Counted from the first letter of the stretch, positions 1 to 64,000 are shown. The stretch is DNA of 64,000 bases from an uncultured Anaerolineales bacterium (GCA_964627755.1 CAZVIH010000064.1:29383-93382), one strand, 5' to 3'. Program-made: numbers and translations. Notes: a model not told the origin generated them from the letters alone.

Positions 1-360
1 ACAGAAATCCAGCTCTGCAGGGCTGGTCACAACCTGGAACTGCCCCAGTGCATCTTCCTGGATCTTGTATAGCAGTTCTATCATCTGCAGGGCAGATTGG
101 TGAGCGTAATCATAATCCAGAGCTGGCGGCAGCGTTATTCTATAGCCCTCATCACTGAATACCATGCGTTCTTTGTATGATGGAACCGAAGGCGGATTCG
201 AGGTATAGACAGCAAAGAATCCTCCCATAACACAGGCCTCTAAAGCCCGTGGAAAATCCAGCTGGCCAGGATCGGAAACCAGGAAGGCTTTGGAATTAAG
301 CGGATCTGGCATTTCGGCGATCTTATTAAGAATGTCGTTGTGTCCGTCAAAGATTTTCAT
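1..360 (-). CDS. Membrane dipeptidase (peptidase M19) family protein; 5' part only, runs off the window
   Basis: Manual translation from ATG at 360 gives MKIFDGHNDILNK...GQLDFPRALEACVMGGFFAVY. The DGHND metal motif and GGFFAVY are typical of M19. Not in the ORF track because there is no stop in the window. Confidence 0.8.
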   Translation of the reverse strand, partial: MKIFDGHNDILNKIAEMPDPLNSKAFLVSDPGQLDFPRALEACVMGGFFAVYTSNPPSVPSYKERMVFSDEGYRITLPPALDYDYAHQSALQMIELLYKIQEDALGQFQVVTSPAELDFC

Positions 361-395
361 ATTATAAAGAAGGAAACCGTTTCCATGATTGATTC

Positions 396-1085
396 TTAGA
401 ATGCATCAGTTTCATCATCCGCCCGGTCAAACTCAATCAGCTTGCCCGAGGTGGTGAAAACCGTTCTTTCACAGATATTGGTTACCCGGTCAGCGGCCCG
501 CTCCAGGTTATGGGCGACCCAGAGATGGAAAGTTGCCCGGTCGATGTTATCCCTGTCATGGATCATCAATTCCAGGAGTTCCTGGTAATCGAGGTTATAT
601 AAAACATCAATTTGGTCATCTTCCTTGGGGATTGCCATACCCGCTTCTTCGTCGAGGTTGACAAAAGCGTCAATCCCGCGATGAAGCATATCCGCTGTCA
701 TCTCGGCCATTTTAGGTATATTAACCAGCTGACGCAGTGGAGGATCTTCACCCAACCGCATGGCAATCCGGGCAATGCCCTTGGCATAATCGCCGATACG
801 TTCCAATTCACCAGCAATGTCTATTATCGAAGAAAGCCTTCTTAAATCCGTCGCCATTGGCTGCTGGGTTGCAACAATGATCAAAGCCTGGCGTTCAATT
901 TCAAACCTCTTTTCATTGATGTTTTTATCCTCATCATAGATGGCTTTAGCGTTGGTGATATCACGCTCAGCCAGGGCGGAAACACTGCCAAGGATTGCCT
1001 CCTCGACGATGGTTGCCAATTCGATGATGGCATTATTTAATTCTCTGATTTTGCTATCCAGCGTTTCCCTGGTATCTCTGGTCAT
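396..1085 (-). CDS. phoU: Phosphate signalling complex protein PhoU
   Basis: QQPMATDLR, ELERIGDYA and LERAADRVTNICER motifs; last gene of the pst cluster. Start placed at MTRDTRE (1085) rather than 1139. Confidence 0.95.
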   Translation of the reverse strand: MTRDTRETLDSKIRELNNAIIELATIVEEAILGSVSALAERDITNAKAIYDEDKNINEKRFEIERQALIIVATQQPMATDLRRLSSIIDIAGELERIGDYAKGIARIAMRLGEDPPLRQLVNIPKMAEMTADMLHRGIDAFVNLDEEAGMAIPKEDDQIDVLYNLDYQELLELMIHDRDNIDRATFHLWVAHNLERAADRVTNICERTVFTTSGKLIEFDRADDETDAF

Positions 1086-1197
1086 AATAACTCTCTCTGG
1101 ACCCCTGGCAAAAAGATATCTGCCAGGATGGTTCATCATCTAGATCTAATAGAATAATTAATATTCAACAAAGTATTGAATTATCTTCCAGTATACC

Positions 1198-1953
1198 TCA
1201 TCCGAACCTGCCCTGAATGTAATCCTGTGTGCGCGTGTCCTGGGGATTGGTAAATATGAGATCTCCCCTGTTAACTTCAATCAGCTCACCCTGCAGTAGA
1301 AAGATTGCTTGGTCTGCCGTCCGGGCGGCCTGCTGGATTGAATGAGGAACCAGGATGATCGTATATTCGCTTTTCAGGTCTTGAAGAGATTCTTCCACTT
1401 TGCCGGTGGATATTGGATCTAAACCGGATGTGGGTTCATCTAGCAGAACTACCTCAGGCTCAAGGGCTAGAACTCGGGCAAGGCATAAGCGCTGCTGCTG
1501 TCCACCTGACAGGGCAATGGCAGGGTCAGCCAACCGGTCCTTGACCTCATCCCATAAGGCTGCTTTCTTTAAACTGCTCTCAACTACATCCAGTAAATAA
1601 TCCTTGTTTGTTTCGCCAGCTACCTCCAACCCATAGGTCAGGTTTTTTTGGATTGAAAAAGGTAAAACAACAGGCCTGGCAAAAACCATACCAACTTGCC
1701 TGCGAAGCTGAATAACATCAAGCGCTGGATCAAGAACTTCCCGGCCATCCAGGAGGACACTGCCTTCCTGATATTTAAGATCTGTCAGATCGTTTAATCG
1801 ATTCAGGGTCCGCAATAAACTGGACTTGCCCCCTCCCGCAGGGCCGAATATTACGGAAATCTGATTGGCCGGGATATCAAAACTGATATTTTTAAGAGGT
1901 TGAGTCCCGTCAGAATATGTAAGTGATAAATTACGAATTGAGATTTTATTCAT
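1198..1953 (-). CDS. pstB: Phosphate ABC transporter ATP-binding protein (divergent copy)
   Basis: Walker A GPAGGGKS, LSGGQQQRLC signature, LLDEPTSGLDP; follows pstA. Confidence 0.9.
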   Translation of the reverse strand: MNKISIRNLSLTYSDGTQPLKNISFDIPANQISVIFGPAGGGKSSLLRTLNRLNDLTDLKYQEGSVLLDGREVLDPALDVIQLRRQVGMVFARPVVLPFSIQKNLTYGLEVAGETNKDYLLDVVESSLKKAALWDEVKDRLADPAIALSGGQQQRLCLARVLALEPEVVLLDEPTSGLDPISTGKVEESLQDLKSEYTIILVPHSIQQAARTADQAIFLLQGELIEVNRGDLIFTNPQDTRTQDYIQGRFG

Positions 1954-1963
1954 TGATTTTCCA

Positions 1964-2824
1964 CTACCACTGCCGCCGGGCTCGGGCTCTGGACCGAATA
2001 GCTGTGGCGATCAAAATCATACTGAGGACAAATACAAGCAGGACCAGGGCAGTTCCATATTGGATTTTGATTGGCATACCTGGCACCTGGGTTGAGATCA
2101 CATACAGATGGTAGGGCAGAGCCATCGTGGCATCCAGGGGTGAATTGGGCAGTCTTGGGAGGAAAAAGGCTGCGACGGTAAATAGGATTGGAGCAGTTTC
2201 ACCTGCAGCCCTTTCCAATCCGAGAATAACTCCTGTGAGAATTCCGGGCAGAGCCTGGGGGAGGACAATTTTTCTAATGGTCTGCCATTTTGTTGCACCG
2301 AGGGACATACTTACAGTCCTGAAGGCCTGCGGTACAGCTCGTAAAGCCTCCTCGGTAGTGCTGATGATCACAGGCAGGGTCATGATGGATAACGTCAGGG
2401 ATCCTGCTAAAATGCTGGTCCCAAAACCCAAAAAAAGGACAAATAAACCCAATCCAAACAGGCCATAAACAACCGATGGGATGCCGGCAAGGTTGATAAT
2501 GGCAATTCGGATCAGCTGTGTTGCCCTGTTATTTGGAGCATATTCTGAAAGGTAGATTGCAGAGCCAATACCGAGAGGGACCGCAAAGATCGCTGTACCG
2601 AGAGTGAGGTAAAAGGTGCCAATGATGGCGGGAAGGATCCCTCCCTCTCGCATACCTTCCCGGGGGAACCCGGTTAAAAATTCTAGATTGATGGCTGGAA
2701 AACCGAGGTAAATTATGTAAATAACGACCCCGATAATCGGGACCACTGTCAGAAAAGTCATCAGTGTGAGAAGACTGAAACCCAGTCGTTGTTTGAACTG
2801 CCGGGCTGAAAGTTTCATAGTCAT
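1964..2824 (-). CDS. pstA: Phosphate ABC transporter permease PstA
   Basis: LAGIPSVVYGLFG, EEALRAVP, RAAGETAP; hydrophobic; overlaps pstC. Confidence 0.95.
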   Translation of the reverse strand: MTMKLSARQFKQRLGFSLLTLMTFLTVVPIIGVVIYIIYLGFPAINLEFLTGFPREGMREGGILPAIIGTFYLTLGTAIFAVPLGIGSAIYLSEYAPNNRATQLIRIAIINLAGIPSVVYGLFGLGLFVLFLGFGTSILAGSLTLSIMTLPVIISTTEEALRAVPQAFRTVSMSLGATKWQTIRKIVLPQALPGILTGVILGLERAAGETAPILFTVAAFFLPRLPNSPLDATMALPYHLYVISTQVPGMPIKIQYGTALVLLVFVLSMILIATAIRSRARARRQW

Positions 2825-3741
2825 GACAGAATGCGTTCCTGGCTTTTTTTCTGGCGAAACACGACAGCGGAGGCTGTGACATTTACTACCAGGGAGATCA
2901 GGAACAGGATAATTCCGATTAAGAACAGAACATGATAATGAGTGCTGTTGTTGGCTACCTCACCCATCTCCGCCGCAATGGTTGCTGTCATTGTCCTGAC
3001 GGGGGAGAACAGATCTCGGATGCCCGTGGGCAGGATAGGGGCATTCCCTGTCACCATCATAACAGCCATCGTTTCGCCGATAGCACGGCCGATACCAAGC
3101 ATGGCGGCCGTCAACACCCCTGAGCGGGCCGCGGGTAGAGTGACCCGCCAAATGGTCTGCCATTCTGTTGCGCCCATTGCCAGGGAGGCATCCCGGTAGC
3201 TTTTGGGCACTGCATCCAGGGCGTCCTCGGATATCGAAACTACCGTTGGGATGGCAATGCCACCCAGCAGGATGGCACCGGCAAGTGCAGATAGACCTGT
3301 GGGCAAATCCAGCCAGATCCGTAAATAGGGGGATAAAACCAACATTCCCAGGAAACCAAGCACGACAGAAGGTAGACCTCCCAGGATTTCCACAATAGGT
3401 TTCAGAGTTTCCCGAAGCCAGCGGGGGGCGATCTCTGATAGATAGATCGCAGTTCCAACTCCAAATGGCAGCGCAATCAAAGTAGCGCCGATAGTGATGA
3501 TCAATGATCCGCCGATCAGCGGTAATACTCCGTAATAATCTTCGATTGGATACCAGCGAGATGAAAGGAGATTGGATAGTTTAACCTCTCGCAGCGCAGG
3601 CAGGCTCTCCAAGACCAAAAAGAGAAAGATCATTCCCACAAATATTATGGCTGAATACCCCGCTGCTTTGATAAGAGCGGTGATCAAAAATTCACGTTTT
3701 GGCGGTTTGGGATCGATCCCAGCGTTATATTTGGACATCAT
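2821..3741 (-). CDS. pstC: Phosphate ABC transporter permease PstC
   Basis: LPSVVLGF, GRAIGETMAVMMVTGN, TMTATIAAEMGE. Confidence 0.95.
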   Translation of the reverse strand: MMSKYNAGIDPKPPKREFLITALIKAAGYSAIIFVGMIFLFLVLESLPALREVKLSNLLSSRWYPIEDYYGVLPLIGGSLIITIGATLIALPFGVGTAIYLSEIAPRWLRETLKPIVEILGGLPSVVLGFLGMLVLSPYLRIWLDLPTGLSALAGAILLGGIAIPTVVSISEDALDAVPKSYRDASLAMGATEWQTIWRVTLPAARSGVLTAAMLGIGRAIGETMAVMMVTGNAPILPTGIRDLFSPVRTMTATIAAEMGEVANNSTHYHVLFLIGIILFLISLVVNVTASAVVFRQKKSQERILS

Positions 3742-3742
3742 C

Positions 3743-4624
3743 TTATTTTATTATTGGCACAAATCCAAGTTCGGTGACGATTTCCTGCGCGTCAGATGAA
3801 CGAATCCAATCAAGATATTCTTTAATAAATCCATCCGGTTCGCCATTGGTGTACATATAAAGATCCCGGGCGATGGGATAACGGCCGCTGTTGACAGTTT
3901 TAGCGGAGGGGAAGATGAAAAGATCTTCATCTGAGGAAGCTACTCCAATAACCTTCATCTCATCAGTTACGTAACCGAGGCCATCATATCCAATTGCGTT
4001 AGGATTTTGCTTGATCTCAGCTCCAATCCCTTCAGAAGAAGGCAGCAGCAGGGTATTCTGAGAGAAGAGGGTCTTGTTATCACTATCTCCCAACCGGATC
4101 ACTTCTTCTAAAAAATAGACATGGGTTCCGGAATTTGTTTCCCGCGAGAGACGTACAATAGGCCGATCTTCACCTCCAACCTCCTGCCAATTGTCAATTG
4201 CTCCGCTGTAAATATCTGAAATTTGCTGAAGAGTAAGGTGATCAACCGGATTTTCCAGGTTGACAATGACTGCAATAGCATCGCGGGCGATCACAAATTC
4301 AACTGGATCTGATCCATTTTCAATGGCAGTCTGTCTCTCCTCTTCCTTCATTTTTCTAGAGGCATTGGCAATGTCAACTGTGCCGTTGATCAGGGCGGCT
4401 ATGCCGGTTCCGGATCCTCCTCCGGTTACTGAAAGGCGAACAGAGGGATCGATCACCTGGTATTCTTCAGCCCAGGCGAGTGCAAGGTTGACAATTGTGT
4501 CAGAGCCTTTATTCTCAATGGTTTTGATTTGTTCAGAAGGGTTCTCTGACGATGATCCTCGGCCGGTGCAACCAGCAAGAATAAACACGAAAACAAGGAT
4601 CAAGAGAGGTCTATCATATTTCAC
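3743..4624 (-). CDS. pstS: Phosphate-binding lipoprotein PstS
   Basis: Lipobox LAGC; GSDT, GGGSGTGIAAL, SRETNSGT and YPIARDLY motifs. Confidence 0.95.
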   Translation of the reverse strand: MKYDRPLLILVFVFILAGCTGRGSSSENPSEQIKTIENKGSDTIVNLALAWAEEYQVIDPSVRLSVTGGGSGTGIAALINGTVDIANASRKMKEEERQTAIENGSDPVEFVIARDAIAVIVNLENPVDHLTLQQISDIYSGAIDNWQEVGGEDRPIVRLSRETNSGTHVYFLEEVIRLGDSDNKTLFSQNTLLLPSSEGIGAEIKQNPNAIGYDGLGYVTDEMKVIGVASSDEDLFIFPSAKTVNSGRYPIARDLYMYTNGEPDGFIKEYLDWIRSSDAQEIVTELGFVPIIK

Positions 4625-4784
4625 ATAGAGATTATATGGTGAAAAAGAGTCCCTTACAAGTTAATCCCATTTCATCAACAAATTTTAATCTCGGTAAAAT
4701 CATGAATACTCAGATTGGATCGGACTAACAGGTATTTTTCAACAAGTAAAAGAAGAGCGCAATAAATAGTTTATAATTTTCCCT

Positions 4785-5552
4785 ATGGTTGATGAACATA
4801 ATACATTTGAAATCAGGGATCTGAACTTTTACTACGGTTCTTCTCTTGCTCTGAGTCAGATTAACATAGATATCCTGGCCAGGAGCGTGACGGCATTGAT
4901 CGGACCTTCTGGTTGTGGTAAATCAACTTTTTTGCGCTGTTTGAACCGGATGAATGACACCATAGCTGGTACCAGGCTGGAGGGCCAGGTTCTGCTGGAC
5001 GGGATAGATATTTATGGAGAGGATCTGGATCTGGCTGAATTGCGCCAGAGAGTTGGGATGGTATTCCAGAAACCCAACCCGTTTCCAAAATCAGTCTTTG
5101 ATAATGTGGCTTATGGACCCCGTGTGCTCGGCTTAATTAAGCATAAAAGTGATCTTGCCGATGTTGTTGAGAAGAGTCTAAAAAGAGCAGCTCTGTGGGA
5201 AGATGTTAAGGACAGCTTGAATGGGGATGCCTTCAGTTTATCCCTGGGACAGCAGCAGAGATTGTGTATTGCCAGGGTGCTGGCGGTAGAAGCTGAAGTG
5301 ATCTTGATGGATGAGCCTTGTTCAGCTCTCGACCCTATTGATACCGCCAGAATCGAGGGACTGATTCGAGAGTTGAGAGAACGTTACACCATTGTAATTG
5401 TCACCCACAATATGCAGCAGGCAGCCCGTGTGTCTGATCGGACAGGATTATTCTGGTTAGGAGAGTTAATAGAGTTTAATCCTACAGATAAATTATTTAC
5501 AAATCCGGATCACGATCTAACAGAATCCTATATTACTGGCAGGCTGGGTTAA
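4785..5552 (+). CDS. pstB: Phosphate ABC transporter ATP-binding protein (second copy, divergently transcribed)
   Basis: [49 protein letters not shown]. Confidence 0.93.
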
Positions 5553-5603
5553 TCCAGTATCCTTCTTCTTTATTAGGTACGATCCAATCTTACGTATAGG
5601 TAT

Positions 5604-5637
5604 AATAAAGCCTTTCCTCAATGCGAAAGGCTTTATT
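5604..5637. terminator. Bidirectional intrinsic terminator
   Basis: AATAAAGCCTTTC-loop-GAAAGGCTTTATT inverted repeat between convergent genes. Confidence 0.7.
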
Positions 5638-5658
5638 TAGTATTATGTGATGTTTTTA

Positions 5659-6534
5659 TTATTTCACTGAAAAACTGGTAATGGCACTTTCAAAGACAGG
5701 GAGGTTCTGTTCAATCAGATCCGTTGGGGTTGTAAAGACCACGTTCCAGGCGTTCTGATCACCAAGAATGACATAAATGATCTGTTTTCCTGAGCCAAGT
5801 TCCTCGTCCTCCACATCCAGGATGACCCGTTCCATAGGGTAGGGTGCATCCTGATAGATCTGCCTGGTAACAGGTTCAAATTCAGTGTCGGAATTTGACA
5901 AGGCCTGGTTCAGTAGGTCTTCCGTTGTTGTTGTAGGTGTGATATCTACCGAGACCAGGATGATGGCTGACTGGCTAACTTTTTCTACAGCGATCAGAAA
6001 GTCTGTCTCTGGTATTTCTCCCAGATCAGGTGTATCCAGATCTGCTTGTGGCGTTGGGCCCATTTCTTCCCCTAAATCAAGCGCCAGTTCTGTAAAACCT
6101 TCTACAAATGCTTCCATCACCCCAAACATCAAATCGATGAACACGCCGGCAAAATCCAGGACCTCATAAGAAGGGGGGATGAACATGGTGGCAGTTTTAC
6201 CTTCCAATCTAATCCAGCCAATCCTGTCTTCAGGATCGGCAGGGTAATCTGCCGAAACTGGAGTCATTGCCAGACCGATCTGATAATTGTCGAGATCCTG
6301 AGTGGGTAGGGGAGTAGGGCTGGGTGGAATGGTCGGGGAAGGAGTGGAGGTTGGGATAGGTGTCCAGGTTGGCGGGAGCTCTGATAATGCGGTAGCCCTG
6401 GATGGAAAAACAGTGGCCGATAATTGCGGCTGAGGAGCAGGAGGTAAGATCAATCCGCAGCTGGAAGAAATTAATACTACCAAGGAAGTGATCACAGGAA
6501 TCGAAAATTTATATTTAGATCTGCACATATCCAT
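5659..6534 (-). CDS. Hypothetical lipoprotein with Pro/Thr-rich linker
   Basis: Hydrophobic N-terminus ending in SSSC; PTWTPIPTSTPSPT low-complexity linker; acidic C-terminal domain. Confidence 0.65.
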   Translation of the reverse strand: MDMCRSKYKFSIPVITSLVVLISSSCGLILPPAPQPQLSATVFPSRATALSELPPTWTPIPTSTPSPTIPPSPTPLPTQDLDNYQIGLAMTPVSADYPADPEDRIGWIRLEGKTATMFIPPSYEVLDFAGVFIDLMFGVMEAFVEGFTELALDLGEEMGPTPQADLDTPDLGEIPETDFLIAVEKVSQSAIILVSVDITPTTTTEDLLNQALSNSDTEFEPVTRQIYQDAPYPMERVILDVEDEELGSGKQIIYVILGDQNAWNVVFTTPTDLIEQNLPVFESAITSFSVK

Positions 6535-6554
6535 CTTGTTTGAGTGTCTCCCAA

Positions 6555-7037
6555 TCAGTCTACTGGCGCTCTGCCGCGGGATAGTTCCGGCTGGCTCATT
6601 TTGATCAAAGGAATACCGATGCCATAAGTGATGAAATCACCCTCTGGTATCACTTCTATCAGGCAGTTATCTTTCATGAACTCTGGATCTTCAGCCTTAT
6701 GCCTGAAGACTTCTTTGAGCAGTCCAGCGGGAGCTTCATCACCAGGGATGACTGCTGCGGCCCCGGAGCAAGTTATGGAAGCCTGGGGGATTTTAACCCA
6801 GGGTGCCACAGGGATCCGTTTGGCGATAGGAATGGTCAAGGATACGGATGGATTTTTGGCGATATGACGGGCTTTCCATGTCCGAATACCCGTGCCTATG
6901 TAAAACTTTCTGTCATTGACGATATAGAGAATTCCCACTGTCCGGGACTGATTTTGATCTGTGACCATGCCAAGCACTGCAAAGAGCTCTTTATTGATCG
7001 CAGCCCAAACATTCTCTGTTGTGGCTGGATTACTCAT
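6555..7037 (-). CDS. Pyridoxamine 5'-phosphate oxidase-like (FMN/F420 split-barrel) family protein
   Basis: FAVLGMV...FYIGT...WKARHIAKNPSVSL pattern; RBS GAGGAG upstream. Confidence 0.7.
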   Translation of the reverse strand: MSNPATTENVWAAINKELFAVLGMVTDQNQSRTVGILYIVNDRKFYIGTGIRTWKARHIAKNPSVSLTIPIAKRIPVAPWVKIPQASITCSGAAAVIPGDEAPAGLLKEVFRHKAEDPEFMKDNCLIEVIPEGDFITYGIGIPLIKMSQPELSRGRAPVD

Positions 7038-7146
7038 AGTTCATCTCCTCTGCTCGTAAATATGCGACAAAAAACAACTCATATAATTTCGATGAAAATG
7101 ATATCACATGAATATTGGAGAACTAGGAGTCAGGAAGAGTTTTAAC

Positions 7147-7185
7147 TACCGACAGGTGTTCTTCTTAACAGAACACCTGTCGGTA
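7147..7185 (-). terminator. Strong hairpin, probable terminator
   Basis: Perfect 16-bp stem TACCGACAGGTGTTCT/AGAACACCTGTCGGTA, 9 nt after the stop of the 7195..8175 gene. Confidence 0.7.
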
Positions 7186-7194
7186 AATTAGAAG

Positions 7195-8175
7195 TTATTT
7201 AAATGTAATGGATCCGGAGCCCTGGTCGATATTGATGTCAATGGTGTATTTAGCGGAATCGTAGTCCCCGGATTCCCAGACCCCGTCACCGCGTTTTTCC
7301 CCGCTGACCAGATCAAAACTATTTCCAGGATTGAAGGAACCGCTACCGGAATCAAGTACAACCCGTACAGCGCTATTTTCTGGCAGGTCAATTTGCACGC
7401 TGCCCGAACCACTGTCCAGCTCGAAATGGAAGGATTGGTCTTCTGGAAGTGCCAGATGAATTGATCCTGATCCGCTGTCCAGGTACAGTTCCTCAATGAT
7501 CAGTTTGGACAGATCAAAATCACAGCTGCCGGAACCTGTATCCAGGGTGAGATCGAGAGGGATTTCTGGTGTTAAACCGATTTCCCATTCCGCTCGGGAG
7601 CTGCCCTGGAAAGGAGAAATTCCCCAGTTGTTGATCAGGCGTGTGTCAAGATTGACATCAGCCACGTCACCCCGGGCATCCACGTCGAAGATCAGATCAC
7701 CCTGGTAAGTGAGATCACCAGCGATAAGTGTTTTTGAATCACTCAAGGCATAAAGCGACCCTGCGGGACTGGTCCAGTCGATAAATATATTAGCGGATTC
7801 AAAATCTTCCAGCTCATGCTCCACATGGGAGGTTTGCCAGGGGGAATCAGCAGTATAGCGGTTCAGGATTGGCAGCTGGTCGCCAAAAAAGACCGCCCCG
7901 GCCACAACTGCGATCAGGATCAGGACCAGGAAAGCGCTGAGAATCGCGCCAAAAGCTGAGCGCTGGCCAAAAAGTATGTCTATACCTACGGCAACCAGGA
8001 TCAAAGGCCAGAAGCGCCATAACAGGTTCCAGGAGCTCCAGGACACGATTCCCAGGTTGGACAAGAGCAGCAGTACGCCGAGAGAAATTAACATAATGGG
8101 CCAGAAGAAAGAACGGTGGTGTTTTCTTCTGGGGTTTTCGGGAAGAGCGGTGGGAAGATTATTATTTTCAGACAT
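7195..8175 (-). CDS. LiaF/LiaI-like (DUF5668) membrane domain plus toast-rack/adhesin-like beta-repeat protein
   Basis: FWPIMLISLGVLLLLSNLG...WRFWPLILVAVGIDIL N-terminus; repeated (L)DSGSGS beta-solenoid units; AAGGAG RBS. Confidence 0.75.
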   Translation of the reverse strand: MSENNNLPTALPENPRRKHHRSFFWPIMLISLGVLLLLSNLGIVSWSSWNLLWRFWPLILVAVGIDILFGQRSAFGAILSAFLVLILIAVVAGAVFFGDQLPILNRYTADSPWQTSHVEHELEDFESANIFIDWTSPAGSLYALSDSKTLIAGDLTYQGDLIFDVDARGDVADVNLDTRLINNWGISPFQGSSRAEWEIGLTPEIPLDLTLDTGSGSCDFDLSKLIIEELYLDSGSGSIHLALPEDQSFHFELDSGSGSVQIDLPENSAVRVVLDSGSGSFNPGNSFDLVSGEKRGDGVWESGDYDSAKYTIDINIDQGSGSITFK

Positions 8176-8474
8176 GAGTACTCCTTACGATATGATCCAT
8201 TTGATGATTATGCATTAGAAATATATACGGGAAAATGGTTGGGAGGTTGCAGGTCGAATCAAGTTTCCTGGGCTTGTGATAGGAATTGCCCACTCTAGTG
8301 GTTCTTCAAGGGCATAGTAATGGCATAATATTATTCCTGTTTCTTAGATCAAATTACGAACGATTAAGCCCGTATATCGAATCCAGGGAATTGAGATAAA
8401 ATCAGATGTAATAGTGATCCAAGGGAATTTCCCCCTCTGATAAATGTTATAAAAACTTGTCGAAGGAGTACGCC

Positions 8475-9926
8475 ATGGAAGAACGATCCGGTGCCCAGAT
8501 TAGTAAAAAAGCCTTTGTCCAGTCAGTGATCATTCTCCTGGTAATCATGCTGATTGCTGGAGTCTTGACCAGGGTTATTCCTGCCGGCACTTACGAACGG
8601 TTAACCGAAGCCGGCAGGGAATTGATCAAACCAGATAGCTTCCAATTTACCCCCACACCCCATTACCCAATCTGGCGCTGGTTCACTGCCCCGGTGGAAG
8701 TGCTTTGGGGTGAAGACAGCCTGCTGGTGATCGTAATTTGCCTGTTCATCCTGATGGTGGGCGGGGCCTTTGCGGTGCTCGAAAAAAGCGGCATCCTCAA
8801 AGCTGGCCTGGGCCGGATCGTGGCCAGGTTCGGAGGCAGGAAATATGTCCTGCTGCTGGTGATAGCTTTGTTTTTCATGACACTGGGGGCATTTTTTGGC
8901 ATCTTCGAAGAGGTTGTCCCCCTCGTCCCACTGGTATTATCACTTTCCTATTACCTGGGATGGGACGCCCTGGTAGGACTGGGTATGAGCATCCTGGCCA
9001 CCAACCTCGGTTTTTCGGCTGCCATCACCAATCCCTTTACAATCGGTGTGGCTCAGGAGCTGGCCGGATTGCCGCTCTTTTCCGGTGGCTGGTTTCGGAT
9101 TCCGATCTTTATCGCTATTTACATTGCTTTTATGATTTTCTTAACTCGCTATGCTAAAAAAGTGGAACGGAACCCAGAAGCCTCTCTGGTATATGATGAG
9201 ACCAGAGCTAACCAGCACAAGTTCAAACCTCTCGATCTTTCCCAGCAATCAGAGATAACTCCAGCCATGTCTACTGCCATGATCTGGTTTTTTGTTTTTG
9301 TGATCTTGATTGTAGCTACATTATTTGGTGCGCCATTTGTACCCTTCCTGTCTGATTATGCTCTGCCGCTGGTAGGTTTGTTGTTCCTGGCGGGAGGGGT
9401 GGGGGCCGGGTTGATAGCCAGTCCGGAAAAAAAGGATGTCTGGAAAGCATTGGGTGAGGGGATGAGCGGTATAGCTCCAGGCATTATCCTGATCCTGATG
9501 GCAATGAGCATCAAACATATCGTGGTTTCCGGGGGGATCATGGATACCATTCTCTTCCAGGCTTCCAAGCTCTTTCAAGGCGCCAATCCCTTTATTTCGG
9601 CGGTTTTGATCTATTTGCTGGCCCTGCTGATCGAATTTTTTGTCGCTTCTGGCTCAGCCAAAGCTTTTTTAATGATGCCTATCCTGCTGCCTCTGGCGGA
9701 TCTGGTAGGCGTCACCCGCCAGGTCACCGTCACGGCTTATTGTTTTGGTGACGGCTTTTCGAATATGATCTATCCCACCAACCCTGTGTTATTGATCGTG
9801 CTGGGTTTGACTGTGGTGGGTTATCCGAAATGGCTGCGCTGGACGCTGCCGCTCTGGGGTGTGATCGTTTTGATCACATTGGCTTTTTTGGCCCTGGGCG
9901 TAGCCATTGGATATGGACCTTTCTAA
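8475..9926 (+). CDS. YfcC family (DcuC/ArcD-like) ion-transporter superfamily membrane transporter
   Basis: About 12 TM segments; LTRVIPAGTYER, NPFTIGVAQ, SGSAKA and FGDGFSNMIYPT motifs; AAGGAG RBS before ATG 8475. Confidence 0.85.
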   Translation: MEERSGAQISKKAFVQSVIILLVIMLIAGVLTRVIPAGTYERLTEAGRELIKPDSFQFTPTPHYPIWRWFTAPVEVLWGEDSLLVIVICLFILMVGGAFAVLEKSGILKAGLGRIVARFGGRKYVLLLVIALFFMTLGAFFGIFEEVVPLVPLVLSLSYYLGWDALVGLGMSILATNLGFSAAITNPFTIGVAQELAGLPLFSGGWFRIPIFIAIYIAFMIFLTRYAKKVERNPEASLVYDETRANQHKFKPLDLSQQSEITPAMSTAMIWFFVFVILIVATLFGAPFVPFLSDYALPLVGLLFLAGGVGAGLIASPEKKDVWKALGEGMSGIAPGIILILMAMSIKHIVVSGGIMDTILFQASKLFQGANPFISAVLIYLLALLIEFFVASGSAKAFLMMPILLPLADLVGVTRQVTVTAYCFGDGFSNMIYPTNPVLLIVLGLTVVGYPKWLRWTLPLWGVIVLITLAFLALGVAIGYGPF

Positions 9927-9948
9927 GGTAAAACATACAGGACATTCA

Positions 9949-11082
9949 ATGAACAATAACTCTTCAATACACTTCCCGAGCTCATACGAGGAATCCAGGA
10001 CTTACTTTCGGGCTCAGCTGGAGAAAATAAAAAAAAACTGGCCCTCAACTATACTCGAAAATCATTCCATTTCGGATCGAGAAGGTTTGACAATCGATTG
10101 GATCACTGCCCAGCCGATCAATCAAAATAAGAATTTGGTCTTGATAACAACAGGTCTGCACGGCGTGGAGGGTTTTGTAGGCGTTGCCATGCTGGATTTA
10201 TTCATCAAGGAATATATTCCATTACTGGATCCTCAAATAACAGGGATCCAGCTAGTTCATGCCATCAATCCCTGGGGTATGGCAAACACAAGGCGGGTCA
10301 ACAGGAATAATGTGGACCTGAACCGCAACTTTATGGAAAGGCAGGAAATTTTCCTGGATGAATTCAACCCTGATTATATAAATCTTGAAGGGACTCTTAA
10401 CCCTGTCCATCCCCTAAAAGCTCTCTGGATAGAAGAAATCGGGTTCTTAAAGAATGTGATTGTCAACCTGTCCCGCTATGGCGTTCAAAGTATGAGGGGG
10501 GCAGTTATGTTAGGCCAGCAAAGCAACCCGGCCGGTTTGTATTTTTCTGGAAGAAAATTCCAACCGGAAACAATCTTCATGAAAAAAATGATTATCCAGA
10601 GTTTATCGTCTTATGATTCTGTTCTGCATATCGATATGCATACAGGTTATGGACCCAGTTCTCAGATGACGATAGTAAATTCTCCAGCAGAATCAAGGAA
10701 ATCAGATCAACTCATTAATGATTTCCAGTATCCCCGCATTTTACAGGCTGATCCGGAACAGTTTTACAGTATGCAGGGTGATATGGTGGATTGGGTCTAC
10801 CGATTGAAAGAAATTGATTTTCCAAAAGTCAAACATTTTGGAACGGCTTTTGAGTTCGGGACTTATGGTGAAGGCATCCTGAAAGAGATCAAGAGCTTGA
10901 GAACGATGATCTATGAAAATCAGATTGTCCAGCATGGTTCATCATCCGCGGAGCTGCAAGCATATATGAGGAAAGAGTTCCTGGAAATGTATTTCCCACG
11001 CTCAAGCCGCTGGCGGGAGAAGGCGATCCTGGATTGCAAGCAGGCATTTTCAGGAGTGTTATCAGCTGAAGGTTATATATAA
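9949..11082 (+). CDS. DUF2817 / M14-type zinc carboxypeptidase-like hydrolase
   Basis: HGVE (HxxE), NRNNVDLNRN and IDMHTG zinc/substrate motifs. Confidence 0.8.
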   Translation: MNNNSSIHFPSSYEESRTYFRAQLEKIKKNWPSTILENHSISDREGLTIDWITAQPINQNKNLVLITTGLHGVEGFVGVAMLDLFIKEYIPLLDPQITGIQLVHAINPWGMANTRRVNRNNVDLNRNFMERQEIFLDEFNPDYINLEGTLNPVHPLKALWIEEIGFLKNVIVNLSRYGVQSMRGAVMLGQQSNPAGLYFSGRKFQPETIFMKKMIIQSLSSYDSVLHIDMHTGYGPSSQMTIVNSPAESRKSDQLINDFQYPRILQADPEQFYSMQGDMVDWVYRLKEIDFPKVKHFGTAFEFGTYGEGILKEIKSLRTMIYENQIVQHGSSSAELQAYMRKEFLEMYFPRSSRWREKAILDCKQAFSGVLSAEGYI

Positions 11083-11168
11083 CAAGCACTTGGATGAACG
11101 ATCTGACCGATAGAAACTTGATCGGCCCCAGGATTGATTGTTTTGTACATTTAAAGTGGATCGGGTTT

Positions 11169-12152
11169 TTATCTGATCCCCTGATTCCTGAACCATTTTA
11201 GGCTATCCCGCACTGTTTCCTCGAGAAATCTTGATTTCAGATTCAGTTCTTTTTGGGCTTTTTCTGCGTTGTAACCCTGCCAGTGTTTATAAGCCCTGAC
11301 ATGGTCATGAACAACGGGAATAAATGGTAGGGTGTCACCTGCTTTGATATAGGCATCGATCAACCAGGTTGGAAGAGTCCCCCGCGGTGGTTTCACATCA
11401 GCAATCTCTGCGATGATTGCGGCAGCTTCCTGGATGGGGTAGTTGCTTCCTCCCAGAATATACCGCTGGCCCCTTTTACCAATCCTGGCCGCGTTGATGT
11501 GGGCTTCGGCGGCATCACGCACGTCTACAATGTTCAGCACACCGGGTGGGACAAATTTGGCTTGACCGCGAGTAAACATTAACAGGATCTCACCTGTGCT
11601 GAGATGGACATCCCCGGGGCCCAAGACCAGGGTAGGGTTGAGGATCACGATATCATACCCAACTCCTGAAGCTTCCAGTGCCAGATTCTCCATGGCCGCT
11701 TTCATTTCATGGTAGCCATTATCCGGTAGGCTGCCAGGGATATAAAAATCCCTTTCATCTGCCAGTCGAGGTTCATTTTTTTGGGGGGAGCCAATGGTCG
11801 TTAAGCTGCTGGTATAGATCAGTCGTTTAACACGGGCTTCCCGTATGGCCCGAATCACATTTTTCATTTGATCTGTAGCTGATTTAACATGTTCCTGGAC
11901 ACGGGCTGGATTGCCGACCCCTGGATAGCTGGCGGCAGCGTGAAATACATAGTCCATGCCAGACATTGCTTTTAATAGTGAGGGATAATCTTCCAGGCTG
12001 CCGTTAAACCATTTGATCTCCTGATTTTGCAGATGACCTATGCTGTCCGGATTTCTCCGGAAACCATGGACTCTCCAACCAACAGCCTGTGCTTTTTTGG
12101 CAATATGGCCACCTATAAAACCAGTAGCACCGAGGACCAGGACATCGTACAT
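11169..12152 (-). CDS. NAD-dependent epimerase/dehydratase (dihydroflavonol reductase/HpnA-like SDR)
   Basis: GATGFIG, YTSS, YHEMK (YxxxK), VDVRDAAEAH. Confidence 0.85.
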   Translation of the reverse strand: MYDVLVLGATGFIGGHIAKKAQAVGWRVHGFRRNPDSIGHLQNQEIKWFNGSLEDYPSLLKAMSGMDYVFHAAASYPGVGNPARVQEHVKSATDQMKNVIRAIREARVKRLIYTSSLTTIGSPQKNEPRLADERDFYIPGSLPDNGYHEMKAAMENLALEASGVGYDIVILNPTLVLGPGDVHLSTGEILLMFTRGQAKFVPPGVLNIVDVRDAAEAHINAARIGKRGQRYILGGSNYPIQEAAAIIAEIADVKPPRGTLPTWLIDAYIKAGDTLPFIPVVHDHVRAYKHWQGYNAEKAQKELNLKSRFLEETVRDSLKWFRNQGIR

Positions 12153-12155
12153 AGA

Positions 12156-12578
12156 TCAGGTTCCTTTTTTCCTTTTGATGGGATCACTTCGGATCAAGAC
12201 AGCTTCATCGGGATAATCCAGCAATTTAGTTGCTTCCTCAATTGTCAACCAGCGGACCTCATCGACTTCACCGTTCATCTTCTCAGGATCCTCTGTTATA
12301 ACATCCATATGCCAGAAAAGGACTATTTTAGGCTTTCCATTCAGCAGATAGGAGATGCTTCCAGCATAATTCTGTAGTTTTCCGAGGTATCCAGTCTCTT
12401 CAAGAACTTCCCGCTGGGCTGCTTTTTTCCAGCTTTCCCCGGGGTTTACTTTTCCTTTAGGGAGAGACCAATCGTTGTGTTTATGACGGTGGACAACAGC
12501 AAGTTTCTTCTCTGTGCCATCTTCCTTCCAAATGATTCCCCCCGCTGCCTGGATCACAGATTTTTTAATTTTTGCCAA
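12156..12578 (-). CDS. NUDIX hydrolase
   Basis: Nudix box GKVNPGESWKKAAQREVLEETG; TTG start with GGAG RBS. Confidence 0.9.
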   Translation of the reverse strand: MAKIKKSVIQAAGGIIWKEDGTEKKLAVVHRHKHNDWSLPKGKVNPGESWKKAAQREVLEETGYLGKLQNYAGSISYLLNGKPKIVLFWHMDVITEDPEKMNGEVDEVRWLTIEEATKLLDYPDEAVLIRSDPIKRKKGT

Positions 12579-12693
12579 TGTTTAACTCCAAGATTAGACT
12601 GATACCAAACGTGGTTAATTTTATCACAGGGGATCTGATGGATCATCTATTTAAACAACCGGTTGGCGGGAAATTATCTTGGATGTAGATTTT

Positions 12694-13815
12694 TTACATC
12701 CAGGGTTCAATTGTTTCCTGTTCTCGCTGTATGATCACCCTTTGTTCAGCATTGGAGAAATATTGTCGGATGGCTCTTAGTGATATCTTAAAACCTAATG
12801 CAGAGCTCCACTCCAGAACTTGAAGCAGTTCTTGTAGTCCCTTTTGCATGCCAAGGCCTGTGGCGACGCCAAAGCGATAAGTGAGTAAATATGGATTTTC
12901 ATTTTGCAGATAAAACAGGATAGATTTTATAGCTTCAATCAACTGTTCTGTTGGAGGATCTGTGCTGAGGCTCTGTAAGGGTGACGCTGGAAGTTCAAGA
13001 TTGATGAAAAAGATTTCCAGTAGGTGGGGTAAAAGGAAAAATTTACCGAGTTCGGAGCTGTGCTCTGGTTGGAGTCCAGGCGGGAGGTCAACTTGGTTTC
13101 CTGCCAGATCTATCACCGAGATTTCCAGATTAAAACTCTCTTCAGAAATATCCATCTGGAGAGGAGCGTCTTCCTGGGGTACAAGTTGGTAAACAGTTTT
13201 CATAATCTCAGCGGAATGATTCTTATAATAGGTTTTCTTGGCTATTCCATCAGGCATAGAAGCTGGTTCCAGTATCTTGCCAATATACATTTTCAAATAG
13301 GGGCGTTTGAATTTCAATCCGGCGCTCATAGCTCCAGAAGTGTCATTAAAACCAATTGGCAGGATCGGTGCTCCTGACCGATAGCTCAACCACGATATAC
13401 CAGGCAGGGCCCTCTGTTTGCCCACATCCCAAACACCACCTTCAGGGAATATTCCGACCATACCCTCCTGATTAAGGACATCCAATGCCTTTTGTAAAGA
13501 ACCCCGGTTATAGGATCCCCGTTTTACAGGGATAGATCCGTAGATGGAATTGATGATCTCAGTTATTCTCTCTGTAGGTGTATCGGCGGCGCTAAGCATC
13601 TCGATCTGGCGGGGAGCATAGGCGTTAAGCAGGACAACTTCCATGGCGCCGGTGTGATTGCCTACAACCAGGAGAGGACCATTGCGGGGAAAATTCTCTA
13701 ATCCCACAACTTCAATCCGGAATAGAAGCTTTAACACCGCTCTGAAGGTCCACTTGGTCAAAAAACGTAATATCCTCCTGCGGGGATAATTCAGTATCCT
13801 TTTATCTTTTGACAT
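12694..13815 (-). CDS. Lysophospholipid acyltransferase (PlsC-like) with C-terminal extension
   Basis: NHTGAME (HX4D variant) and IFPEGG motifs. Confidence 0.8.
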   Translation of the reverse strand: MSKDKRILNYPRRRILRFLTKWTFRAVLKLLFRIEVVGLENFPRNGPLLVVGNHTGAMEVVLLNAYAPRQIEMLSAADTPTERITEIINSIYGSIPVKRGSYNRGSLQKALDVLNQEGMVGIFPEGGVWDVGKQRALPGISWLSYRSGAPILPIGFNDTSGAMSAGLKFKRPYLKMYIGKILEPASMPDGIAKKTYYKNHSAEIMKTVYQLVPQEDAPLQMDISEESFNLEISVIDLAGNQVDLPPGLQPEHSSELGKFFLLPHLLEIFFINLELPASPLQSLSTDPPTEQLIEAIKSILFYLQNENPYLLTYRFGVATGLGMQKGLQELLQVLEWSSALGFKISLRAIRQYFSNAEQRVIIQREQETIEPWM

Positions 13816-13876
13816 ATTGGGTTCCGAATTCCATTTGAACCAGCATTTTCAATTTGGTGAAAAAAAAGATTCCTAA

Positions 13877-14626
13877 TTAAACCGGTCTCACGTTAGAGAG
13901 TTCAGCTGATGCTTCCTGATCAATGTACCAGAACAGATTTCCTTGATCCGGGTCGATCAGTTGGGAAGGATATTGTTCGGGAAGAGCTGGTCCTTCCAGA
14001 ACGAGTTTTAATATCCTGGCTTTGTTCTGGCCGCTGACCAGGAAAAGTATATTTTGGGCAGCATTGATCAGACGGGGAGTGAATGTGATCCGCCAGGCAT
14101 CCAATTTTGGGACCCAATTAGCCTCCACCAGGCGATTTTGATCAACTAGCTCTCCTTTCACCAATTCAGTTTCCGGGAAGAGTGAGGCCGTGTGTCCGTC
14201 GTTTCCCATGCCGAGCAGGATCAGGTCAAAGGAGGGATTTTTTTGCTGAAACCAGGATAGGATCTCTTCCTGGTACTTCCAGGCAGCTTCAGCAGGTGGC
14301 AGTTCTGCCCTAATGCGGTGGATGTTCTCTTCCGGGATTGCTCCGGGTAAAAGCAGAGATCGATTCACCTGGTCGAAGTTACTGTCTGGATGATCGGGCG
14401 GAACACAGCGTTCATCTCCCCAGAAAAAATGGACTTTGTTCCAATCCAGTTCATCTGTCTTCTGATCTGCCAGGTTTTCATAGAGGGGTATAGGAGTACT
14501 CCCGCCGGATAGGGCAACAGAAAATTGACCTCTATCCCGGATCGCTGCTGATCCAGTCGAGATAAATAAATCAGCTGCTGAGTTGATTATTTCTTCTTGA
14601 GATTTATAGACCAGGATTTTTTTCAT
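13877..14626 (-). CDS. pgl: 6-phosphogluconolactonase
   Basis: ALSGGSTP, FWGDERCVPPDHPDSNF, LGMGNDGHTASLFP. Confidence 0.95.
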   Translation of the reverse strand: MKKILVYKSQEEIINSAADLFISTGSAAIRDRGQFSVALSGGSTPIPLYENLADQKTDELDWNKVHFFWGDERCVPPDHPDSNFDQVNRSLLLPGAIPEENIHRIRAELPPAEAAWKYQEEILSWFQQKNPSFDLILLGMGNDGHTASLFPETELVKGELVDQNRLVEANWVPKLDAWRITFTPRLINAAQNILFLVSGQNKARILKLVLEGPALPEQYPSQLIDPDQGNLFWYIDQEASAELSNVRPV

Positions 14627-14766
14627 TTAGGCAAGCTGGATGATGGACAGGATTCCTTATAAGTATACCTGATGGATGTTTTTTTCCCTCGATAACTGGA
14701 AATCAGGCTTGTTTTGCCTGTGATATACTTTCACAAGATGAGTAACCTATAAGGGTTAAAAGTGTT

Positions 14767-15333
14767 ATGAGTAGTATTACAGATTCTGATCATGAGCTGA
14801 AAACTGAAAGTGAACTGATCTCCCTTGCTTGTGAGGGTGATTCAGATGCTTTTGGAGCCCTTTATGAGAAGTATATAGATCAGATTTATAATTATATATA
14901 TTTTAGGACCAGCAATGTTAAAGATGCAGAGGATATTTGCTCCAGGGTTTTCATGAGAGCTCTGCATCACATTGAAAGATACGAGGATCGGGGATATCCG
15001 TTTTCTGCCTGGTTATATCGAATAGCCCATAACCTGGTGGTTAACTGGTACAGAGACAGGGAACGGTCGGATGAGATTTCCCTGGCAGATCAGTATCCTC
15101 CACCAACGATGAATGGACGCGTGGAGGACCGGATCGAAAAGGAAGACGAAACAGGTATGCTGCTGGCCATCATTCAGGGATTGCCAGAGGATCGAAAAGA
15201 ACTTTTAATCCTGAAGCATGTAGAAGGATTAACGAATACTGAAATTGGTCAAATCATGGATCGGACAGAAGGAGCTATCAAAGCCCTTTATCACCGGACC
15301 CTGGAATCGCTCAGGGATGATTACGATCTTTAG
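14767..15333 (+). CDS. ECF sigma-70 family RNA polymerase sigma factor
   Basis: DAEDI, FSAWLYRIAHN (region 2) and EIGQIMDRTEGAIKALYHR (region 4 HTH). Confidence 0.92.
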   Translation: MSSITDSDHELKTESELISLACEGDSDAFGALYEKYIDQIYNYIYFRTSNVKDAEDICSRVFMRALHHIERYEDRGYPFSAWLYRIAHNLVVNWYRDRERSDEISLADQYPPPTMNGRVEDRIEKEDETGMLLAIIQGLPEDRKELLILKHVEGLTNTEIGQIMDRTEGAIKALYHRTLESLRDDYDL

Positions 15334-15342
15334 GATGAATCT

Positions 15343-16200
15343 ATGCTTCGAATAGTGATGGATAGCGCCGGTGATCTGCCGGTAGAATGGATCAAACAGT
15401 ATCAAATTGACGTGATACCGATCAACGTCCATCTGGGAGACGAGGTTTTCCTGGAGGATGTTGACCTGACCATTGATCAGTTTTACGACTGGGTCAAGCT
15501 AACGGGCAAGGTGCCGAAAACATCCCAGCCATCTCCCCAGCAGTACATTAACTTCTACAGGGAGATTGCCCGTCCGGGAGATGTGGTGTTATCGATCCAT
15601 CTGACAAGCAAATTGTCTGGCACTTATGAATCCGCAGTTTTGGCAGCCAGGGAATTGGAGAATGATCCCTTTAAGGTCATCCCCTTTGATACTCTGTCAG
15701 GTACTGGCATCCAGGGTTATATGTGCCGAGAAGCCCGGGAAATGGACCGTCAGGGTAAATCAGTAGAACAGATCCTGGAACGACTGGATCAGATCAGAGA
15801 CAATACCCAGGTGATCTTTACTGTTGATTCCCTGAATTTTGCCCAAAAAAGCGGTCGGGTTCAGATGCTTGAGTCAATTCTGGCATCGATCCTTAATATC
15901 AAACCGATCATAACTCTGAAAGAAGGGACCCTGGTAGCTGCTGATAAAGTACGGACCCGGAAGGCTTCTCTGGATTTTATCCTTAAGGAAATGTCCCAGA
16001 GAATGGCTGGAAAATTAATCAATGCAGCTATCATACATGCCAATGACCTGGCAACAGCACTTGAAATATCAGAGAAAGTGGAGAAATTATTGAATGTAAA
16101 AGAACTGTTTATAGAAGAATTATCAGTTGCGATTGCAACACACCTCGGACCGGGAACGGTCGGGATTGTTGCTTATCCAGTAGAGGAAGGGATAAGTTAA
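15343..16200 (+). CDS. DegV family fatty-acid-binding protein
   Basis: DSAGDL, KTSQPS, SKLSGTYESA, LNIKPII, THLGPG. Confidence 0.93.
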   Translation: MLRIVMDSAGDLPVEWIKQYQIDVIPINVHLGDEVFLEDVDLTIDQFYDWVKLTGKVPKTSQPSPQQYINFYREIARPGDVVLSIHLTSKLSGTYESAVLAARELENDPFKVIPFDTLSGTGIQGYMCREAREMDRQGKSVEQILERLDQIRDNTQVIFTVDSLNFAQKSGRVQMLESILASILNIKPIITLKEGTLVAADKVRTRKASLDFILKEMSQRMAGKLINAAIIHANDLATALEISEKVEKLLNVKELFIEELSVAIATHLGPGTVGIVAYPVEEGIS

Positions 16201-16202
16201 GA

Positions 16203-16511
16203 ATGGAGAAAAGTATGAAAATGACGAAGGATTTACTGAGGATTGAAAGCCGGCTGAAAGATGTTTTAAGCCCAGTCACACCACGAGCGGATTTTGTGGT
16301 TGAGCTTCAAAACAAGCTGGACCAGGAAATGGGAAAAAGGATCAAGACCAAGAAGGTCCAAACCGGATTATTGGTTGCTGGCGGGATCGTCAGTTTAGCA
16401 GTAATGGTTATCACCGTCATCCGCTCCCTGACTGCCTGGCCTAGCATCATTCAGTCAATTTCCAAGAATCTGCCAAAACTGCGAAAACGACAGCAGGCAG
16501 TTTCAGTCTAA
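16203..16511 (+). CDS. Small single-TM hypothetical protein (possible anti-sigma-like)
   Basis: PVTPRADFVVELQNKL soluble N-terminus and one TM helix; starts 2 nt after degV. Confidence 0.65.
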   Translation: MEKSMKMTKDLLRIESRLKDVLSPVTPRADFVVELQNKLDQEMGKRIKTKKVQTGLLVAGGIVSLAVMVITVIRSLTAWPSIIQSISKNLPKLRKRQQAVSV

Positions 16512-16541
16512 TATCCAGTCAATTTGCCAATAACAACTTTG

Positions 16542-16575
16542 GAAACGGCATCGTTATCTGATGCCGTTTCTTTTT
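16542..16575 (+). terminator. Intrinsic terminator
   Basis: GAAACGGCATC-loop-GATGCCGTTTC followed by TTTTT. Confidence 0.8.
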
Positions 16576-16637
16576 ATGTATGTAATGTAATAATAAGATA
16601 AATCATTTGTTATACCGCAAGGCCACAGATTATTTCG

Positions 16638-16646
16638 TGCTACAAT
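16638..16646 (+). promoter_or_regulatory. Extended -10 promoter for a probably leaderless transcript
   Basis: TGcTACAAT 6 nt before ATG 16653; no Shine-Dalgarno sequence. Confidence 0.5.
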
Positions 16647-16652
16647 TTTTTT

Positions 16653-17297
16653 ATGAAAGAAGCTTATTTTCAGCCAGATACCCTTCAATCTCTTTCCAGT
16701 CAGTGGCTGGAAAAATATGGTAGGTCTAAAACAGCTTTGAGACAACCATTCAAGATCCAGAATGCCTGTCTTTTAATCCTGGATATGCAAAGATATTTTC
16801 TGGATGAAAACTCTCATGCCTGGGTTCCAAGCGCTGAAGCGATTATTCCTGGTTTGAAAAAAACAGCTGTGTATTTCCGGAAAGCGGGCAGACCGGTTAT
16901 TGCTACTCAACATATCAACACTGCCGAAAATGCCGGGATGATGGGATCCTGGTGGTCAGAGTTGATCCAGGAAGATGATCCTCTGGTTGATATTGATCCT
17001 GATCTTGGAATTCAACCCCGGGAAATCTTACAGAAATCACAATATGATTCCTTTTTTGGATCCAAACTTGAATCCCGGCTTCTGGATCAGAATGTAAAGC
17101 AGGTTGTGATTGGTGGAGTGATGACCCATTTATGCTGTGACACAACTGCAAGAGCTGCTTTTGTACGGGGATTCGAGGTATTTTTCCTGGTAGATGGCAC
17201 TGCGACTTATAACCAGGATTTTCATCTGGCTTCACTCTATAATCTGGCGCATGGAGTTGCGGTATTGACTTCTACTAATCGGCTAATTGAGGGATGA
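16653..17297 (+). CDS. Isochorismatase-family cysteine hydrolase
   Basis: Triad Asp (ILDMQ), Lys (QKSQYDSF) and Cys (THLCCDTTAR). Confidence 0.9.
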   Translation: MKEAYFQPDTLQSLSSQWLEKYGRSKTALRQPFKIQNACLLILDMQRYFLDENSHAWVPSAEAIIPGLKKTAVYFRKAGRPVIATQHINTAENAGMMGSWWSELIQEDDPLVDIDPDLGIQPREILQKSQYDSFFGSKLESRLLDQNVKQVVIGGVMTHLCCDTTARAAFVRGFEVFFLVDGTATYNQDFHLASLYNLAHGVAVLTSTNRLIEG

Positions 17298-17308
17298 AAC
17301 ACAAGTAG

Positions 17309-18178
17309 ATGGATAAACTTCCAATAGTAATCATTGGGGCAGGCCCTGCAGGATTGGCAGCTGCCATGCAGCTCAAACGACAAGGGATCAATCCCTTGGT
17401 TTTTGAGCGCAAACAGGTTGGTGGGTTGCTGCTGAATGCCAATTTGGTGGAAAATTATCCCGGTTTTGTGAATGGCATCAAAGGAACAGATCTGGTATCC
17501 CTTTTTGAGGAACAGGCACAACGACTGGGTGTAGTGATAGAGCAGGAGGAAGTACTATCTGCCAGGTTTAACTCCAATTACTTTCGCATAGTCACAAATA
17601 AGAGAGAACTACAGGCCCAGATCCTGATCGCAGGAAGTGGTACAAAACCGATAAAATTGACCTGTTTTTTGGAACCAAAAAGGTTGGAAGAAAGGATCCA
17701 TTATGAAGTGTTCCCACTGATTGATGAGAGGAATAAAGAGATACTTATCATTGGAGCTGGAGACGCGGCTTTTGATTATGCGTTAAATCTCTCTCGCCTC
17801 AACAAGATCATCATCCTGAACAAGGGATCAAAGATCAAAGCCCTGCCGCTATTATTGGAACGGGTCCAGAGAAATTCAGCAATAAGTTACTTACCTGATA
17901 GCGAAGTAACTGGTATTTTAGAATCAAAAAACGGGCGCCTGTTGGTCATGGTAAAAAGAGATGGATTGGTTTTTGAATGTGATCATCTTCTAGCTGCGAT
18001 TGGCAGAGAGCCCGAGTATAGTTTTGCAGACACAAGTATAATTGAAGATATGGATCACCTCCTGAAGGATCAAAAAATATTTTTGGTTGGTGATCTCAAG
18101 AATGGATCTTTCAGACAGGCCACAATTGCAGTGGCGGATGGCATCCGGGCTGCTATGATTATCGATCGAATACTTTAG
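17309..18178 (+). CDS. NAD(P)/FAD-dependent oxidoreductase, thioredoxin-reductase fold lacking CxxC
   Basis: GAGPAG, VENYPGF, IGAGDAA, GD...QATIAVADG; the redox CxxC position reads RIHYEVFP. Confidence 0.85.
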   Translation: MDKLPIVIIGAGPAGLAAAMQLKRQGINPLVFERKQVGGLLLNANLVENYPGFVNGIKGTDLVSLFEEQAQRLGVVIEQEEVLSARFNSNYFRIVTNKRELQAQILIAGSGTKPIKLTCFLEPKRLEERIHYEVFPLIDERNKEILIIGAGDAAFDYALNLSRLNKIIILNKGSKIKALPLLLERVQRNSAISYLPDSEVTGILESKNGRLLVMVKRDGLVFECDHLLAAIGREPEYSFADTSIIEDMDHLLKDQKIFLVGDLKNGSFRQATIAVADGIRAAMIIDRIL

Positions 18179-18190
18179 AAAGGAAAACTA

Positions 18191-19147
18191 ATGAAAATTG
18201 TCGCTTCTGCTGGTAACCCGGAAGTAGCCATGGTTCACGTGGTGGAATTCCCCCATGGGTTGGTGGAATGTGTTGAAGCAATTCAACCCCCACGCTCCCG
18301 GGAAGAGAAATGGGTCTTGATGATCTCCACATTATTCGGCTGCCCAATCTCCTGCCAGATGTGTGACGCCGGCGGGCACTACAGGGGGAAACTGGATGAA
18401 GCCGAAATGTTCGCTCAAATCGAGTATCTTATTCAGCAGCGCTACCCGGATGGTTTTGTTCCATCAGAGCAATTTAAGATCCAGTTTGCGAGAATGGGTG
18501 AACCGGCCCTTAATCTGGCAGTAATTGAGCTGCTGGAAAATCTGCCCGGACGAATAAATGCCCCTGGTTTAATGCCGTCAGTATCCACCATTGCCCCTTA
18601 TGGCACAGATGTCTTTTTTGAAAAATTGATCGAAGTAAAGAATCAGGTATATCCTATCGGTCGATTCCAATTCCAGTTTTCGATCCATACGACCGATCCT
18701 GATCTGCGCGATCAGATCATTCCGGTTAAGAAATGGGATTTTGAGCGGATGGCTAAATACGGAGAGGATTACCATAGACCAGGAGATAGAAAGATCACAT
18801 TGAACTTCGCCCTGGCTGAGAATAGCCCAATAGAACCTGATGCTCTTCTGCGTTATTTTGACCCTGATAGATTCCTGATTAAGGTCACACCACTGAATCC
18901 GACCTATCAGGCCGAATCAACCGGCCTGACCTCCTTTGTCGATCCGCATGATAAGGAAGCGATCTATCCGGAACTAGAAAAGATCCGTGAAGCCGGATAC
19001 CAGGTGATAATCAGTATTGGTGAACAGGAAGAAAACCGGATAGGTTCAAATTGTGGACAGTACGTTCAGAAACATATCCTGGAAAGCGGTGGGCTGACAG
19101 AAGGATATACTTACCAGGTGACCCAGCCGGTTTCTAATCTGGAATAA
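18191..19147 (+). CDS. RlmN/Cfr-related radical SAM protein, N-terminally truncated
   Basis: CPISCQMC, RMGEP, QFSIH and C-terminal SNCGQ. Confidence 0.85.
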   Translation: MKIVASAGNPEVAMVHVVEFPHGLVECVEAIQPPRSREEKWVLMISTLFGCPISCQMCDAGGHYRGKLDEAEMFAQIEYLIQQRYPDGFVPSEQFKIQFARMGEPALNLAVIELLENLPGRINAPGLMPSVSTIAPYGTDVFFEKLIEVKNQVYPIGRFQFQFSIHTTDPDLRDQIIPVKKWDFERMAKYGEDYHRPGDRKITLNFALAENSPIEPDALLRYFDPDRFLIKVTPLNPTYQAESTGLTSFVDPHDKEAIYPELEKIREAGYQVIISIGEQEENRIGSNCGQYVQKHILESGGLTEGYTYQVTQPVSNLE

Positions 19148-19173
19148 AAGGTTGTATTCGAAGGATTGTCTGA

Positions 19174-20211
19174 ATGAGAGATCTAATAGATCAAATTGAG
19201 ATCTGGTTAAAGAATGGACAATCAATCGCCCTGGCAACAGTAATAAATACCTGGGGATCATCGCCACGGCCAGCAGGTGCGGGGATGGCAATCACTGAGG
19301 CCGGCGAAATTACAGGCTCAGTGAGCGGCGGCTGTGTGGAAAGCGCGGTTATTGATAGGGCGATGCAGGTATTAAAAACTGGCCAACCTGAAAGGCTTCA
19401 TTTTGGGGTAGGGGACGATCAAGCCTGGGATGTCGGTTTGTCCTGTGGGGGAGAAATTGATGTTTTCATCCGTCAGTTCAATCAGAATAGTCTGAAGATC
19501 TGGAAAACAGCTCTGTCAAAAACAAAATCTGTATTTGTGGCACTTGTTTTAACGGGGAACGAATCCTGCCGGGGGGCTGATTTGATCATCGATAATACTG
19601 GATTTGTGACCTCTGAAATTTCCCGGGAAACAGCCATAAAATTGAAAGAAATAGCTTGTACAAAATTGACTTCTGGTATCCACCAGATTGATTCCCCCGA
19701 GATCAAAGAAGTCTTCTTCCAGAAGATCCAGCCAGCTCCTGAATTGATCTTGGTTGGTGGGGTCCATATCGCGATTCCCCTGACAACGCAAGCAAAAACA
19801 GTTGGTTTTGAAGTGACCGTCATCGATCCCCGCAGATTATTCAGCACTGAGGATCGTTTCCCTGATATCAAATTATTACTAGCGGAATGGCCAGAGGGAG
19901 CTTTTCAGAAAATCACGATAACAGAATCTTCAGCAATAGTTATGTTAACTCATGATCCTAAAATTGATGATCCGGCTCTGAAGATTGCCCTTAACTCCCC
20001 GGCATTTTATATTGGAGCATTAGGCAGTCGAAAGACACATCAAAAAAGGATTGAACGACTCCAAACTGCCGGACTTTCGAGGAGCCAACTGGATCGAATT
20101 CACGCTCCAGTTGGGCTGAATCTAGGAGGAAAGACCCCGCCTGAGATCGCACTGGGGATTATGGCAGAGATCCTTCAGGTTTGGTTTAGAAGAGAAAAAA
20201 CAGATGATTGA
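19174..20211 (+). CDS. XdhC/CoxI family molybdoenzyme accessory protein
   Basis: TWGSSPRPAG, GSVSGGCVE, GLSCGG, YIGALGSRK, TPPEIALGIMAE. Confidence 0.92.
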   Translation: MRDLIDQIEIWLKNGQSIALATVINTWGSSPRPAGAGMAITEAGEITGSVSGGCVESAVIDRAMQVLKTGQPERLHFGVGDDQAWDVGLSCGGEIDVFIRQFNQNSLKIWKTALSKTKSVFVALVLTGNESCRGADLIIDNTGFVTSEISRETAIKLKEIACTKLTSGIHQIDSPEIKEVFFQKIQPAPELILVGGVHIAIPLTTQAKTVGFEVTVIDPRRLFSTEDRFPDIKLLLAEWPEGAFQKITITESSAIVMLTHDPKIDDPALKIALNSPAFYIGALGSRKTHQKRIERLQTAGLSRSQLDRIHAPVGLNLGGKTPPEIALGIMAEILQVWFRREKTDD

Positions 20212-21058
20212 TGTGGCTCTGGCTTTAGGTGGTGGGGGTTCTAAAGGATACGCCCATTTGGGTGTGATCAGAGCATTGCAGAAGAGAGGATTTAGAATTA
20301 AGGCAATTGCTGGAACGAGCGCCGGTGGAATAGCGGGCACGATAGTTGCGGCTGGATTCTCTCCAGATGAGATTATCGGAAGGATTGCCAATATCCGCCA
20401 GGAAAATCTGTATGGTTTTGGCAAAGGGCCGGCATTGCTCGGGACAAAAGGCATTGAACAGGTCATCTATCAGTTCCTGGAGGATAAGACCTTTTCTGAC
20501 CTGCAAATTCCTTGTGCTCTAACGGCTGTTGACCTCAATAAAATGAAAGAGATCATTATTCAGGAAGGAAAAGTGATAGATGGGGTCATGGCGACCACTG
20601 CGATTCCCGGAGTATTCCCGCCAAGGGAGTGGAAAGAGTATCTGCTGGTGGACGGCATGGTCCTTAATCCTGTTCCGGTAGAGTTAGCCAGATCTTTGGC
20701 ACCATCCCTACCCGTGATTGCTGTCTCCTTGACTCCTGAACCTGAACGATGGACAAATTCCTCGCTCTGGAATACTACTCCCGCGAATCCGCTATTAAGA
20801 CCGATCTCAAAGCTTCGGGTTGCCAAGGCTTTTGATATCTATTTACGCTCGATGGATATCACAATCCATATGCTGGGTGAAAAACGTCTTGAAATCGAAA
20901 ATCCAGATATCCTTATACGACCTGATGTAGGGGATATCGGATCCCTGGATCGTGTGAATATCCCGGAGGTCGCTCAGCTTGGTGATCAAGCTGTCGAACA
21001 AGTTGAAGATGAATTACGGAAGATCTCGAAACGGCGGCGTTGGTATAATCGCAAATAA
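20204..21058 (+). CDS. Patatin-like phospholipase
   Basis: GGGSKG, GTSAG nucleophile, DGM (DGG variant). Confidence 0.9.
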   Translation: MIDVALALGGGGSKGYAHLGVIRALQKRGFRIKAIAGTSAGGIAGTIVAAGFSPDEIIGRIANIRQENLYGFGKGPALLGTKGIEQVIYQFLEDKTFSDLQIPCALTAVDLNKMKEIIIQEGKVIDGVMATTAIPGVFPPREWKEYLLVDGMVLNPVPVELARSLAPSLPVIAVSLTPEPERWTNSSLWNTTPANPLLRPISKLRVAKAFDIYLRSMDITIHMLGEKRLEIENPDILIRPDVGDIGSLDRVNIPEVAQLGDQAVEQVEDELRKISKRRRWYNRK

Positions 21059-21275
21059 ATGATATTTGTTCTCTCTTAGATTTTCCTGATTGAAAAACAA
21101 AAATAAATAAATTGATTCAGCGGGGTTGGGTCAATCCAATCCTCTGGTATCTCATAAAAATTCCATTTTCCATACCAGAGAATGGAATACACATTTCCTG
21201 TAGAAGCCAGTTTTTAGTTTGAGGTAGAATTACTCTTATCATCCAGCCCAGGACGCTGAGTATTTCTTCAAAATT

Positions 21276-22544
21276 ATGAAGATAACCGAACTTCGATTGA
21301 GATACAGGATTATCCCTTACTTGCTGCCTGTTCTGTTTATCAACCAGCTGGTTTCCCCGCGTAAAGTGTGGATGATTTTACTTGTTGGTCTGGCAACGGT
21401 TCTTGTTATAAGTTATTCCTGGGCAGTCACCCTGAAAAATAAGCTAAACTTGAGCCGGGAAATGAGATTTGGCTGGTCCAAAGTCGGAGATCATCTCCAG
21501 GAGAGGTTTAACCTGGATAACTCTGGTTGGGCGCCTGCTGTCTGGATATATCTTGAGGACCATTCAGATCTTGCTGGATATAGTGGAAGTCGTGTGACCC
21601 GGATCGGAGGTAATGCTCATCGCCAATGGTTTGAAAGGGGGTTTTGTGCCCGAAGAGGATTATTCACTATCGGCCCGACCAGCCTGCATACTGGAGATCC
21701 CCTCGGTATTTTTGAAGTGAAGATTGAATATCCAGCGACCTCTAATATGATGGTCATGCCGCCTATCGTAAACTTGCCTGATATCCAAATTGCTCCAGGA
21801 GGTAAGATCGGCGAAGGAATTAATACGACAAAATCCTGGGACCATACAGTGACTGCTTCCGGAGTGAGGGAGTACAACCCGGGAGATAGTCTCAGATATA
21901 TTCACTGGCCAACCTCAGCCCGCAAGGGTGAGTTATTTGTTCGTACTTTTGACAGCACGCCATCCAGTGATCAGTGGATCTTCCTGGATATGTTTAATGA
22001 AGTTCAGGCAGGGGAGGGGGAAAATGCCTCTGAAGAGCACGGAATCATCCTGGCTGCATCACTGATGAATTGGGCGCTGGAAAACGGACGCGCGGTGGGA
22101 TTTGGCGCCAATGGAAAAGAGTTCTCGTGGTTTCAACCCAGGATGGATGAAACTCAGAAATGGATCATCCTTCGGGCCCTGGCTCTATTGGATAAAGGGG
22201 AGGATCCCCTTTATCGATTGCTAGAAGCTGCCAGACAATCTCTTCGGTTCCGCTCCAGTATCATTGTCATCACTCCTGACTTAAGCGGCAACTGGCTTAA
22301 TCCTCTTTTGCTTATGAAGAAAAAAGGCATTGTGCCAACAGTATTGCTGCTAAATGCCCCGGCTTTTGGGGGAAAGGGAGATGCTCCTGATGTTCAGAAG
22401 AAACTTGATTCGGTCGGGTTGAATAATTATCTGATAGGTCCGGAATATTTGGACAACATGGAAAAGGAGTTGTCTCCTTCAACACAAAAGCGCCGGGAGG
22501 AATTTAAGGAAACCAGGAAAGTCCACTGGAGGCCGCTGATATGA
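21276..22544 (+). CDS. DUF58 domain (vWA-like) protein
   Basis: GVREYNPGDSLRYIHWPTSAR; N-terminal TM; next to transglutaminase and MoxR genes. Confidence 0.9.
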   Translation: MKITELRLRYRIIPYLLPVLFINQLVSPRKVWMILLVGLATVLVISYSWAVTLKNKLNLSREMRFGWSKVGDHLQERFNLDNSGWAPAVWIYLEDHSDLAGYSGSRVTRIGGNAHRQWFERGFCARRGLFTIGPTSLHTGDPLGIFEVKIEYPATSNMMVMPPIVNLPDIQIAPGGKIGEGINTTKSWDHTVTASGVREYNPGDSLRYIHWPTSARKGELFVRTFDSTPSSDQWIFLDMFNEVQAGEGENASEEHGIILAASLMNWALENGRAVGFGANGKEFSWFQPRMDETQKWIILRALALLDKGEDPLYRLLEAARQSLRFRSSIIVITPDLSGNWLNPLLLMKKKGIVPTVLLLNAPAFGGKGDAPDVQKKLDSVGLNNYLIGPEYLDNMEKELSPSTQKRREEFKETRKVHWRPLI

Positions 22545-24961
22545 AGGCTCTGGGGAAGTTTCTGAAGGAAAAGATCTCTCTTAGAGTATCGGTATATCTT
22601 ATACTCAGCTACTTGATCATCTATTTTGTTTTGGTGGGTGTAGAACTTGTTGTTCGAGGTACTTCTGTTGAAGTTCTGCGTCGAATGATCCTTCTTGGTG
22701 TTGTCACAGGATGGCTGCTGGGTCGGTCTTCTATTAAATTCTGGCAAGCGCTCTTGATATCTATGGTTACTGGTATCCTGTTGACCCTGATTCACGTTGG
22801 CGGGATCGATTCTGCAATTTGGAATTTGATTAAGGCAGGATTCAGCAGCCTCTGGGATTTTGTATTCCATAAAATTGCGCTGGACAGGGTTAAATTGAAT
22901 TTATTACTGACGGTCATTCAAACAAGGTCCCTAGAGATCTATTACGGTTTGCTTCTGTGGGGCAGGGATTTGATAACAGGATTTTATGTATATAACCAGG
23001 TGAGTACACTTCTATCCTGGGGTTATCTGTTGTGGCTGATGGCATCCTGGTTTACCTGGGTCACTTTCAGGAACGATCAGCCAATTTGGGGTTTGATTCC
23101 TACCGGAACGATTCTAGCGATCCTTATGACCTATACGCTAGAAAAAAGGGTTCTGCTGGTCCTGCTCCTGGGAGCTGGATTGATCCTGATTGGTTTGGTC
23201 AACCATGAAGTCCTTCAACGAGAGTGGAAAAAGTTGAATATAAAAGGGGCCGCGAATGTAAGGGAGAGGGTCGTTCTGATTGTGGTTGGTTTTTCCTTGT
23301 ACACGATGGTTTTTGCCGGTTTAATGCCATCGATTAAAATCAAGGCGATAGCTGATCCATTCGAAAAGCTGATTTATGGTGAAAGTGAATCTGGAGGAAT
23401 AGGCTCTGATCCTTCAATAGATGTAGGTGGGTTTAACTCCAATCTCTATTCGATTGAACGGGTTGCAGGAATGCCTCGTCAGAAACTGATTGGTACGGGA
23501 CCTGAATTGGCCCAGCGGGTGGTAATGATTGTCCAGTTCCCATCCACGGCTTTTGTAAAAACGGAATTGCCGAATGCTGCCAGGTACTGGAGCTCTTATT
23601 CATATGATAAATATACTGGATCTGGATGGCAGGCCAGCCCAACAGTTGAGGTTGAATACAGCCCTGGCCAGGAAATCATTCCCATCCAGAACGAGAATTT
23701 TGATATAGTCACCCAAAAGATCAGGCTGAGTAATGTCATTAGCGGAACATTATATTCTGCTGGTCCTCCAATTACCGTGGACCAGGATGTATTGGTATCC
23801 TGGCGGACCTTGATCGATGAGCAGCAGAATGGCTATCAAGGAGAAGATCTTTTCGCAGCAACTATTGACCATAACCAGTACCAGGTGCGGTCCCAGGTAT
23901 CCAACGCCAGTGACGAAGACCTGCGGTCAGCGAATGAAATTTTTCCTGAATGGATCGAAGTCAGGTATCTGGATCTCCCGGATACTGTTCCTGATAGAGT
24001 CCTGTTATTAGCGCAGGAAATTGTGGCTAATCAACCTACAAAATACGATCAAGCCAAAGCTATTGAGACCTTTTTAAGGTCTTACCCTTACACTCTGGAT
24101 TTGCCAGCGCCGCCAGCAGATCGGGATGTGGCGGATTATTTCCTGTTTGACCTCCAAACTGGTTATTGTGATTATTATGCGACCGCTATGGTGGTTTTAG
24201 CCCGGGCAGTTGGGTTGCCAGCCAGAGCAGTAGTTGGATACGTAGGTGGACGATACGAGGAAGAGAATGACAGATATCTGGTATCTGAAGCGGATGCCCA
24301 TACCTGGGTGGAAATTTATTTTGGTGTGTATGGATGGATTCCGTTCGAACCAACAGCTGCCAGGAATCTAATCGATGAAGACCAGCTCACACTTCCTCTT
24401 CCTCCAGAATTGGAACAGCTTCCCCAAGCTGTAGATACTATTGAAAAAGGATATTTTCCATGGTTGGAATTGGGCTTGGGATTATTCCTTGTTTTGGTGA
24501 TTGGACTCTGGTTCTGGAACCGGGCCGATCTAGCCCGATTAAGATTCCTGGACACTACCAGCCTGGCGTTAGTTGTTTATCAAAGGATTTTCAGGTACTG
24601 CCGCTGGATGGGATTAGGCCATCATAAATCAGATACTTTGTATGAATTTAGCTCTCAGGTAAAGAATAAATTCAAAGATCTGACCGGTGGACCGCGCAGG
24701 GCAAAACAATTTCAAGATGTATATCATGAAATGGATCAATTAACCAGGATTACTGTGCTGGCAAATTACAGTGATCTGCCACTCATTGAAGAACAAAAAG
24801 TCAGGATTATAAAGATCTGGAAGAAACTGCGGGTCCAGTTGAGGAGAGCGACCTGGTTATCGGCTTGGAAAACTTTCAGGATCAGGATGTTCAAACTTGA
24901 ACGAAAAACAGACCAGATGGATGATATATTAGGAAATGGAGCAGCTGATGGAAACCGTTAA
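22541..24961 (+). CDS. Membrane transglutaminase-like protein (TgpA/DUF3488-DUF4129 architecture)
   Basis: Multi-TM N-terminus; GYCDYYAT (Cys), AHTWVE (His) and FEPT triad. Confidence 0.88.
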   Translation: MKALGKFLKEKISLRVSVYLILSYLIIYFVLVGVELVVRGTSVEVLRRMILLGVVTGWLLGRSSIKFWQALLISMVTGILLTLIHVGGIDSAIWNLIKAGFSSLWDFVFHKIALDRVKLNLLLTVIQTRSLEIYYGLLLWGRDLITGFYVYNQVSTLLSWGYLLWLMASWFTWVTFRNDQPIWGLIPTGTILAILMTYTLEKRVLLVLLLGAGLILIGLVNHEVLQREWKKLNIKGAANVRERVVLIVVGFSLYTMVFAGLMPSIKIKAIADPFEKLIYGESESGGIGSDPSIDVGGFNSNLYSIERVAGMPRQKLIGTGPELAQRVVMIVQFPSTAFVKTELPNAARYWSSYSYDKYTGSGWQASPTVEVEYSPGQEIIPIQNENFDIVTQKIRLSNVISGTLYSAGPPITVDQDVLVSWRTLIDEQQNGYQGEDLFAATIDHNQYQVRSQVSNASDEDLRSANEIFPEWIEVRYLDLPDTVPDRVLLLAQEIVANQPTKYDQAKAIETFLRSYPYTLDLPAPPADRDVADYFLFDLQTGYCDYYATAMVVLARAVGLPARAVVGYVGGRYEEENDRYLVSEADAHTWVEIYFGVYGWIPFEPTAARNLIDEDQLTLPLPPELEQLPQAVDTIEKGYFPWLELGLGLFLVLVIGLWFWNRADLARLRFLDTTSLALVVYQRIFRYCRWMGLGHHKSDTLYEFSSQVKNKFKDLTGGPRRAKQFQDVYHEMDQLTRITVLANYSDLPLIEEQKVRIIKIWKKLRVQLRRATWLSAWKTFRIRMFKLERKTDQMDDILGNGAADGNR

Positions 24962-25901
24962 GGAACTGACAACAACATTAGTACAGAATATTGAAAAAGT
25001 AATCATCGGCAAACGGCGGGCTGTTCAGCTGGTTGTGCTGGGGTTGATCTGTGAAGGCCACGTCCTGATCGAAGATGTGCCCGGTGTCGGAAAAACTATG
25101 CTGGCCCGGAGTTTGGCGCGCTCTTTGAATTGCTCCTTCAGCAGAATCCAGTGCACTCCAGATATGCTGCCGAGTGATATTACAGGGGTAGAAATCTATG
25201 ATCAATCCACCGGCGAATTCAGATTCTTACCTGGTCCGATCCTCAACCAGATCATTCTGGCAGATGAAATCAACCGGGCCACGCCCAAAACCCAGTCAGC
25301 TTTATTGGAAGCGATGCAGGAGCGACAGGTAACGGTTAGCGGTGAAACACATCTAATTCCGAAACCTTTTATGGTGTTGGCTACCCAAAACCCGATCGAG
25401 TATGAGGGAACTTTCCCTCTCCCGGAAGCCCAGCTGGACCGTTTTATGGTTAAAGTTAATATTGGGTATCCCGGAATTACAGAAGAAATTGCTGTTATAG
25501 CAAATCAGCAAACCGCCCACCCGATTGATTCCATTCAGCAAGTGACTAATCCAGAGAAGATCATTGAAGTTCAAGAACGGGTTAAAGAGGTATATATTGC
25601 TGAATCTATTAAAAAATATATTGTTGAAATCACCCAGGAAACTCGCTCTGCGGATTCTGTATACCTGGGAGCCAGTCCAAGGGGAAGTTTAGCTCTAGCA
25701 CGAGCTAGTCAGGCTTGGGCTGCGATGTACGGGCGTAAGTTTGTGATCCCGGATGATGTTAAGTTGCTGGCCGAGTCAACTCTGGGGCACCGCGTGATCC
25801 TCAGTTCATCCGCCAGGCTGCAGGAATTGCGAACCGGAGATCTGATCCGAGAAATATTGCGTAATGTACCTGTTCCTGGAGGAGATTTTCGAGGTGAGTA
25901 G
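24948..25901 (+). CDS. MoxR family AAA+ ATPase
   Basis: DVPGVGKT, ADEINRATPKTQSALLEAM, GASPR. Alternative start at 24936. Confidence 0.95.
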   Translation: METVKELTTTLVQNIEKVIIGKRRAVQLVVLGLICEGHVLIEDVPGVGKTMLARSLARSLNCSFSRIQCTPDMLPSDITGVEIYDQSTGEFRFLPGPILNQIILADEINRATPKTQSALLEAMQERQVTVSGETHLIPKPFMVLATQNPIEYEGTFPLPEAQLDRFMVKVNIGYPGITEEIAVIANQQTAHPIDSIQQVTNPEKIIEVQERVKEVYIAESIKKYIVEITQETRSADSVYLGASPRGSLALARASQAWAAMYGRKFVIPDDVKLLAESTLGHRVILSSSARLQELRTGDLIREILRNVPVPGGDFRGE

Positions 25902-26115
25902 GGATTTAAGGGAATATTCAAAGAACACAAAAACCCGCTTGATTCTAGGATTTTTAGCCTTGATCTTCCTGGTTGGAGATGGGTTGATCTTTTTATTTTA
26001 CGGTAAAGAATCCGGGATCCTCAGCCTGATTTGTACCCTAGGGGCGCTGATACCAGTAGGGCTGATCATAATATTCCTGGTGATCGCGGACAGGGTAGTG
26101 AAGAAAAACCAGTAG
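25894..26115 (+). CDS. Small 2-TM hypothetical membrane protein
   Basis: GTG start after GGAGGAG; MSRDLREYS followed by two hydrophobic helices. Confidence 0.6.
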   Translation: MSRDLREYSKNTKTRLILGFLALIFLVGDGLIFLFYGKESGILSLICTLGALIPVGLIIIFLVIADRVVKKNQ

Positions 26116-26145
26116 GATTCTATTTACTTAAAGGTATGATTAAAT

Positions 26146-26179
26146 ATAAATACGGCATCCGAAAGGATGCCGTATTTAT
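26146..26179. terminator. Bidirectional intrinsic terminator
   Basis: ATAAATACGGCATCC-GAAA-GGATGCCGTATTTAT between convergent genes. Confidence 0.85.
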
Positions 26180-26180
26180 T

Positions 26181-28052
26181 TTATACCAGTGTTTGATTGA
26201 GGATCTCTACGATGTCAAATACCTTTATGTCTTCTGCCAGACCCTTTGAGCGCAAAGCGTCGTCAAACATGATTAAGCAGTATGGGCAAGCTGTAGTTAT
26301 TGTATCCGCTTTTAGATCTAGGGCTTGCTGCAACCGATGATGATTAATACGGGTATCTGCAGCTGTTTCCAACCACATGGCACCTCCGCCACCGCCACAG
26401 CAGAAGCTCTCTTGTTTGGCCGCTTTCATTTCGAGTGGGGTCAGATTAGCTTTATTGAGCAAGTCCCGTGGCTGAGAATAGATCTTGTTGTACCGGCCTA
26501 AATAACAGGAGTCATGGAAGGTGAGTCTACCTAATTCTTGGGAGCCGGAACCCTGGAACTGGAGTCCGGGCAGTAACTCAGCCAGGAATTCCACAGCATG
26601 CTGGACCTGAAAATCTCCACCAAATGAAGGGTATTCGTTTTTCAGTGTATTCAATCCATGTGGACAGAGTGTAATAATCTTCTTAAATTGAATTTCAGAG
26701 AATACAGCTATATTCTCCTCGGCAGCTACTTGGAATAGATATTCATTTCCCATCCTGCGGGCAGTTTCGCCGCAGCACATTTCTGCATCTCCAAGAATGC
26801 CGTAATCGACTTTAAGCTTGTTAAGGATTTCAATGAAAGCCCGGGTGACTTTTTGGTTGCGATCGTCGAAGGCGCCAGCGCAGCCGATGAAATAGAGAAC
26901 ATCAACCTTGTCTCCCGGGGAGAGTACTCTGACATCTAATCCATCAGCCCAACTCATCCGATTCTGGGCTGGCATGCCCCAGGGATTTCCCTGGCGTTCA
27001 AAATTCCTCAGTGTTTCACCAACAGTTTGAGGGACTTCTCCTGTCATTAGGACTTGCGCTCTCCGGATGTCAATAACTTGCTCGGGAGGGCGAATAAATG
27101 CCGGGCAGACATCCAGACAGTGGCCGCAGGTTGTGCATGACCAGAGAAATTCTTCCTCCAGTAATTGTGATTGGAACTCATTTTTACTGTCTTTTTGAGG
27201 GGAAATCAAAACAGAAGCCATATTATCCCTGAGCATCAACAGCAATTTTCTGGGTGAATAGGTCAATCCGCTGTTTGTAGCCGGGCAAACCTCTTCGCAG
27301 CGGCCGCACTGCAGGCAGGAATCGAACGCAAGTAAACTTAATGAGGAAAACTCATTGACGGTAGAAGTTCCCAGAACTTCCGCATCCATGATATCCCGAA
27401 TGGTCTCAAGCTCACCTGCAGACCGATCGGACTTCATAAAAATATGGAATGGTGTGAAGATCATATGGCGCATTTTTGTGAAAGGTATACTGGCAGCGAG
27501 CAGCAATCCCAACCCAACATGCAATATGAAAATGTATGAATGGATTGTATTTGCTCCTGAGGGGGAGAGGGCCATTTTTCTCAGTAGAATTGCGACCCAA
27601 TTTCCGATTGGCGACCAGTTGGCCCAGGTAGGATCCCAGATTAAAATTCGGAGTCCTTCAGTGAAGAAACCTACCAGGGGAATACATGCCAGCAGGATCA
27701 AGGCATAAATATCATCCCACGAGTTTTCCATAAATTTTGGACGAATAGCAAGGCGTCTGACTAGAGCCATGATCACACCCACCAGGATGGCAGCGCCTGC
27801 CAGGTCCATGATCAGTTCATAGCCCAAATATACACCTTTGGAAAACAGAGGCCATGTAAAGGGTACAAATAAACCCATTTGCATGATCTTTATGGCTGTA
27901 CCAATCAACTGAATGATAACGCCCCAAAAGATCATAAGATGCATTATTCCGGGATAGATCTTTTTAATCGTCCGGAACTGGCCAAGAGCATAAAGAAGAA
28001 CATCGCCAAGGCGAGACCAGGGTTTTGAAATTCGTTGTTCAGTAGTTGTCAT
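26181..28052 (-). CDS. Membrane heme-b/Fe-S oxidoreductase of the heterodisulfide-reductase family (NarI-like + 2x[4Fe-4S] + 2 CCG; EMO/FadF-like)
   Basis: TM domain with His residues (MHLMIFWG, IHSYIFILH, KMRH); CLQCGRCEEVCP, CTTCGHCLDVCP; GNPWG; MCCGE, FHDSCYLGR, FCCGGGGG, ACPYC. Confidence 0.9.
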   Translation of the reverse strand: MTTTEQRISKPWSRLGDVLLYALGQFRTIKKIYPGIMHLMIFWGVIIQLIGTAIKIMQMGLFVPFTWPLFSKGVYLGYELIMDLAGAAILVGVIMALVRRLAIRPKFMENSWDDIYALILLACIPLVGFFTEGLRILIWDPTWANWSPIGNWVAILLRKMALSPSGANTIHSYIFILHVGLGLLLAASIPFTKMRHMIFTPFHIFMKSDRSAGELETIRDIMDAEVLGTSTVNEFSSLSLLAFDSCLQCGRCEEVCPATNSGLTYSPRKLLLMLRDNMASVLISPQKDSKNEFQSQLLEEEFLWSCTTCGHCLDVCPAFIRPPEQVIDIRRAQVLMTGEVPQTVGETLRNFERQGNPWGMPAQNRMSWADGLDVRVLSPGDKVDVLYFIGCAGAFDDRNQKVTRAFIEILNKLKVDYGILGDAEMCCGETARRMGNEYLFQVAAEENIAVFSEIQFKKIITLCPHGLNTLKNEYPSFGGDFQVQHAVEFLAELLPGLQFQGSGSQELGRLTFHDSCYLGRYNKIYSQPRDLLNKANLTPLEMKAAKQESFCCGGGGGAMWLETAADTRINHHRLQQALDLKADTITTACPYCLIMFDDALRSKGLAEDIKVFDIVEILNQTLV

Positions 28053-28483
28053 GCAGATCCTCCGATGAAAATCTCGCCATCTACGATCGTCAGGGGAATT
28101 TTTTCCAGTGGTGTTGGAGGTGGGCCAGAGATAACTCCACCTTCATAGGGCTCAAAAAAACCTTCATGGCACGGACAATGAATTACCTGGTCAGCAACGT
28201 CCCATTTGCAGATGCATGCAAAATGAGTGCAAACAGCAGAATAAGCCCGGAGGCCTTTGTCCGTATTGATAACAAGAGCCGGGTAGCGCCCAAAAGGAAT
28301 TGTCAGGCTTTCTCCCTGCGGGATATCATCAACTGTGCCTACCCTCACGGGATCTGCGGGGGTTTCTTCCAGGCTGGGAGGATAGAGATAGGCAATAAAA
28401 GGGGCCAGCAATGCAGTAAAACCGGTAGCTGCCAATCCCTTTTTAAGCACGTTTAGGAAGTCTCGACGCGAAATCTCACTCAT
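28049..28483 (-). CDS. Rieske [2Fe-2S] subunit of a cytochrome bc/b6f-type complex
   Basis: Tat motif SRRDFL; CTHFAC and CPCHEG boxes; GPPPTPL. Confidence 0.93.
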   Translation of the reverse strand: MSEISRRDFLNVLKKGLAATGFTALLAPFIAYLYPPSLEETPADPVRVGTVDDIPQGESLTIPFGRYPALVINTDKGLRAYSAVCTHFACICKWDVADQVIHCPCHEGFFEPYEGGVISGPPPTPLEKIPLTIVDGEIFIGGSA

Positions 28484-28879
28484 TTAGCTCACCTCCCCCC
28501 AGATAGTCAGGGCGATAATGATCACAACTGCTATTAGTGATAACCAGAATCTCGTCCTGACCGTCTTTTTCGACTGGTCTGGTTTCTGATCGAGAAAGGG
28601 CCAGATCATGAGCAGGACGATCGCCAGGACTGGCGAAGTCGCACCAATTGTTTCTGGAATAAAACGCAAGAGTTGATATAAGGCCAGAAAATACCATTCA
28701 GGTTTGATATGAAGCGGGGTTTCCATAGGATCTGCAGGTGCACCCAATCCGACGGGGGCAAACAGGCCGATCACACCGATTACAACAACCAGAATGACAA
28801 CTCCCAGGGCGACTTTGGCTTCTAAGGCTACATGGTCCGGGTAAAAAGGAACACCCTTCTCTTGATTGTTTTCAGACAT
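28484..28879 (-). CDS. Cytochrome b6f subunit IV-like (PetD / cytochrome b C-terminal) protein
   Basis: PFYPDH, PADPMETPLHIKPEWYFL (Qo-site PEWY), WPFLD; 3 TM. Confidence 0.9.
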   Translation of the reverse strand: MSENNQEKGVPFYPDHVALEAKVALGVVILVVVIGVIGLFAPVGLGAPADPMETPLHIKPEWYFLALYQLLRFIPETIGATSPVLAIVLLMIWPFLDQKPDQSKKTVRTRFWLSLIAVVIIIALTIWGEVS

Positions 28880-28923
28880 CAGATTACTCCCATTTATTCA
28901 AGCTCTCTAGCACTAACTCGTTG

Positions 28924-29886
28924 TTAGAGTGGTTTCATCAGACCTTGTTTGCGGATCATGATGAAATGCAAACCCATCGCCCCGACTGTAATTAACGGTA
29001 GGATCAGGATATGGCCAGCGAAAAATCGGCTTAATGTAAGACTGGTAATACTCCATCCGCCTCTTAAGAAAACCAGAGCTAGGTCTCCGATGATTGGAAT
29101 ACTTCCTCCAATCTCTGTACCGACTGTAGTTGCCCAGTATGCTCTCTGGTCCCAGGGAAGCAAATACCCCGTGAATCCGAACGCCAGAGTCATAATTAAC
29201 AGTGATACGCCTGAAACCCAATTCAGCTCCCTGGGCGGTTTGTATGCTCCCATAATAAATACACGCAGCATGTGCGCAAAGGCCATGACAATCATTCCAT
29301 TGGCAGACCAATGGTGGACCATGCGAAATGCCGATCCGAGCAGCACCTCATTTTCTATAAATTGGATGCTGGCGTAAGCTTCGGTAGGGGTCGGTTTGTA
29401 ATAAAAGGCTAACATGATGCCGGTTACACCCTGGACGAGGAAAAGGAAGAAAGTCAATCCTCCCAGGCAGTACCACCAACGCCGCTGCCAATCGGGTACA
29501 GGTTTTGCCAGGATGGGTTTCATAAATTCTGATAATTGATAACGCTCATCAACCCAGGAGAGGATCCGTGTTGGAATAGGAATCCATTTCTCTCTGGATC
29601 GCCAGACACTGGCGCTGCGGGCGATGCCGAAGAGAAGGATTAATCCAGCCCCGCCAAACAGGACCCAGCGACCCAGCGGCGTCCAGATGTTAGTGAATTC
29701 CTCATCGACGTGGCATTGGATGCAGGTATCTTTCTCAGGTTCCGGTGGGGCTTGGGTAATCAGATCAGTGCCATATCCTGAGGAAGATTGATTCGCCGTT
29801 GTATAGGCGTGAACACCTGCAGCTGTGGCAAGGACTAGTATTGCGCTGAGAGCCACAATCAGGATTGTACGGTAAATAGATTTCAT
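28924..29886 (-). CDS. Cytochrome b6-type subunit with N-terminal signal peptide and CxxCH heme-c motif
   Basis: YCLGG (heme ci Cys), HHWSAN...AHMLR, GYLLPWDQ, GH-x14-H; N-terminal CIQCH. Confidence 0.92.
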   Translation of the reverse strand: MKSIYRTILIVALSAILVLATAAGVHAYTTANQSSSGYGTDLITQAPPEPEKDTCIQCHVDEEFTNIWTPLGRWVLFGGAGLILLFGIARSASVWRSREKWIPIPTRILSWVDERYQLSEFMKPILAKPVPDWQRRWWYCLGGLTFFLFLVQGVTGIMLAFYYKPTPTEAYASIQFIENEVLLGSAFRMVHHWSANGMIVMAFAHMLRVFIMGAYKPPRELNWVSGVSLLIMTLAFGFTGYLLPWDQRAYWATTVGTEIGGSIPIIGDLALVFLRGGWSITSLTLSRFFAGHILILPLITVGAMGLHFIMIRKQGLMKPL

Positions 29887-30142
29887 ATAAAACCTCGTCT
29901 GCGCTGAATACAGTGAGACTTAAACCGCAACTATTAAGATTTCAATCAGGAATGAGTTTGATGTTATCCATTCAGCAGGTACCCTCTGTTGAGCAATGTC
30001 TGGATTGATGATCAAAGGAAATACAGGTTGGCAGTATTTTCCCTGATCAAAATGGGTTACATCAATAGATGATAAAAATATAACATAATTCAACCGGTAA
30101 TACAGGTGTCATTCTTCATAAGGGGGCTAAACTTGGAGTCAT

Positions 30143-30637
30143 TCAGCGGATTGTAAAAGAGAATTCCTCGAGAATCTGAGCCACAACTATAGGGATCGCT
30201 TTTGCGACCGCAGGTGTGGGGGTTTCACTGAATTCGAGGATATTTTCAACTTCAACAGCATAAATGCTGAATTCTCCCGGAATTTGATAACCCATCTTTT
30301 CTGCAGCGTCCAGGGCGGTGACCAAAGAAGTGTCATGGGCAGATGTGCTGTGCTGAGTAGGTGATACTGACCTCAGATCATCTAGGCTTAGATGATGGAT
30401 TGTTCCGGGAGTGCTTGACTCGGGATTCAGATAAAAGGCATCGATCAGGATCACCCGTTCATACCCCAACAACGATTCCATCAAGCGCAGCCCACCAGCG
30501 CTGGCTTCAGTGATTGTCAGCTCCGGATGTGCTTCCAGGTTGATCTGCTTTTCCAGTTCGAGGGCGACTTTTACACCTACTCCGTCGTCAGTGAGAATTG
30601 GATTACCCAGACCGATTATTAGTGTTTTCTTATCCAT
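30143..30637 (-). CDS. Hydrogenase maturation protease
   Basis: GLGNPILTDDGVG, ILIDA, SAHD; lies after mvhA. Confidence 0.93.
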   Translation of the reverse strand: MDKKTLIIGLGNPILTDDGVGVKVALELEKQINLEAHPELTITEASAGGLRLMESLLGYERVILIDAFYLNPESSTPGTIHHLSLDDLRSVSPTQHSTSAHDTSLVTALDAAEKMGYQIPGEFSIYAVEVENILEFSETPTPAVAKAIPIVVAQILEEFSFTIR

Positions 30638-30644
30638 AATAAAA

Positions 30645-30688
30645 AGGTAACCAGCTCCCAGAAATGATTCTCTGTTCACTGGTTACCT
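30645..30688 (-). terminator. Terminator-like hairpin between mvhA and the protease gene
   Basis: Minus strand AGGTAACCAG...CTGGTTACCT followed by TTTT. Confidence 0.5.
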
Positions 30689-30722
30689 ATAATTCTACAC
30701 GGATTTTTATGAGTTTATCTCA

Positions 30723-32210
30723 TCAATCGATATATTGACTCTGGGTACCGATCAAATTACCCTCTGCGTCCTTGATTTGCACTTCCAGGGGCATCTGGCC
30801 AGGTAACGAGTGAGTTGCGCAGGACATACAGGGATCGTAATTCCTGAAAGCCATCTCGATTGTGTTGAGAAGACCCTCGCTGACTACTCCGCCTTTTATC
30901 AGCCCCTCAGCTGCCTTTTTGATAGACATGGCAATTGGGGCGTTGTTATTGGTTGTGCCGACGATCAGGTTGACGTCTGTCAAAATGCCATTCTCATCTG
31001 TTTTATAGTGGTGGGTTAATGTACCGCGGGGAGCTTCCACGCTTCCAACACCTTCAGTGGGGGTATTAGTAACGATCGGCCGTACATTGGGATCCAGAAT
31101 CTCCGGATCATTGGCTAGCTCTTGCATCCGCTCAGCGGCGTAGAGCAGTTCTACTAACCTGGCCCAATGAGTCGCCAGTCGGTGATGTACAGGAGCATAA
31201 AGCCCGGCGGTTTTTTGGGAGCCAAGGGTTTCGTAGAATCTTTCATAATGTTCCTGGGCTTTGGGAGTTGCCATGCCGTCGGCTGCATTCAGGCGGGATA
31301 GGGGAGTTGCACAGTAGACGCCACTGTCAACGCCATCAACAAAACCATTCCATCCCACATCTTTCAGGTAGGGGAATTTCAGGTAGGACCATGGTTCTAC
31401 CCGCTCAGCGATATGCTGCGCGTAATCCTTAGAAGGATATTTGACCAGCTCCTTACCCTCAGGACCAACGACCCGGATCAATCCATCATAGAAATTGATC
31501 TGATTCTTATCATCAACGGTGCCCATGTAATAAGTCTTGTGCGTGAAAGCATCGGAGACTATCAGGTCCACATAAGCCTGGTTTGCCAGAACGATATCGT
31601 CAAAGATCTTGAGACTGAAGAGCGCAAAATCGATATTCTTTTGAGAGAAATCAAGGATGGTATCTCGTTCCTCTTTGGTCAGGGATTTACTCCAACCACC
31701 TGGTAACCCCGCAACAGGGTGAACACCACGCCCTCCGAGCATTTTGATGACTTCGTGATTTCTTTTCCTGCACTCGATTACCTGGATTCCGATATCCACG
31801 CCCACTTTGTGAATTACACCCAGGATATTCCGTTCTGCTGGGTTTGAATCCGGACCCAGAACAAAGTCAGGGCCTCCCAGAGCGTAGAAGTGGACTGTGT
31901 GGTCAGTGACATAAAAGGCAGAGTAGAAAAGCTCCCTCAGCTTCTTAACAACTGGTGCAGGGTCGATGTCAAAAAGAGCATCCAGGGCTTTGGTGGCAGC
32001 CATATGGTGTGCTTCAGGGCAGACACCGCAGATCCGGTTTGTGATGCGGGGCATTTCCTCTGCAGGTCGGCCAATTGAGAACTGTTCAAAACCCCGCAAT
32101 TCGGGGATTTGCAGATAGGCATTCTTAACATCGCCTTCTTCGTTGAGGAAGATCTCAATCTTTCCATGGCCTTCCAGTCTGGTTATTGGATCTATGGTTA
32201 TACGTTCCAT
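30723..32210 (-). CDS. mvhA: [NiFe]-hydrogenase group 3c large subunit MvhA
   Basis: TRLEGHG, L1 RICGVCPEAHH, EAPRG, L2 DPCMSCATH plus a cleavable C-terminal tail. Confidence 0.93.
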   Translation of the reverse strand: MERITIDPITRLEGHGKIEIFLNEEGDVKNAYLQIPELRGFEQFSIGRPAEEMPRITNRICGVCPEAHHMAATKALDALFDIDPAPVVKKLRELFYSAFYVTDHTVHFYALGGPDFVLGPDSNPAERNILGVIHKVGVDIGIQVIECRKRNHEVIKMLGGRGVHPVAGLPGGWSKSLTKEERDTILDFSQKNIDFALFSLKIFDDIVLANQAYVDLIVSDAFTHKTYYMGTVDDKNQINFYDGLIRVVGPEGKELVKYPSKDYAQHIAERVEPWSYLKFPYLKDVGWNGFVDGVDSGVYCATPLSRLNAADGMATPKAQEHYERFYETLGSQKTAGLYAPVHHRLATHWARLVELLYAAERMQELANDPEILDPNVRPIVTNTPTEGVGSVEAPRGTLTHHYKTDENGILTDVNLIVGTTNNNAPIAMSIKKAAEGLIKGGVVSEGLLNTIEMAFRNYDPCMSCATHSLPGQMPLEVQIKDAEGNLIGTQSQYID

Positions 32211-33229
32211 TAAACAGCTCCTTTGCCATTCTTGACACGTTTAAGGATAGAATGCGCCATGCTGAAGCGGTAGAAAGTCCCAACAGGATCGGCGATGGTA
32301 TCCACCGCTTCCTGGATCAGTTCTTCCAGCTTATCTTCTTCCATGGACTCATCACCCACGTCAAGAACGGAAGCAATTGCGGACAGCATTTTGGCTCCCT
32401 GGTCCTCCACTCCATCAGGAGGACCATAACAACCTCGGCACCCGATACCAACGGATGGGCATAAGGCACCGCATCCTGCCCGGGTTGCTATCCCCAGACA
32501 AATAATTCCTTGTTCCAGCAGGCATTGATCCGGGTCTGGTTGAATTTCGTAAGGACGATAAAATCGCTTGATCGTCTTCTCGTGTTTCTCTCGGCTGCAT
32601 TCTTCACAGAGCGCGGTTGTTCCGGCACCTAAGATCGCGCCTGCGGGTGGAAGTGGAAGCCCTTCAGTCAGGGCACCAACGACAACTTGCAGTACGGCCC
32701 AGATCTGGTGAGGTTCAGGTGGACATCCAGGGATGTAATAATCCACATCTATTACCTGGTCTAGGGATTTTACTGTGTGATAGAAATTTGGCAGGAACAA
32801 ATCACCTTCGTCCACCTTGCTAACCAATTGAGGGAAGATGCCGTCCGGATTGTCAATCGTGGGATTGTCAATATAAACCTTATTGAACGTGGCTTCCTTT
32901 GTTGTAAGGTTTGAGAGGGCCGGGATACAGCCTTCGTAGGCACAAGATCCAAAAGCCACCAATACCTTGGATTTCTTCCGGAGAAGGTGAGCCATTTCCT
33001 CATTTTCTGAATTGCGGATAGCACCGTTGAATAAACACAGATCGATATAACCATCAGGATAAGATTCCAAATCCTTGATCTTAAAATCCGCGATGCAGGG
33101 GAAAAAGACGATCTCAAAAACCTCATCTACGGTCAGGATATTCTCATGGATGTTCAACACTGAGATTTCGCAGCCACCGCAGGATGAAGCCCAGTACATG
33201 GCCAGTTTTGGTTTTCCATTACCTGTCAT
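32210..33229 (-). CDS. mvhG: [NiFe]-hydrogenase small subunit MvhG
   Basis: SCGGCE, FGSCA, PGCPP, CLLEQGIICLG, CGALC, CRGCYG; no Tat signal. Confidence 0.92.
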   Translation of the reverse strand: MTGNGKPKLAMYWASSCGGCEISVLNIHENILTVDEVFEIVFFPCIADFKIKDLESYPDGYIDLCLFNGAIRNSENEEMAHLLRKKSKVLVAFGSCAYEGCIPALSNLTTKEATFNKVYIDNPTIDNPDGIFPQLVSKVDEGDLFLPNFYHTVKSLDQVIDVDYYIPGCPPEPHQIWAVLQVVVGALTEGLPLPPAGAILGAGTTALCEECSREKHEKTIKRFYRPYEIQPDPDQCLLEQGIICLGIATRAGCGALCPSVGIGCRGCYGPPDGVEDQGAKMLSAIASVLDVGDESMEEDKLEELIQEAVDTIADPVGTFYRFSMAHSILKRVKNGKGAV

Positions 33230-33695
33230 GTTGTGCCTCCTGTATAACTGCGTAAGCAGCAGCCCTGTTATCTATTAATACTTTTTCTCCCCAGCGAAGG
33301 GGGCCTAAAGCCCGAACCTCTTCTGTCATCCGGGTCACAGCTGCTGCCAGGACAGTCCCCTCCGAAGCGGAAGCCCATAGGAGCTGAACCCGTTCGTCTT
33401 CGATGCCCCATTGTTCCATGGTCTTTTTCAAAAGCATGAAGCGCCGCAGAGCTTTTATGTTTCCGTTGACGTAATGACATTCTCCTGGGTGGCATCCGGC
33501 AATCAGAACACCATCAGCACCGCTTCGCAAAGCCTGGAGAACAAATTGTGGATCCACTCTACCGGAACACATTACGCGTATAGGTCGTAAATTTGGTGCA
33601 TATTTGATCCGGGCTGTTCCTGCAAGGTCGGCTGCTCGGTAGGAGCACCAATTGCATAGAAAACCTACGATCACAGGTTCAAATTGATCATTCAT
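33219..33695 (-). CDS. mvhD: Hydrogenase [2Fe-2S] subunit MvhD
   Basis: FLCNWCSY, MCSGRVD, GCHPGECHY. Confidence 0.95.
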   Translation of the reverse strand: MNDQFEPVIVGFLCNWCSYRAADLAGTARIKYAPNLRPIRVMCSGRVDPQFVLQALRSGADGVLIAGCHPGECHYVNGNIKALRRFMLLKKTMEQWGIEDERVQLLWASASEGTVLAAAVTRMTEEVRALGPLRWGEKVLIDNRAAAYAVIQEAQHDR

Positions 33696-35725
33696 AAAAC
33701 CTCCTGCTTCACTGAGACCTCACCCTGTGCATCCCAGAGGATTCCATTTAATTCAGCAAAAATTTGTGTGTTAGTGAAGTGTGCCCCATCGATAACTCCT
33801 GATGGACAGCCCGCAACGCAGGTGCCGCAGCCCTGGCACAGGGCAGTGATCACCCGGGATACACCCTTTTCCTCATCAAACTCGATCGCGTTGTAAGGAC
33901 AGAGTGTATTGCAGATCCGGCATCCAGAGCACTCATCCTCTCTGATACTCGCCCGGACCGGTTCCATCAGCACCGTGCCCTGGCTGATGAGTTTTGCAAC
34001 CTGTGATGCAGCGGCTCCTCCCTGGGCAACTGTATCAGGAATGTCTTTTGGTCCCTGGCAAGCGCCGGCGATAAAAACGCCATCAGTCATCGTGGAAACC
34101 GGAGCAAGTTTGGGGTGCCGCTCATTGAAGAAACCGTCGTAATCGCAGCCCATCTTGAAGAGCTTTGATACTTCTTCCGCGTCATGCCTGGCTTCAACTC
34201 CAGCACTAAGGATCACCATGTCCACCGGAGTTCTTTGCTGCTTGCCAATCAATGTGTTTTCCGCCTGGACGATCAGTTTATTTTCTTCTCCTGCACGACA
34301 GGCAGCTCCAGTAATTTCCGCTACGCGACCGCGTATGAAATGTGTACCTTCCTTCAGCAGCCGGTGGTAAAACTCTTCATAACCTTTGCCGGGTGTCCGC
34401 ATGTCGATATAGTAGTTATATACTTCTGCTTCGGGCAGATGTTCATGAACCAGGTGGGCAAATTTGAGAGAGTACATACAGCAAACTTTTGAGCAGTACT
34501 CGTTATGGTTCTGATCGCGGGATCCAACACAGTGAACGATTGCCACGCTTTTTGGATGTGTGATCCCATCCCGGAGAACGATGTGACCTTCTGTTGGCCC
34601 AGAAGCATTAACCATTCGTTCAAATTCCAGGCTGGAAAAGACATTAGCCAATCTGCCGTAACCGTACTGGGGGATTTTTCGGGCGTCAAAAAGATCATAA
34701 CCAGTTGCCAGGATGATGTTGCCCACATCGAAATTGATCATCTCGTCCTGCTGTTCATAATCAATTGCGTTGGTTGGGCAGACTGTTTCGCAAATTTTGC
34801 ACTTTCCGGTTTGGAAATAAGTGCAGTTCTCTTTATCTAGAACGGGATAACCAGGAACTGCCTGGGGAAATGCCCGGTAAATGGATTTTCTGTAGCCAAG
34901 ACCCGCTCCGTAATTATCATCGATTACTTTCTGAGGGCATTTTTCCTCACAGATACCGCAGGAAGTGCATAATTCCTCATTCACGCAGCGGGCTTTTTTC
35001 TTAACAGTGATATTGAAGTCGCCGATATGTCCATCAACACTTTCAACCTCGCTGTAAGTCAATAAGGTGATATTGTCATTCTGTCCAACATCCACCATCT
35101 TGGGGGTCAGGATACAGGCAGAGCAATCCAGGGTTGGGAACGTCTTATCGATCTGAGCCATGTGCCCGCCGATCGTGCCGTCTCTTTCCACCAGATATAC
35201 ATGATGGCCAGCTTCTGCAAGTTCAAGCGCCGCAGTGATGCCGGCGATACCGCCGCCAACGATCAATGTATTGGGATTAATCGAGACTTGGATCTTCTCC
35301 AGAGGGACATGATGGACGACCCGCTCAACAGCACCATTGACCAATGCTTTGGCTTTAACAGTGGCTGCAACCTTATCGTTGGTTGCCCAGGATCCATGCT
35401 CACGAATATTTGCCATTTCGAAGAGGAATGGATTTAAACCTCCGCGTTTTGTGGTCTCCCGAAATGTTTTCTCATGCATGTGCGGAGAACAGGAAGCAAC
35501 AACTATCCTGGTTAGTCCTTTTTCCTTAATATCGTTTTCGATCAACTCCTGACCTGTGCTGGAACACATGAATTCATATGTGCGTGCAACAGCAACATTG
35601 GGGTTATTCTCTGCCCACTTTGCGACTTCCTTAACATCTATTGTTCCTGCGATATTGGAACCGCAATGACATACGTAAACGCCTACTCTTTCACGTTCTG
35701 CGGGGGATTTTTTCATATCAGTCAT
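33692..35725 (-). CDS. hdrA: Heterodisulfide reductase subunit A (FAD, electron bifurcating)
   Basis: VCHCGSNI, GGGIAG, KTFPTLDCSAC, HCVGSRD, CSKVCCMYS and two ferredoxin-type domains. Confidence 0.95.
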   Translation of the reverse strand: MTDMKKSPAERERVGVYVCHCGSNIAGTIDVKEVAKWAENNPNVAVARTYEFMCSSTGQELIENDIKEKGLTRIVVASCSPHMHEKTFRETTKRGGLNPFLFEMANIREHGSWATNDKVAATVKAKALVNGAVERVVHHVPLEKIQVSINPNTLIVGGGIAGITAALELAEAGHHVYLVERDGTIGGHMAQIDKTFPTLDCSACILTPKMVDVGQNDNITLLTYSEVESVDGHIGDFNITVKKKARCVNEELCTSCGICEEKCPQKVIDDNYGAGLGYRKSIYRAFPQAVPGYPVLDKENCTYFQTGKCKICETVCPTNAIDYEQQDEMINFDVGNIILATGYDLFDARKIPQYGYGRLANVFSSLEFERMVNASGPTEGHIVLRDGITHPKSVAIVHCVGSRDQNHNEYCSKVCCMYSLKFAHLVHEHLPEAEVYNYYIDMRTPGKGYEEFYHRLLKEGTHFIRGRVAEITGAACRAGEENKLIVQAENTLIGKQQRTPVDMVILSAGVEARHDAEEVSKLFKMGCDYDGFFNERHPKLAPVSTMTDGVFIAGACQGPKDIPDTVAQGGAAASQVAKLISQGTVLMEPVRASIREDECSGCRICNTLCPYNAIEFDEEKGVSRVITALCQGCGTCVAGCPSGVIDGAHFTNTQIFAELNGILWDAQGEVSVKQEVL

Positions 35726-35728
35726 GGA

Positions 35729-36685
35729 TTATCCCTCCTCCGCCATAATTGGCATGGGTAAGCCGGTTTTCTTCTCACGGATTCGTTTTGGTTTAGGTGC
35801 CTCGTTTGTGATCTTCTCCAGGACTGGTTTGGCGGGAACGATTTCCTTGCCAAAACCAAGTTCCTCGGCGGGGATGTCAAAGGCTATACCCATTAGCTGG
35901 GTAAAGTAGACGATTGGTATTTTATAGTTGGTGCCAAATTGGGCGTTGACAGCATCCTGATATGCGTCCAAATTAAGTTGACACATTGGACAAAGAGTGG
36001 CGATCAGATCAGCCTCGCAGTCTGCAGCGTTTTTCAACAGACGCCTGATCAATTCCAGAGCAGTTTCTTCGCTGATCTGTGTCATATGACCACCGCAGCA
36101 TTGGGCCTTGAGGGGATAATCAATCACTGTCGCACCCAAGACCTCCAGAATTTTATCCATAGATGTTGGGTGTTCTGGATCATCAAAACTTTCCATTGAG
36201 GCCGGACGGGGAACCAGGCACCCATAGTAAGGTGCAACCCGCAGGTTGTAGAGAGGTTTCTTTACCTGGGCTTTGATGGCATCAAAGCCGATATCAACCA
36301 CCATGGTTTCCAGGAGGTGCTGTACGTTTATAGAACCGGGTTCATAACTTAAACCTCCCGCTTCCAGGGCTAGGTCCACTTTTCCCCTCAGCTCCTCATT
36401 TTCCTGAAGGTAATGGTCAACCTTTTTGAGGTTCAAGTAACAGGCACTGCAGGGGGCGACGAGGTTCTCGCTGCTATTTTGATCAGCTGCCAGCGCAAGG
36501 TTTCTGGATACCAATGCGTAAGCCGGAATTTTATTGATGGCGATATACTCAGTGGCACCGCAGCAATTCCAGTCATCAACTTCGACAAATTCAATGCCAA
36601 GCGGCTTGGCTACTGCCAGCGTTGAGGTGTGGTAAGCCCGGGCATTTTTTTCCATCGAACAACCCGGATAATATCCATATTTCAT
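35729..36685 (-). CDS. hdrB: Heterodisulfide reductase subunit B
   Basis: YYPGC, WNCCG, CSAC, YYGC, QCCGG, CPMC (two CCG domains). Confidence 0.95.
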   Translation of the reverse strand: MKYGYYPGCSMEKNARAYHTSTLAVAKPLGIEFVEVDDWNCCGATEYIAINKIPAYALVSRNLALAADQNSSENLVAPCSACYLNLKKVDHYLQENEELRGKVDLALEAGGLSYEPGSINVQHLLETMVVDIGFDAIKAQVKKPLYNLRVAPYYGCLVPRPASMESFDDPEHPTSMDKILEVLGATVIDYPLKAQCCGGHMTQISEETALELIRRLLKNAADCEADLIATLCPMCQLNLDAYQDAVNAQFGTNYKIPIVYFTQLMGIAFDIPAEELGFGKEIVPAKPVLEKITNEAPKPKRIREKKTGLPMPIMAEEG

Positions 36686-37266
36686 GCTGCACCTCCCAGC
36701 TCTTTGGCCTTTTTAATGATGGCTTTCAATTGAGGAAGATTTTTAATCTTAGTTGGAATAAAATCCATCCGGCCTTTTGTGATCATTTTCAGCCCCATCC
36801 CAGTAGCAAGTTTTACCGCACTCAGCGGATGGTAGCGCAAATGGTGCCTCATCACGACGCCCATTTCAAAACTGCGTCCGTTGTTTTCAACCAGGTCCAT
36901 AAAGGTTTCCGAGAATTCGGGCGCTTTGTCTTTGTCGATCTCCCTAAAATATCCCGCCTCAATGGCCATGCGCTTTAATGTGTACATGATATCCGTGATC
37001 GGGATCTCCTGGGGACAACGGACCATGCAGTAATAACATGAGACACAAAACCAGGGTGTGTTGCTTGTTAATACTTCTTCCTCCATCTCAGAGTCGATCA
37101 TTGCAAAAAGGGTCCGTGGACTGTGATCCATATCTGGCCCGGATGGGCAGGATCCAGAACAAGTACCGCACTGGATGCAGGTATATAAGTTACTTGCCTT
37201 TCCAGGAGTTTCTGCGATAATCTTGTCTATCAAGGTGGGGGGGCGAGACGTGAAAGTATCGGTCAT
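36682..37266 (-). CDS. hdrC: Heterodisulfide reductase subunit C
   Basis: CIQCGTCSGSCP, CVSCYYCMVRCP; GAGGAGG RBS before ATG 37266. Confidence 0.93.
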   Translation of the reverse strand: MTDTFTSRPPTLIDKIIAETPGKASNLYTCIQCGTCSGSCPSGPDMDHSPRTLFAMIDSEMEEEVLTSNTPWFCVSCYYCMVRCPQEIPITDIMYTLKRMAIEAGYFREIDKDKAPEFSETFMDLVENNGRSFEMGVVMRHHLRYHPLSAVKLATGMGLKMITKGRMDFIPTKIKNLPQLKAIIKKAKELGGAA

Positions 37267-37389
37267 ACCAGCCTCCTCAAAACTCAAAAATAGATGAGAT
37301 TTACTTTTCTCCTAAATTAATTAATAATCAGAGTTCATGAAACTGATAAGGAATACCTGTCTAGTATAGTAAATCGATATATATTCTTA

Positions 37390-37407
37390 TAGTGATTAAA
37401 ATCACAA
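37390..37407. promoter_or_regulatory. Putative Rex operator between divergent hdrC and tkt
   Basis: TAGTGAT-TAAA-ATCACAA versus consensus TTGTGAA-N4-TTCACAA; palindromic core. Confidence 0.6.
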
Positions 37408-37636
37408 TGAATGGAAAATTGGATGGAATTTCATTCAAGAGCTTGAAGAATGAGATAATAAAATTACGAATGATATAAGACGTACTAAAAATGTGATGTG
37501 ATATTTTTGATAAACTGAAGATAAATCTGATCCCTTTTAGCAAAAGTAATGAATTTCTTCTGCAAATAGTCTAAGTAAGAAGGGATTACGGTAGAATTGG
37601 AGCAATAAAAATAATTCAATTGAGGAGTTTATACCT

Positions 37637-39646
37637 GTGAGTGGGACCAATAACCTAAAAAATATTTCTATTAATACAATACGGTTTCTGGCGGCTGACG
37701 CAATCGAAAAAGCCAACTCTGGACATCCAGGATTACCGATGGGAACTGCTGCCCTGGCGTATGTGCTCTGGATGGAACATCTCAAACATAATCCTCGAAA
37801 TCCTGCTTGGCCTAATCGAGACAGGTTTATTTTATCTGGTGGGCACGGCTCAATGTTACTGTACTCCCTGCTGCATTTAACAGGCTATGATCTTTCACTG
37901 GAAGAAATCAAAAATTTCCGCCAATGGAATAGTCTTACTCCCGGCCATCCCGAATACGGGCTGACTCCTGGTGTAGAAACCACAACCGGCCCTTTAGGCC
38001 AGGGATTTGCAAACGGAGTTGGATTTGCAATTGCAGAAGCTCACCTGGCGGCGGTTTATAACAAACCGGATTTTCCGATCATTGATCATTTTGTATTTGC
38101 CCTGGTGACAGATGGCGATCTCATGGAGGGAGTAAGTTCTGAAGCTGCTTCCCTGGCTGGACATTTGAAGTTAGGAAAATTGATTTACTTATATGATGAC
38201 AACCGGATAACTATCGATGGATCAACAGAGATTGCGTTTACGGAGGATAGGGGAGCGCGATTCGAAGCTTATGGATGGCAGGTTGTGTATGTAGCTGATG
38301 GCAATGATACCGATGAAGTAAACAAGGCAATCGTTTTAGCTAAGGCTGATCCTCGTCCTTCATTGATCATTTGCCGGACACATATCGGTTTTGGTATGCC
38401 TAACAAACAGGATAAGTCAGCAGCGCATGGTTCACCTCCCGGGGAGGAAGAATTAAATGCGGCCAAGGAAAATCTAGGTTGGCAAGTTGAACCAAGATTC
38501 TTTATCCCTGAAGAGGTTAGGGAACACTTCCTTTCAGCGGTACCTGCAGGTGCCGCAGCTGAGGATTCTTGGGATAAGATGTTCAGCCGCTATGAAAAGA
38601 TTTACCCGGATGAGGCTTTAACATTAAAACGCATCCTTAGGGGAGAATTACCTGATAAATGGCAGATACCAGCTTTCCCAGAAGATCCAAAAGGGATGGC
38701 TACCAGGGTCGCGTCTGGAAAAGTGATCAATGCCCTGGCTGAAAAGATCCCGGAGCTCATGGGAGGATCTGCTGATCTGGAGCCGTCGAACAAGACCTGG
38801 ATTGATGGTTCACCTGCTTTCCAGAAAGAAGATTATACCGGCAGGAATTTCCATTTTGGTGTGCGGGAAAACGCGATGGGATCGATTGTAAATGGAATGG
38901 CCCTTCATGGGGGGGTGATACCCTATGGAGCCACTTTTCTGGTGTTCTCCGATTATATGAGGCCGGCAATCAGGATTTCTGCCTTATCCCATATCCCGAG
39001 CATCTGGGTTTTCACCCATGACAGCATTGGAGTTGGCGAGGACGGCCCGACCCACCAACCAGTAGAGCATCTAGCGGCATTAAGAGCCATACCGCAGTTG
39101 ATTGTCCTGCGACCTTCGGACGCAAATGAAACTGCTCAAGCCTGGGCTTATGCGATCCAGCACAGAAATGGTCCCACAGCACTGGCATTGACCAGGCAAT
39201 CCCTGCCGGTCCTGAACCGCGATATTTACAGCAGCGCGGAAGGTCTAAAACTGGGGGCTTATATTCTGGCAGATTTAGGTGATTTAGAGCCGGAGGTAAT
39301 TTTAATGGCTTCTGGATCGGAAGTCGATCTAATCGTAAAAGCGGGAGAGAGATTGGCAGCTGAAGGAGTCAACTTGCGTCTGGTTTCTTTCCCAAGTTGG
39401 GAGTTATTCAGGGAGCAAGATCAAACGTATCGAGATCAGGTATTGCCACCAGGGATCCGAAAGAGATTAGCTGTTGAAGCCGGCATTTCCCAGGGGTGGA
39501 GAGAATGGGTCGGGGACAATGGCAAGATCCTGGCAGTTGACCGGTATGGCGCTTCTGCCCCAGCTGCTAAAATATTCCAGGAATTCGGGTTTACAGTTGA
39601 TAACGTAATAAAATTGACTGAAAATCTGCTGAGGAGTGTGAAATAA
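37637..39646 (+). CDS. tkt: Transketolase
   Basis: [28 protein letters not shown]. Confidence 0.97.
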
Positions 39647-40110
39647 TGCGTATAGCCATTAGCGCTGACCATGGTGGATTTGACTTAAAAACGGAGCTGA
39701 TTGATTACATCCGGGGTTTAGGATATGATCTGGTCGATTATGGTACTGACTCCGGGGAGAGTGTTGATTATCCAGATTTCGCGCAAAAAGTGGGCAAAGC
39801 CATTCAATCCCGGGAAGCTGATCGAGGAATTGTTATTTGCGGTTCTGGTGTTGGGGCCTGTATCTCTGCCAATAAAATGAAAGGAATATACGCTGCAACC
39901 TGTCACGATACCTACAGCGCCGGACAGGGAGTGGAACATGACAATATGAACGTCCTGTGTTTGGGTGGACGAGTTATTGGTGTCGAACTTGGCAAATCCT
40001 TGGTAAAAGCCTTCCTGGATGCTAAATACATCGGCCTTGAAGCTGGAAATGAGAGGTATCTAAGAAGAGTAACCAAGATCAAAAAAATCGAAGAAGAGGA
40101 AATGAATTGA
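39646..40110 (+). CDS. rpiB: Ribose-5-phosphate isomerase B
   Basis: ADHGG, DYPD, CGSGVG, HDNMNVLCLGGR. Confidence 0.96.
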   Translation: MRIAISADHGGFDLKTELIDYIRGLGYDLVDYGTDSGESVDYPDFAQKVGKAIQSREADRGIVICGSGVGACISANKMKGIYAATCHDTYSAGQGVEHDNMNVLCLGGRVIGVELGKSLVKAFLDAKYIGLEAGNERYLRRVTKIKKIEEEEMN

Positions 40111-41243
40111 TGACGAATATTATCCGAGAGTTGGAAAAGAATGGACAATCCATCTGGTATGACAATATTGAAAGAAAACTACTGGAAGATGGAACCTTAG
40201 CGGGAATGGTCGAGAGAGGCGAGATAAGGGGCATAACATCAAACCCGAGTATTTTTAACAATGCCATAAGTAATTCCAACGAGTATGACCAGGAAATCGA
40301 ATCCTTGACTAAACAAGGTTTATCCCGGGAGGAGGTTTATGAGCAGCTGGCTATTCGCGACATACAGAATGCAGCTGATTTGTTTCTACCCCTTTACAAG
40401 GACACACATAAAGGGGATGGTTATGTCAGTCTGGAAGTCAGCCCGTTTCTGGCACATGAAACCGAAAAAACAATCTTAGATGCGAAAAAACTATGGAAGA
40501 TGGTAAATCGCCCGAATTTGATGGTGAAAATTCCAGGGACCCTGGAAGGTTTGCCAGCAATAACAGAAGCGATCGCTGCAGGAATTAACGTAAATGTCAC
40601 CTTGATCTTCAGCATCAGGCGTTATCGGGCCATTATGGAGGCTTATCTGGCTGGATTGGAAAAACGGGTCCAGGAAGGAAAGGAAATTGGGGGAATTGCA
40701 TCAGTCGCCTCATTCTTCATCTCCAGGATCGATACCAAGGTGGACAGTCAATTGGCTGATATTCTGTCAAAAACCCCCGCTGGAGAACAGGGTGATCTGA
40801 AGAACCTTTTAGGCAAAGCTGCCCTGGCAAGCGGAAAACTGGCATTTGAGGCATATGAAGGAGTATTTGGCGAAAGAGCCAGCCGTTTTGCTGATTTGGT
40901 GCAAGCTGGTGCAAAAAAGCAGCGGGCGCTGTGGGCATCAACCAGTACAAAAAACCCCCAATATCCGGATACGATGTATGTTAACGAATTAATTGGACCG
41001 GACACCGTCAACACTGTTCCACCTAAAACACTGGCCGCTTTTTTTGATCATGGCATAGTGGAACGATCTATTGACCGCAATGTTGATGAAGCCAGACAAG
41101 TATTTAAAGATCTTGCAAAAGCTGGTATTGATATGCAACAGGTCACTGACGATCTGGAATCCGAAGGTGTAAAAGCGTTTGCAGTTGCATTTAACTCTCT
41201 TCTGGAATCACTCCAGACTCGGATGTTGGATTTCCAATCTTGA
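40110..41243 (+). CDS. tal: Transaldolase
   Basis: GITSNPSIF, VSLEVSP, MVKIPGT, NVTLIFS, LWASTSTK. Confidence 0.96.
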   Translation: MTNIIRELEKNGQSIWYDNIERKLLEDGTLAGMVERGEIRGITSNPSIFNNAISNSNEYDQEIESLTKQGLSREEVYEQLAIRDIQNAADLFLPLYKDTHKGDGYVSLEVSPFLAHETEKTILDAKKLWKMVNRPNLMVKIPGTLEGLPAITEAIAAGINVNVTLIFSIRRYRAIMEAYLAGLEKRVQEGKEIGGIASVASFFISRIDTKVDSQLADILSKTPAGEQGDLKNLLGKAALASGKLAFEAYEGVFGERASRFADLVQAGAKKQRALWASTSTKNPQYPDTMYVNELIGPDTVNTVPPKTLAAFFDHGIVERSIDRNVDEARQVFKDLAKAGIDMQQVTDDLESEGVKAFAVAFNSLLESLQTRMLDFQS

Positions 41244-41290
41244 TCTGATGAGAAGACTTAAAGTGCCTCTTCCAGGGCTTTGTTTCCAGT

Positions 41291-41929
41291 ATGAATAATT
41301 ACCAGCAAGAGTTAGATTTTAATATGGGTCAGGATCTGTGGGATACTGCAGAAGGTTTGTTATCTCCTGATCCAAATATTAGAGAAAGTTCGCTCGATCG
41401 ATTGAATGAGATCGATGGGTATTCTAGGTCTCCTTTGATTGCTTACCTGCTTGTTTCCCGAACCTCCGAGCCGGACCTGGAAATCCGGTTCCATCTAATA
41501 AAACTGCTTGGAACCCTGGTGGATTATGATTCCCCAGGCCAGCATTTTACCGATCAGGCCTTGGTATTTGCCCAGGAAGCCCTTGATCAAATCGATAAAC
41601 CCCGGTTAATTAAAATCATGGAGGTTTCAGATAATTATTTGACTGCAGAGAGGGCAATCAGCCATATTCTGAAACTCAGTTCCTATGCAGGGGTTGGGTT
41701 GAGTGGTATAGTGAACGACTGGAAATTACCGGTTTCACTGCGCCAGCAGGCAATATTTTATTGTGGAGAGGTTGGCTTTTTAAGTTCAAGACCTACTTTG
41801 CAGAACTTGATTCAGAAGGTTGAAAAGTTTAGAAACAGGACTGGAGCAGCCGGTGAGAGAAAAAAAAGCCGGGATGAGGAGTATTTATATCCATATGTGA
41901 TTTCGGCATTGGAAAAGTTAAACTCCTAA
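41291..41929 (+). CDS. Hypothetical protein, HEAT-repeat-like helical
   Basis: 212-aa ORF; SPDPNIRESSL, EPDLEIR and LRQQAIFYCGE resemble HEAT units. Confidence 0.6.
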   Translation: MNNYQQELDFNMGQDLWDTAEGLLSPDPNIRESSLDRLNEIDGYSRSPLIAYLLVSRTSEPDLEIRFHLIKLLGTLVDYDSPGQHFTDQALVFAQEALDQIDKPRLIKIMEVSDNYLTAERAISHILKLSSYAGVGLSGIVNDWKLPVSLRQQAIFYCGEVGFLSSRPTLQNLIQKVEKFRNRTGAAGERKKSRDEEYLYPYVISALEKLNS

Positions 41930-41952
41930 TTTCCAGCTTGAAGGATCCAGCC

Positions 41953-42576
41953 ATGGTAAAAAAATTTTCATTTATCATTTCTATTGTATTTATAGTACTG
42001 GCGTTGGTTCTATTTTTTGAAGGAACAAATTTGGTGCTGGCTTCTGAGTCATTTCAGCAGCCCACAGTATCCATAGCGACGGTGACCGGTACTCCCAGAG
42101 GGCCAATCGCTATTGTTTATTCCGATCCTGAAGATCAGATCAATGTTCGATCTGGACCGGATGTTTTTTATCCAAAAGTGGGAGTTTTAATCAACCGCCA
42201 GGAAGTTCCTGCTCTGGCGAAAACAGAAGGTGGAACCTGGGTCAAGATTGCCTATCCAGGTGTTGCAGAGGGAGTCGCCTGGGTTTATGCGCCTTACGTT
42301 CGCGTAACCGGCGAACTTCCGGTTGTTCCTAAGCCGCCAACACCAACTCCTGAAACAACACCAACAATCGATCCTACGCTGGCTTCTCAATTTATTTCTG
42401 AGATACCACCTACCAGGAAACCTACCTATACACCTCCTCCTCCCCTGGTAATTCCTACTTATGAGAGTGCCCCCATCACCAGTGGAACCGGGGGTCTGCC
42501 GAGCGGCTTTATTATCCTGGGACTTGTATCCGTTGGTATTTTTGGATTGATCGTGTCGTTTTTAAGACGATCCTGA
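41953..42576 (+). CDS. SH3b-domain membrane-anchored surface protein
   Basis: Signal/TM segment, INVRSGP...WVKI...WV SH3b pattern, PT-rich linker, C-terminal TM. Confidence 0.8.
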   Translation: MVKKFSFIISIVFIVLALVLFFEGTNLVLASESFQQPTVSIATVTGTPRGPIAIVYSDPEDQINVRSGPDVFYPKVGVLINRQEVPALAKTEGGTWVKIAYPGVAEGVAWVYAPYVRVTGELPVVPKPPTPTPETTPTIDPTLASQFISEIPPTRKPTYTPPPPLVIPTYESAPITSGTGGLPSGFIILGLVSVGIFGLIVSFLRRS

Positions 42577-42597
42577 TAGAGAAATAGGTAAAAAAAA

Positions 42598-42629
42598 AAG
42601 ACCAGGCAGAGTATAAAATGCCTGGTCTT
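42598..42629. terminator. Bidirectional intrinsic terminator
   Basis: AAGACCAGGCA/TGCCTGGTCTT stem flanked by A and T runs. Confidence 0.8.
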
Positions 42630-42653
42630 GTTTTTTAAGGTTAGTGCTACTTA

Positions 42654-43007
42654 CTAGCCACAGCCCGTGGAGGGATCACAACCTGCGCAGCCAGAAGGAG
42701 CTGGGCTGGGTGCGTGTTGTTCTATTTGGAAACCACTTTGTCCATTTTCTTCTACAAATTTGATGGTTGCTTTTTGCAGATATGCTAGGGTTTGGTCGTC
42801 TACGACGACCTTGACGCCATGATTGGAATAAACCTGGTCGCTATCGCTGACCTTGTCATCCAATGACATGCCGTACTGGGGCCCCCCTCAACCAACCCCA
42901 GCGATAAATATTCGCAGGGATTGCCCTTGAAGGTTTTGTTCCTTCATCAATGTTTTTATAGCAATGGCTGCTTCCGGTGTCAAAATGATATTATCTGTGT
43001 TTTCCAT
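42654..43007 (-). CDS. HesB/IscA-like Fe-S assembly accessory protein containing selenocysteine (UGA at 42890-42888)
   Basis: Two in-frame ORF halves: MENTDNIILTPEAA...LRIFIAGVG-UGA-GGPQYGMSLD...GCAGCDPSTGCG. The UGA sits at the conserved Cys position of the A-type carrier GGCxG motif. Confidence 0.85.
42854..42868 (-). promoter_or_regulatory. Putative bacterial SECIS hairpin
   Basis: UGUCAU-UGG-AUGACA begins 19 nt after the UGA and has a G-containing apical loop. Confidence 0.55.
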
Positions 43008-43244
43008 AGTTTTCCCATAATTTGAAAAGAATAAATTGATTTTCTGAATTGTAGCAGGAATGGGGAAGGTGTCAACTGCTGTTGAGGGGTTAGACACAAT
43101 TTCTTAGAAAAAAGTGATATTCTTCCAGTTTATTCATTATTATTTGATTAGATCTTTGTAAGAAGAGCAATGGCAGTGATATCAGAGCAGGGGGATTGTT
43201 GTTATAATCGATCCTGAGTTTTGTCCTTACCGGGAGTGAATTTT

Positions 43245-44087
43245 TTGAAAAAAACCTTATTAGCAGTATTGGCCCATCCAGATGACGAATCATTTGGTAT
43301 GGGTGGGACGCTGGCTAAATACGCAGCCAGTGGAGTTGTTGTGCATTTAATCTGCGCAACCAGGGGTGAGGCCGGTGAAGTGGATCAGGAATACCTGGAA
43401 GGTTATTCATCGATTGCCGATCTCAGGGTACATGAATTAAACTGTGCGGTTAAAGAATTGGGTATTGAACCCGTCCATATGCTGGATTACAGGGACTCCG
43501 GTATGACTGGGTCTGACGATAATCAACATCCCGGAGCATTGATCAATGCACCGCTGGATCAGGTAGCCGGGGAGATCGCAGATTTTATACGCGAGATCAA
43601 ACCCCAGGTCGTGTTAACTTTCGATCCAATTGGCGGTTACAGGCATCCGGATCATATTTTTATTCACGAGGCAGCAACCAAAGCATTTACACTAGCTGGA
43701 GATTCTGCATATCCGGGAAAATACGCTCCATTTCAACCTGAAAGATTGTTTTATCATACCATCCCGCGTTATTTTATCCGCTTCAATGTCCGATTATTAA
43801 AGTTAATGGGTAAGGACCCCAGTAAATACGGAAAAAATCAAGATATCGATCTAACCCAGATGGCAGTGGATGAGTTTCCCGTTCATGCCCGGATTAGATA
43901 TGATGACTTCAAAGATAAAAAAGCAGCCGCTGCTGCCTGCCATGCCAGCCAGGGAGGCCATGGATTAACCCGGGGGTTGATCCGCTGGCTTAGCTGGTTG
44001 TTAGGAGCTAGAACTGAAGATCAGTTTATGCAAGCCATTCCAGAGCCAGATTTTGGAGGCAGAATCCTTACTGATCTTTTTGAATGA
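43245..44087 (+). CDS. PIG-L family N-acetylglucosaminyl deacetylase (MshB/BshB-like)
   Basis: AHPDDE, TRGEAGE, YRDSGM, GYRHPDH, HASQ; TTG start after GGGAG; TGtTATAAT at 43200-43208. Confidence 0.9.
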   Translation: MKKTLLAVLAHPDDESFGMGGTLAKYAASGVVVHLICATRGEAGEVDQEYLEGYSSIADLRVHELNCAVKELGIEPVHMLDYRDSGMTGSDDNQHPGALINAPLDQVAGEIADFIREIKPQVVLTFDPIGGYRHPDHIFIHEAATKAFTLAGDSAYPGKYAPFQPERLFYHTIPRYFIRFNVRLLKLMGKDPSKYGKNQDIDLTQMAVDEFPVHARIRYDDFKDKKAAAAACHASQGGHGLTRGLIRWLSWLLGARTEDQFMQAIPEPDFGGRILTDLFE

Positions 44088-44108
44088 CAATAATAATATT
44101 TAAAAGTT

Positions 44109-44136
44109 AAGAGCCCTCAAAAACTTGAGGGCTCTT
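44109..44136. terminator. Bidirectional intrinsic terminator
   Basis: AAGAGCCCTCAA-AAAC-TTGAGGGCTCTT followed by a T run. Confidence 0.8.
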
Positions 44137-44157
44137 TTTGATACTGAATTCTATTTG

Positions 44158-45303
44158 TTAAGGTAGATATGTAATGTTCAACAAGGGATCAGCCCATTCC
44201 ATCATACAAGCATATCCTGGTCCTCCGTCATCACCATCCAACCACATCCTGAATTGGAAATGACCGGCTCCGTTAGTATCGATAAAATCCTGCAAGATAT
44301 TCTTGATCGTTATAGGTGCAGAGATACCTAACGCAGAAGGTACATTAAAGAGCATTGCTGAAGGGGACTCATTAAAATCAGCTGGGTATTGGGGAATAGA
44401 ACCAAAATTTATCTGACCGGCCTTTAGTGGGTGTAAGAAATCGAAACACCCGTATCCGTCGTGGTCACTAACATCCAAAGTTGCTGCCTGAATTGTAGAA
44501 TTGGTATCTAATCCTGCCAAGGAACTTAGATCGAAATCCACGAAAGCCCTCATGGCATCTCCGTTGGGCGCAATACCTAATCGGGTGCCCGCGCTCCTTC
44601 CCCCAACACTCATGTAGTAAGAGTGACTGGATGTATGAATAGTGGTCGTAACTGGTGCAGGAGTGGCTGTTGGTACTATAACTTTAATTTCAACCCAGAA
44701 AAAACCGCTAGAACTGTTTTCGACCCCGAATATCACATCTGATGGATCCCGCAGTTTCCAGTTTCCCCGGTAGGTACCGGCTGAGGCAGGTGCTGTCATA
44801 TCTACAGACACATCAACATTCTGGCCGGGGTTTACTGTTCCGGAAGTGATCTGGACAGCGCTGGGTGCACCCATGGCATCGCCACCAGAAAATACAATAT
44901 CGTATCCTGAGGTCCAGGCGCAGGAACCAATATTCTTGATTCGCCAGGTCTTGGTAAAAGTATCCCCGGGTTCAAATTTGGTGCCATCAGGAATGTTGAC
45001 ATCAGTTACAAATTGACCCAGGTTGCAGGGGATCGGCGTGTTGGTGGGTGTGGGTGTATCCGCTTCTGGTGTGTTTGTGGCAGAAACCGGTATCTGTTCC
45101 GATGCGGGATCAGGAGTATCTGATACTGCAGGGTCTTCAGGCTGGAGAGTAGCTGTTGGGCCAGCTGCTACAGTTTCGGCCACAGACCTGTCAATGATCG
45201 CTGTTTGTTCAGCCGGAGAGATGGAATCAGTGGGCATGTTGCAGGCGCTGAGCATGATAACTGATAATAAAGTAACCAGTTGTACAAGAGTTTGTTTTTG
45301 CAT
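44158..45303 (-). CDS. Lipoprotein with NBR1-Ig-like (FW) domain and C-terminal beta-sandwich
   Basis: Lipobox LSAC; FVTDVNIPDGT.F.PG..FTKTWRIKN.G.C.W; start at MQKQT (45303). Confidence 0.8.
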   Translation of the reverse strand: MQKQTLVQLVTLLSVIMLSACNMPTDSISPAEQTAIIDRSVAETVAAGPTATLQPEDPAVSDTPDPASEQIPVSATNTPEADTPTPTNTPIPCNLGQFVTDVNIPDGTKFEPGDTFTKTWRIKNIGSCAWTSGYDIVFSGGDAMGAPSAVQITSGTVNPGQNVDVSVDMTAPASAGTYRGNWKLRDPSDVIFGVENSSSGFFWVEIKVIVPTATPAPVTTTIHTSSHSYYMSVGGRSAGTRLGIAPNGDAMRAFVDFDLSSLAGLDTNSTIQAATLDVSDHDGYGCFDFLHPLKAGQINFGSIPQYPADFNESPSAMLFNVPSALGISAPITIKNILQDFIDTNGAGHFQFRMWLDGDDGGPGYACMMEWADPLLNITYLP

Positions 45304-45374
45304 AATATTCCTCGTTGATTGGTGATTATTACTATGTGTAGTATAAACGAAGACTCGTGGGAAAATGTTACAGA

Positions 45375-46016
45375 TCAAGACCTTTCCGGTACCAGGTAAA
45401 TGCCAGGGATACTGATCAAGGTAGTTATACCTTTAATTATTATATTACTGAAGAAGATCGATAAAACCACTGAACCTGGCATAATTCCCCAGAATGCCAG
45501 GAAGCTGAAAACAAAGCTGTCAATTGGGATACTGATAGCATTACTGACCAGCACTCTAGCCCACTGGTATTTTTGGGTGACCTTTTCCACCCAGAAGCGA
45601 TAACCTTCTGTATCGACTAATTCTCCTATGACTTCCGCGATAATTGATGCGCCAACAATGCGCCAGACAGGTGCGAGCACCATGGCAAATTCAGATTGCG
45701 GACCCACGGTCAAGTCAGGAGGTAAGAACGACACGATCTTGAAAAATAAAGCCATCACCAGATTGATGCCGGCGGCTGCCAGGATCAACAGGCGGGCGAT
45801 TTTAATGCCGGCAACTTTATGAACCATGTCCCGTAATGTAAAGGTCAGGGGATAGATAAAAGTTCCAGCATCAATGGAAAAACCTGCGACCAGCACGATA
45901 CGTAGACTGCCAATATCAGCCATCATCTGGGCAGCTACATAAAAGACAGCAACCAGGATAGTGGCTGAGAGCAGCTTGTTTTTCGTCTCTTGATTTGGAT
46001 TTATTGTGGTAGTCAT
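45375..46016 (-). CDS. Queuosine precursor transporter (VUT/YhhQ family)
   Basis: AGTFIYPLTFTLRD, RIVGASIIAE, RVLVSNAISIPIDS. Confidence 0.85.
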   Translation of the reverse strand: MTTTINPNQETKNKLLSATILVAVFYVAAQMMADIGSLRIVLVAGFSIDAGTFIYPLTFTLRDMVHKVAGIKIARLLILAAAGINLVMALFFKIVSFLPPDLTVGPQSEFAMVLAPVWRIVGASIIAEVIGELVDTEGYRFWVEKVTQKYQWARVLVSNAISIPIDSFVFSFLAFWGIMPGSVVLSIFFSNIIIKGITTLISIPGIYLVPERS

Positions 46017-46477
46017 GAAATCGAATTTTGAATTTCTTCTAACCTTTTCTCGATCTCCAATGCTTCTTTCATATGAAATCCAATGGTTTCCAGTTCCTCG
46101 CGAGTTGGCAGTTCTGCATACCTGGGACTGAAAGTGAAGCCAAAACCATCTCCTTCAAATCGTGGAATGATGTGGAGGTGAAAATGGAGCACATCCTGCA
46201 TTGCGGCCTTCCCGTCCGCCAGGAAGAAATTTACACCTTCACACTGCACACTGCTTCGTCGTAGAGCTGCAGCCAATTTCTGCCCAACTGCAAAAATATG
46301 TTTTCCTGTATCCGGGGGCAAACTGGCAAGATCTGGAATATGCCGATTGGGAATCACCAACATATGGCCAGGATTGATAGGGTGGATATCCATGATGGCG
46401 GTGCAGATCTCATCCTGGTAGACAACCGTCCCCTCCAATTTTCCGGACAAGATATTGCAATAAGGGCATTTATCCAC
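46013..46477 (-). CDS. HIT family nucleotide hydrolase
   Basis: CPYC, GHMLVIP, HFHLHIIPR. Confidence 0.93.
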   Translation of the reverse strand: MDKCPYCNILSGKLEGTVVYQDEICTAIMDIHPINPGHMLVIPNRHIPDLASLPPDTGKHIFAVGQKLAAALRRSSVQCEGVNFFLADGKAAMQDVLHFHLHIIPRFEGDGFGFTFSPRYAELPTREELETIGFHMKEALEIEKRLEEIQNSIS

Positions 46478-46498
46478 AGGATCCTCCCATAGAAAGAA

Positions 46499-48067
46499 TC
46501 AGGACTGAATATTATCCTGATCAATAGCGCTTCTAACATCATTCAATAGTTGATTGTTTATGATCATTTCCCTGACCTGATCGATCTCCGGACCCCACAG
46601 TGTATCTCCTGGCTGATAAGGGACAACTTTACGGATCGATTGATGGGCAGCTTTCGTGCCCACTCCGGGGCTTTTATTTGATTCATCTCGAAGGCGCAGA
46701 TCGAGTGCTCTGGCAGCGGTATATAGTTCAATAGCCAGAACCTGCCTGGTGTTTTTTATTATCTGGTAGGCATGCCGGGCAGCAGTCATAGCATTGGCAT
46801 TATGGTCTTCCTGGGCCGCAGAGGTAGGTAGAGAATTGACAGAATCCGGTGTTGACAGGGACCGGTTTTCCAGGACGAGGGATGCGGCTGTGTACTGGGG
46901 CATCATCATGCCCGAATTAAGTCCTTCTTCCTGGTGGTTATCCACCAGCATGGCTGGTAGGTTTTCGTTCAGCCGCCCATTCGTTAATCGGTAGACTCTC
47001 CGCTCGGAGATACCGGCAATTTCCGTCATCGCGATGCCTAAGTAGTCCATCACCATACCGACAGGTTCACCGTGGAAGTTACCGCCTGATATAGCTTCAC
47101 CTTCGGCAAATATTAAGGGGTTATCAGTGGCTGCGTTGATTTCTCGGCTGATGACATTCCTCGTAAATTCCAGAGTTTCCTTGGCGGGACCATGAACCTG
47201 GGGACTGCAGCGTAAGGAGTATGCATCCTGGACCCTATTTGTAGAATCTAGCAGGGTACTTTCCTTTGTCAATCGGAGGATCATCTCGGCTGTTGAGATT
47301 TGACCTGGATGCTGGCGAGATTGGTGGATGCGTGGGTCAAAGGCAGCTGAGGTTCCAAGTAAAGCTTCGAGGCTCAATGCCAGGGCGATATCCGAGATTT
47401 CCAGCAGAGTTTCAGCTTCAAAACATGCCAGGGCAGCGATGGCAGCTGAAAAGGTAGCGCCATTATTTAAGGCAATGCCTTCTTTGGCTTCCAGGATGAT
47501 TCTTGGAATGCCTGCTTGCCTCATGGCTTGTTTTCCTGTCAGGACAGATCCCTGGTATTCCGCGGAGCCTGAAAAATCCTCCAGGTCCTGGTCATCTTTG
47601 CACAAGACCAGACCTAAATGGGACAGGGGTGCCAGATCTCCTGATGAACCCAGCGATCCCTGGGAGGGAATTACAGGATGGACACCTTTATTGAGCATTT
47701 CAAGCAGGGTTTCAATCAGGATCAGCCGAACTCCAGAAAATCCTTTGGCAAGGGTATTGGCTCTGATCAACAGCGCAGCCCGGACTACTGCAGAGGGGAG
47801 AGGGTCTCCTGTTCCAACAGCATGACTCAGGATCAGGTTGCGGTTAAGCAAACGGATTTCATCGCTGGATATTTGTTTATCGGCAAAAATCCCATATCCG
47901 GTGTTGATTCCGTAGACAGGTTCATTCTGGGAGATGATCTGCTCAACCCATTGACGTGACTCCCGGATCTTTTGAATAACCTTGGGAGATAAAATTACTT
48001 TCTCCTGATCGACGGCAGCTTTTTGAATTTCGTTTATAGTGAGCGAGTTTCCATCGATTTGGATCAT
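46499..48067 (-). CDS. hutH: Histidine ammonia-lyase
   Basis: YGINTGYG, LILSHAVG (His-type specificity), GSLGSSGDLAPL (MIO), QDAYSLRC, GGNFHG, QEDH. Confidence 0.88.
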   Translation of the reverse strand: MIQIDGNSLTINEIQKAAVDQEKVILSPKVIQKIRESRQWVEQIISQNEPVYGINTGYGIFADKQISSDEIRLLNRNLILSHAVGTGDPLPSAVVRAALLIRANTLAKGFSGVRLILIETLLEMLNKGVHPVIPSQGSLGSSGDLAPLSHLGLVLCKDDQDLEDFSGSAEYQGSVLTGKQAMRQAGIPRIILEAKEGIALNNGATFSAAIAALACFEAETLLEISDIALALSLEALLGTSAAFDPRIHQSRQHPGQISTAEMILRLTKESTLLDSTNRVQDAYSLRCSPQVHGPAKETLEFTRNVISREINAATDNPLIFAEGEAISGGNFHGEPVGMVMDYLGIAMTEIAGISERRVYRLTNGRLNENLPAMLVDNHQEEGLNSGMMMPQYTAASLVLENRSLSTPDSVNSLPTSAAQEDHNANAMTAARHAYQIIKNTRQVLAIELYTAARALDLRLRDESNKSPGVGTKAAHQSIRKVVPYQPGDTLWGPEIDQVREMIINNQLLNDVRSAIDQDNIQS

Positions 48068-48098
48068 AGTGTTCGACCTTTCATGCTCAAGGATTTTT

Positions 48099-48887
48099 TT
48101 ACCAGTCAAGGGTATGGTCCTGGCAGGGTGCTATATCTTTATCGATATACTTGTACATTGTAACGTTGGTGAAGGGTTTCCCCAGAATATTGTCATGCAC
48201 GGCCCAGGAACGTAAGCGGATCTTATTTGCCGCTTTGGGAGTTCGGAAGGGGGTGCTGTTATCAAGCAGCGGCAGGAGGTCGCCGGATTCTGAAAACCCT
48301 TCGTTGATCCGGGCCATGAATTTTTTGCCAGTTTGGTAATGGAAATGATATTTCTCAAAGATAATTGCAACATGATAAAAAAGCGGTTCAACAAAAAAAA
48401 GATCCTGGCCCATACAGGAAGCAAATTCTTCAAACTGCTGTAAAGATTCCTTGAACAAATGGGGACCACGATAGATCTGCCCTGGAGCTAATCCGGCTTC
48501 AAGTGCTTTCTGTTCGGCATCCAGGTTGCGCTGATTAGTGCCAAAGCTGGTTTTTGTGCCGTCAGGGAGCCGATCAACATTATAACGTGGGGTGAGGACG
48601 TCATTCATCCCGTAGAGTAAAATATGCAGCTGGCCGTGGATAGTATCCGTGATATGCCCGAATAATATCGGATCCTTTGCATCGGCTTGATGGTAGAGCG
48701 CAAGTTCGGTACTGGAAGAGCCGGGTGGACAATGTAATAAAAATAAATCCCGGCCTTGAGGGTCTATCAGCTCTTGATCGATCTGATATTGGGTTAAAAG
48801 ATCCGGAGGAATAATCTGGGCGTAAGTCTCCCTTTTTTGATCTGCTGGAAGCTGATTAAGACCGGCGATGGTTGAAGGAAAACTCAT
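48099..48887 (-). CDS. Conserved-looking hypothetical protein
   Basis: 262-aa ORF in operon context; AGLAPGQ, EPLFYH and RSWAVHD motifs; no family recognised. Confidence 0.7.
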   Translation of the reverse strand: MSFPSTIAGLNQLPADQKRETYAQIIPPDLLTQYQIDQELIDPQGRDLFLLHCPPGSSSTELALYHQADAKDPILFGHITDTIHGQLHILLYGMNDVLTPRYNVDRLPDGTKTSFGTNQRNLDAEQKALEAGLAPGQIYRGPHLFKESLQQFEEFASCMGQDLFFVEPLFYHVAIIFEKYHFHYQTGKKFMARINEGFSESGDLLPLLDNSTPFRTPKAANKIRLRSWAVHDNILGKPFTNVTMYKYIDKDIAPCQDHTLDW

Positions 48888-48921
48888 TATTTATTATCCA
48901 AAGTAATAAGGGAGGAATTTT

Positions 48922-49377
48922 TTACAATCCGAGTTGCCTGAGATCTCTTTGTTTATCACGTTCTGCATCGCGCTCCGCGATATCTTTCCTTTTGTCATGG
49001 AGCTTTTTTCCCTTGGCAACGGCAATTTCTATTTTAGCCTTCCCTTGGGATAAATAGACTCGGAGGGGAATGATGGTATGACCTTTGATGCGAACTATAT
49101 CCCACATATCAAGGATCTCTTTTTTATGAAGAAGCAGTTTCCTTCGACGATTTGGATTGTGGTTAAAAGCGCTTGCCTGTTCATAAGGGTGAATATAGGA
49201 ATCAACCAGCCAGGCTTCCTCGCCATCTACGTGAATATAAGCTTGATCGATACTGATCTGATGATTGCGTATAGACTTAATCTCGGAACCCTGCAGGACA
49301 AGACCCGCTTCGTAGGTATCCAGAATGTGGTAGTTAAAATATGCTTTTTTGTTCTTGCTGATAGTCTTGCCGCTCAT
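48922..49377 (-). CDS. smpB: SsrA-binding protein SmpB
   Basis: NKKAYFNY, EAGLVLQGSEIKSIR, RKLLLHKKE, KGKKLHDKR. Confidence 0.97.
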   Translation of the reverse strand: MSGKTISKNKKAYFNYHILDTYEAGLVLQGSEIKSIRNHQISIDQAYIHVDGEEAWLVDSYIHPYEQASAFNHNPNRRRKLLLHKKEILDMWDIVRIKGHTIIPLRVYLSQGKAKIEIAVAKGKKLHDKRKDIAERDAERDKQRDLRQLGL

Positions 49378-49415
49378 GGGCTCATTTTAACACAGATTGG
49401 TTTTAAGGCAGTTCC

Positions 49416-50483
49416 TCAATCGATGACGATCCGGGTGCCGTAACCTGTATTAAACCATTCGCAGTGTTTTTTATAGGGAGGGGCGTAGGCTGGGTTTACC
49501 CACCTGAAAACCCATTTTGCATCACTGTTTCTCATATTTACACAGCCATGGCTCATCGGCCTGCCAAAATTGTTATGCCAATACGTCCCATGGATCGCTA
49601 CACCGGTCTCATAGATGAAAAATGTCGTCCAGGGCACACCTGGCAAAGTATAACTGCCCGGCGCACCAGTAGCGATTGTTCCACCCATGTGTTTTGAGGG
49701 AAATTTCGAAGTCACATTAAATGTTCCCCTTGGTGTGGCTGTTGCGTTTGGATCTTTTAGATTGACTTCTTTATAACCCAGCCCTGAAGAAATTTCCGTT
49801 TTAAAAACTAATTTTTCGCCTTCAAATGCCGATAGGGTTTGATCTCTCAACGAGATCTGGATCTGTTTATCTTCGGGAGGGACATGGATGCTGGTTGGCA
49901 GATATTCATTATCGTGGACCAGACGTAAATGCTCCCGGCGCACGTAATAAACCAGTGTGTCAGAGAGTTGAGATGTAAGTTCGTACCAGAGTTCTCCGTT
50001 CGGTCCACTTTTTACACCGGTTATCCAGTGAGTGGTTTCGTAATATAGTCGGTACTTCTTTTTCCAACCCTGATATTCGCTGAAAGAATAGGCTTCCGTA
50101 TAAGGAACAGTGACCTCAGCCAGGTTGCCGCATTCGAAGATATCGTCAAGCGGTTGATTCAGGCGGTAGCGGGTATGCTGGACATAAACACCCGGCAGAT
50201 ATCCACCCCAGACGCGGTACCAATATGCCAGTGGGTGGTCACCGTCCTGAATTTCAAGTTCATAATAAAGGTGGAGAAGTTCATCGAAGCTGGTTTTACG
50301 GACAACGTCACTTTCATAGTCTGGTTCCTTGTAAATGTAAATGACCTTCTCATCGGCAGCGATCCTGCCAATAATGCCACGAGTCTTCCTGCTTCCAGGC
50401 AGAGAAGATCCTGGCGAAAATCCCGCGCCAAGCAAGCCTATTAGGGATAATTTGAGAAAGTCTTTTCGTGTGACGGATATCAA
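49416..50483 (-). CDS. L,D-transpeptidase (YkuD) family protein with Tat-like signal
   Basis: TRKDFLK N-terminus; HGTYWHNNFGRPMSHGCVN catalytic motif. Confidence 0.9.
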   Translation of the reverse strand: MISVTRKDFLKLSLIGLLGAGFSPGSSLPGSRKTRGIIGRIAADEKVIYIYKEPDYESDVVRKTSFDELLHLYYELEIQDGDHPLAYWYRVWGGYLPGVYVQHTRYRLNQPLDDIFECGNLAEVTVPYTEAYSFSEYQGWKKKYRLYYETTHWITGVKSGPNGELWYELTSQLSDTLVYYVRREHLRLVHDNEYLPTSIHVPPEDKQIQISLRDQTLSAFEGEKLVFKTEISSGLGYKEVNLKDPNATATPRGTFNVTSKFPSKHMGGTIATGAPGSYTLPGVPWTTFFIYETGVAIHGTYWHNNFGRPMSHGCVNMRNSDAKWVFRWVNPAYAPPYKKHCEWFNTGYGTRIVID

Positions 50484-50612
50484 TCAACACCTCCAAACCA
50501 GATTCTATCGAAGAGTAACCGGAAATACAAGCAAAGCAAATCATAATCTTGATGTTTCGTTAATCAAATTTATTCCCCGTTATAATTAAATTAAGACTGG
50601 GGAGGATCTGTT

Positions 50613-51524
50613 GTGTTTGTTCCCGCTTACCACAAATTGCTCCAAACAGGAGAGGATAAAAAACGATTTGCAGCCCTGGTAGATCGTTTATTCAAGTGTG
50701 ATATTTGCCCCCGGAATTGTGGGGTCAATCGAATGATTGGAGAAGTCGGTATATGTGGTGTAGCTGAGCGAGTGTGGATCAACAGTTATGGACCTCATCA
50801 TGGAGAAGAAGACCCTCTCCGGGGGAAGAATGGATCAGGAACAATTTTCTTTAGTGGGTGTAATCTTACTTGTCTTTATTGCCAAAACGCGGATATCAGT
50901 CAAAAGCTGACTGGGATGGAAATCACGAATAGAGAACTTGCGGATTTGATGCTGGAACTGCAGGGCAAGGGTTGTCATAATATTAACCTGGTATCGCCTA
51001 GTCATGTTGTACCTCAAATAGTAGGCGCTATCTTCCTGGCTGCGAAAGATGGGTTAAACCTACCTATTGTGTACAACACGGGAGGGTATGATTTTTTGCC
51101 TACACTCCAGCTTCTGGATGGGATCATTGATATCTATTTGCCAGATATGAAATATAATGCTGAAAATGTAGGACGGGAATTGTCTGGCATCCCCTTTTAT
51201 CCCGTGGTGAACCAGGCGGCTGTGATGGAAATGCACCGACAGGTGGGGGATTTGAAAATGGCACCAAACGGAATAGCGGAGAGGGGATTGCTGATACGGC
51301 ATCTTCTTCTTCCAAATGGTCTGGCTGGATCAGAGCAGATCCTTCGATTTATCGCCGAGCAGATTTCATTAGATACCTACCTTAACATCATGGACCAATA
51401 TCGCCCTGCCTACCAGGCCTATCGCAAAGATGGACTAAACCGGAAGATAACAAGAACAGAATACCTGAATGTTATCCATTTGGCAGATACGCTGGGATTG
51501 ACCCGTTTGGACAGCCGACCCTGA
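50613..51524 (+). CDS. PflX-like radical SAM protein
   Basis: CDICPRNC, GSGTIFFSGCNLTCLYCQN, YLPDMKY, NIMDQYRP. Confidence 0.9.
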   Translation: MFVPAYHKLLQTGEDKKRFAALVDRLFKCDICPRNCGVNRMIGEVGICGVAERVWINSYGPHHGEEDPLRGKNGSGTIFFSGCNLTCLYCQNADISQKLTGMEITNRELADLMLELQGKGCHNINLVSPSHVVPQIVGAIFLAAKDGLNLPIVYNTGGYDFLPTLQLLDGIIDIYLPDMKYNAENVGRELSGIPFYPVVNQAAVMEMHRQVGDLKMAPNGIAERGLLIRHLLLPNGLAGSEQILRFIAEQISLDTYLNIMDQYRPAYQAYRKDGLNRKITRTEYLNVIHLADTLGLTRLDSRP

Positions 51525-51647
51525 TTTTATGTCCCATAATAATTGCGACCAGATGTTATAATACGACCAGCCCGAAAAGCTAGAGATTATTATCTTTTTG
51601 GGAAATTCCACTGCACTTATAAATCCACTGGTTTTTGGAGGTTTCTC

Positions 51648-52397
51648 ATGTCAGGTCATTCAAAATGGTCGACCATCAAACATAAAAAAGCTGCGACAGA
51701 TGCGCGCCGAGGCGCTGCTTATACTAAGTTAGCGCGGGAAATCCAGATCGCTGCCCGGGAAGGCGGGGGAGATCCGGAAACTAATTTTGGGCTGCGACTG
51801 GCGATGGATCGAGCCAGAGCGGCCAACATGCCCAGTTCCAATATCGATCGGGCTGTCAAACGCGGCACTGGTGAGGATAAAGATGCTGCTCAGATGGAAA
51901 AGATTTACTATGAGGGTTATGCCCCGAATGGTGTTGCGGTAATTTTGAACTGCATCACGGATAACCGTAATCGAACTGTGGCTGATATCCGGCATGTGTT
52001 GACCAAACATGGTGGAACCATGGGGCAGGAAGGATCAGTTTCCTGGCAGTTCACCAGGAAATCATTTTTTAATATCCCTTGTGGCGATCTTAGCTTTGAT
52101 GAGTTATTTGAGATTGCTGCGGAAGGCGGCGCTGATGATGTGATTGAGGAAAATGATTATTTTGAGATCATTGGTCCGGTCGAAGTTTTTAAAACAATCT
52201 TTGATCAATTAAAAACTGCAAATATCAATCCGGACACTTCCGGACTGAGAATGGACCCAAATCAGGAAATCGAACTGGACCTGGAAAGTACCAAGAAGGT
52301 AATGAAAGTGATTGATTTGCTGGAAGAATTGGATGATGTCTTGGAAGTATATACCAATCTGAAGATAAGTGATGAAGCTCTGGAAGGGCTGGCATAA
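51648..52397 (+). CDS. YebC/PmpR family protein
   Basis: MSGHSKWSTIKHKK, YEGYAP, TDNRNRT; TGtTATAAT at 51554-51562. Confidence 0.95.
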   Translation: MSGHSKWSTIKHKKAATDARRGAAYTKLAREIQIAAREGGGDPETNFGLRLAMDRARAANMPSSNIDRAVKRGTGEDKDAAQMEKIYYEGYAPNGVAVILNCITDNRNRTVADIRHVLTKHGGTMGQEGSVSWQFTRKSFFNIPCGDLSFDELFEIAAEGGADDVIEENDYFEIIGPVEVFKTIFDQLKTANINPDTSGLRMDPNQEIELDLESTKKVMKVIDLLEELDDVLEVYTNLKISDEALEGLA

Positions 52398-52401
52398 CTT
52401 T

Positions 52402-52911
52402 ATGGCTGAATCGAGGGTAGTGATTGGGATCGATCCGGGTACTGCAATTACTGGATACGGACTGATCAGAGAGGCAAAAGATGGTGATCTGACGTGGCTG
52501 GCGCATGGAGTGATTACCACCGCAAGTGATTGGGATGAACCCCGCCGACTGCTCCACCTCTATCGAACCCTATTGAAGATCATAAATGAAACAAACCCGG
52601 ATTGCTGCGCCGTTGAGAAGTTATTCTTTCAGAAGAATGTCAAGACTGCATTGAACGTTGGGCAGGGCCGGGGAGCTGCGTTGATCGCAATAGCGGAAGC
52701 AGGTTTGCCAATTGGAGAATACACACCATTGGCCATAAAACAGGCTGTTGTAGGGTATGGAAAAGCAGATAAGAACCAGGTCCAGCAAATGGTGAAACTT
52801 CTGCTGGAATTAGAAGAAATTCCGAAGCCGGACGATGCTGCGGATGCTCTAGCGGTCGCAATCTGCCATTTACATTCAACACGCGGGTTAATGAGTATAA
52901 ACCATGATTAA
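52402..52911 (+). CDS. ruvC: Holliday junction resolvase RuvC
   Basis: GIDPG, VEKLFF, VGYGKADK, PDDAADALAVAICH. Confidence 0.96.
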   Translation: MAESRVVIGIDPGTAITGYGLIREAKDGDLTWLAHGVITTASDWDEPRRLLHLYRTLLKIINETNPDCCAVEKLFFQKNVKTALNVGQGRGAALIAIAEAGLPIGEYTPLAIKQAVVGYGKADKNQVQQMVKLLLELEEIPKPDDAADALAVAICHLHSTRGLMSINHD

Positions 52912-54169
52912 TCAAGACATTTTCCTTCGTTTTGGCGCATCACTTTTAATTGGTGTTTTGATCGGCATGCAGCGAGAATATGCTTATGATTCAAGTAAAG
53001 GTAGGGGATTATTCGCTGGCGCTCGAACCTTTGCGTTAATGAGCCTGGTAGGTTCAACGGCGGCATTTTTAGCGGATACCCTTAATTCGATTTGGGTATT
53101 CATCAGCATTGTTGGTCTGACGAGCTTGATGGTGATCGTTGCTTATTATATAACCGCCACTGAACGAGAAGAAATCGGCCTTACTTCGGAAGTTGCTGCC
53201 TTGCTCACGATCCTGATTGGAGCGATCTGTTATATCCATTCTATTGAGTTAGCTGCGGCCATGGGGGTCGTAACCACGGTTTTACTGGCTGTGAAAGGGG
53301 AGTTTCGTCAATTTGTCAGGGTTATCACCCAGGAGGATGTTTTTGCTACACTCCAGTTTGCGGTGATTACCGCGATCGTTTTGCCTGTTTTACCAAATAA
53401 AACCTTTGGTGTTCCTCCTTTTGATGTGCTGAATCCTTCCCAGATCTGGGAAATGGTTATTTTTATCTCCGGGATAAATTTCCTGGGTTATATCCTGGTC
53501 AAGGTGGTGGGCCCAAAGAAGGGCTTGGGTATCAGTGGTCTGTTGGGCGGGCTTGCATCGAGTACTGCGACCACCATGAGTTTTTCAGAGCGGAGTAAGT
53601 CGCAGACGGGAATGGAGAAACCGTTTGCCGTGGCAATAATTGTGGCCTGGATCATCATGTTTATCCGGGTCATCGTTGAAATTGCCGTGGTCAATAATCG
53701 GCTGCTATCTGGAGTATGGCCAGCATTAACAGCCATGGGACTGGCCGGATTGGTATATGCGGTTTATCTTTACTTCTCCCAATCCGCCATCGATGAAGAA
53801 GAATTGGCATTATCCAATCCATTTGAACTTGGAACGGCAATAAAGTTCGGTTTGATTTATGCTCTGGTCTTATTGGGCACAAAAGCGGCTGAGCTCTATA
53901 TAGGCGAAAAAGCGATCTATCTGACCAGTATTATTGCCGGATTGGCAGATGTCGATGCGATAACTTTATCCATCTCAGACCTGACCCGGAGTGGAGGAAG
54001 TATAACCCTGGATACCGGGAAATATGCCATAATATTCGCTACGATGTCAAATACTATTGCTAAAGGCGCTCTGGTTTTTTCGATCGGGTCCAAGGCACTA
54101 AGAAAATTCATTTGGCCAATTATGACTGTGATGGTGATTATCGGTATTGGAATTGGCTTTTTACTATGA
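52904..54169 (+). CDS. MgtC/SapB family membrane protein with DUF4010
   Basis: LIGMQRE, AGARTF, GLTSE, GGLASSTA, GLADVDA. Confidence 0.9.
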   Translation: MINQDIFLRFGASLLIGVLIGMQREYAYDSSKGRGLFAGARTFALMSLVGSTAAFLADTLNSIWVFISIVGLTSLMVIVAYYITATEREEIGLTSEVAALLTILIGAICYIHSIELAAAMGVVTTVLLAVKGEFRQFVRVITQEDVFATLQFAVITAIVLPVLPNKTFGVPPFDVLNPSQIWEMVIFISGINFLGYILVKVVGPKKGLGISGLLGGLASSTATTMSFSERSKSQTGMEKPFAVAIIVAWIIMFIRVIVEIAVVNNRLLSGVWPALTAMGLAGLVYAVYLYFSQSAIDEEELALSNPFELGTAIKFGLIYALVLLGTKAAELYIGEKAIYLTSIIAGLADVDAITLSISDLTRSGGSITLDTGKYAIIFATMSNTIAKGALVFSIGSKALRKFIWPIMTVMVIIGIGIGFLL

Positions 54170-54179
54170 GAGATGAGAT

Positions 54180-54755
54180 ATGATTGCAAGTCTGCATGGG
54201 CAAGTCATCCAGAAAGGGGAAGACAACCTGGTTGTTGAGGTAGGGGGAATTGGTTTCCTGGTTTATGTGACCGAGTTCCTGGTTCAAACCCAGCGCCGGG
54301 GAGAAACGGTATCACTTTTTACACATTTGGTTGTGAGAGAGGATTCACTCACATTATTTGGCTTTCAGGAGCAGGAAGAAGTCTCATTATTCCAGGAACT
54401 GATCAAAGTCAATGGAGTAGGGCCAAGATTGGCCCTGGAAACCCTCTCCACTCACACCCCCCATGTGATCAAACGTGCAGTCCTGAATAAACAGGATGAG
54501 ATCTTCGCCCAGGTCTCTGGCATTGGTAAAAAAACCGCCCAGAAAATATTGTTATATCTTGAAGATCGGGTAACCTTTACTGATGAAATGGTGATTTCCC
54601 CTGAAAGCGCTGGGATTAACGCAGAGGTCCAGGAAGCGTTGGTGACCCTGGGTTATTCTGTTCTCGAAGCCCAGGCTGCCCTTCAGACTTTACCTGATGA
54701 CGCCCCTCTGGATCTGGAAACAAGGCTCACTATTGCCCTGAGGTTCTTCAGTTGA
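54180..54755 (+). CDS. ruvA: Holliday junction branch migration protein RuvA
   Basis: VREDSLTLFGF, VNGVGPRLA, GIGKKTA, ALVTLGY. Confidence 0.95.
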   Translation: MIASLHGQVIQKGEDNLVVEVGGIGFLVYVTEFLVQTQRRGETVSLFTHLVVREDSLTLFGFQEQEEVSLFQELIKVNGVGPRLALETLSTHTPHVIKRAVLNKQDEIFAQVSGIGKKTAQKILLYLEDRVTFTDEMVISPESAGINAEVQEALVTLGYSVLEAQAALQTLPDDAPLDLETRLTIALRFFS

Positions 54756-54912
54756 GGGGGCTATTGCTGGACAATATGCCGACTATCAGTTATCATTTTT
54801 TCGATTGCATTAAATATTTTCTGAAATTAAAAATTTTTAAAGGATTGATCGGAAAAAGGACTGGACCGATGGTCATTTTTCGGTTTGCTTTATTAAACAC
54901 AGCGGAGGTATC

Positions 54913-56556
54913 GTGACGGAATCCATTAATCAAATTACAGCAGAGTTCAAGAAATTTATTGATGAATTTCAGCCTACGACTGGGGTACAGAGTGTTGGGT
55001 ATGTTCTCGATGCTGGAGATGGTATTGCCCATGTATCAGGTCTTGCCGATGTTAGAGCTCAGGAACTGGTCCAATTCAGTAACGGTGTTCTGGGAACTGC
55101 ATTCAACCTCGAAAAGGATAGTGTGGGTGTCATCATCATGGGGGAATTTGATGAGATCATTGAGGGAATGGAAGTGCGATCCACCAACCGTATTACCTCG
55201 GTTCCGGTAGGTGATGGTTTGATCGGACGGGTCGTGAACGCTATTGGAGAACCAATAGACGGGAAAGGACCCATTCGCAATGCTGGTTATCGACCTGTTG
55301 AATTCATTGCTCCAGGTGTGATCGAACGAACAGATGTGGATCAGCCACTTCAGACAGGGATTAAAGCAATTGACTCTATGATCCCTATTGGCAGAGGTCA
55401 GCGGGAATTGATCATTGGAGACAGACAGACCGGAAAGACAGCTATTGCCCTTGATACCATTATCAATCAGAAAGGCAAAGGAGTAATCTGTATCTATGTA
55501 GCCATCGGCCAGAAAAAAGCTGGTGTTGCCAGGACTGTTGCCATTCTGGAAGAACACGGTGCCATGGAGCATACGATTATTGTTTCTGCTTCGGCGGACG
55601 AACCCAGTGCTTTGCAGTATATTGCTCCGTACGCCGGCTGTGCAATGGGCGAAGAATTCATGGTTAATGGCAGGGATGCATTGATCGTTTACGATGATCT
55701 TTCCAAACATGCCTGGTCCTATCGTGAGATTTCCTTGCTTCTCAGACGTCCACCAGGACGTGAGGCTTATCCAGGAGATTTGTTTTACCTGCACTCCCGT
55801 TTACTGGAAAGGGCTGCCCGGATGGCTGATGACTTTGTGATTGTGCCGGAGGATTATAAAGAAACTCTGGCTGATCCGAAAGATGCTGTTAACGGAAAAA
55901 TCTATAGAGGTCCTGTGGCAAAAGATGATGCCAAACATGATCTGGAAGCCGGAGAAAAGGGGAAGATTGTTAAAGTCAAAGGAACAGGGGGTTCATTAAC
56001 AGCGCTGCCCATCATTGAAACTCTCTTGGGTGATGTATCTGCTTATGTGCCGACTAATGTTATTTCGATCACAGACGGTCAGATTTACCTTGAAAACGAC
56101 CTTTTCTATTCCGGAATTCGGCCCGCTATTAATGCCGGCATATCGGTCTCGCGCGTTGGCGGTGATGCCCAGATTAAGGCCATGAAACAAGTTGCTGGTC
56201 AGCTGCGTCTGGAAATGGCTGCTTTCCGCGAATTAGCGGCATTTGCACAATTTGGTTCTGATCTTGATAAAGCGACCCAGGCAAGACTGGATCGGGGCCG
56301 ACGTTTGCGCGAAATTCTCAAACAACCCCAGTTCTCTCCTGTGCCGATAGCCAATCAGATCGTGGTGATATATGCGGCTACCAAAGGTTATGCGGATGAG
56401 ATCCAAGTGGCAGATATGGCCAAATGGGAAAATGACCTGAATCGATACGTTGAAAGCAGCCATCCAGATCTGCTCTCCGCCATTTTGGAAGAAAAACAAC
56501 TTACTGATAAGGTAGAAGAGCAACTAAAGGCTGCCCTGGATGGGTTTTCATTCTAA
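54913..56556 (+). CDS. atpA: F1 ATP synthase alpha subunit, with internal insertion
   Basis: [38 protein letters not shown]. Confidence 0.97.
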
Positions 56557-56595
56557 GTGAGTAAAACAGGCCAATTTTCTCCAGGATATTGATAT

Positions 56596-57480
56596 ATGGC
56601 AAATGCTAGAGAAGTAAAGCAGCGCATCAAAAGTGTCAAGAATATATCTCAGGTGACCCGGGCTCTGCAAGCTGTCAGCGCCAGTAAAGTGCGCAAGGCT
56701 ATCGACCAGCTTGAAGATACCCGCCCTTATTCAGTTAAAGCCTGGCAGGTGCTGCAGCATATTGCACAGCAGCCGGGCCGATCAACTCTGCACCCAATGC
56801 TGGCAAAACATGCTGAAGTCAAACGCATAATTGCCATTGTTATCAGTGGTGATCGGGGATTGGCAGGCGCATATAACTCCAATTTGATCAGGAAAGCTGA
56901 TGAGTGGGCTGAAACCATAGATATTCCGGTGAAATACATCACTGTCGGTAGGCGAGGTCGTGATCAGCTGCTACGGAGGGGGAAGGACATCCTGGCTGAG
57001 TTCAGCAATTTACCAGCCCAGCCATCTTACAACGATATTTCTCCAGTAGGTTATATTGCCGTTGATAAATATTTGGACGACGAAGTGGATGAGGTGTACC
57101 TGATCTATACCAAGTTCATTAACCGGATGAATCATCAGCCTGTAGTCAAGAAGATACTCCCACTGGATCCTTCTTCCGAGGATCGCGTGAAGGATTTTGA
57201 AATCAAAGAGGCGTTAGTTGGAGGATATATCTTCGAACCGAATCAAAGATCACTTCTGGACGAGATCCTTCCCCGCTTCACCGTGCTGCAAGTCTTTCAT
57301 GCAGTGATTGAATCCCTGGCAAGTGAACATTCTGCCCGAATGGTGGCAATGAAAAATGCCACTGATAACGCAACCGACCTGGCAGATGCCCTGCAATTGG
57401 AATACAACAAAGCCCGGCAGCAGGCTATTACAAATGAAATGCTCGATATTGCGGGTGGGTCAGAAGCAATATCTGATTAG
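56596..57480 (+). CDS. atpG: F1 ATP synthase gamma subunit
   Basis: RIKSVKN, DRGLAG, SEHSARMVAMKNATDNA, RQQAITNE. Confidence 0.97.
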   Translation: MANAREVKQRIKSVKNISQVTRALQAVSASKVRKAIDQLEDTRPYSVKAWQVLQHIAQQPGRSTLHPMLAKHAEVKRIIAIVISGDRGLAGAYNSNLIRKADEWAETIDIPVKYITVGRRGRDQLLRRGKDILAEFSNLPAQPSYNDISPVGYIAVDKYLDDEVDEVYLIYTKFINRMNHQPVVKKILPLDPSSEDRVKDFEIKEALVGGYIFEPNQRSLLDEILPRFTVLQVFHAVIESLASEHSARMVAMKNATDNATDLADALQLEYNKARQQAITNEMLDIAGGSEAISD

Positions 57481-57515
57481 TAGATAGTTTGGTATAAACC
57501 GAAAGATTTATTTGA

Positions 57516-58928
<1,413 letters not shown>

Positions 58929-58945
58929 GATCAGGAGCTTTTGTT

Positions 58946-59395
58946 ATGCCAATCCGGTGTGAAATAGTATCCCAGGACCGCCTGGTCTACGAAGGTGACG
59001 CTGACATAGTTGTGGTGCCTGGATCGCTAGGAGAGATGGGTATTCTTCCAGGACATGCCCCGGTATTATCCTCTCTGAAAATGGGCGTAATACGGGTTAA
59101 GACCGGCGAAATCGAAGAAGTGTTTACTGTAACTGGTGGTTTTATTGAGGTCCAGCCGGATATTGTGACTATTATGGCGGACGCGGCGGAGAATGTGGAA
59201 GATATTGACATTGACAGGGCTGAAAAGGCCATGGAACGCGCCAGTCAGCTGCTGGAAGAATACAGCACTACGGACTCAGAGAATTATATGCGGATCCAGG
59301 CAGCATTACGCCGTTCAAATTTGCGTTTGAAAGCCGCCGAGCAGCACCGCAAACGCGGACATCGCTCAAGACCCCCCGGAATGGGATCAGCATAA
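58946..59395 (+). CDS. atpC: F1 ATP synthase epsilon subunit
   Basis: GEMGILPGHAP, GGFIEV, IDIDRA. Confidence 0.95.
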   Translation: MPIRCEIVSQDRLVYEGDADIVVVPGSLGEMGILPGHAPVLSSLKMGVIRVKTGEIEEVFTVTGGFIEVQPDIVTIMADAAENVEDIDIDRAEKAMERASQLLEEYSTTDSENYMRIQAALRRSNLRLKAAEQHRKRGHRSRPPGMGSA

Positions 59396-59405
59396 CAGGA
59401 AACTT

Positions 59406-60416
59406 ATGGCATTTTTATCGCAGGATTTTGGGATTGATCTAGGCACGTATTACACCATGATCGCTGAAGAAGGTGTCTTGCTCGAACGCTGGCCTACCGT
59501 GGCAGCTATTGCTATTGATGAACAGAAGATCGTAGAATTCGGCCAGGCTGCCAAGGATATGTTTGGACGTGTACCAGACTCTCTTGAAATATCACAACCC
59601 TTAAAACACGGTGTTATCGCTGAGTTTGAAGTCACTATGTTGTTATTAGACCGGATGATCAAAAAAGTAACTGGTCCGGTCCGTTTAGTTCGTCCCCGGA
59701 TCATGGTGACAGTGCCATATGGAGTGACAAGCGTGGAAAGCAGGGCAATTCAGGAAGCGGTCCTCGAGGCCGGAGCCCGTGAGGTTTTCTTAATTCCACA
59801 GCCACTGGCGGCTGCTATTGGCATGGATTTACCCATCAACACACCTACTGGCAATATGATCCTCAATATGGGCGGCGGAGCAACCCAGGCAGCTGTCCTT
59901 GCGATGTATGGGATTGTTTCTGCTGGAACATTGAGGAAAGGTGGCGCAGACTTGGACGACGCCATTTCAACATATGTAAGACGAAAATATGGCCTGGTAA
60001 TCGCACAACCAACGGCTGAAAGGATCAAACTGGAAATTGGCGCAGCGGTATCCATGGAAGAAAAATCGGGAATCGAGGTTCAGGGTCAGGATCAAGTTAC
60101 AGGTCTTCCCCAGCCGCTAACATTAACAACGGGAGAGATCGTTGAGGCTTTACAGGATCCTCTCAAGGAAATCATTGAAACTGCTCGAAAAGTTCTCGAA
60201 AAAACTCCACCGGAACTCGTAGCAGATATCATTGACCGGGGTATTGCTCTCAGCGGGGGTTCAGCTCTGCTTCCCGGGATGGAAAGACTATTAACCAAAG
60301 AATTAGGTGTGCCTACATACCTGGTCGATAATCCCACAACCTGTGTTGTTGAAGGTGCATCCAGAGCTTTTGCTCCAGGCATTTTCCCGAAAATTAGGCG
60401 GAACCTTATTTCTTGA
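59406..60416 (+). CDS. mreB: MreB/Mbl-like actin-family protein (divergent)
   Basis: GIDLGT, GVIAEF, AERIK, TPPELVADI, LSGGSALL. Confidence 0.85.
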   Translation: MAFLSQDFGIDLGTYYTMIAEEGVLLERWPTVAAIAIDEQKIVEFGQAAKDMFGRVPDSLEISQPLKHGVIAEFEVTMLLLDRMIKKVTGPVRLVRPRIMVTVPYGVTSVESRAIQEAVLEAGAREVFLIPQPLAAAIGMDLPINTPTGNMILNMGGGATQAAVLAMYGIVSAGTLRKGGADLDDAISTYVRRKYGLVIAQPTAERIKLEIGAAVSMEEKSGIEVQGQDQVTGLPQPLTLTTGEIVEALQDPLKEIIETARKVLEKTPPELVADIIDRGIALSGGSALLPGMERLLTKELGVPTYLVDNPTTCVVEGASRAFAPGIFPKIRRNLIS

Positions 60417-60440
60417 GTTAAGCTACAGCTTAAAAGAATA

Positions 60441-60471
60441 AAACCTGTAACCGGATATTGGTTACAGGTTT
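60441..60471. terminator. Bidirectional intrinsic terminator
   Basis: AAACCTGTAACC/GGTTACAGGTTT stem between convergent mreB and rex. Confidence 0.8.
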
Positions 60472-60495
60472 CCTATTTATAAAGCATGAATTAAT

Positions 60496-61113
60496 TTACT
60501 TCAGGAAATAACTGAGTTTTTGAAGGTGGACCGCAGGATCGATATGTTCGATTTGCACACCATCTGGTGTTTTGATATAGATAGGGGCATAGTTCAGAAT
60601 TGCAGTAATGCCAACAACAACCAGATCATCGATCACATCCTGAGCGAATTCAGCGGGAATAGCAAGAACTGCGATCTGAATACGGTTTTCCGCCACATAA
60701 TCGCACATTTCCCGGAGATCTTTGACAACCAGATTACCGATTTTTCGGCCAATCTTCTGGGGATCGATATCAAAGATTGCAGCAACCCGGAAGCCCCGAT
60801 TAAAAAAACCCTTGTATCTGGCCAGGCCACTGCCTAAATCTCCTGCGCCAATCACGATCATATCCCAGACATTATCAGTGTTCAGGATCTGATTCAATTT
60901 ACAGGTAAGAAATTCGATCTCGTACCCTTTGCCACGTTTACCCAGTTCTCCAAAATGGGAAAGATCTTTCCGGATCTGGGCTGCAGAAATGTCCAAAAGT
61001 TTCCCCAGCTCCCGGGAAGATGCAAAATTGTAACCATCTTTCTTTAACCTGTTTAAAGCTCTCAGATAAAGAGGAAGCCGACCAATAATAATACGGGGGA
61101 TTTGATGAACCAT
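60496..61113 (-). CDS. rex: Redox-sensing transcriptional repressor Rex
   Basis: RLPLYLR, QIRKDLSHFG, GKRGKGY, GAGDLG, ILNYAP. Confidence 0.95.
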   Translation of the reverse strand: MVHQIPRIIIGRLPLYLRALNRLKKDGYNFASSRELGKLLDISAAQIRKDLSHFGELGKRGKGYEIEFLTCKLNQILNTDNVWDMIVIGAGDLGSGLARYKGFFNRGFRVAAIFDIDPQKIGRKIGNLVVKDLREMCDYVAENRIQIAVLAIPAEFAQDVIDDLVVVGITAILNYAPIYIKTPDGVQIEHIDPAVHLQKLSYFLK

Positions 61114-61156
61114 ATTTTTCCCGGAATAATACAAATAATAGGATGATTTGAGGAGC

Positions 61157-61174
61157 TTGTGAGAATTTTTACAA
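61157..61174. promoter_or_regulatory. Putative Rex operator upstream of rex (autoregulation)
   Basis: TTGTGAG-AATT-TTTACAA; 2 mismatches to TTGTGAA-N4-TTCACAA. Confidence 0.65.
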
Positions 61175-61205
61175 TTTTACCATAATAGAACACGTAAATT
61201 GAGAA

Positions 61206-61214
61206 TGGTATAAT
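61206..61214 (+). promoter_or_regulatory. Extended -10 promoter for obgE-nadD
   Basis: TGgTATAAT about 120 nt upstream of obgE. Confidence 0.45.
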
Positions 61215-61334
61215 TGCCTGGAAAAGATACTTTTTTCAGTCTGGAACCAGGTCTGATATGGGGAAAAAACCTCTTGCCAGCGGATCTTAGCCGAAAGGAC
61301 ACATCCAGTATACGTATCGAGGATATAGCTATTT

Positions 61335-62612
61335 ATGTATTTTGATGAAGTAGTGATAGAAGTCTCCGGTGGGAAAGGTGGCGATGGAGTCATCCAGTTC
61401 CGCCGTGAAAAATATGTACCTCGAGGTGGTCCCGATGGCGGTGATGGTGGACACGGGGGAGCTGTTATCTTGCAGGTGGATCCACACGAGAATACCCTTT
61501 CGGAATTTCGGCATCAAAGGGAATTTAAAGCCCAGGACGGTTTCAAAGGTAAAGGAAAGAACCAGACCGGGGCATCCGGGGAAGATCTGATTATCAAAGT
61601 CCCACCTGGGACAATGGTGTTCGATCAAGAGCAGGATTCTTTCCTGAGTGATTTGGTTGAAGTTGGGCAAGAGCTTGTTATTTGTAAGGGTGGTCGTGGG
61701 GGACGAGGTAATACGCGGTTCAAAACTTCAAAGAATAAAGCTCCCAGGATAGCAGAAAAAGGCGAGCCCCCCGAACAGAGAACTATAAGACTTGAATTGA
61801 AATTGATTGCTGATGTTGGTATTATCGGGGTTCCCAACGCAGGTAAATCCACCTTACTATCAGTGGTCAGCAACGCCAAACCAAAAATTGCTCCCTATCC
61901 GTTTACAACCCTTCAGCCGAACCTTGGTGTTGTGGAACTGGATGATGAGGTCCAGTTAATATTGGCTGATATTCCAGGATTGATCGAAGGCGCCCACCGG
62001 GGAGAGGGATTGGGGCATGATTTTCTGAAACATATTCAACGTACAAGGGTTTTAATCCATGTGCTGGATGGGCTTTCGGATGAACCCTTCCTGGATTTAG
62101 CCCAGATCAACTCTGAACTTGCTTTGTTTGATCCAGCCCTGGGAGATAAACCGCAGGTTGTAGTCTTGAACAAAATGGATCTACCGGAAGTGAAGGAAAA
62201 ATGGGAGAAGCTGAAACAACAGCTTAGTAAAAAAGGATACAAGGATATCTATGCAATCTCGGCTATCACCAACCAGGGAATTAAACCTATCCTGTACAGA
62301 GCTGCGCAATTACTTAAAGAGACTCCTGAATATGAATATCGAGTGAGTAGCGATGATGATAATATGCCAGTCTACAGATATGACAGCGACCCTCAGGAAT
62401 ATTTCATCCTGAAAACGGACAGGGGTTGGAGAATATCTGGTAAGGCCCTGGAACGCGCAGCGGCAATGACGTACTGGGAACATTTCCAATCGATCCGAAG
62501 GTTCCATAGAATTCTGGAAACAATGGGTGTTGATCGGGCATTAAGGAACGCTGGTGTTGTCCCGGGTGATACAGTGATGATCGGTGATCATGAATTGGAG
62601 TGGGAAGAGTGA
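61335..62612 (+). CDS. obgE: GTPase ObgE/CgtA
   Basis: RREKYVPRGGPDGGDGG, GVPNAGKST, YPFTT, DIPG, NKMD, C-terminal DUF1967-like domain. Confidence 0.97.
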   Translation: MYFDEVVIEVSGGKGGDGVIQFRREKYVPRGGPDGGDGGHGGAVILQVDPHENTLSEFRHQREFKAQDGFKGKGKNQTGASGEDLIIKVPPGTMVFDQEQDSFLSDLVEVGQELVICKGGRGGRGNTRFKTSKNKAPRIAEKGEPPEQRTIRLELKLIADVGIIGVPNAGKSTLLSVVSNAKPKIAPYPFTTLQPNLGVVELDDEVQLILADIPGLIEGAHRGEGLGHDFLKHIQRTRVLIHVLDGLSDEPFLDLAQINSELALFDPALGDKPQVVVLNKMDLPEVKEKWEKLKQQLSKKGYKDIYAISAITNQGIKPILYRAAQLLKETPEYEYRVSSDDDNMPVYRYDSDPQEYFILKTDRGWRISGKALERAAAMTYWEHFQSIRRFHRILETMGVDRALRNAGVVPGDTVMIGDHELEWEE

Positions 62613-63238
62613 AAAAATACCGGATCGGTTATTTTGGGGGAACTTTTGACCCGCCTCATCTGGGACATATCATCCTTGCAGCAGAATCCAAACATTACCT
62701 GGGCCTTGATAAGTTCAGATGGATCATTACTCCTGAACCTCCCCATAAAAAAGACCGGATCATCACTCCGGTTAGTAATCGACTGGAGATGCTTAAACTG
62801 GTAATAGCTGACCAGGGACTGTTTGAGATCTCTGAGGTTGATCTTCAGCGGGTACCTCCCCATTACGCAGCAGATACAGTGGAAATCCTGAAAAATGAAC
62901 ACCCCTCAGAAGAGTTGGTATACATTATTGGAGAGGACTCATTAAAGGATTTGCCCAATTGGTATGAAACTTCCCGGTTTTTAGCTACCATCGATCAACT
63001 GGCTGTAGCTCCCAGACCGGAAGTGACCACTGATCTGGGGCAATTGGAACATCTGCTCCCAGATTTGTCAGATAAAATAGTATTCATCCCGAATGTTATG
63101 ATTGAAATATCTTCTAGTGTGATCAGGAAGAGAGTAAGGGAGGGAGCTCCCTTTGAACATTTTTTGATCGATAGTGTGGCTGAATATATAAAAATGAACC
63201 GGCTTTATCTTGCTGAGAACGAAATTGAAAGTAGCTGA
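62609..63238 (+). CDS. nadD: Nicotinate-nucleotide adenylyltransferase
   Basis: GGTFDPPHLGH, PPHK, ISSSVIR; GTG start overlaps the obgE stop. Confidence 0.93.
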   Translation: MKKYRIGYFGGTFDPPHLGHIILAAESKHYLGLDKFRWIITPEPPHKKDRIITPVSNRLEMLKLVIADQGLFEISEVDLQRVPPHYAADTVEILKNEHPSEELVYIIGEDSLKDLPNWYETSRFLATIDQLAVAPRPEVTTDLGQLEHLLPDLSDKIVFIPNVMIEISSSVIRKRVREGAPFEHFLIDSVAEYIKMNRLYLAENEIESS

Positions 63239-63261
63239 AGGTTCTATTCTGAAGAGGTGAT

Positions 63262-64000
63262 ATGGCATTTCAAACCATCCTGTCCGCTGGGGACTTGAAA
63301 AAGAATTTGGATAATCCTGATTGGGCGATCATGGATTGCCGTTTTGATCTTCAGGAACCGGAGCTGGGATACCAGGAATACTTGGCCGGGCATATTCCCG
63401 GATCGCTGTATATTAATCTGGACCGGGACCTTTCTGGTGAAATCATTCCCGGAAAAACAGGACGACATCCGCTGCCTGATATTAATGTTTTTTGTGAACG
63501 GTTATCATCCTGGGGAATTGATAACTCAATCCAGGTGGTTGTTTATGATAATAATAACGGTGGATTAGCTGCCAGATTATGGTGGCTGCTGCGCTGGTTA
63601 GGTCATAATAAAGTTGCTGTTTTAAACGGTGGATGGCCTGCTTGGGATATTGAGAAATTCCCGGTTGAAACAAAGGAGTCCACCAGAGCGCCGAGAGAAT
63701 TCACTCCGACAGAAAACCCCCAATTTATCGTCGACGCAGAATTTGTTGAGAAGATCAGATTAGATCCAGATTACTTGCTTGTGGATTCCAGAGCGGCTGA
63801 ACGATATTGGGGCATTAACGAAACCACAGATCCAATAGCAGGCCATATCCCGGGTGCTGTGACTGCTCCCTTTGCAGGTAATCTGGATGATCAGGGATTC
63901 TTCCTAAAAACTAAGCAATTAAAGGAACGATTTGAGATTTTACTGGAAGGTATTCCTGCCGAGAATGTTGTCTTTTATTGCGGTTCAGGAGTAACAGCAA
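63262..64000 (+). CDS. Tandem-rhodanese sulfurtransferase (SseA/MST-like); runs off the window
   Basis: Manual translation MAFQTILS...DCRFDL...GHIPG...GRHPLP...RLWW...GHIPGA...VFYCGSGVTA (active-site loop); GAGGTG RBS. Confidence 0.9.
   Translation, partial: MAFQTILSAGDLKKNLDNPDWAIMDCRFDLQEPELGYQEYLAGHIPGSLYINLDRDLSGEIIPGKTGRHPLPDINVFCERLSSWGIDNSIQVVVYDNNNGGLAARLWWLLRWLGHNKVAVLNGGWPAWDIEKFPVETKESTRAPREFTPTENPQFIVDAEFVEKIRLDPDYLLVDSRAAERYWGINETTDPIAGHIPGAVTAPFAGNLDDQGFFLKTKQLKERFEILLEGIPAENVVFYCGSGVTA

What the first reader, a model, noticed from the sequence alone, without database searches (positions are those of the whole stretch)
26181..37266. HdrABC-MvhADG bifurcating hydrogenase co-located with a Rieske/cytochrome b6 complex and an EMO-like membrane oxidoreductase
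Seen: 11 consecutive minus-strand genes, hdrC-hdrB-hdrA-mvhD-mvhG-mvhA-protease-cyt b-subunit IV-Rieske-(NarI/Fe-S/CCG protein), mostly abutting or overlapping and ending at a strong terminator (26146-26179). Known: MvhADG-HdrABC is the soluble flavin-based electron-bifurcating complex of methanogens, and Rieske/cyt b complexes perform quinone-based bifurcation (Q-cycle). Inference: in this apparently non-methanogenic bacterium the cluster may wire H2 oxidation and ferredoxin reduction to the menaquinone pool through a thiol/disulfide shuttle between HdrB and the CCG domains of the membrane protein. That would place both kinds of bifurcation in one locus. I do not know of a characterised system with this composition.
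Basis: partly seen in the sequence, partly recalled or inferred. Interest (0 to 1): 0.88.

Follow-up and report, generated by a model that had tools for sequence, protein, structure and literature searches.

The report
Rieske/cytochrome b operon with EtfD-like subunit
A salt-marsh Chloroflexota genome carries a hydrogenase/heterodisulfide-reductase operon next to an undescribed respiratory operon that joins a Rieske/cytochrome b6 complex to an EtfD-like membrane iron-sulfur protein, and the two are separable units rather than one proven machine.

Summary
Eleven minus-strand genes lie at 26181-37287: hdrCBA-mvhDGA-protease, a 256-bp gap, cytochrome c-b6 fusion, subunit IV, Rieske protein, and a fused NarI/2x[4Fe-4S]/2xCCG protein. 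They end at a strong hairpin.

The host is an Anaerolineales (Chloroflexota) MAG.

The conserved unit is the four-gene Rieske/cyt b + EMO/EtfD-like operon. The EMO-like gene follows the Rieske gene in 88 of 88 assessable loci, across six families.

The Hdr/Mvh operon lies 5.2 kb or less upstream in 27 of 37 assessable loci of one clade (family f1 plus f18). It does so in 0 of 44 loci in four other families, where it stands alone elsewhere in the genome. The closest relative has lost hdrCBA-mvhDGA but kept the respiratory operon. The gap holds a genus-invariant promoter-like motif.

The membrane protein matches mycobacterial EtfD (E 3.6e-92). In characterised members of that family the CCG clusters act as electron wires, not disulfide reductases, which weakens the thiol-shuttle idea.

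I read this as two juxtaposed operons. The second is a new variant of Rieske/cyt b complex. Functional coupling of the two halves is possible but unproven.

The parts
36682..37287 (-). hdrC-like gene (2x[4Fe-4S]); an alternative ATG start lies at 37266
   Evidence: Two CxxCxxCxxxCP motifs at residues 37 and 81.
35729..36685 (-). hdrB-like gene with two complete CCG motifs (10 Cys)
   Evidence: Pfam CCG E 4.3e-26. TIGR03288 scores 203 bits, under its cut-off of 345. CCG at residues 41 and 196, CxxC at 79 and 232.
33692..35725 (-). hdrA-like flavoprotein (FAD-binding region plus ferredoxin-type domains)
   Evidence: NF040770 HdrA2 scores 822 bits, under its cut-off of 1100. GGGIAG at residue 157 and three CxxCxxCxxxCP motifs.
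33219..33695 (-). mvhD
   Evidence: Pfam FlpD E 1.4e-52.
32210..33229 (-). mvhG, [NiFe]-hydrogenase small subunit
   Evidence: Pfam Oxidored_q6 E 2.3e-25. NF045875 VhuG scores 229 bits, under its cut-off of 450. A 190-nt contig of an RNA library lies at 32699-32888.
30723..32210 (-). mvhA, [NiFe]-hydrogenase large subunit
   Evidence: Pfam NiFeSe_Hases. NF041785 VhuA scores 388 bits, under its cut-off of 800. RICGVC at residue 59 and DPCMSC at 459. A 196-nt contig of an RNA library lies at 31529-31724.
30143..30679 (-). hydrogenase maturation endopeptidase (HycI/HybD family)
   Evidence: TIGR00072 scores 104.6 bits, over its cut-off of 47.45.
30075..30118 (-). Conserved promoter/operator-like element inside the 256-bp gap: box 1 TGAAGAATGACAC (30106-30118) and box 2 TATGTTATATTTT (30075-30087)
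   Evidence: Invariant in 7 of 7 aligned genus loci. Box 1 occurs once exactly in the 3.08-Mb genome. It is present with 2 or fewer mismatches in 22 of 27 assessable genus loci, each time with box 2 starting 31 or 33 nt after the start of box 1, including G373, which lacks Hdr/Mvh. The region has no stable RNA fold (z -0.14). Its function is inferred.
28924..29886 (-). Cytochrome b6 with an N-terminal extension: signal peptide, one CxxCH haem c motif, one extra TM helix
   Evidence: CIQCH at residues 55-59 is invariant in 13 of 13 orthologs. H191/H205/H292/H307 and C140 are invariant. C140 aligns to Cys35 of b6 chain 1vf5_A. The best PDB match is cytochrome b6, E 3.2e-61.
28484..28879 (-). Subunit IV (PetD-like)
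   Evidence: Pfam Cytochrom_B_C E 7.1e-18. In PEWY at residues 60-63, W62 and Y63 are invariant and P60 and E61 are kept in at least 90% of 16 sequences.
28049..28483 (-). Rieske [2Fe-2S] protein with a twin-arginine signal
   Evidence: Pfam Rieske. SRRDFL, CTHFAC and CPCH read from the translation. The best PDB match is a b6f iron-sulfur subunit, 8hn2_A, E 5e-19.
26181..28052 (-). EMO/EtfD-like fusion: NarI-type haem b membrane domain, 2 cubane [4Fe-4S] motifs, 2 CCG (non-cubane cluster) domains
   Evidence: Pfam. PDB 9ojn_A, M. smegmatis EtfD, E 3.6e-92. H38, H178 and H196 align to EtfD H78, H223 and H241. H38, H171, H178, H196 and all cluster cysteines are invariant in 16 orthologs.
26146..26179 (.). 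Intrinsic terminator hairpin with A-rich and T-rich flanks; it probably serves both convergent units
   Evidence: Sequence. Fold -26.2 kcal/mol, z -7.9.

Best explanation
The locus holds two separable operons that have been placed side by side in one Anaerolineales clade.

Operon 1 is hdrCBA-mvhDGA-protease. It encodes a cytoplasmic group-3c-type [NiFe]-hydrogenase/HdrABC module. All metal-ligand motifs are intact. Its physiological disulfide or other acceptor is unknown.

Operon 2 is cyt c-b6, subunit IV, Rieske and an EMO-like protein. It is an undescribed variant of a Rieske/cytochrome b6 complex.
- The usual c1/f cytochrome is replaced by a single haem c motif fused to the N-terminus of cytochrome b6.
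- A fourth gene encodes an EtfD/EMO-type protein: a NarI-type haem b anchor, two cubane clusters and two non-cubane clusters.

Most likely working (inferred): the EMO-like subunit is an electron wire between a cytoplasmic redox protein and the quinone pool. The Rieske/b6 part then oxidises the quinol by a Q cycle. It has an intact PEWY Qo motif, four b-haem histidines and the haem cn cysteine. It passes electrons to its own haem c and on to periplasmic carriers or oxidases. The two are probably held close together, as a quinone-reducing and a quinol-oxidising module in one assembly.

Candidate cytoplasmic partners are ETF in general, an FrhB-like Fe-S protein encoded after the EMO-like gene in other families, and perhaps Hdr/Mvh in this family.

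Operon 2 has its own conserved promoter-like element, so the two operons are probably transcribed separately. Coupling to Hdr/Mvh is optional and clade-specific, not a built-in feature.
For: SHOWN
- Domains and motifs of all 11 genes.
- The four-gene order cyt b, subunit IV, Rieske, EMO-like is kept wherever it can be assessed: EMO-like in 88 of 88 loci and Rieske in 92 of 93, out of 97 loci examined from six families.
- Orthologs of the c-b6 fusion (E <= 1e-90) occur in 89 of 401 sampled Anaerolineales genomes, 28 of 123 genera. In a phylum-wide draw they occur in 2 of 401 genomes, both Anaerolineales.
- Of the best 80 cyt b loci in a GTDB-wide scan, 6 have the EMO-like neighbour and the reversed gene order. 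All 6 are Chloroflexota. The other 74 have no EMO-like hit.
- Hdr/Mvh linkage: 27 of 37 assessable loci in f1+f18, against 0 of 44 in f7/f8/f14/f16. All linked rows fall in one clade of 33 rows, support 95.
- Complete stand-alone hdrCBA-mvhDGA-protease operons were found in 5 of 5 f8/f16 genomes fetched. In G009, of the window's own genus, the operon lies on another contig.
- G373 (cyt b 92% identical): tkt abuts a protease remnant (128 of 178 residues align). There is no hdr/mvh and there are no Ns in the locus.
- Gap motif.
- EMO/EtfD homology and haem ligands. Supporting papers: PMC13083937 (section 8 read) and 10.64898/2026.08.18.745454 (sections 5, 6, 10 read).
- Physical contact of the EMO-like TM domain (residues 1-240) with cyt b6 + subunit IV: complex prediction gave WEAK support only. 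Score 0.38 (runs 0.38/0.31/0.42), best control 0.01, contact agreement at least 34%, partner pLDDT at least 72. The mark was reached by 58 of 80 solved complexes and 2 of 110 mismatched pairs. At 0.60 or under it was reached by only 7 of those 80 and by both mismatches.
- The genome has respiratory outlets: one haem-copper oxidase, one cytochrome bd, and three further cyt b loci with c-type cytochromes.

INFERRED
- The direction of electron flow.
- The identity of the cytoplasmic partner.
- That the four proteins form one complex.
- That the gap motif is a promoter.
Against: - No transcript data cover the gap or operon 2. The one RNA library held only two clean short contigs, in mvhA and mvhG, and DNA can be present in such libraries. 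No terminator was found between the protease gene and cyt b, so read-through from operon 1 is not excluded.
- Within f1+f18 the juxtaposition is kept in several genera (g1, g19 in part, g21, g24, g25, g26). That is more than a fleeting accident and could reflect selection for co-expression.
- The FrhB-like gene 'F' is absent where Hdr/Mvh abuts. Of 69 loci assessable for both: linked with F 1, linked without F 22, unlinked with F 37, neither 9. This would fit Hdr/Mvh having replaced F as the partner. With relatedness allowed for, only 4-5 independent pairs remain and the sign test gives p about 0.5.
- The complex prediction is weak. It used a monomer, although Rieske/cyt b complexes are dimers.
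- The quinone is not identified. No MqnA/D and no MenD were found, and MenA-like hits are under the cut-off, in a genome 96% complete.
- In this genome etfBA genes lie on other contigs, next to FixCX-like and acyl-CoA dehydrogenase genes. ETF as the partner is therefore not supported by neighbourhood here.
Confidence: 0.6

Rival explanations
1. All 11 genes form one system in which H2 oxidation and ferredoxin reduction by Mvh-Hdr are wired to the quinone pool through a soluble thiol/disulfide shuttle. HdrB reduces the disulfide and the CCG domains of the membrane protein re-oxidise the thiols.
For: - The adjacency is kept in 27 of 37 assessable loci of f1+f18.
- HdrB has all 10 cysteines of a catalytic HdrB.
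- Thermodynamics would allow thiol to menaquinone transfer for a CoM-S-S-CoB-like couple: -143 mV against -80 mV, values quoted in PMC4683180 (passages read).
Against: - The membrane protein is of the EMO/EtfD type (E 3.6e-92 to 9ojn_A). For that family the authors state that the non-cubane clusters are not catalytic sites (10.64898/2026.08.18.745454, section 10).
- Its first CCG motif carries 4, not 5, cysteines in this family: CPHG instead of CPHC.
- The halves are unlinked in 0-of-44 fashion in four families.
- G373 has lost Hdr/Mvh but kept the membrane operon.
- The gap has its own promoter-like motif.
- No candidate thiol cofactor was identified.
Confidence: 0.08
2. Direct docking. In family f1 the Hdr/Mvh complex has replaced the FrhB-like protein 'F' as the cytoplasmic protein partner of the EMO-like subunit. 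H2-derived (or H2-forming) electrons then pass protein to protein into or out of the quinone/Rieske-b6 system, without a soluble shuttle.
For: - F follows the EMO-like gene in 21 of 22 assessable f16 loci, 11 of 17 in f8, 3 of 4 in f7 and 9 of 10 in g19. It does so in 0 of 21 in g1 and 0 of 4 in g21/g24/g25/f18, where Hdr/Mvh abuts.
- Within g19, the one locus with directly abutting Hdr/Mvh (G150) is the one lacking F.
- In the EMO family the partner is a protein, ETF, that docks on the non-cubane cluster domain (10.64898/2026.08.18.745454, abstract and section 5).
Against: - G390 and G406 have both F and an upstream Hdr/Mvh.
- Nine loci have neither.
- The independent-pairs test is not significant (p about 0.5, 4-5 pairs).
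- G373 and G009 keep the membrane operon with neither F nor an adjacent Hdr/Mvh.
Confidence: 0.15
3. Electron exit rather than entry. Quinol oxidation at the Qo site is bifurcated. One branch (the low-potential b-haem chain, or the Rieske/haem c branch via the distal haem of the NarI-type domain) is led through the EMO-like Fe-S wire to a cytoplasmic acceptor. The complex would then be a quinol-driven reductase of a cytoplasmic substrate. By my recall, a similar idea has been proposed for anammox Rieske/cyt b complexes with NAD(P)-reducing subunits.
For: - The EMO-like TM domain keeps the distal-haem histidine (H178) plus an extra invariant H171, so a transmembrane haem path is possible.
- Non-canonical Rieske/cyt b complexes with extra subunits are recognised (PMC4683180, passages citing ten Brink 2013).
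Against: - In S. aciditrophicus EMO the haems titrate at -80 and -220 mV (preprint, section 6).
- A Rieske/haem c branch would be far more positive (+285 mV for the ubiquinol-type Rieske protein, quoted in PMC5861303). By my recall, menaquinol types are lower but still positive.
- Inward electron transfer would also work against the membrane potential.
- No acceptor is evident.
Confidence: 0.1

Closest known systems
EMO / EtfD (ETF:(methyl)menaquinone oxidoreductase; S. aciditrophicus EMO and M. smegmatis EtfD, PDB 9OJN)
   Same: - Single polypeptide made of a NarI-type haem b domain, two cubane [4Fe-4S] clusters and two CCG/non-cubane cluster domains.
- The three family histidines are present and align to the structurally defined ligands.
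- E 3.6e-92 to 9ojn_A.
   Different: - The gene sits in a Rieske/cyt b operon, not beside etfAB.
- It lacks the long disordered C-terminal tail of EtfD (623 against 1042 residues).
- The first CCG motif is C..CC..CPHG, that is 4 Cys. EtfD has a single Cys in place of CC, and CPHC.
- It has an extra invariant H171.
- Its partner is unknown.
Cytochrome b6f / b6c-type Rieske/cyt b complexes (cyanobacteria; by recall also Bacillota and heliobacteria)
   Same: - Split cytochrome b6 plus subunit IV.
- Four b-haem histidines.
- A Cys aligned to the haem cn ligand Cys35.
- PEWY motif.
- Tat-dependent Rieske protein.
   Different: - Gene order is b6, subunit IV, Rieske, instead of Rieske, b6, subunit IV as in the other 74 loci.
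- There is no separate cytochrome f/c1 or dihaem c. Instead one CxxCH sits on an N-terminal extension of b6 with an extra TM helix.
- There is an extra EMO-like subunit gene.
MvhADG-HdrABC of hydrogenotrophic methanogens
   Same: Same seven-gene content and all cofactor-binding motifs.
   Different: - The host is a bacterium with no methanogenesis.
- All archaeal equivalog models score below their curated cut-offs.
- The substrate of HdrB is unknown.
- The operon is widespread in the order: mvhA (E <= 1e-60) in 249 of 401 genomes.
Non-canonical Rieske/cyt b complexes with extra subunits (Methanoperedens cluster MPEBLZ_00816-00823; by recall anammox R/b-2/3 and the haloarchaeal Nar-linked complex)
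   Same: A Rieske/cyt b core encoded with lineage-specific extra redox subunits (PMC4683180, passages read).
   Different: There the additions are multihaem c cytochromes, or by recall NAD(P)-linked or HAO-like subunits. None is reported with an EMO/HdrD-like NarI-Fe-S-CCG subunit.
Quinone reductases associated with complex III-type enzymes: the Streptomyces Nar1-bcc-aa3 co-purification and the mammalian ETFDH-CIII metabolon
   Same: Precedents for a NarI-anchored enzyme, or an ETF dehydrogenase, working in physical association with a Rieske/cyt b complex. For PMC7931247 and PMC10896730 I saw only the search listing and the start of the abstract.
   Different: These are not homologous arrangements. 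They are not encoded in one operon, and ETFDH is unrelated to EMO.

Membership tests
EMO/EtfD (NarI-type membrane Fe-S oxidoreductase) | Three conserved histidines of the TM domain: proximal haem pair plus distal haem ligand, the latter 18 residues before the second proximal ligand | tested here: met
   H38, H196 and H178 align to EtfD H78, H241 and H223. They are invariant in 16 of 16 orthologs. The ligand roles come from PMC13083937 section 8 and the preprint, section 6.
EMO/EtfD (NarI-type membrane Fe-S oxidoreductase) | Two cubane [4Fe-4S] motifs followed by two CCG/non-cubane cluster domains in one chain | tested here: met
   Pfam Fer4_8/10 and 2x CCG. C246/249/252/256, C306/309/312/316, C391, C426, C427, C463, C516, C551, C552, C589 and C592 are invariant.
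EMO/EtfD (NarI-type membrane Fe-S oxidoreductase) | Works with ETF (gene next to etfAB; ETF docks on the non-cubane cluster domain) | tested here: not met
   In G000 the etfBA pairs lie on contigs C7 and C18, beside FixCX-like and acyl-CoA dehydrogenase genes. Only neighbourhood was tested; docking and activity are not testable here. In G009 an etfBA plus a second EMO-like paralog lie just upstream.
HdrDE / DsrMK-type membrane disulfide reductase | Two full CCG motifs (C, CC, CxxC = 10 Cys) forming a catalytic pair of non-cubane clusters | tested here: not met
   There are 9 Cys. The first motif ends CPHG in family f1. The DsrK, HmcF and TmcB models score 42-45 bits against cut-offs of 400-750.
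Rieske/cytochrome b6-type complex | Cytochrome b with four haem-ligand histidines, split into b6 and subunit IV | tested here: met
   H191, H205, H292 and H307 are invariant. Pfam Cytochrome_B and Cytochrom_B_C fall on separate ORFs. The PDB b6 match has E 3.2e-61.
Rieske/cytochrome b6-type complex | Qo-site PEWY motif and haem cn cysteine | tested here: met
   PEWY at residues 60-63 of subunit IV is conserved. C140 aligns to b6 Cys35. That Cys35 binds haem cn is recalled from the b6f structures.
Rieske/cytochrome b6-type complex | Rieske protein with CxHxxC...CxCH boxes and a Tat signal | tested here: met
   CTHFAC, CPCH and SRRDFL were read from the translation. Pfam Rieske E 5e-12. PDB b6f iron-sulfur protein match E 5e-19.
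Rieske/cytochrome b6-type complex | A separate c-type cytochrome subunit (f, c1 or dihaem c) encoded with the core | tested here: not met
   There is no such ORF in the operon. Instead a CxxCH lies at residues 55-59 of the b6 N-terminal extension, invariant in 13 of 13. The canonical paralog on contig C96 does have a dihaem subunit IV fusion.
MvhADG-HdrABC | [NiFe] large-subunit cysteine motifs, small subunit, MvhD, HdrA flavoprotein, HdrB with 10 Cys, HdrC with 2 clusters | tested here: met
   RICGVC and DPCMSC; FlpD E 1.4e-52; GGGIAG; 2x CCG plus 2x CxxC.
MvhADG-HdrABC | [quoted passage not shown] | tested here: not met
   Every NCBIfam equivalog scores below its cut-off, for example VhuA 388 against 800, HdrA2 822 against 1100, HdrB 203 against 345. 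Activity is not testable with these tools.

The most novel reading that the evidence does not exclude
The EMO-like protein is a true subunit of the Rieske/cytochrome b6 complex. One membrane machine would then connect a cytoplasmic iron-sulfur wire directly to a Q-cycle enzyme. The wire would be served by Hdr/Mvh in this family and by an FrhB-like flavo-Fe-S protein in others. Such a machine would join flavin-based and quinone-based electron bifurcation. It could either inject H2- or ETF-derived electrons next to the Qi/haem cn site, or draw quinol-derived low-potential electrons into the cytoplasm.
Probability: 0.15. Interest if true: 0.9.

Novelty: new variant of a known kind. Interest (0 to 1): 0.6.

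Why it matters
Rieske/cytochrome b complexes are known to pick up lineage-specific subunits. EMO/EtfD proteins were solved structurally only in 2025-2026.

An operon that pairs the two, kept in 88 of 88 assessable loci over six Anaerolineales families, points to a new way of feeding or tapping a Q-cycle enzyme. Anaerolineales are abundant sediment bacteria whose energy metabolism is mostly inferred from genomes.

It also gives a concrete, testable case for the open question of what HdrABC-MvhADG does in non-methanogens. Here its linkage to a membrane complex is present in one clade and absent in sister clades, which offers natural controls.

If the two modules turn out to be merely neighbours, the finding is a useful annotation correction. 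The 'HdrD/NarI/CCG' gene is an EtfD-type protein, not a heterodisulfide reductase.

Tried and rejected
RNA evidence for co-transcription. The one RNA library found (X17, share 0.05) gave five laid contigs. Only two are clean full-length pieces, in mvhA and mvhG. Nothing lay on the gap or on operon 2, which is no evidence either way.

The gap motif as a terminator or a structured RNA.
- The fold has z -0.14, and 87 of 200 shuffles fold as well.
- RNAalifold gives -7.5 kcal/mol with almost no covariation.
- Rfam gives only an RsmY match at E 0.22, far under its gathering score.
- I rejected this reading.

The gap motif shared with the hdrC promoter or with other genes. There is 1 exact copy in the genome and 2 copies at 1 mismatch or fewer. 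I rejected this reading.

F versus Hdr/Mvh as mutually exclusive partners. The raw table is striking, but the independent-pairs test is not significant. I keep it only as a rival.

Menaquinone pathway. MqnA/D and MenD were not found, and MenA-like hits are under the cut-off. The quinone stays unidentified.

NrfA was not found.

Literature. Six searches found no paper that describes a Rieske/cyt b operon with an EMO/EtfD/HdrD-like gene. The EMO preprint's main text has 0 occurrences of 'Rieske', 'cytochrome bc' or 'Chloroflex'. Its Supplementary Table 2 and Supplementary Figs 13-14 (phylogeny with associated modules) could hold such a clade, but supplements are closed. Ten Brink et al. 2013 is not held.

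Full report
WHAT IS THERE

The window is G000:C64:29383-93382 of a 3.08-Mb, 110-contig genome, 96.4% complete and 0.6% contaminated. Titles of the nearest public records name Chloroflexota/Anaerolineales MAGs. Near-identical DNA is held by salt-marsh metagenome runs.

Between 26181 and 37287 lie eleven minus-strand ORFs. Pfam and NCBIfam assign them as follows:
- HdrC, HdrB and HdrA
- MvhD, MvhG and MvhA
- a HycI/HybD-type maturation protease
- cytochrome b (N-terminal half type)
- subunit IV
- a Rieske protein
- a 623-aa fusion of a NarI-like domain, two ferredoxin-type cluster motifs and two CCG domains

Junctions are overlaps of 1-11 nt or gaps of 0-44 nt, except for one 256-bp gap (29887-30142). 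The unit ends at a hairpin of -26.2 kcal/mol (z -7.9). The hairpin faces a convergent MoxR/transglutaminase unit. On the other side, a divergent tkt-rpiB pair starts at 37637.

Contigs of another public DNA run cover the whole stretch, and one of them bridges the gap.

THE HDR/MVH HALF

All ligand motifs are intact:
- MvhA has RICGVC and DPCMSC.
- HdrB has two full C...CCG...CxxC motifs (10 Cys).
- HdrA has a GGGIAG dinucleotide fold and three ferredoxin motifs.
- HdrC has two cluster motifs.

Every archaeal equivalog model scores below its curated cut-off. This is a bacterial relative, not a methanogen enzyme.

The module is common in the order: mvhA (E <= 1e-60) occurs in 249 of 401 sampled genomes. 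Complete hdrCBA-mvhDGA-protease operons stand alone in 5 of 5 genomes fetched from families f8 and f16. The same is true on a separate contig of G009, a member of the window's own genus. In G381 and G009 the operon is also divergent from tkt, as in the window. The tkt/hdr arrangement therefore occurs with and without the join to the cytochrome genes.

THE RIESKE/CYT B HALF

The cytochrome b is of the b6 type.
- Its best PDB matches are cytochromes b6 (E 3.2e-61).
- The four haem histidines are invariant in 13 orthologs.
- C140 is also invariant and aligns to b6 Cys35. By recall, Cys35 is the haem cn ligand.
- Subunit IV keeps PEWY.
- The Rieske protein has SRRDFL, CTHFAC and CPCH.

Two things are unusual.

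First, b6 carries a 100-residue N-terminal extension. It holds a signal peptide, one CxxCH (C55/C58/H59, invariant in 13 of 13) and one extra TM helix. No separate c-type cytochrome gene is present.

Second, the gene order is b6, subunit IV, Rieske, followed by the fusion protein. In a GTDB-wide scan, 600 or more stretches matched and the best 80 were kept. Six of the 80 loci have this order and this neighbour, and all six are Chloroflexota. The other 74 have no EMO-like hit, and in nearly all of those with a detectable Rieske gene it lies upstream of cyt b.

THE FUSION PROTEIN IS AN EMO/ETFD

Its best solved relative is M. smegmatis EtfD (9ojn_A, E 3.6e-92).
- H38 and H196 align to the haem ligands H78 and H241 of EtfD.
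- H178 aligns to H223. H223 is the third family-conserved histidine, and its counterpart ligates the distal haem in S. aciditrophicus EMO (PMC13083937 section 8; preprint 10.64898/2026.08.18.745454 sections 5-6).
- In 16 orthologs these histidines, an extra H171, both cubane motifs and the CCG cysteines are invariant.
- The first CCG motif has four cysteines in family f1 (CPHG). In the other families it reads CPHC or CAHC.

The preprint states that in EMO the non-cubane clusters are not catalytic but pass electrons from ETF to the quinone pool (section 10). NCBIfam has no model that reaches its cut-off. The best is TfrB, at 170 bits against a cut-off of 385.

In G000 this is the only full-length EMO-like gene. 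Its two etfBA pairs lie elsewhere, with FixCX-like and acyl-CoA dehydrogenase genes.

HOW THE TWO HALVES TRAVEL

I fetched about 9.5 kb on each side of the cyt b ortholog in 96 relatives and compared them with the window: 97 loci in all.
- The EMO-like gene follows the Rieske gene in 88 of 88 loci with enough downstream DNA.
- The Rieske gene is in place in 92 of 93. The exception, G011, has an insertion and then the contig ends.

mvhA lies 5.2 kb or less upstream on the same strand as follows:

| Group | Linked / assessable |
|---|---|
| g1 | 21 of 25 |
| g19 | 2 of 8 |
| g21, g24, g25, f18 | 1 of 1 each |
| f14 | 0 of 2 |
| f16 | 0 of 20 |
| f7 | 0 of 3 |
| f8 | 0 of 19 |

In G279 and G163 the two genes sit 162 and 153 kb apart on one contig (coordinates). 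On a tree of cyt b + EMO-like sequences (78 of the 97 loci; FastTree), every linked locus falls in one clade of 33 rows, support 95. That clade holds all f1 and f18 rows.

Within that clade the link has been lost several times.
- In G373 (cyt b 92% identical to the window's), tkt abuts a 128-residue remnant of the protease gene, and hdrCBA-mvhDGA are gone.
- In G009 the upstream genes are a soluble HdrD-like protein, etfB, etfA and a split second EMO-like paralog.
- In most g19 genomes Hdr/Mvh is not within 9.5 kb.

Outside f1+f18 the operon usually has a fifth gene, 'F', of about 350 aa. It gives weak FrhB_FdhB_C matches and has two ferredoxin motifs.
- F is present in 21 of 22 assessable loci in f16, 11 of 17 in f8, 3 of 4 in f7, 1 of 2 in f14 and 9 of 10 in g19.
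- It is present in 0 of 21 in g1.
- In f16 and f7 a NarL-type response regulator lies upstream of cyt b in 24 of 26 assessable loci, and in many of these a histidine kinase gene precedes it.

The anticorrelation of F with an abutting Hdr/Mvh is suggestive: linked with F 1, linked without F 22, unlinked with F 37, neither 9. It is not significant once relatedness is allowed for (4-5 independent pairs, p about 0.5).

THE GAP

Seven genus loci share an invariant TGAAGAATGACAC, and 31 nt after its start a TATGTTATATTTT.
- Box 1 is unique in the genome.
- It is present with 2 or fewer mismatches in 22 of 27 assessable g1 loci, each time with box 2 starting 31 or 33 nt after the start of box 1. That includes G373, which has no Hdr/Mvh.
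- It is present in 0 of 69 loci outside the genus.
- It does not fold stably, and no Rfam family matches.

I read it as the promoter/operator of the cytochrome operon. This is an inference. No terminator was found after the protease gene, so read-through is not excluded.

DO THE MEMBRANE PROTEINS TOUCH?

One complex job tested b6 + subunit IV against the EMO-like TM domain, residues 1-240. It gave weak support.
- Score 0.38, best control 0.01.
- Contact agreement at least 34%; partner pLDDT at least 72.
- The mark was reached by 58 of 80 solved complexes and 2 of 110 mismatched pairs. At 0.60 or under it was reached by only 7 of those 80 and by both mismatches.

It raises my odds slightly and proves nothing.

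CONTEXT IN THE GENOME

The genome also holds:
- three further cyt b loci, one of them a canonical Rieske, b6, subunit IV/dihaem c set
- a haem-copper oxidase and a cytochrome bd
- a second Hdr-like cluster

So this is a respiring bacterium. Quinone biosynthesis markers were not found.

VERDICT

The gene content is as described, and the label 'EMO-like' is right. The locus is best read as two autonomous operons joined in one clade.

The new thing is the Rieske/b6-EMO operon, an undescribed variant of a modular enzyme family. It was found in 89 of 401 sampled Anaerolineales genomes. In a phylum-wide draw of 401 it was found in no genome outside that order.

The proposed thiol shuttle is unlikely. 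Direct coupling of Hdr/Mvh to the membrane complex in this clade remains possible and testable.

I found no description of the operon in six literature searches. Supplements that might show it could not be opened.

Noticed in passing
L028, L029, L030, L032, L033, L035, L040, L140 (relatives of the same genus), hdrC/hdrB positions: In eight same-genus genomes (G002, G003, G010, G012, G020, G023, G024, G051) hdrB and/or hdrC are only 36-47% identical to the window's, while the adjacent hdrA is 72-74% and mvhA 82-88% identical. Two alternative HdrBC types therefore seem to be swapped in front of the same HdrA within one genus.
   Followed up: partly
L043 13137-14162; L049 13754-14791; L048 4101-5078 (other families): A cysteine-rich gene of about 350 aa ('F') directly follows the EMO-like gene outside the window's genus. 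It gives weak FrhB_FdhB_C matches and has two ferredoxin motifs. There is no tblastn hit in G000. It is a candidate cytoplasmic partner of the EMO-like protein.
   Followed up: partly
L043 3576-9060 and 14448-15845; L049 8973-9626 and 15015-16430: In family f16 the operon is preceded by a NarL-type response regulator, often with a histidine kinase. It is flanked by a dihydrolipoamide dehydrogenase-like gene. In L043 it is also flanked by 2-oxoacid dehydrogenase E1 and E2 genes.
   Followed up: partly
L137 (G373) 6568-9232: The closest relative shows a clean deletion of hdrCBA-mvhDGA and the 5' third of the protease gene. tkt is left next to the protease remnant, and the gap motif is intact.
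   Followed up: yes
L039 (G009) 1409-6467: A canonical-looking cluster lies directly upstream of the Rieske/cyt b operon in a same-genus genome. It comprises a soluble HdrD-like protein, etfB, etfA and a second EMO-like gene split into two ORFs.
   Followed up: yes
G000 contig C33:30000-39000 (L133): A second Hdr-related cluster. It comprises a 1061-aa GltD/NfnB-like Fe-S flavoprotein, MvhD, a soluble HdrD-like protein, and an HdrA-like protein apparently split over two ORFs (200 and 649 aa), the longer carrying a C-terminal MvhD domain.
   Followed up: partly
G000 contigs C96, C50, C13 (L134-L136): Three further cytochrome b loci: a canonical Rieske, b6, subunit IV/dihaem c set; a 568-aa fused cyt b with one CxxCH; and a 352-aa cyt b next to an ORF with eight CxxCH motifs.
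   Followed up: partly
G022:C10:49872-51356 (mvhA ortholog); G160:C41:10036-11001 (cyt b ortholog): There is one in-frame TGA inside the mvhA ortholog of G022 and one in-frame TAG inside the cyt b ortholog of G160. The TGA could be a selenocysteine, a sequencing error or a pseudogene. I did not examine it.
   Followed up: no
L042 (G022) between protease and cyt b; L038 (G011) between cyt b and subunit IV: There are insertions of about 1.6 kb (G022) and about 1 kb (G011) inside the otherwise fixed gene order. Their content was not examined.
   Followed up: no
whole genome G000: No MqnA/D and no MenD were found, and MenA-like hits are only under the cut-off. Yet the genome has four cyt b genes, a bd oxidase and a haem-copper oxidase. 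The quinone and its pathway are unidentified.
   Followed up: partly
window 25864-26115 (+): A small 83-aa ORF lies between the MoxR gene and the shared hairpin terminator. It was not annotated.
   Followed up: no
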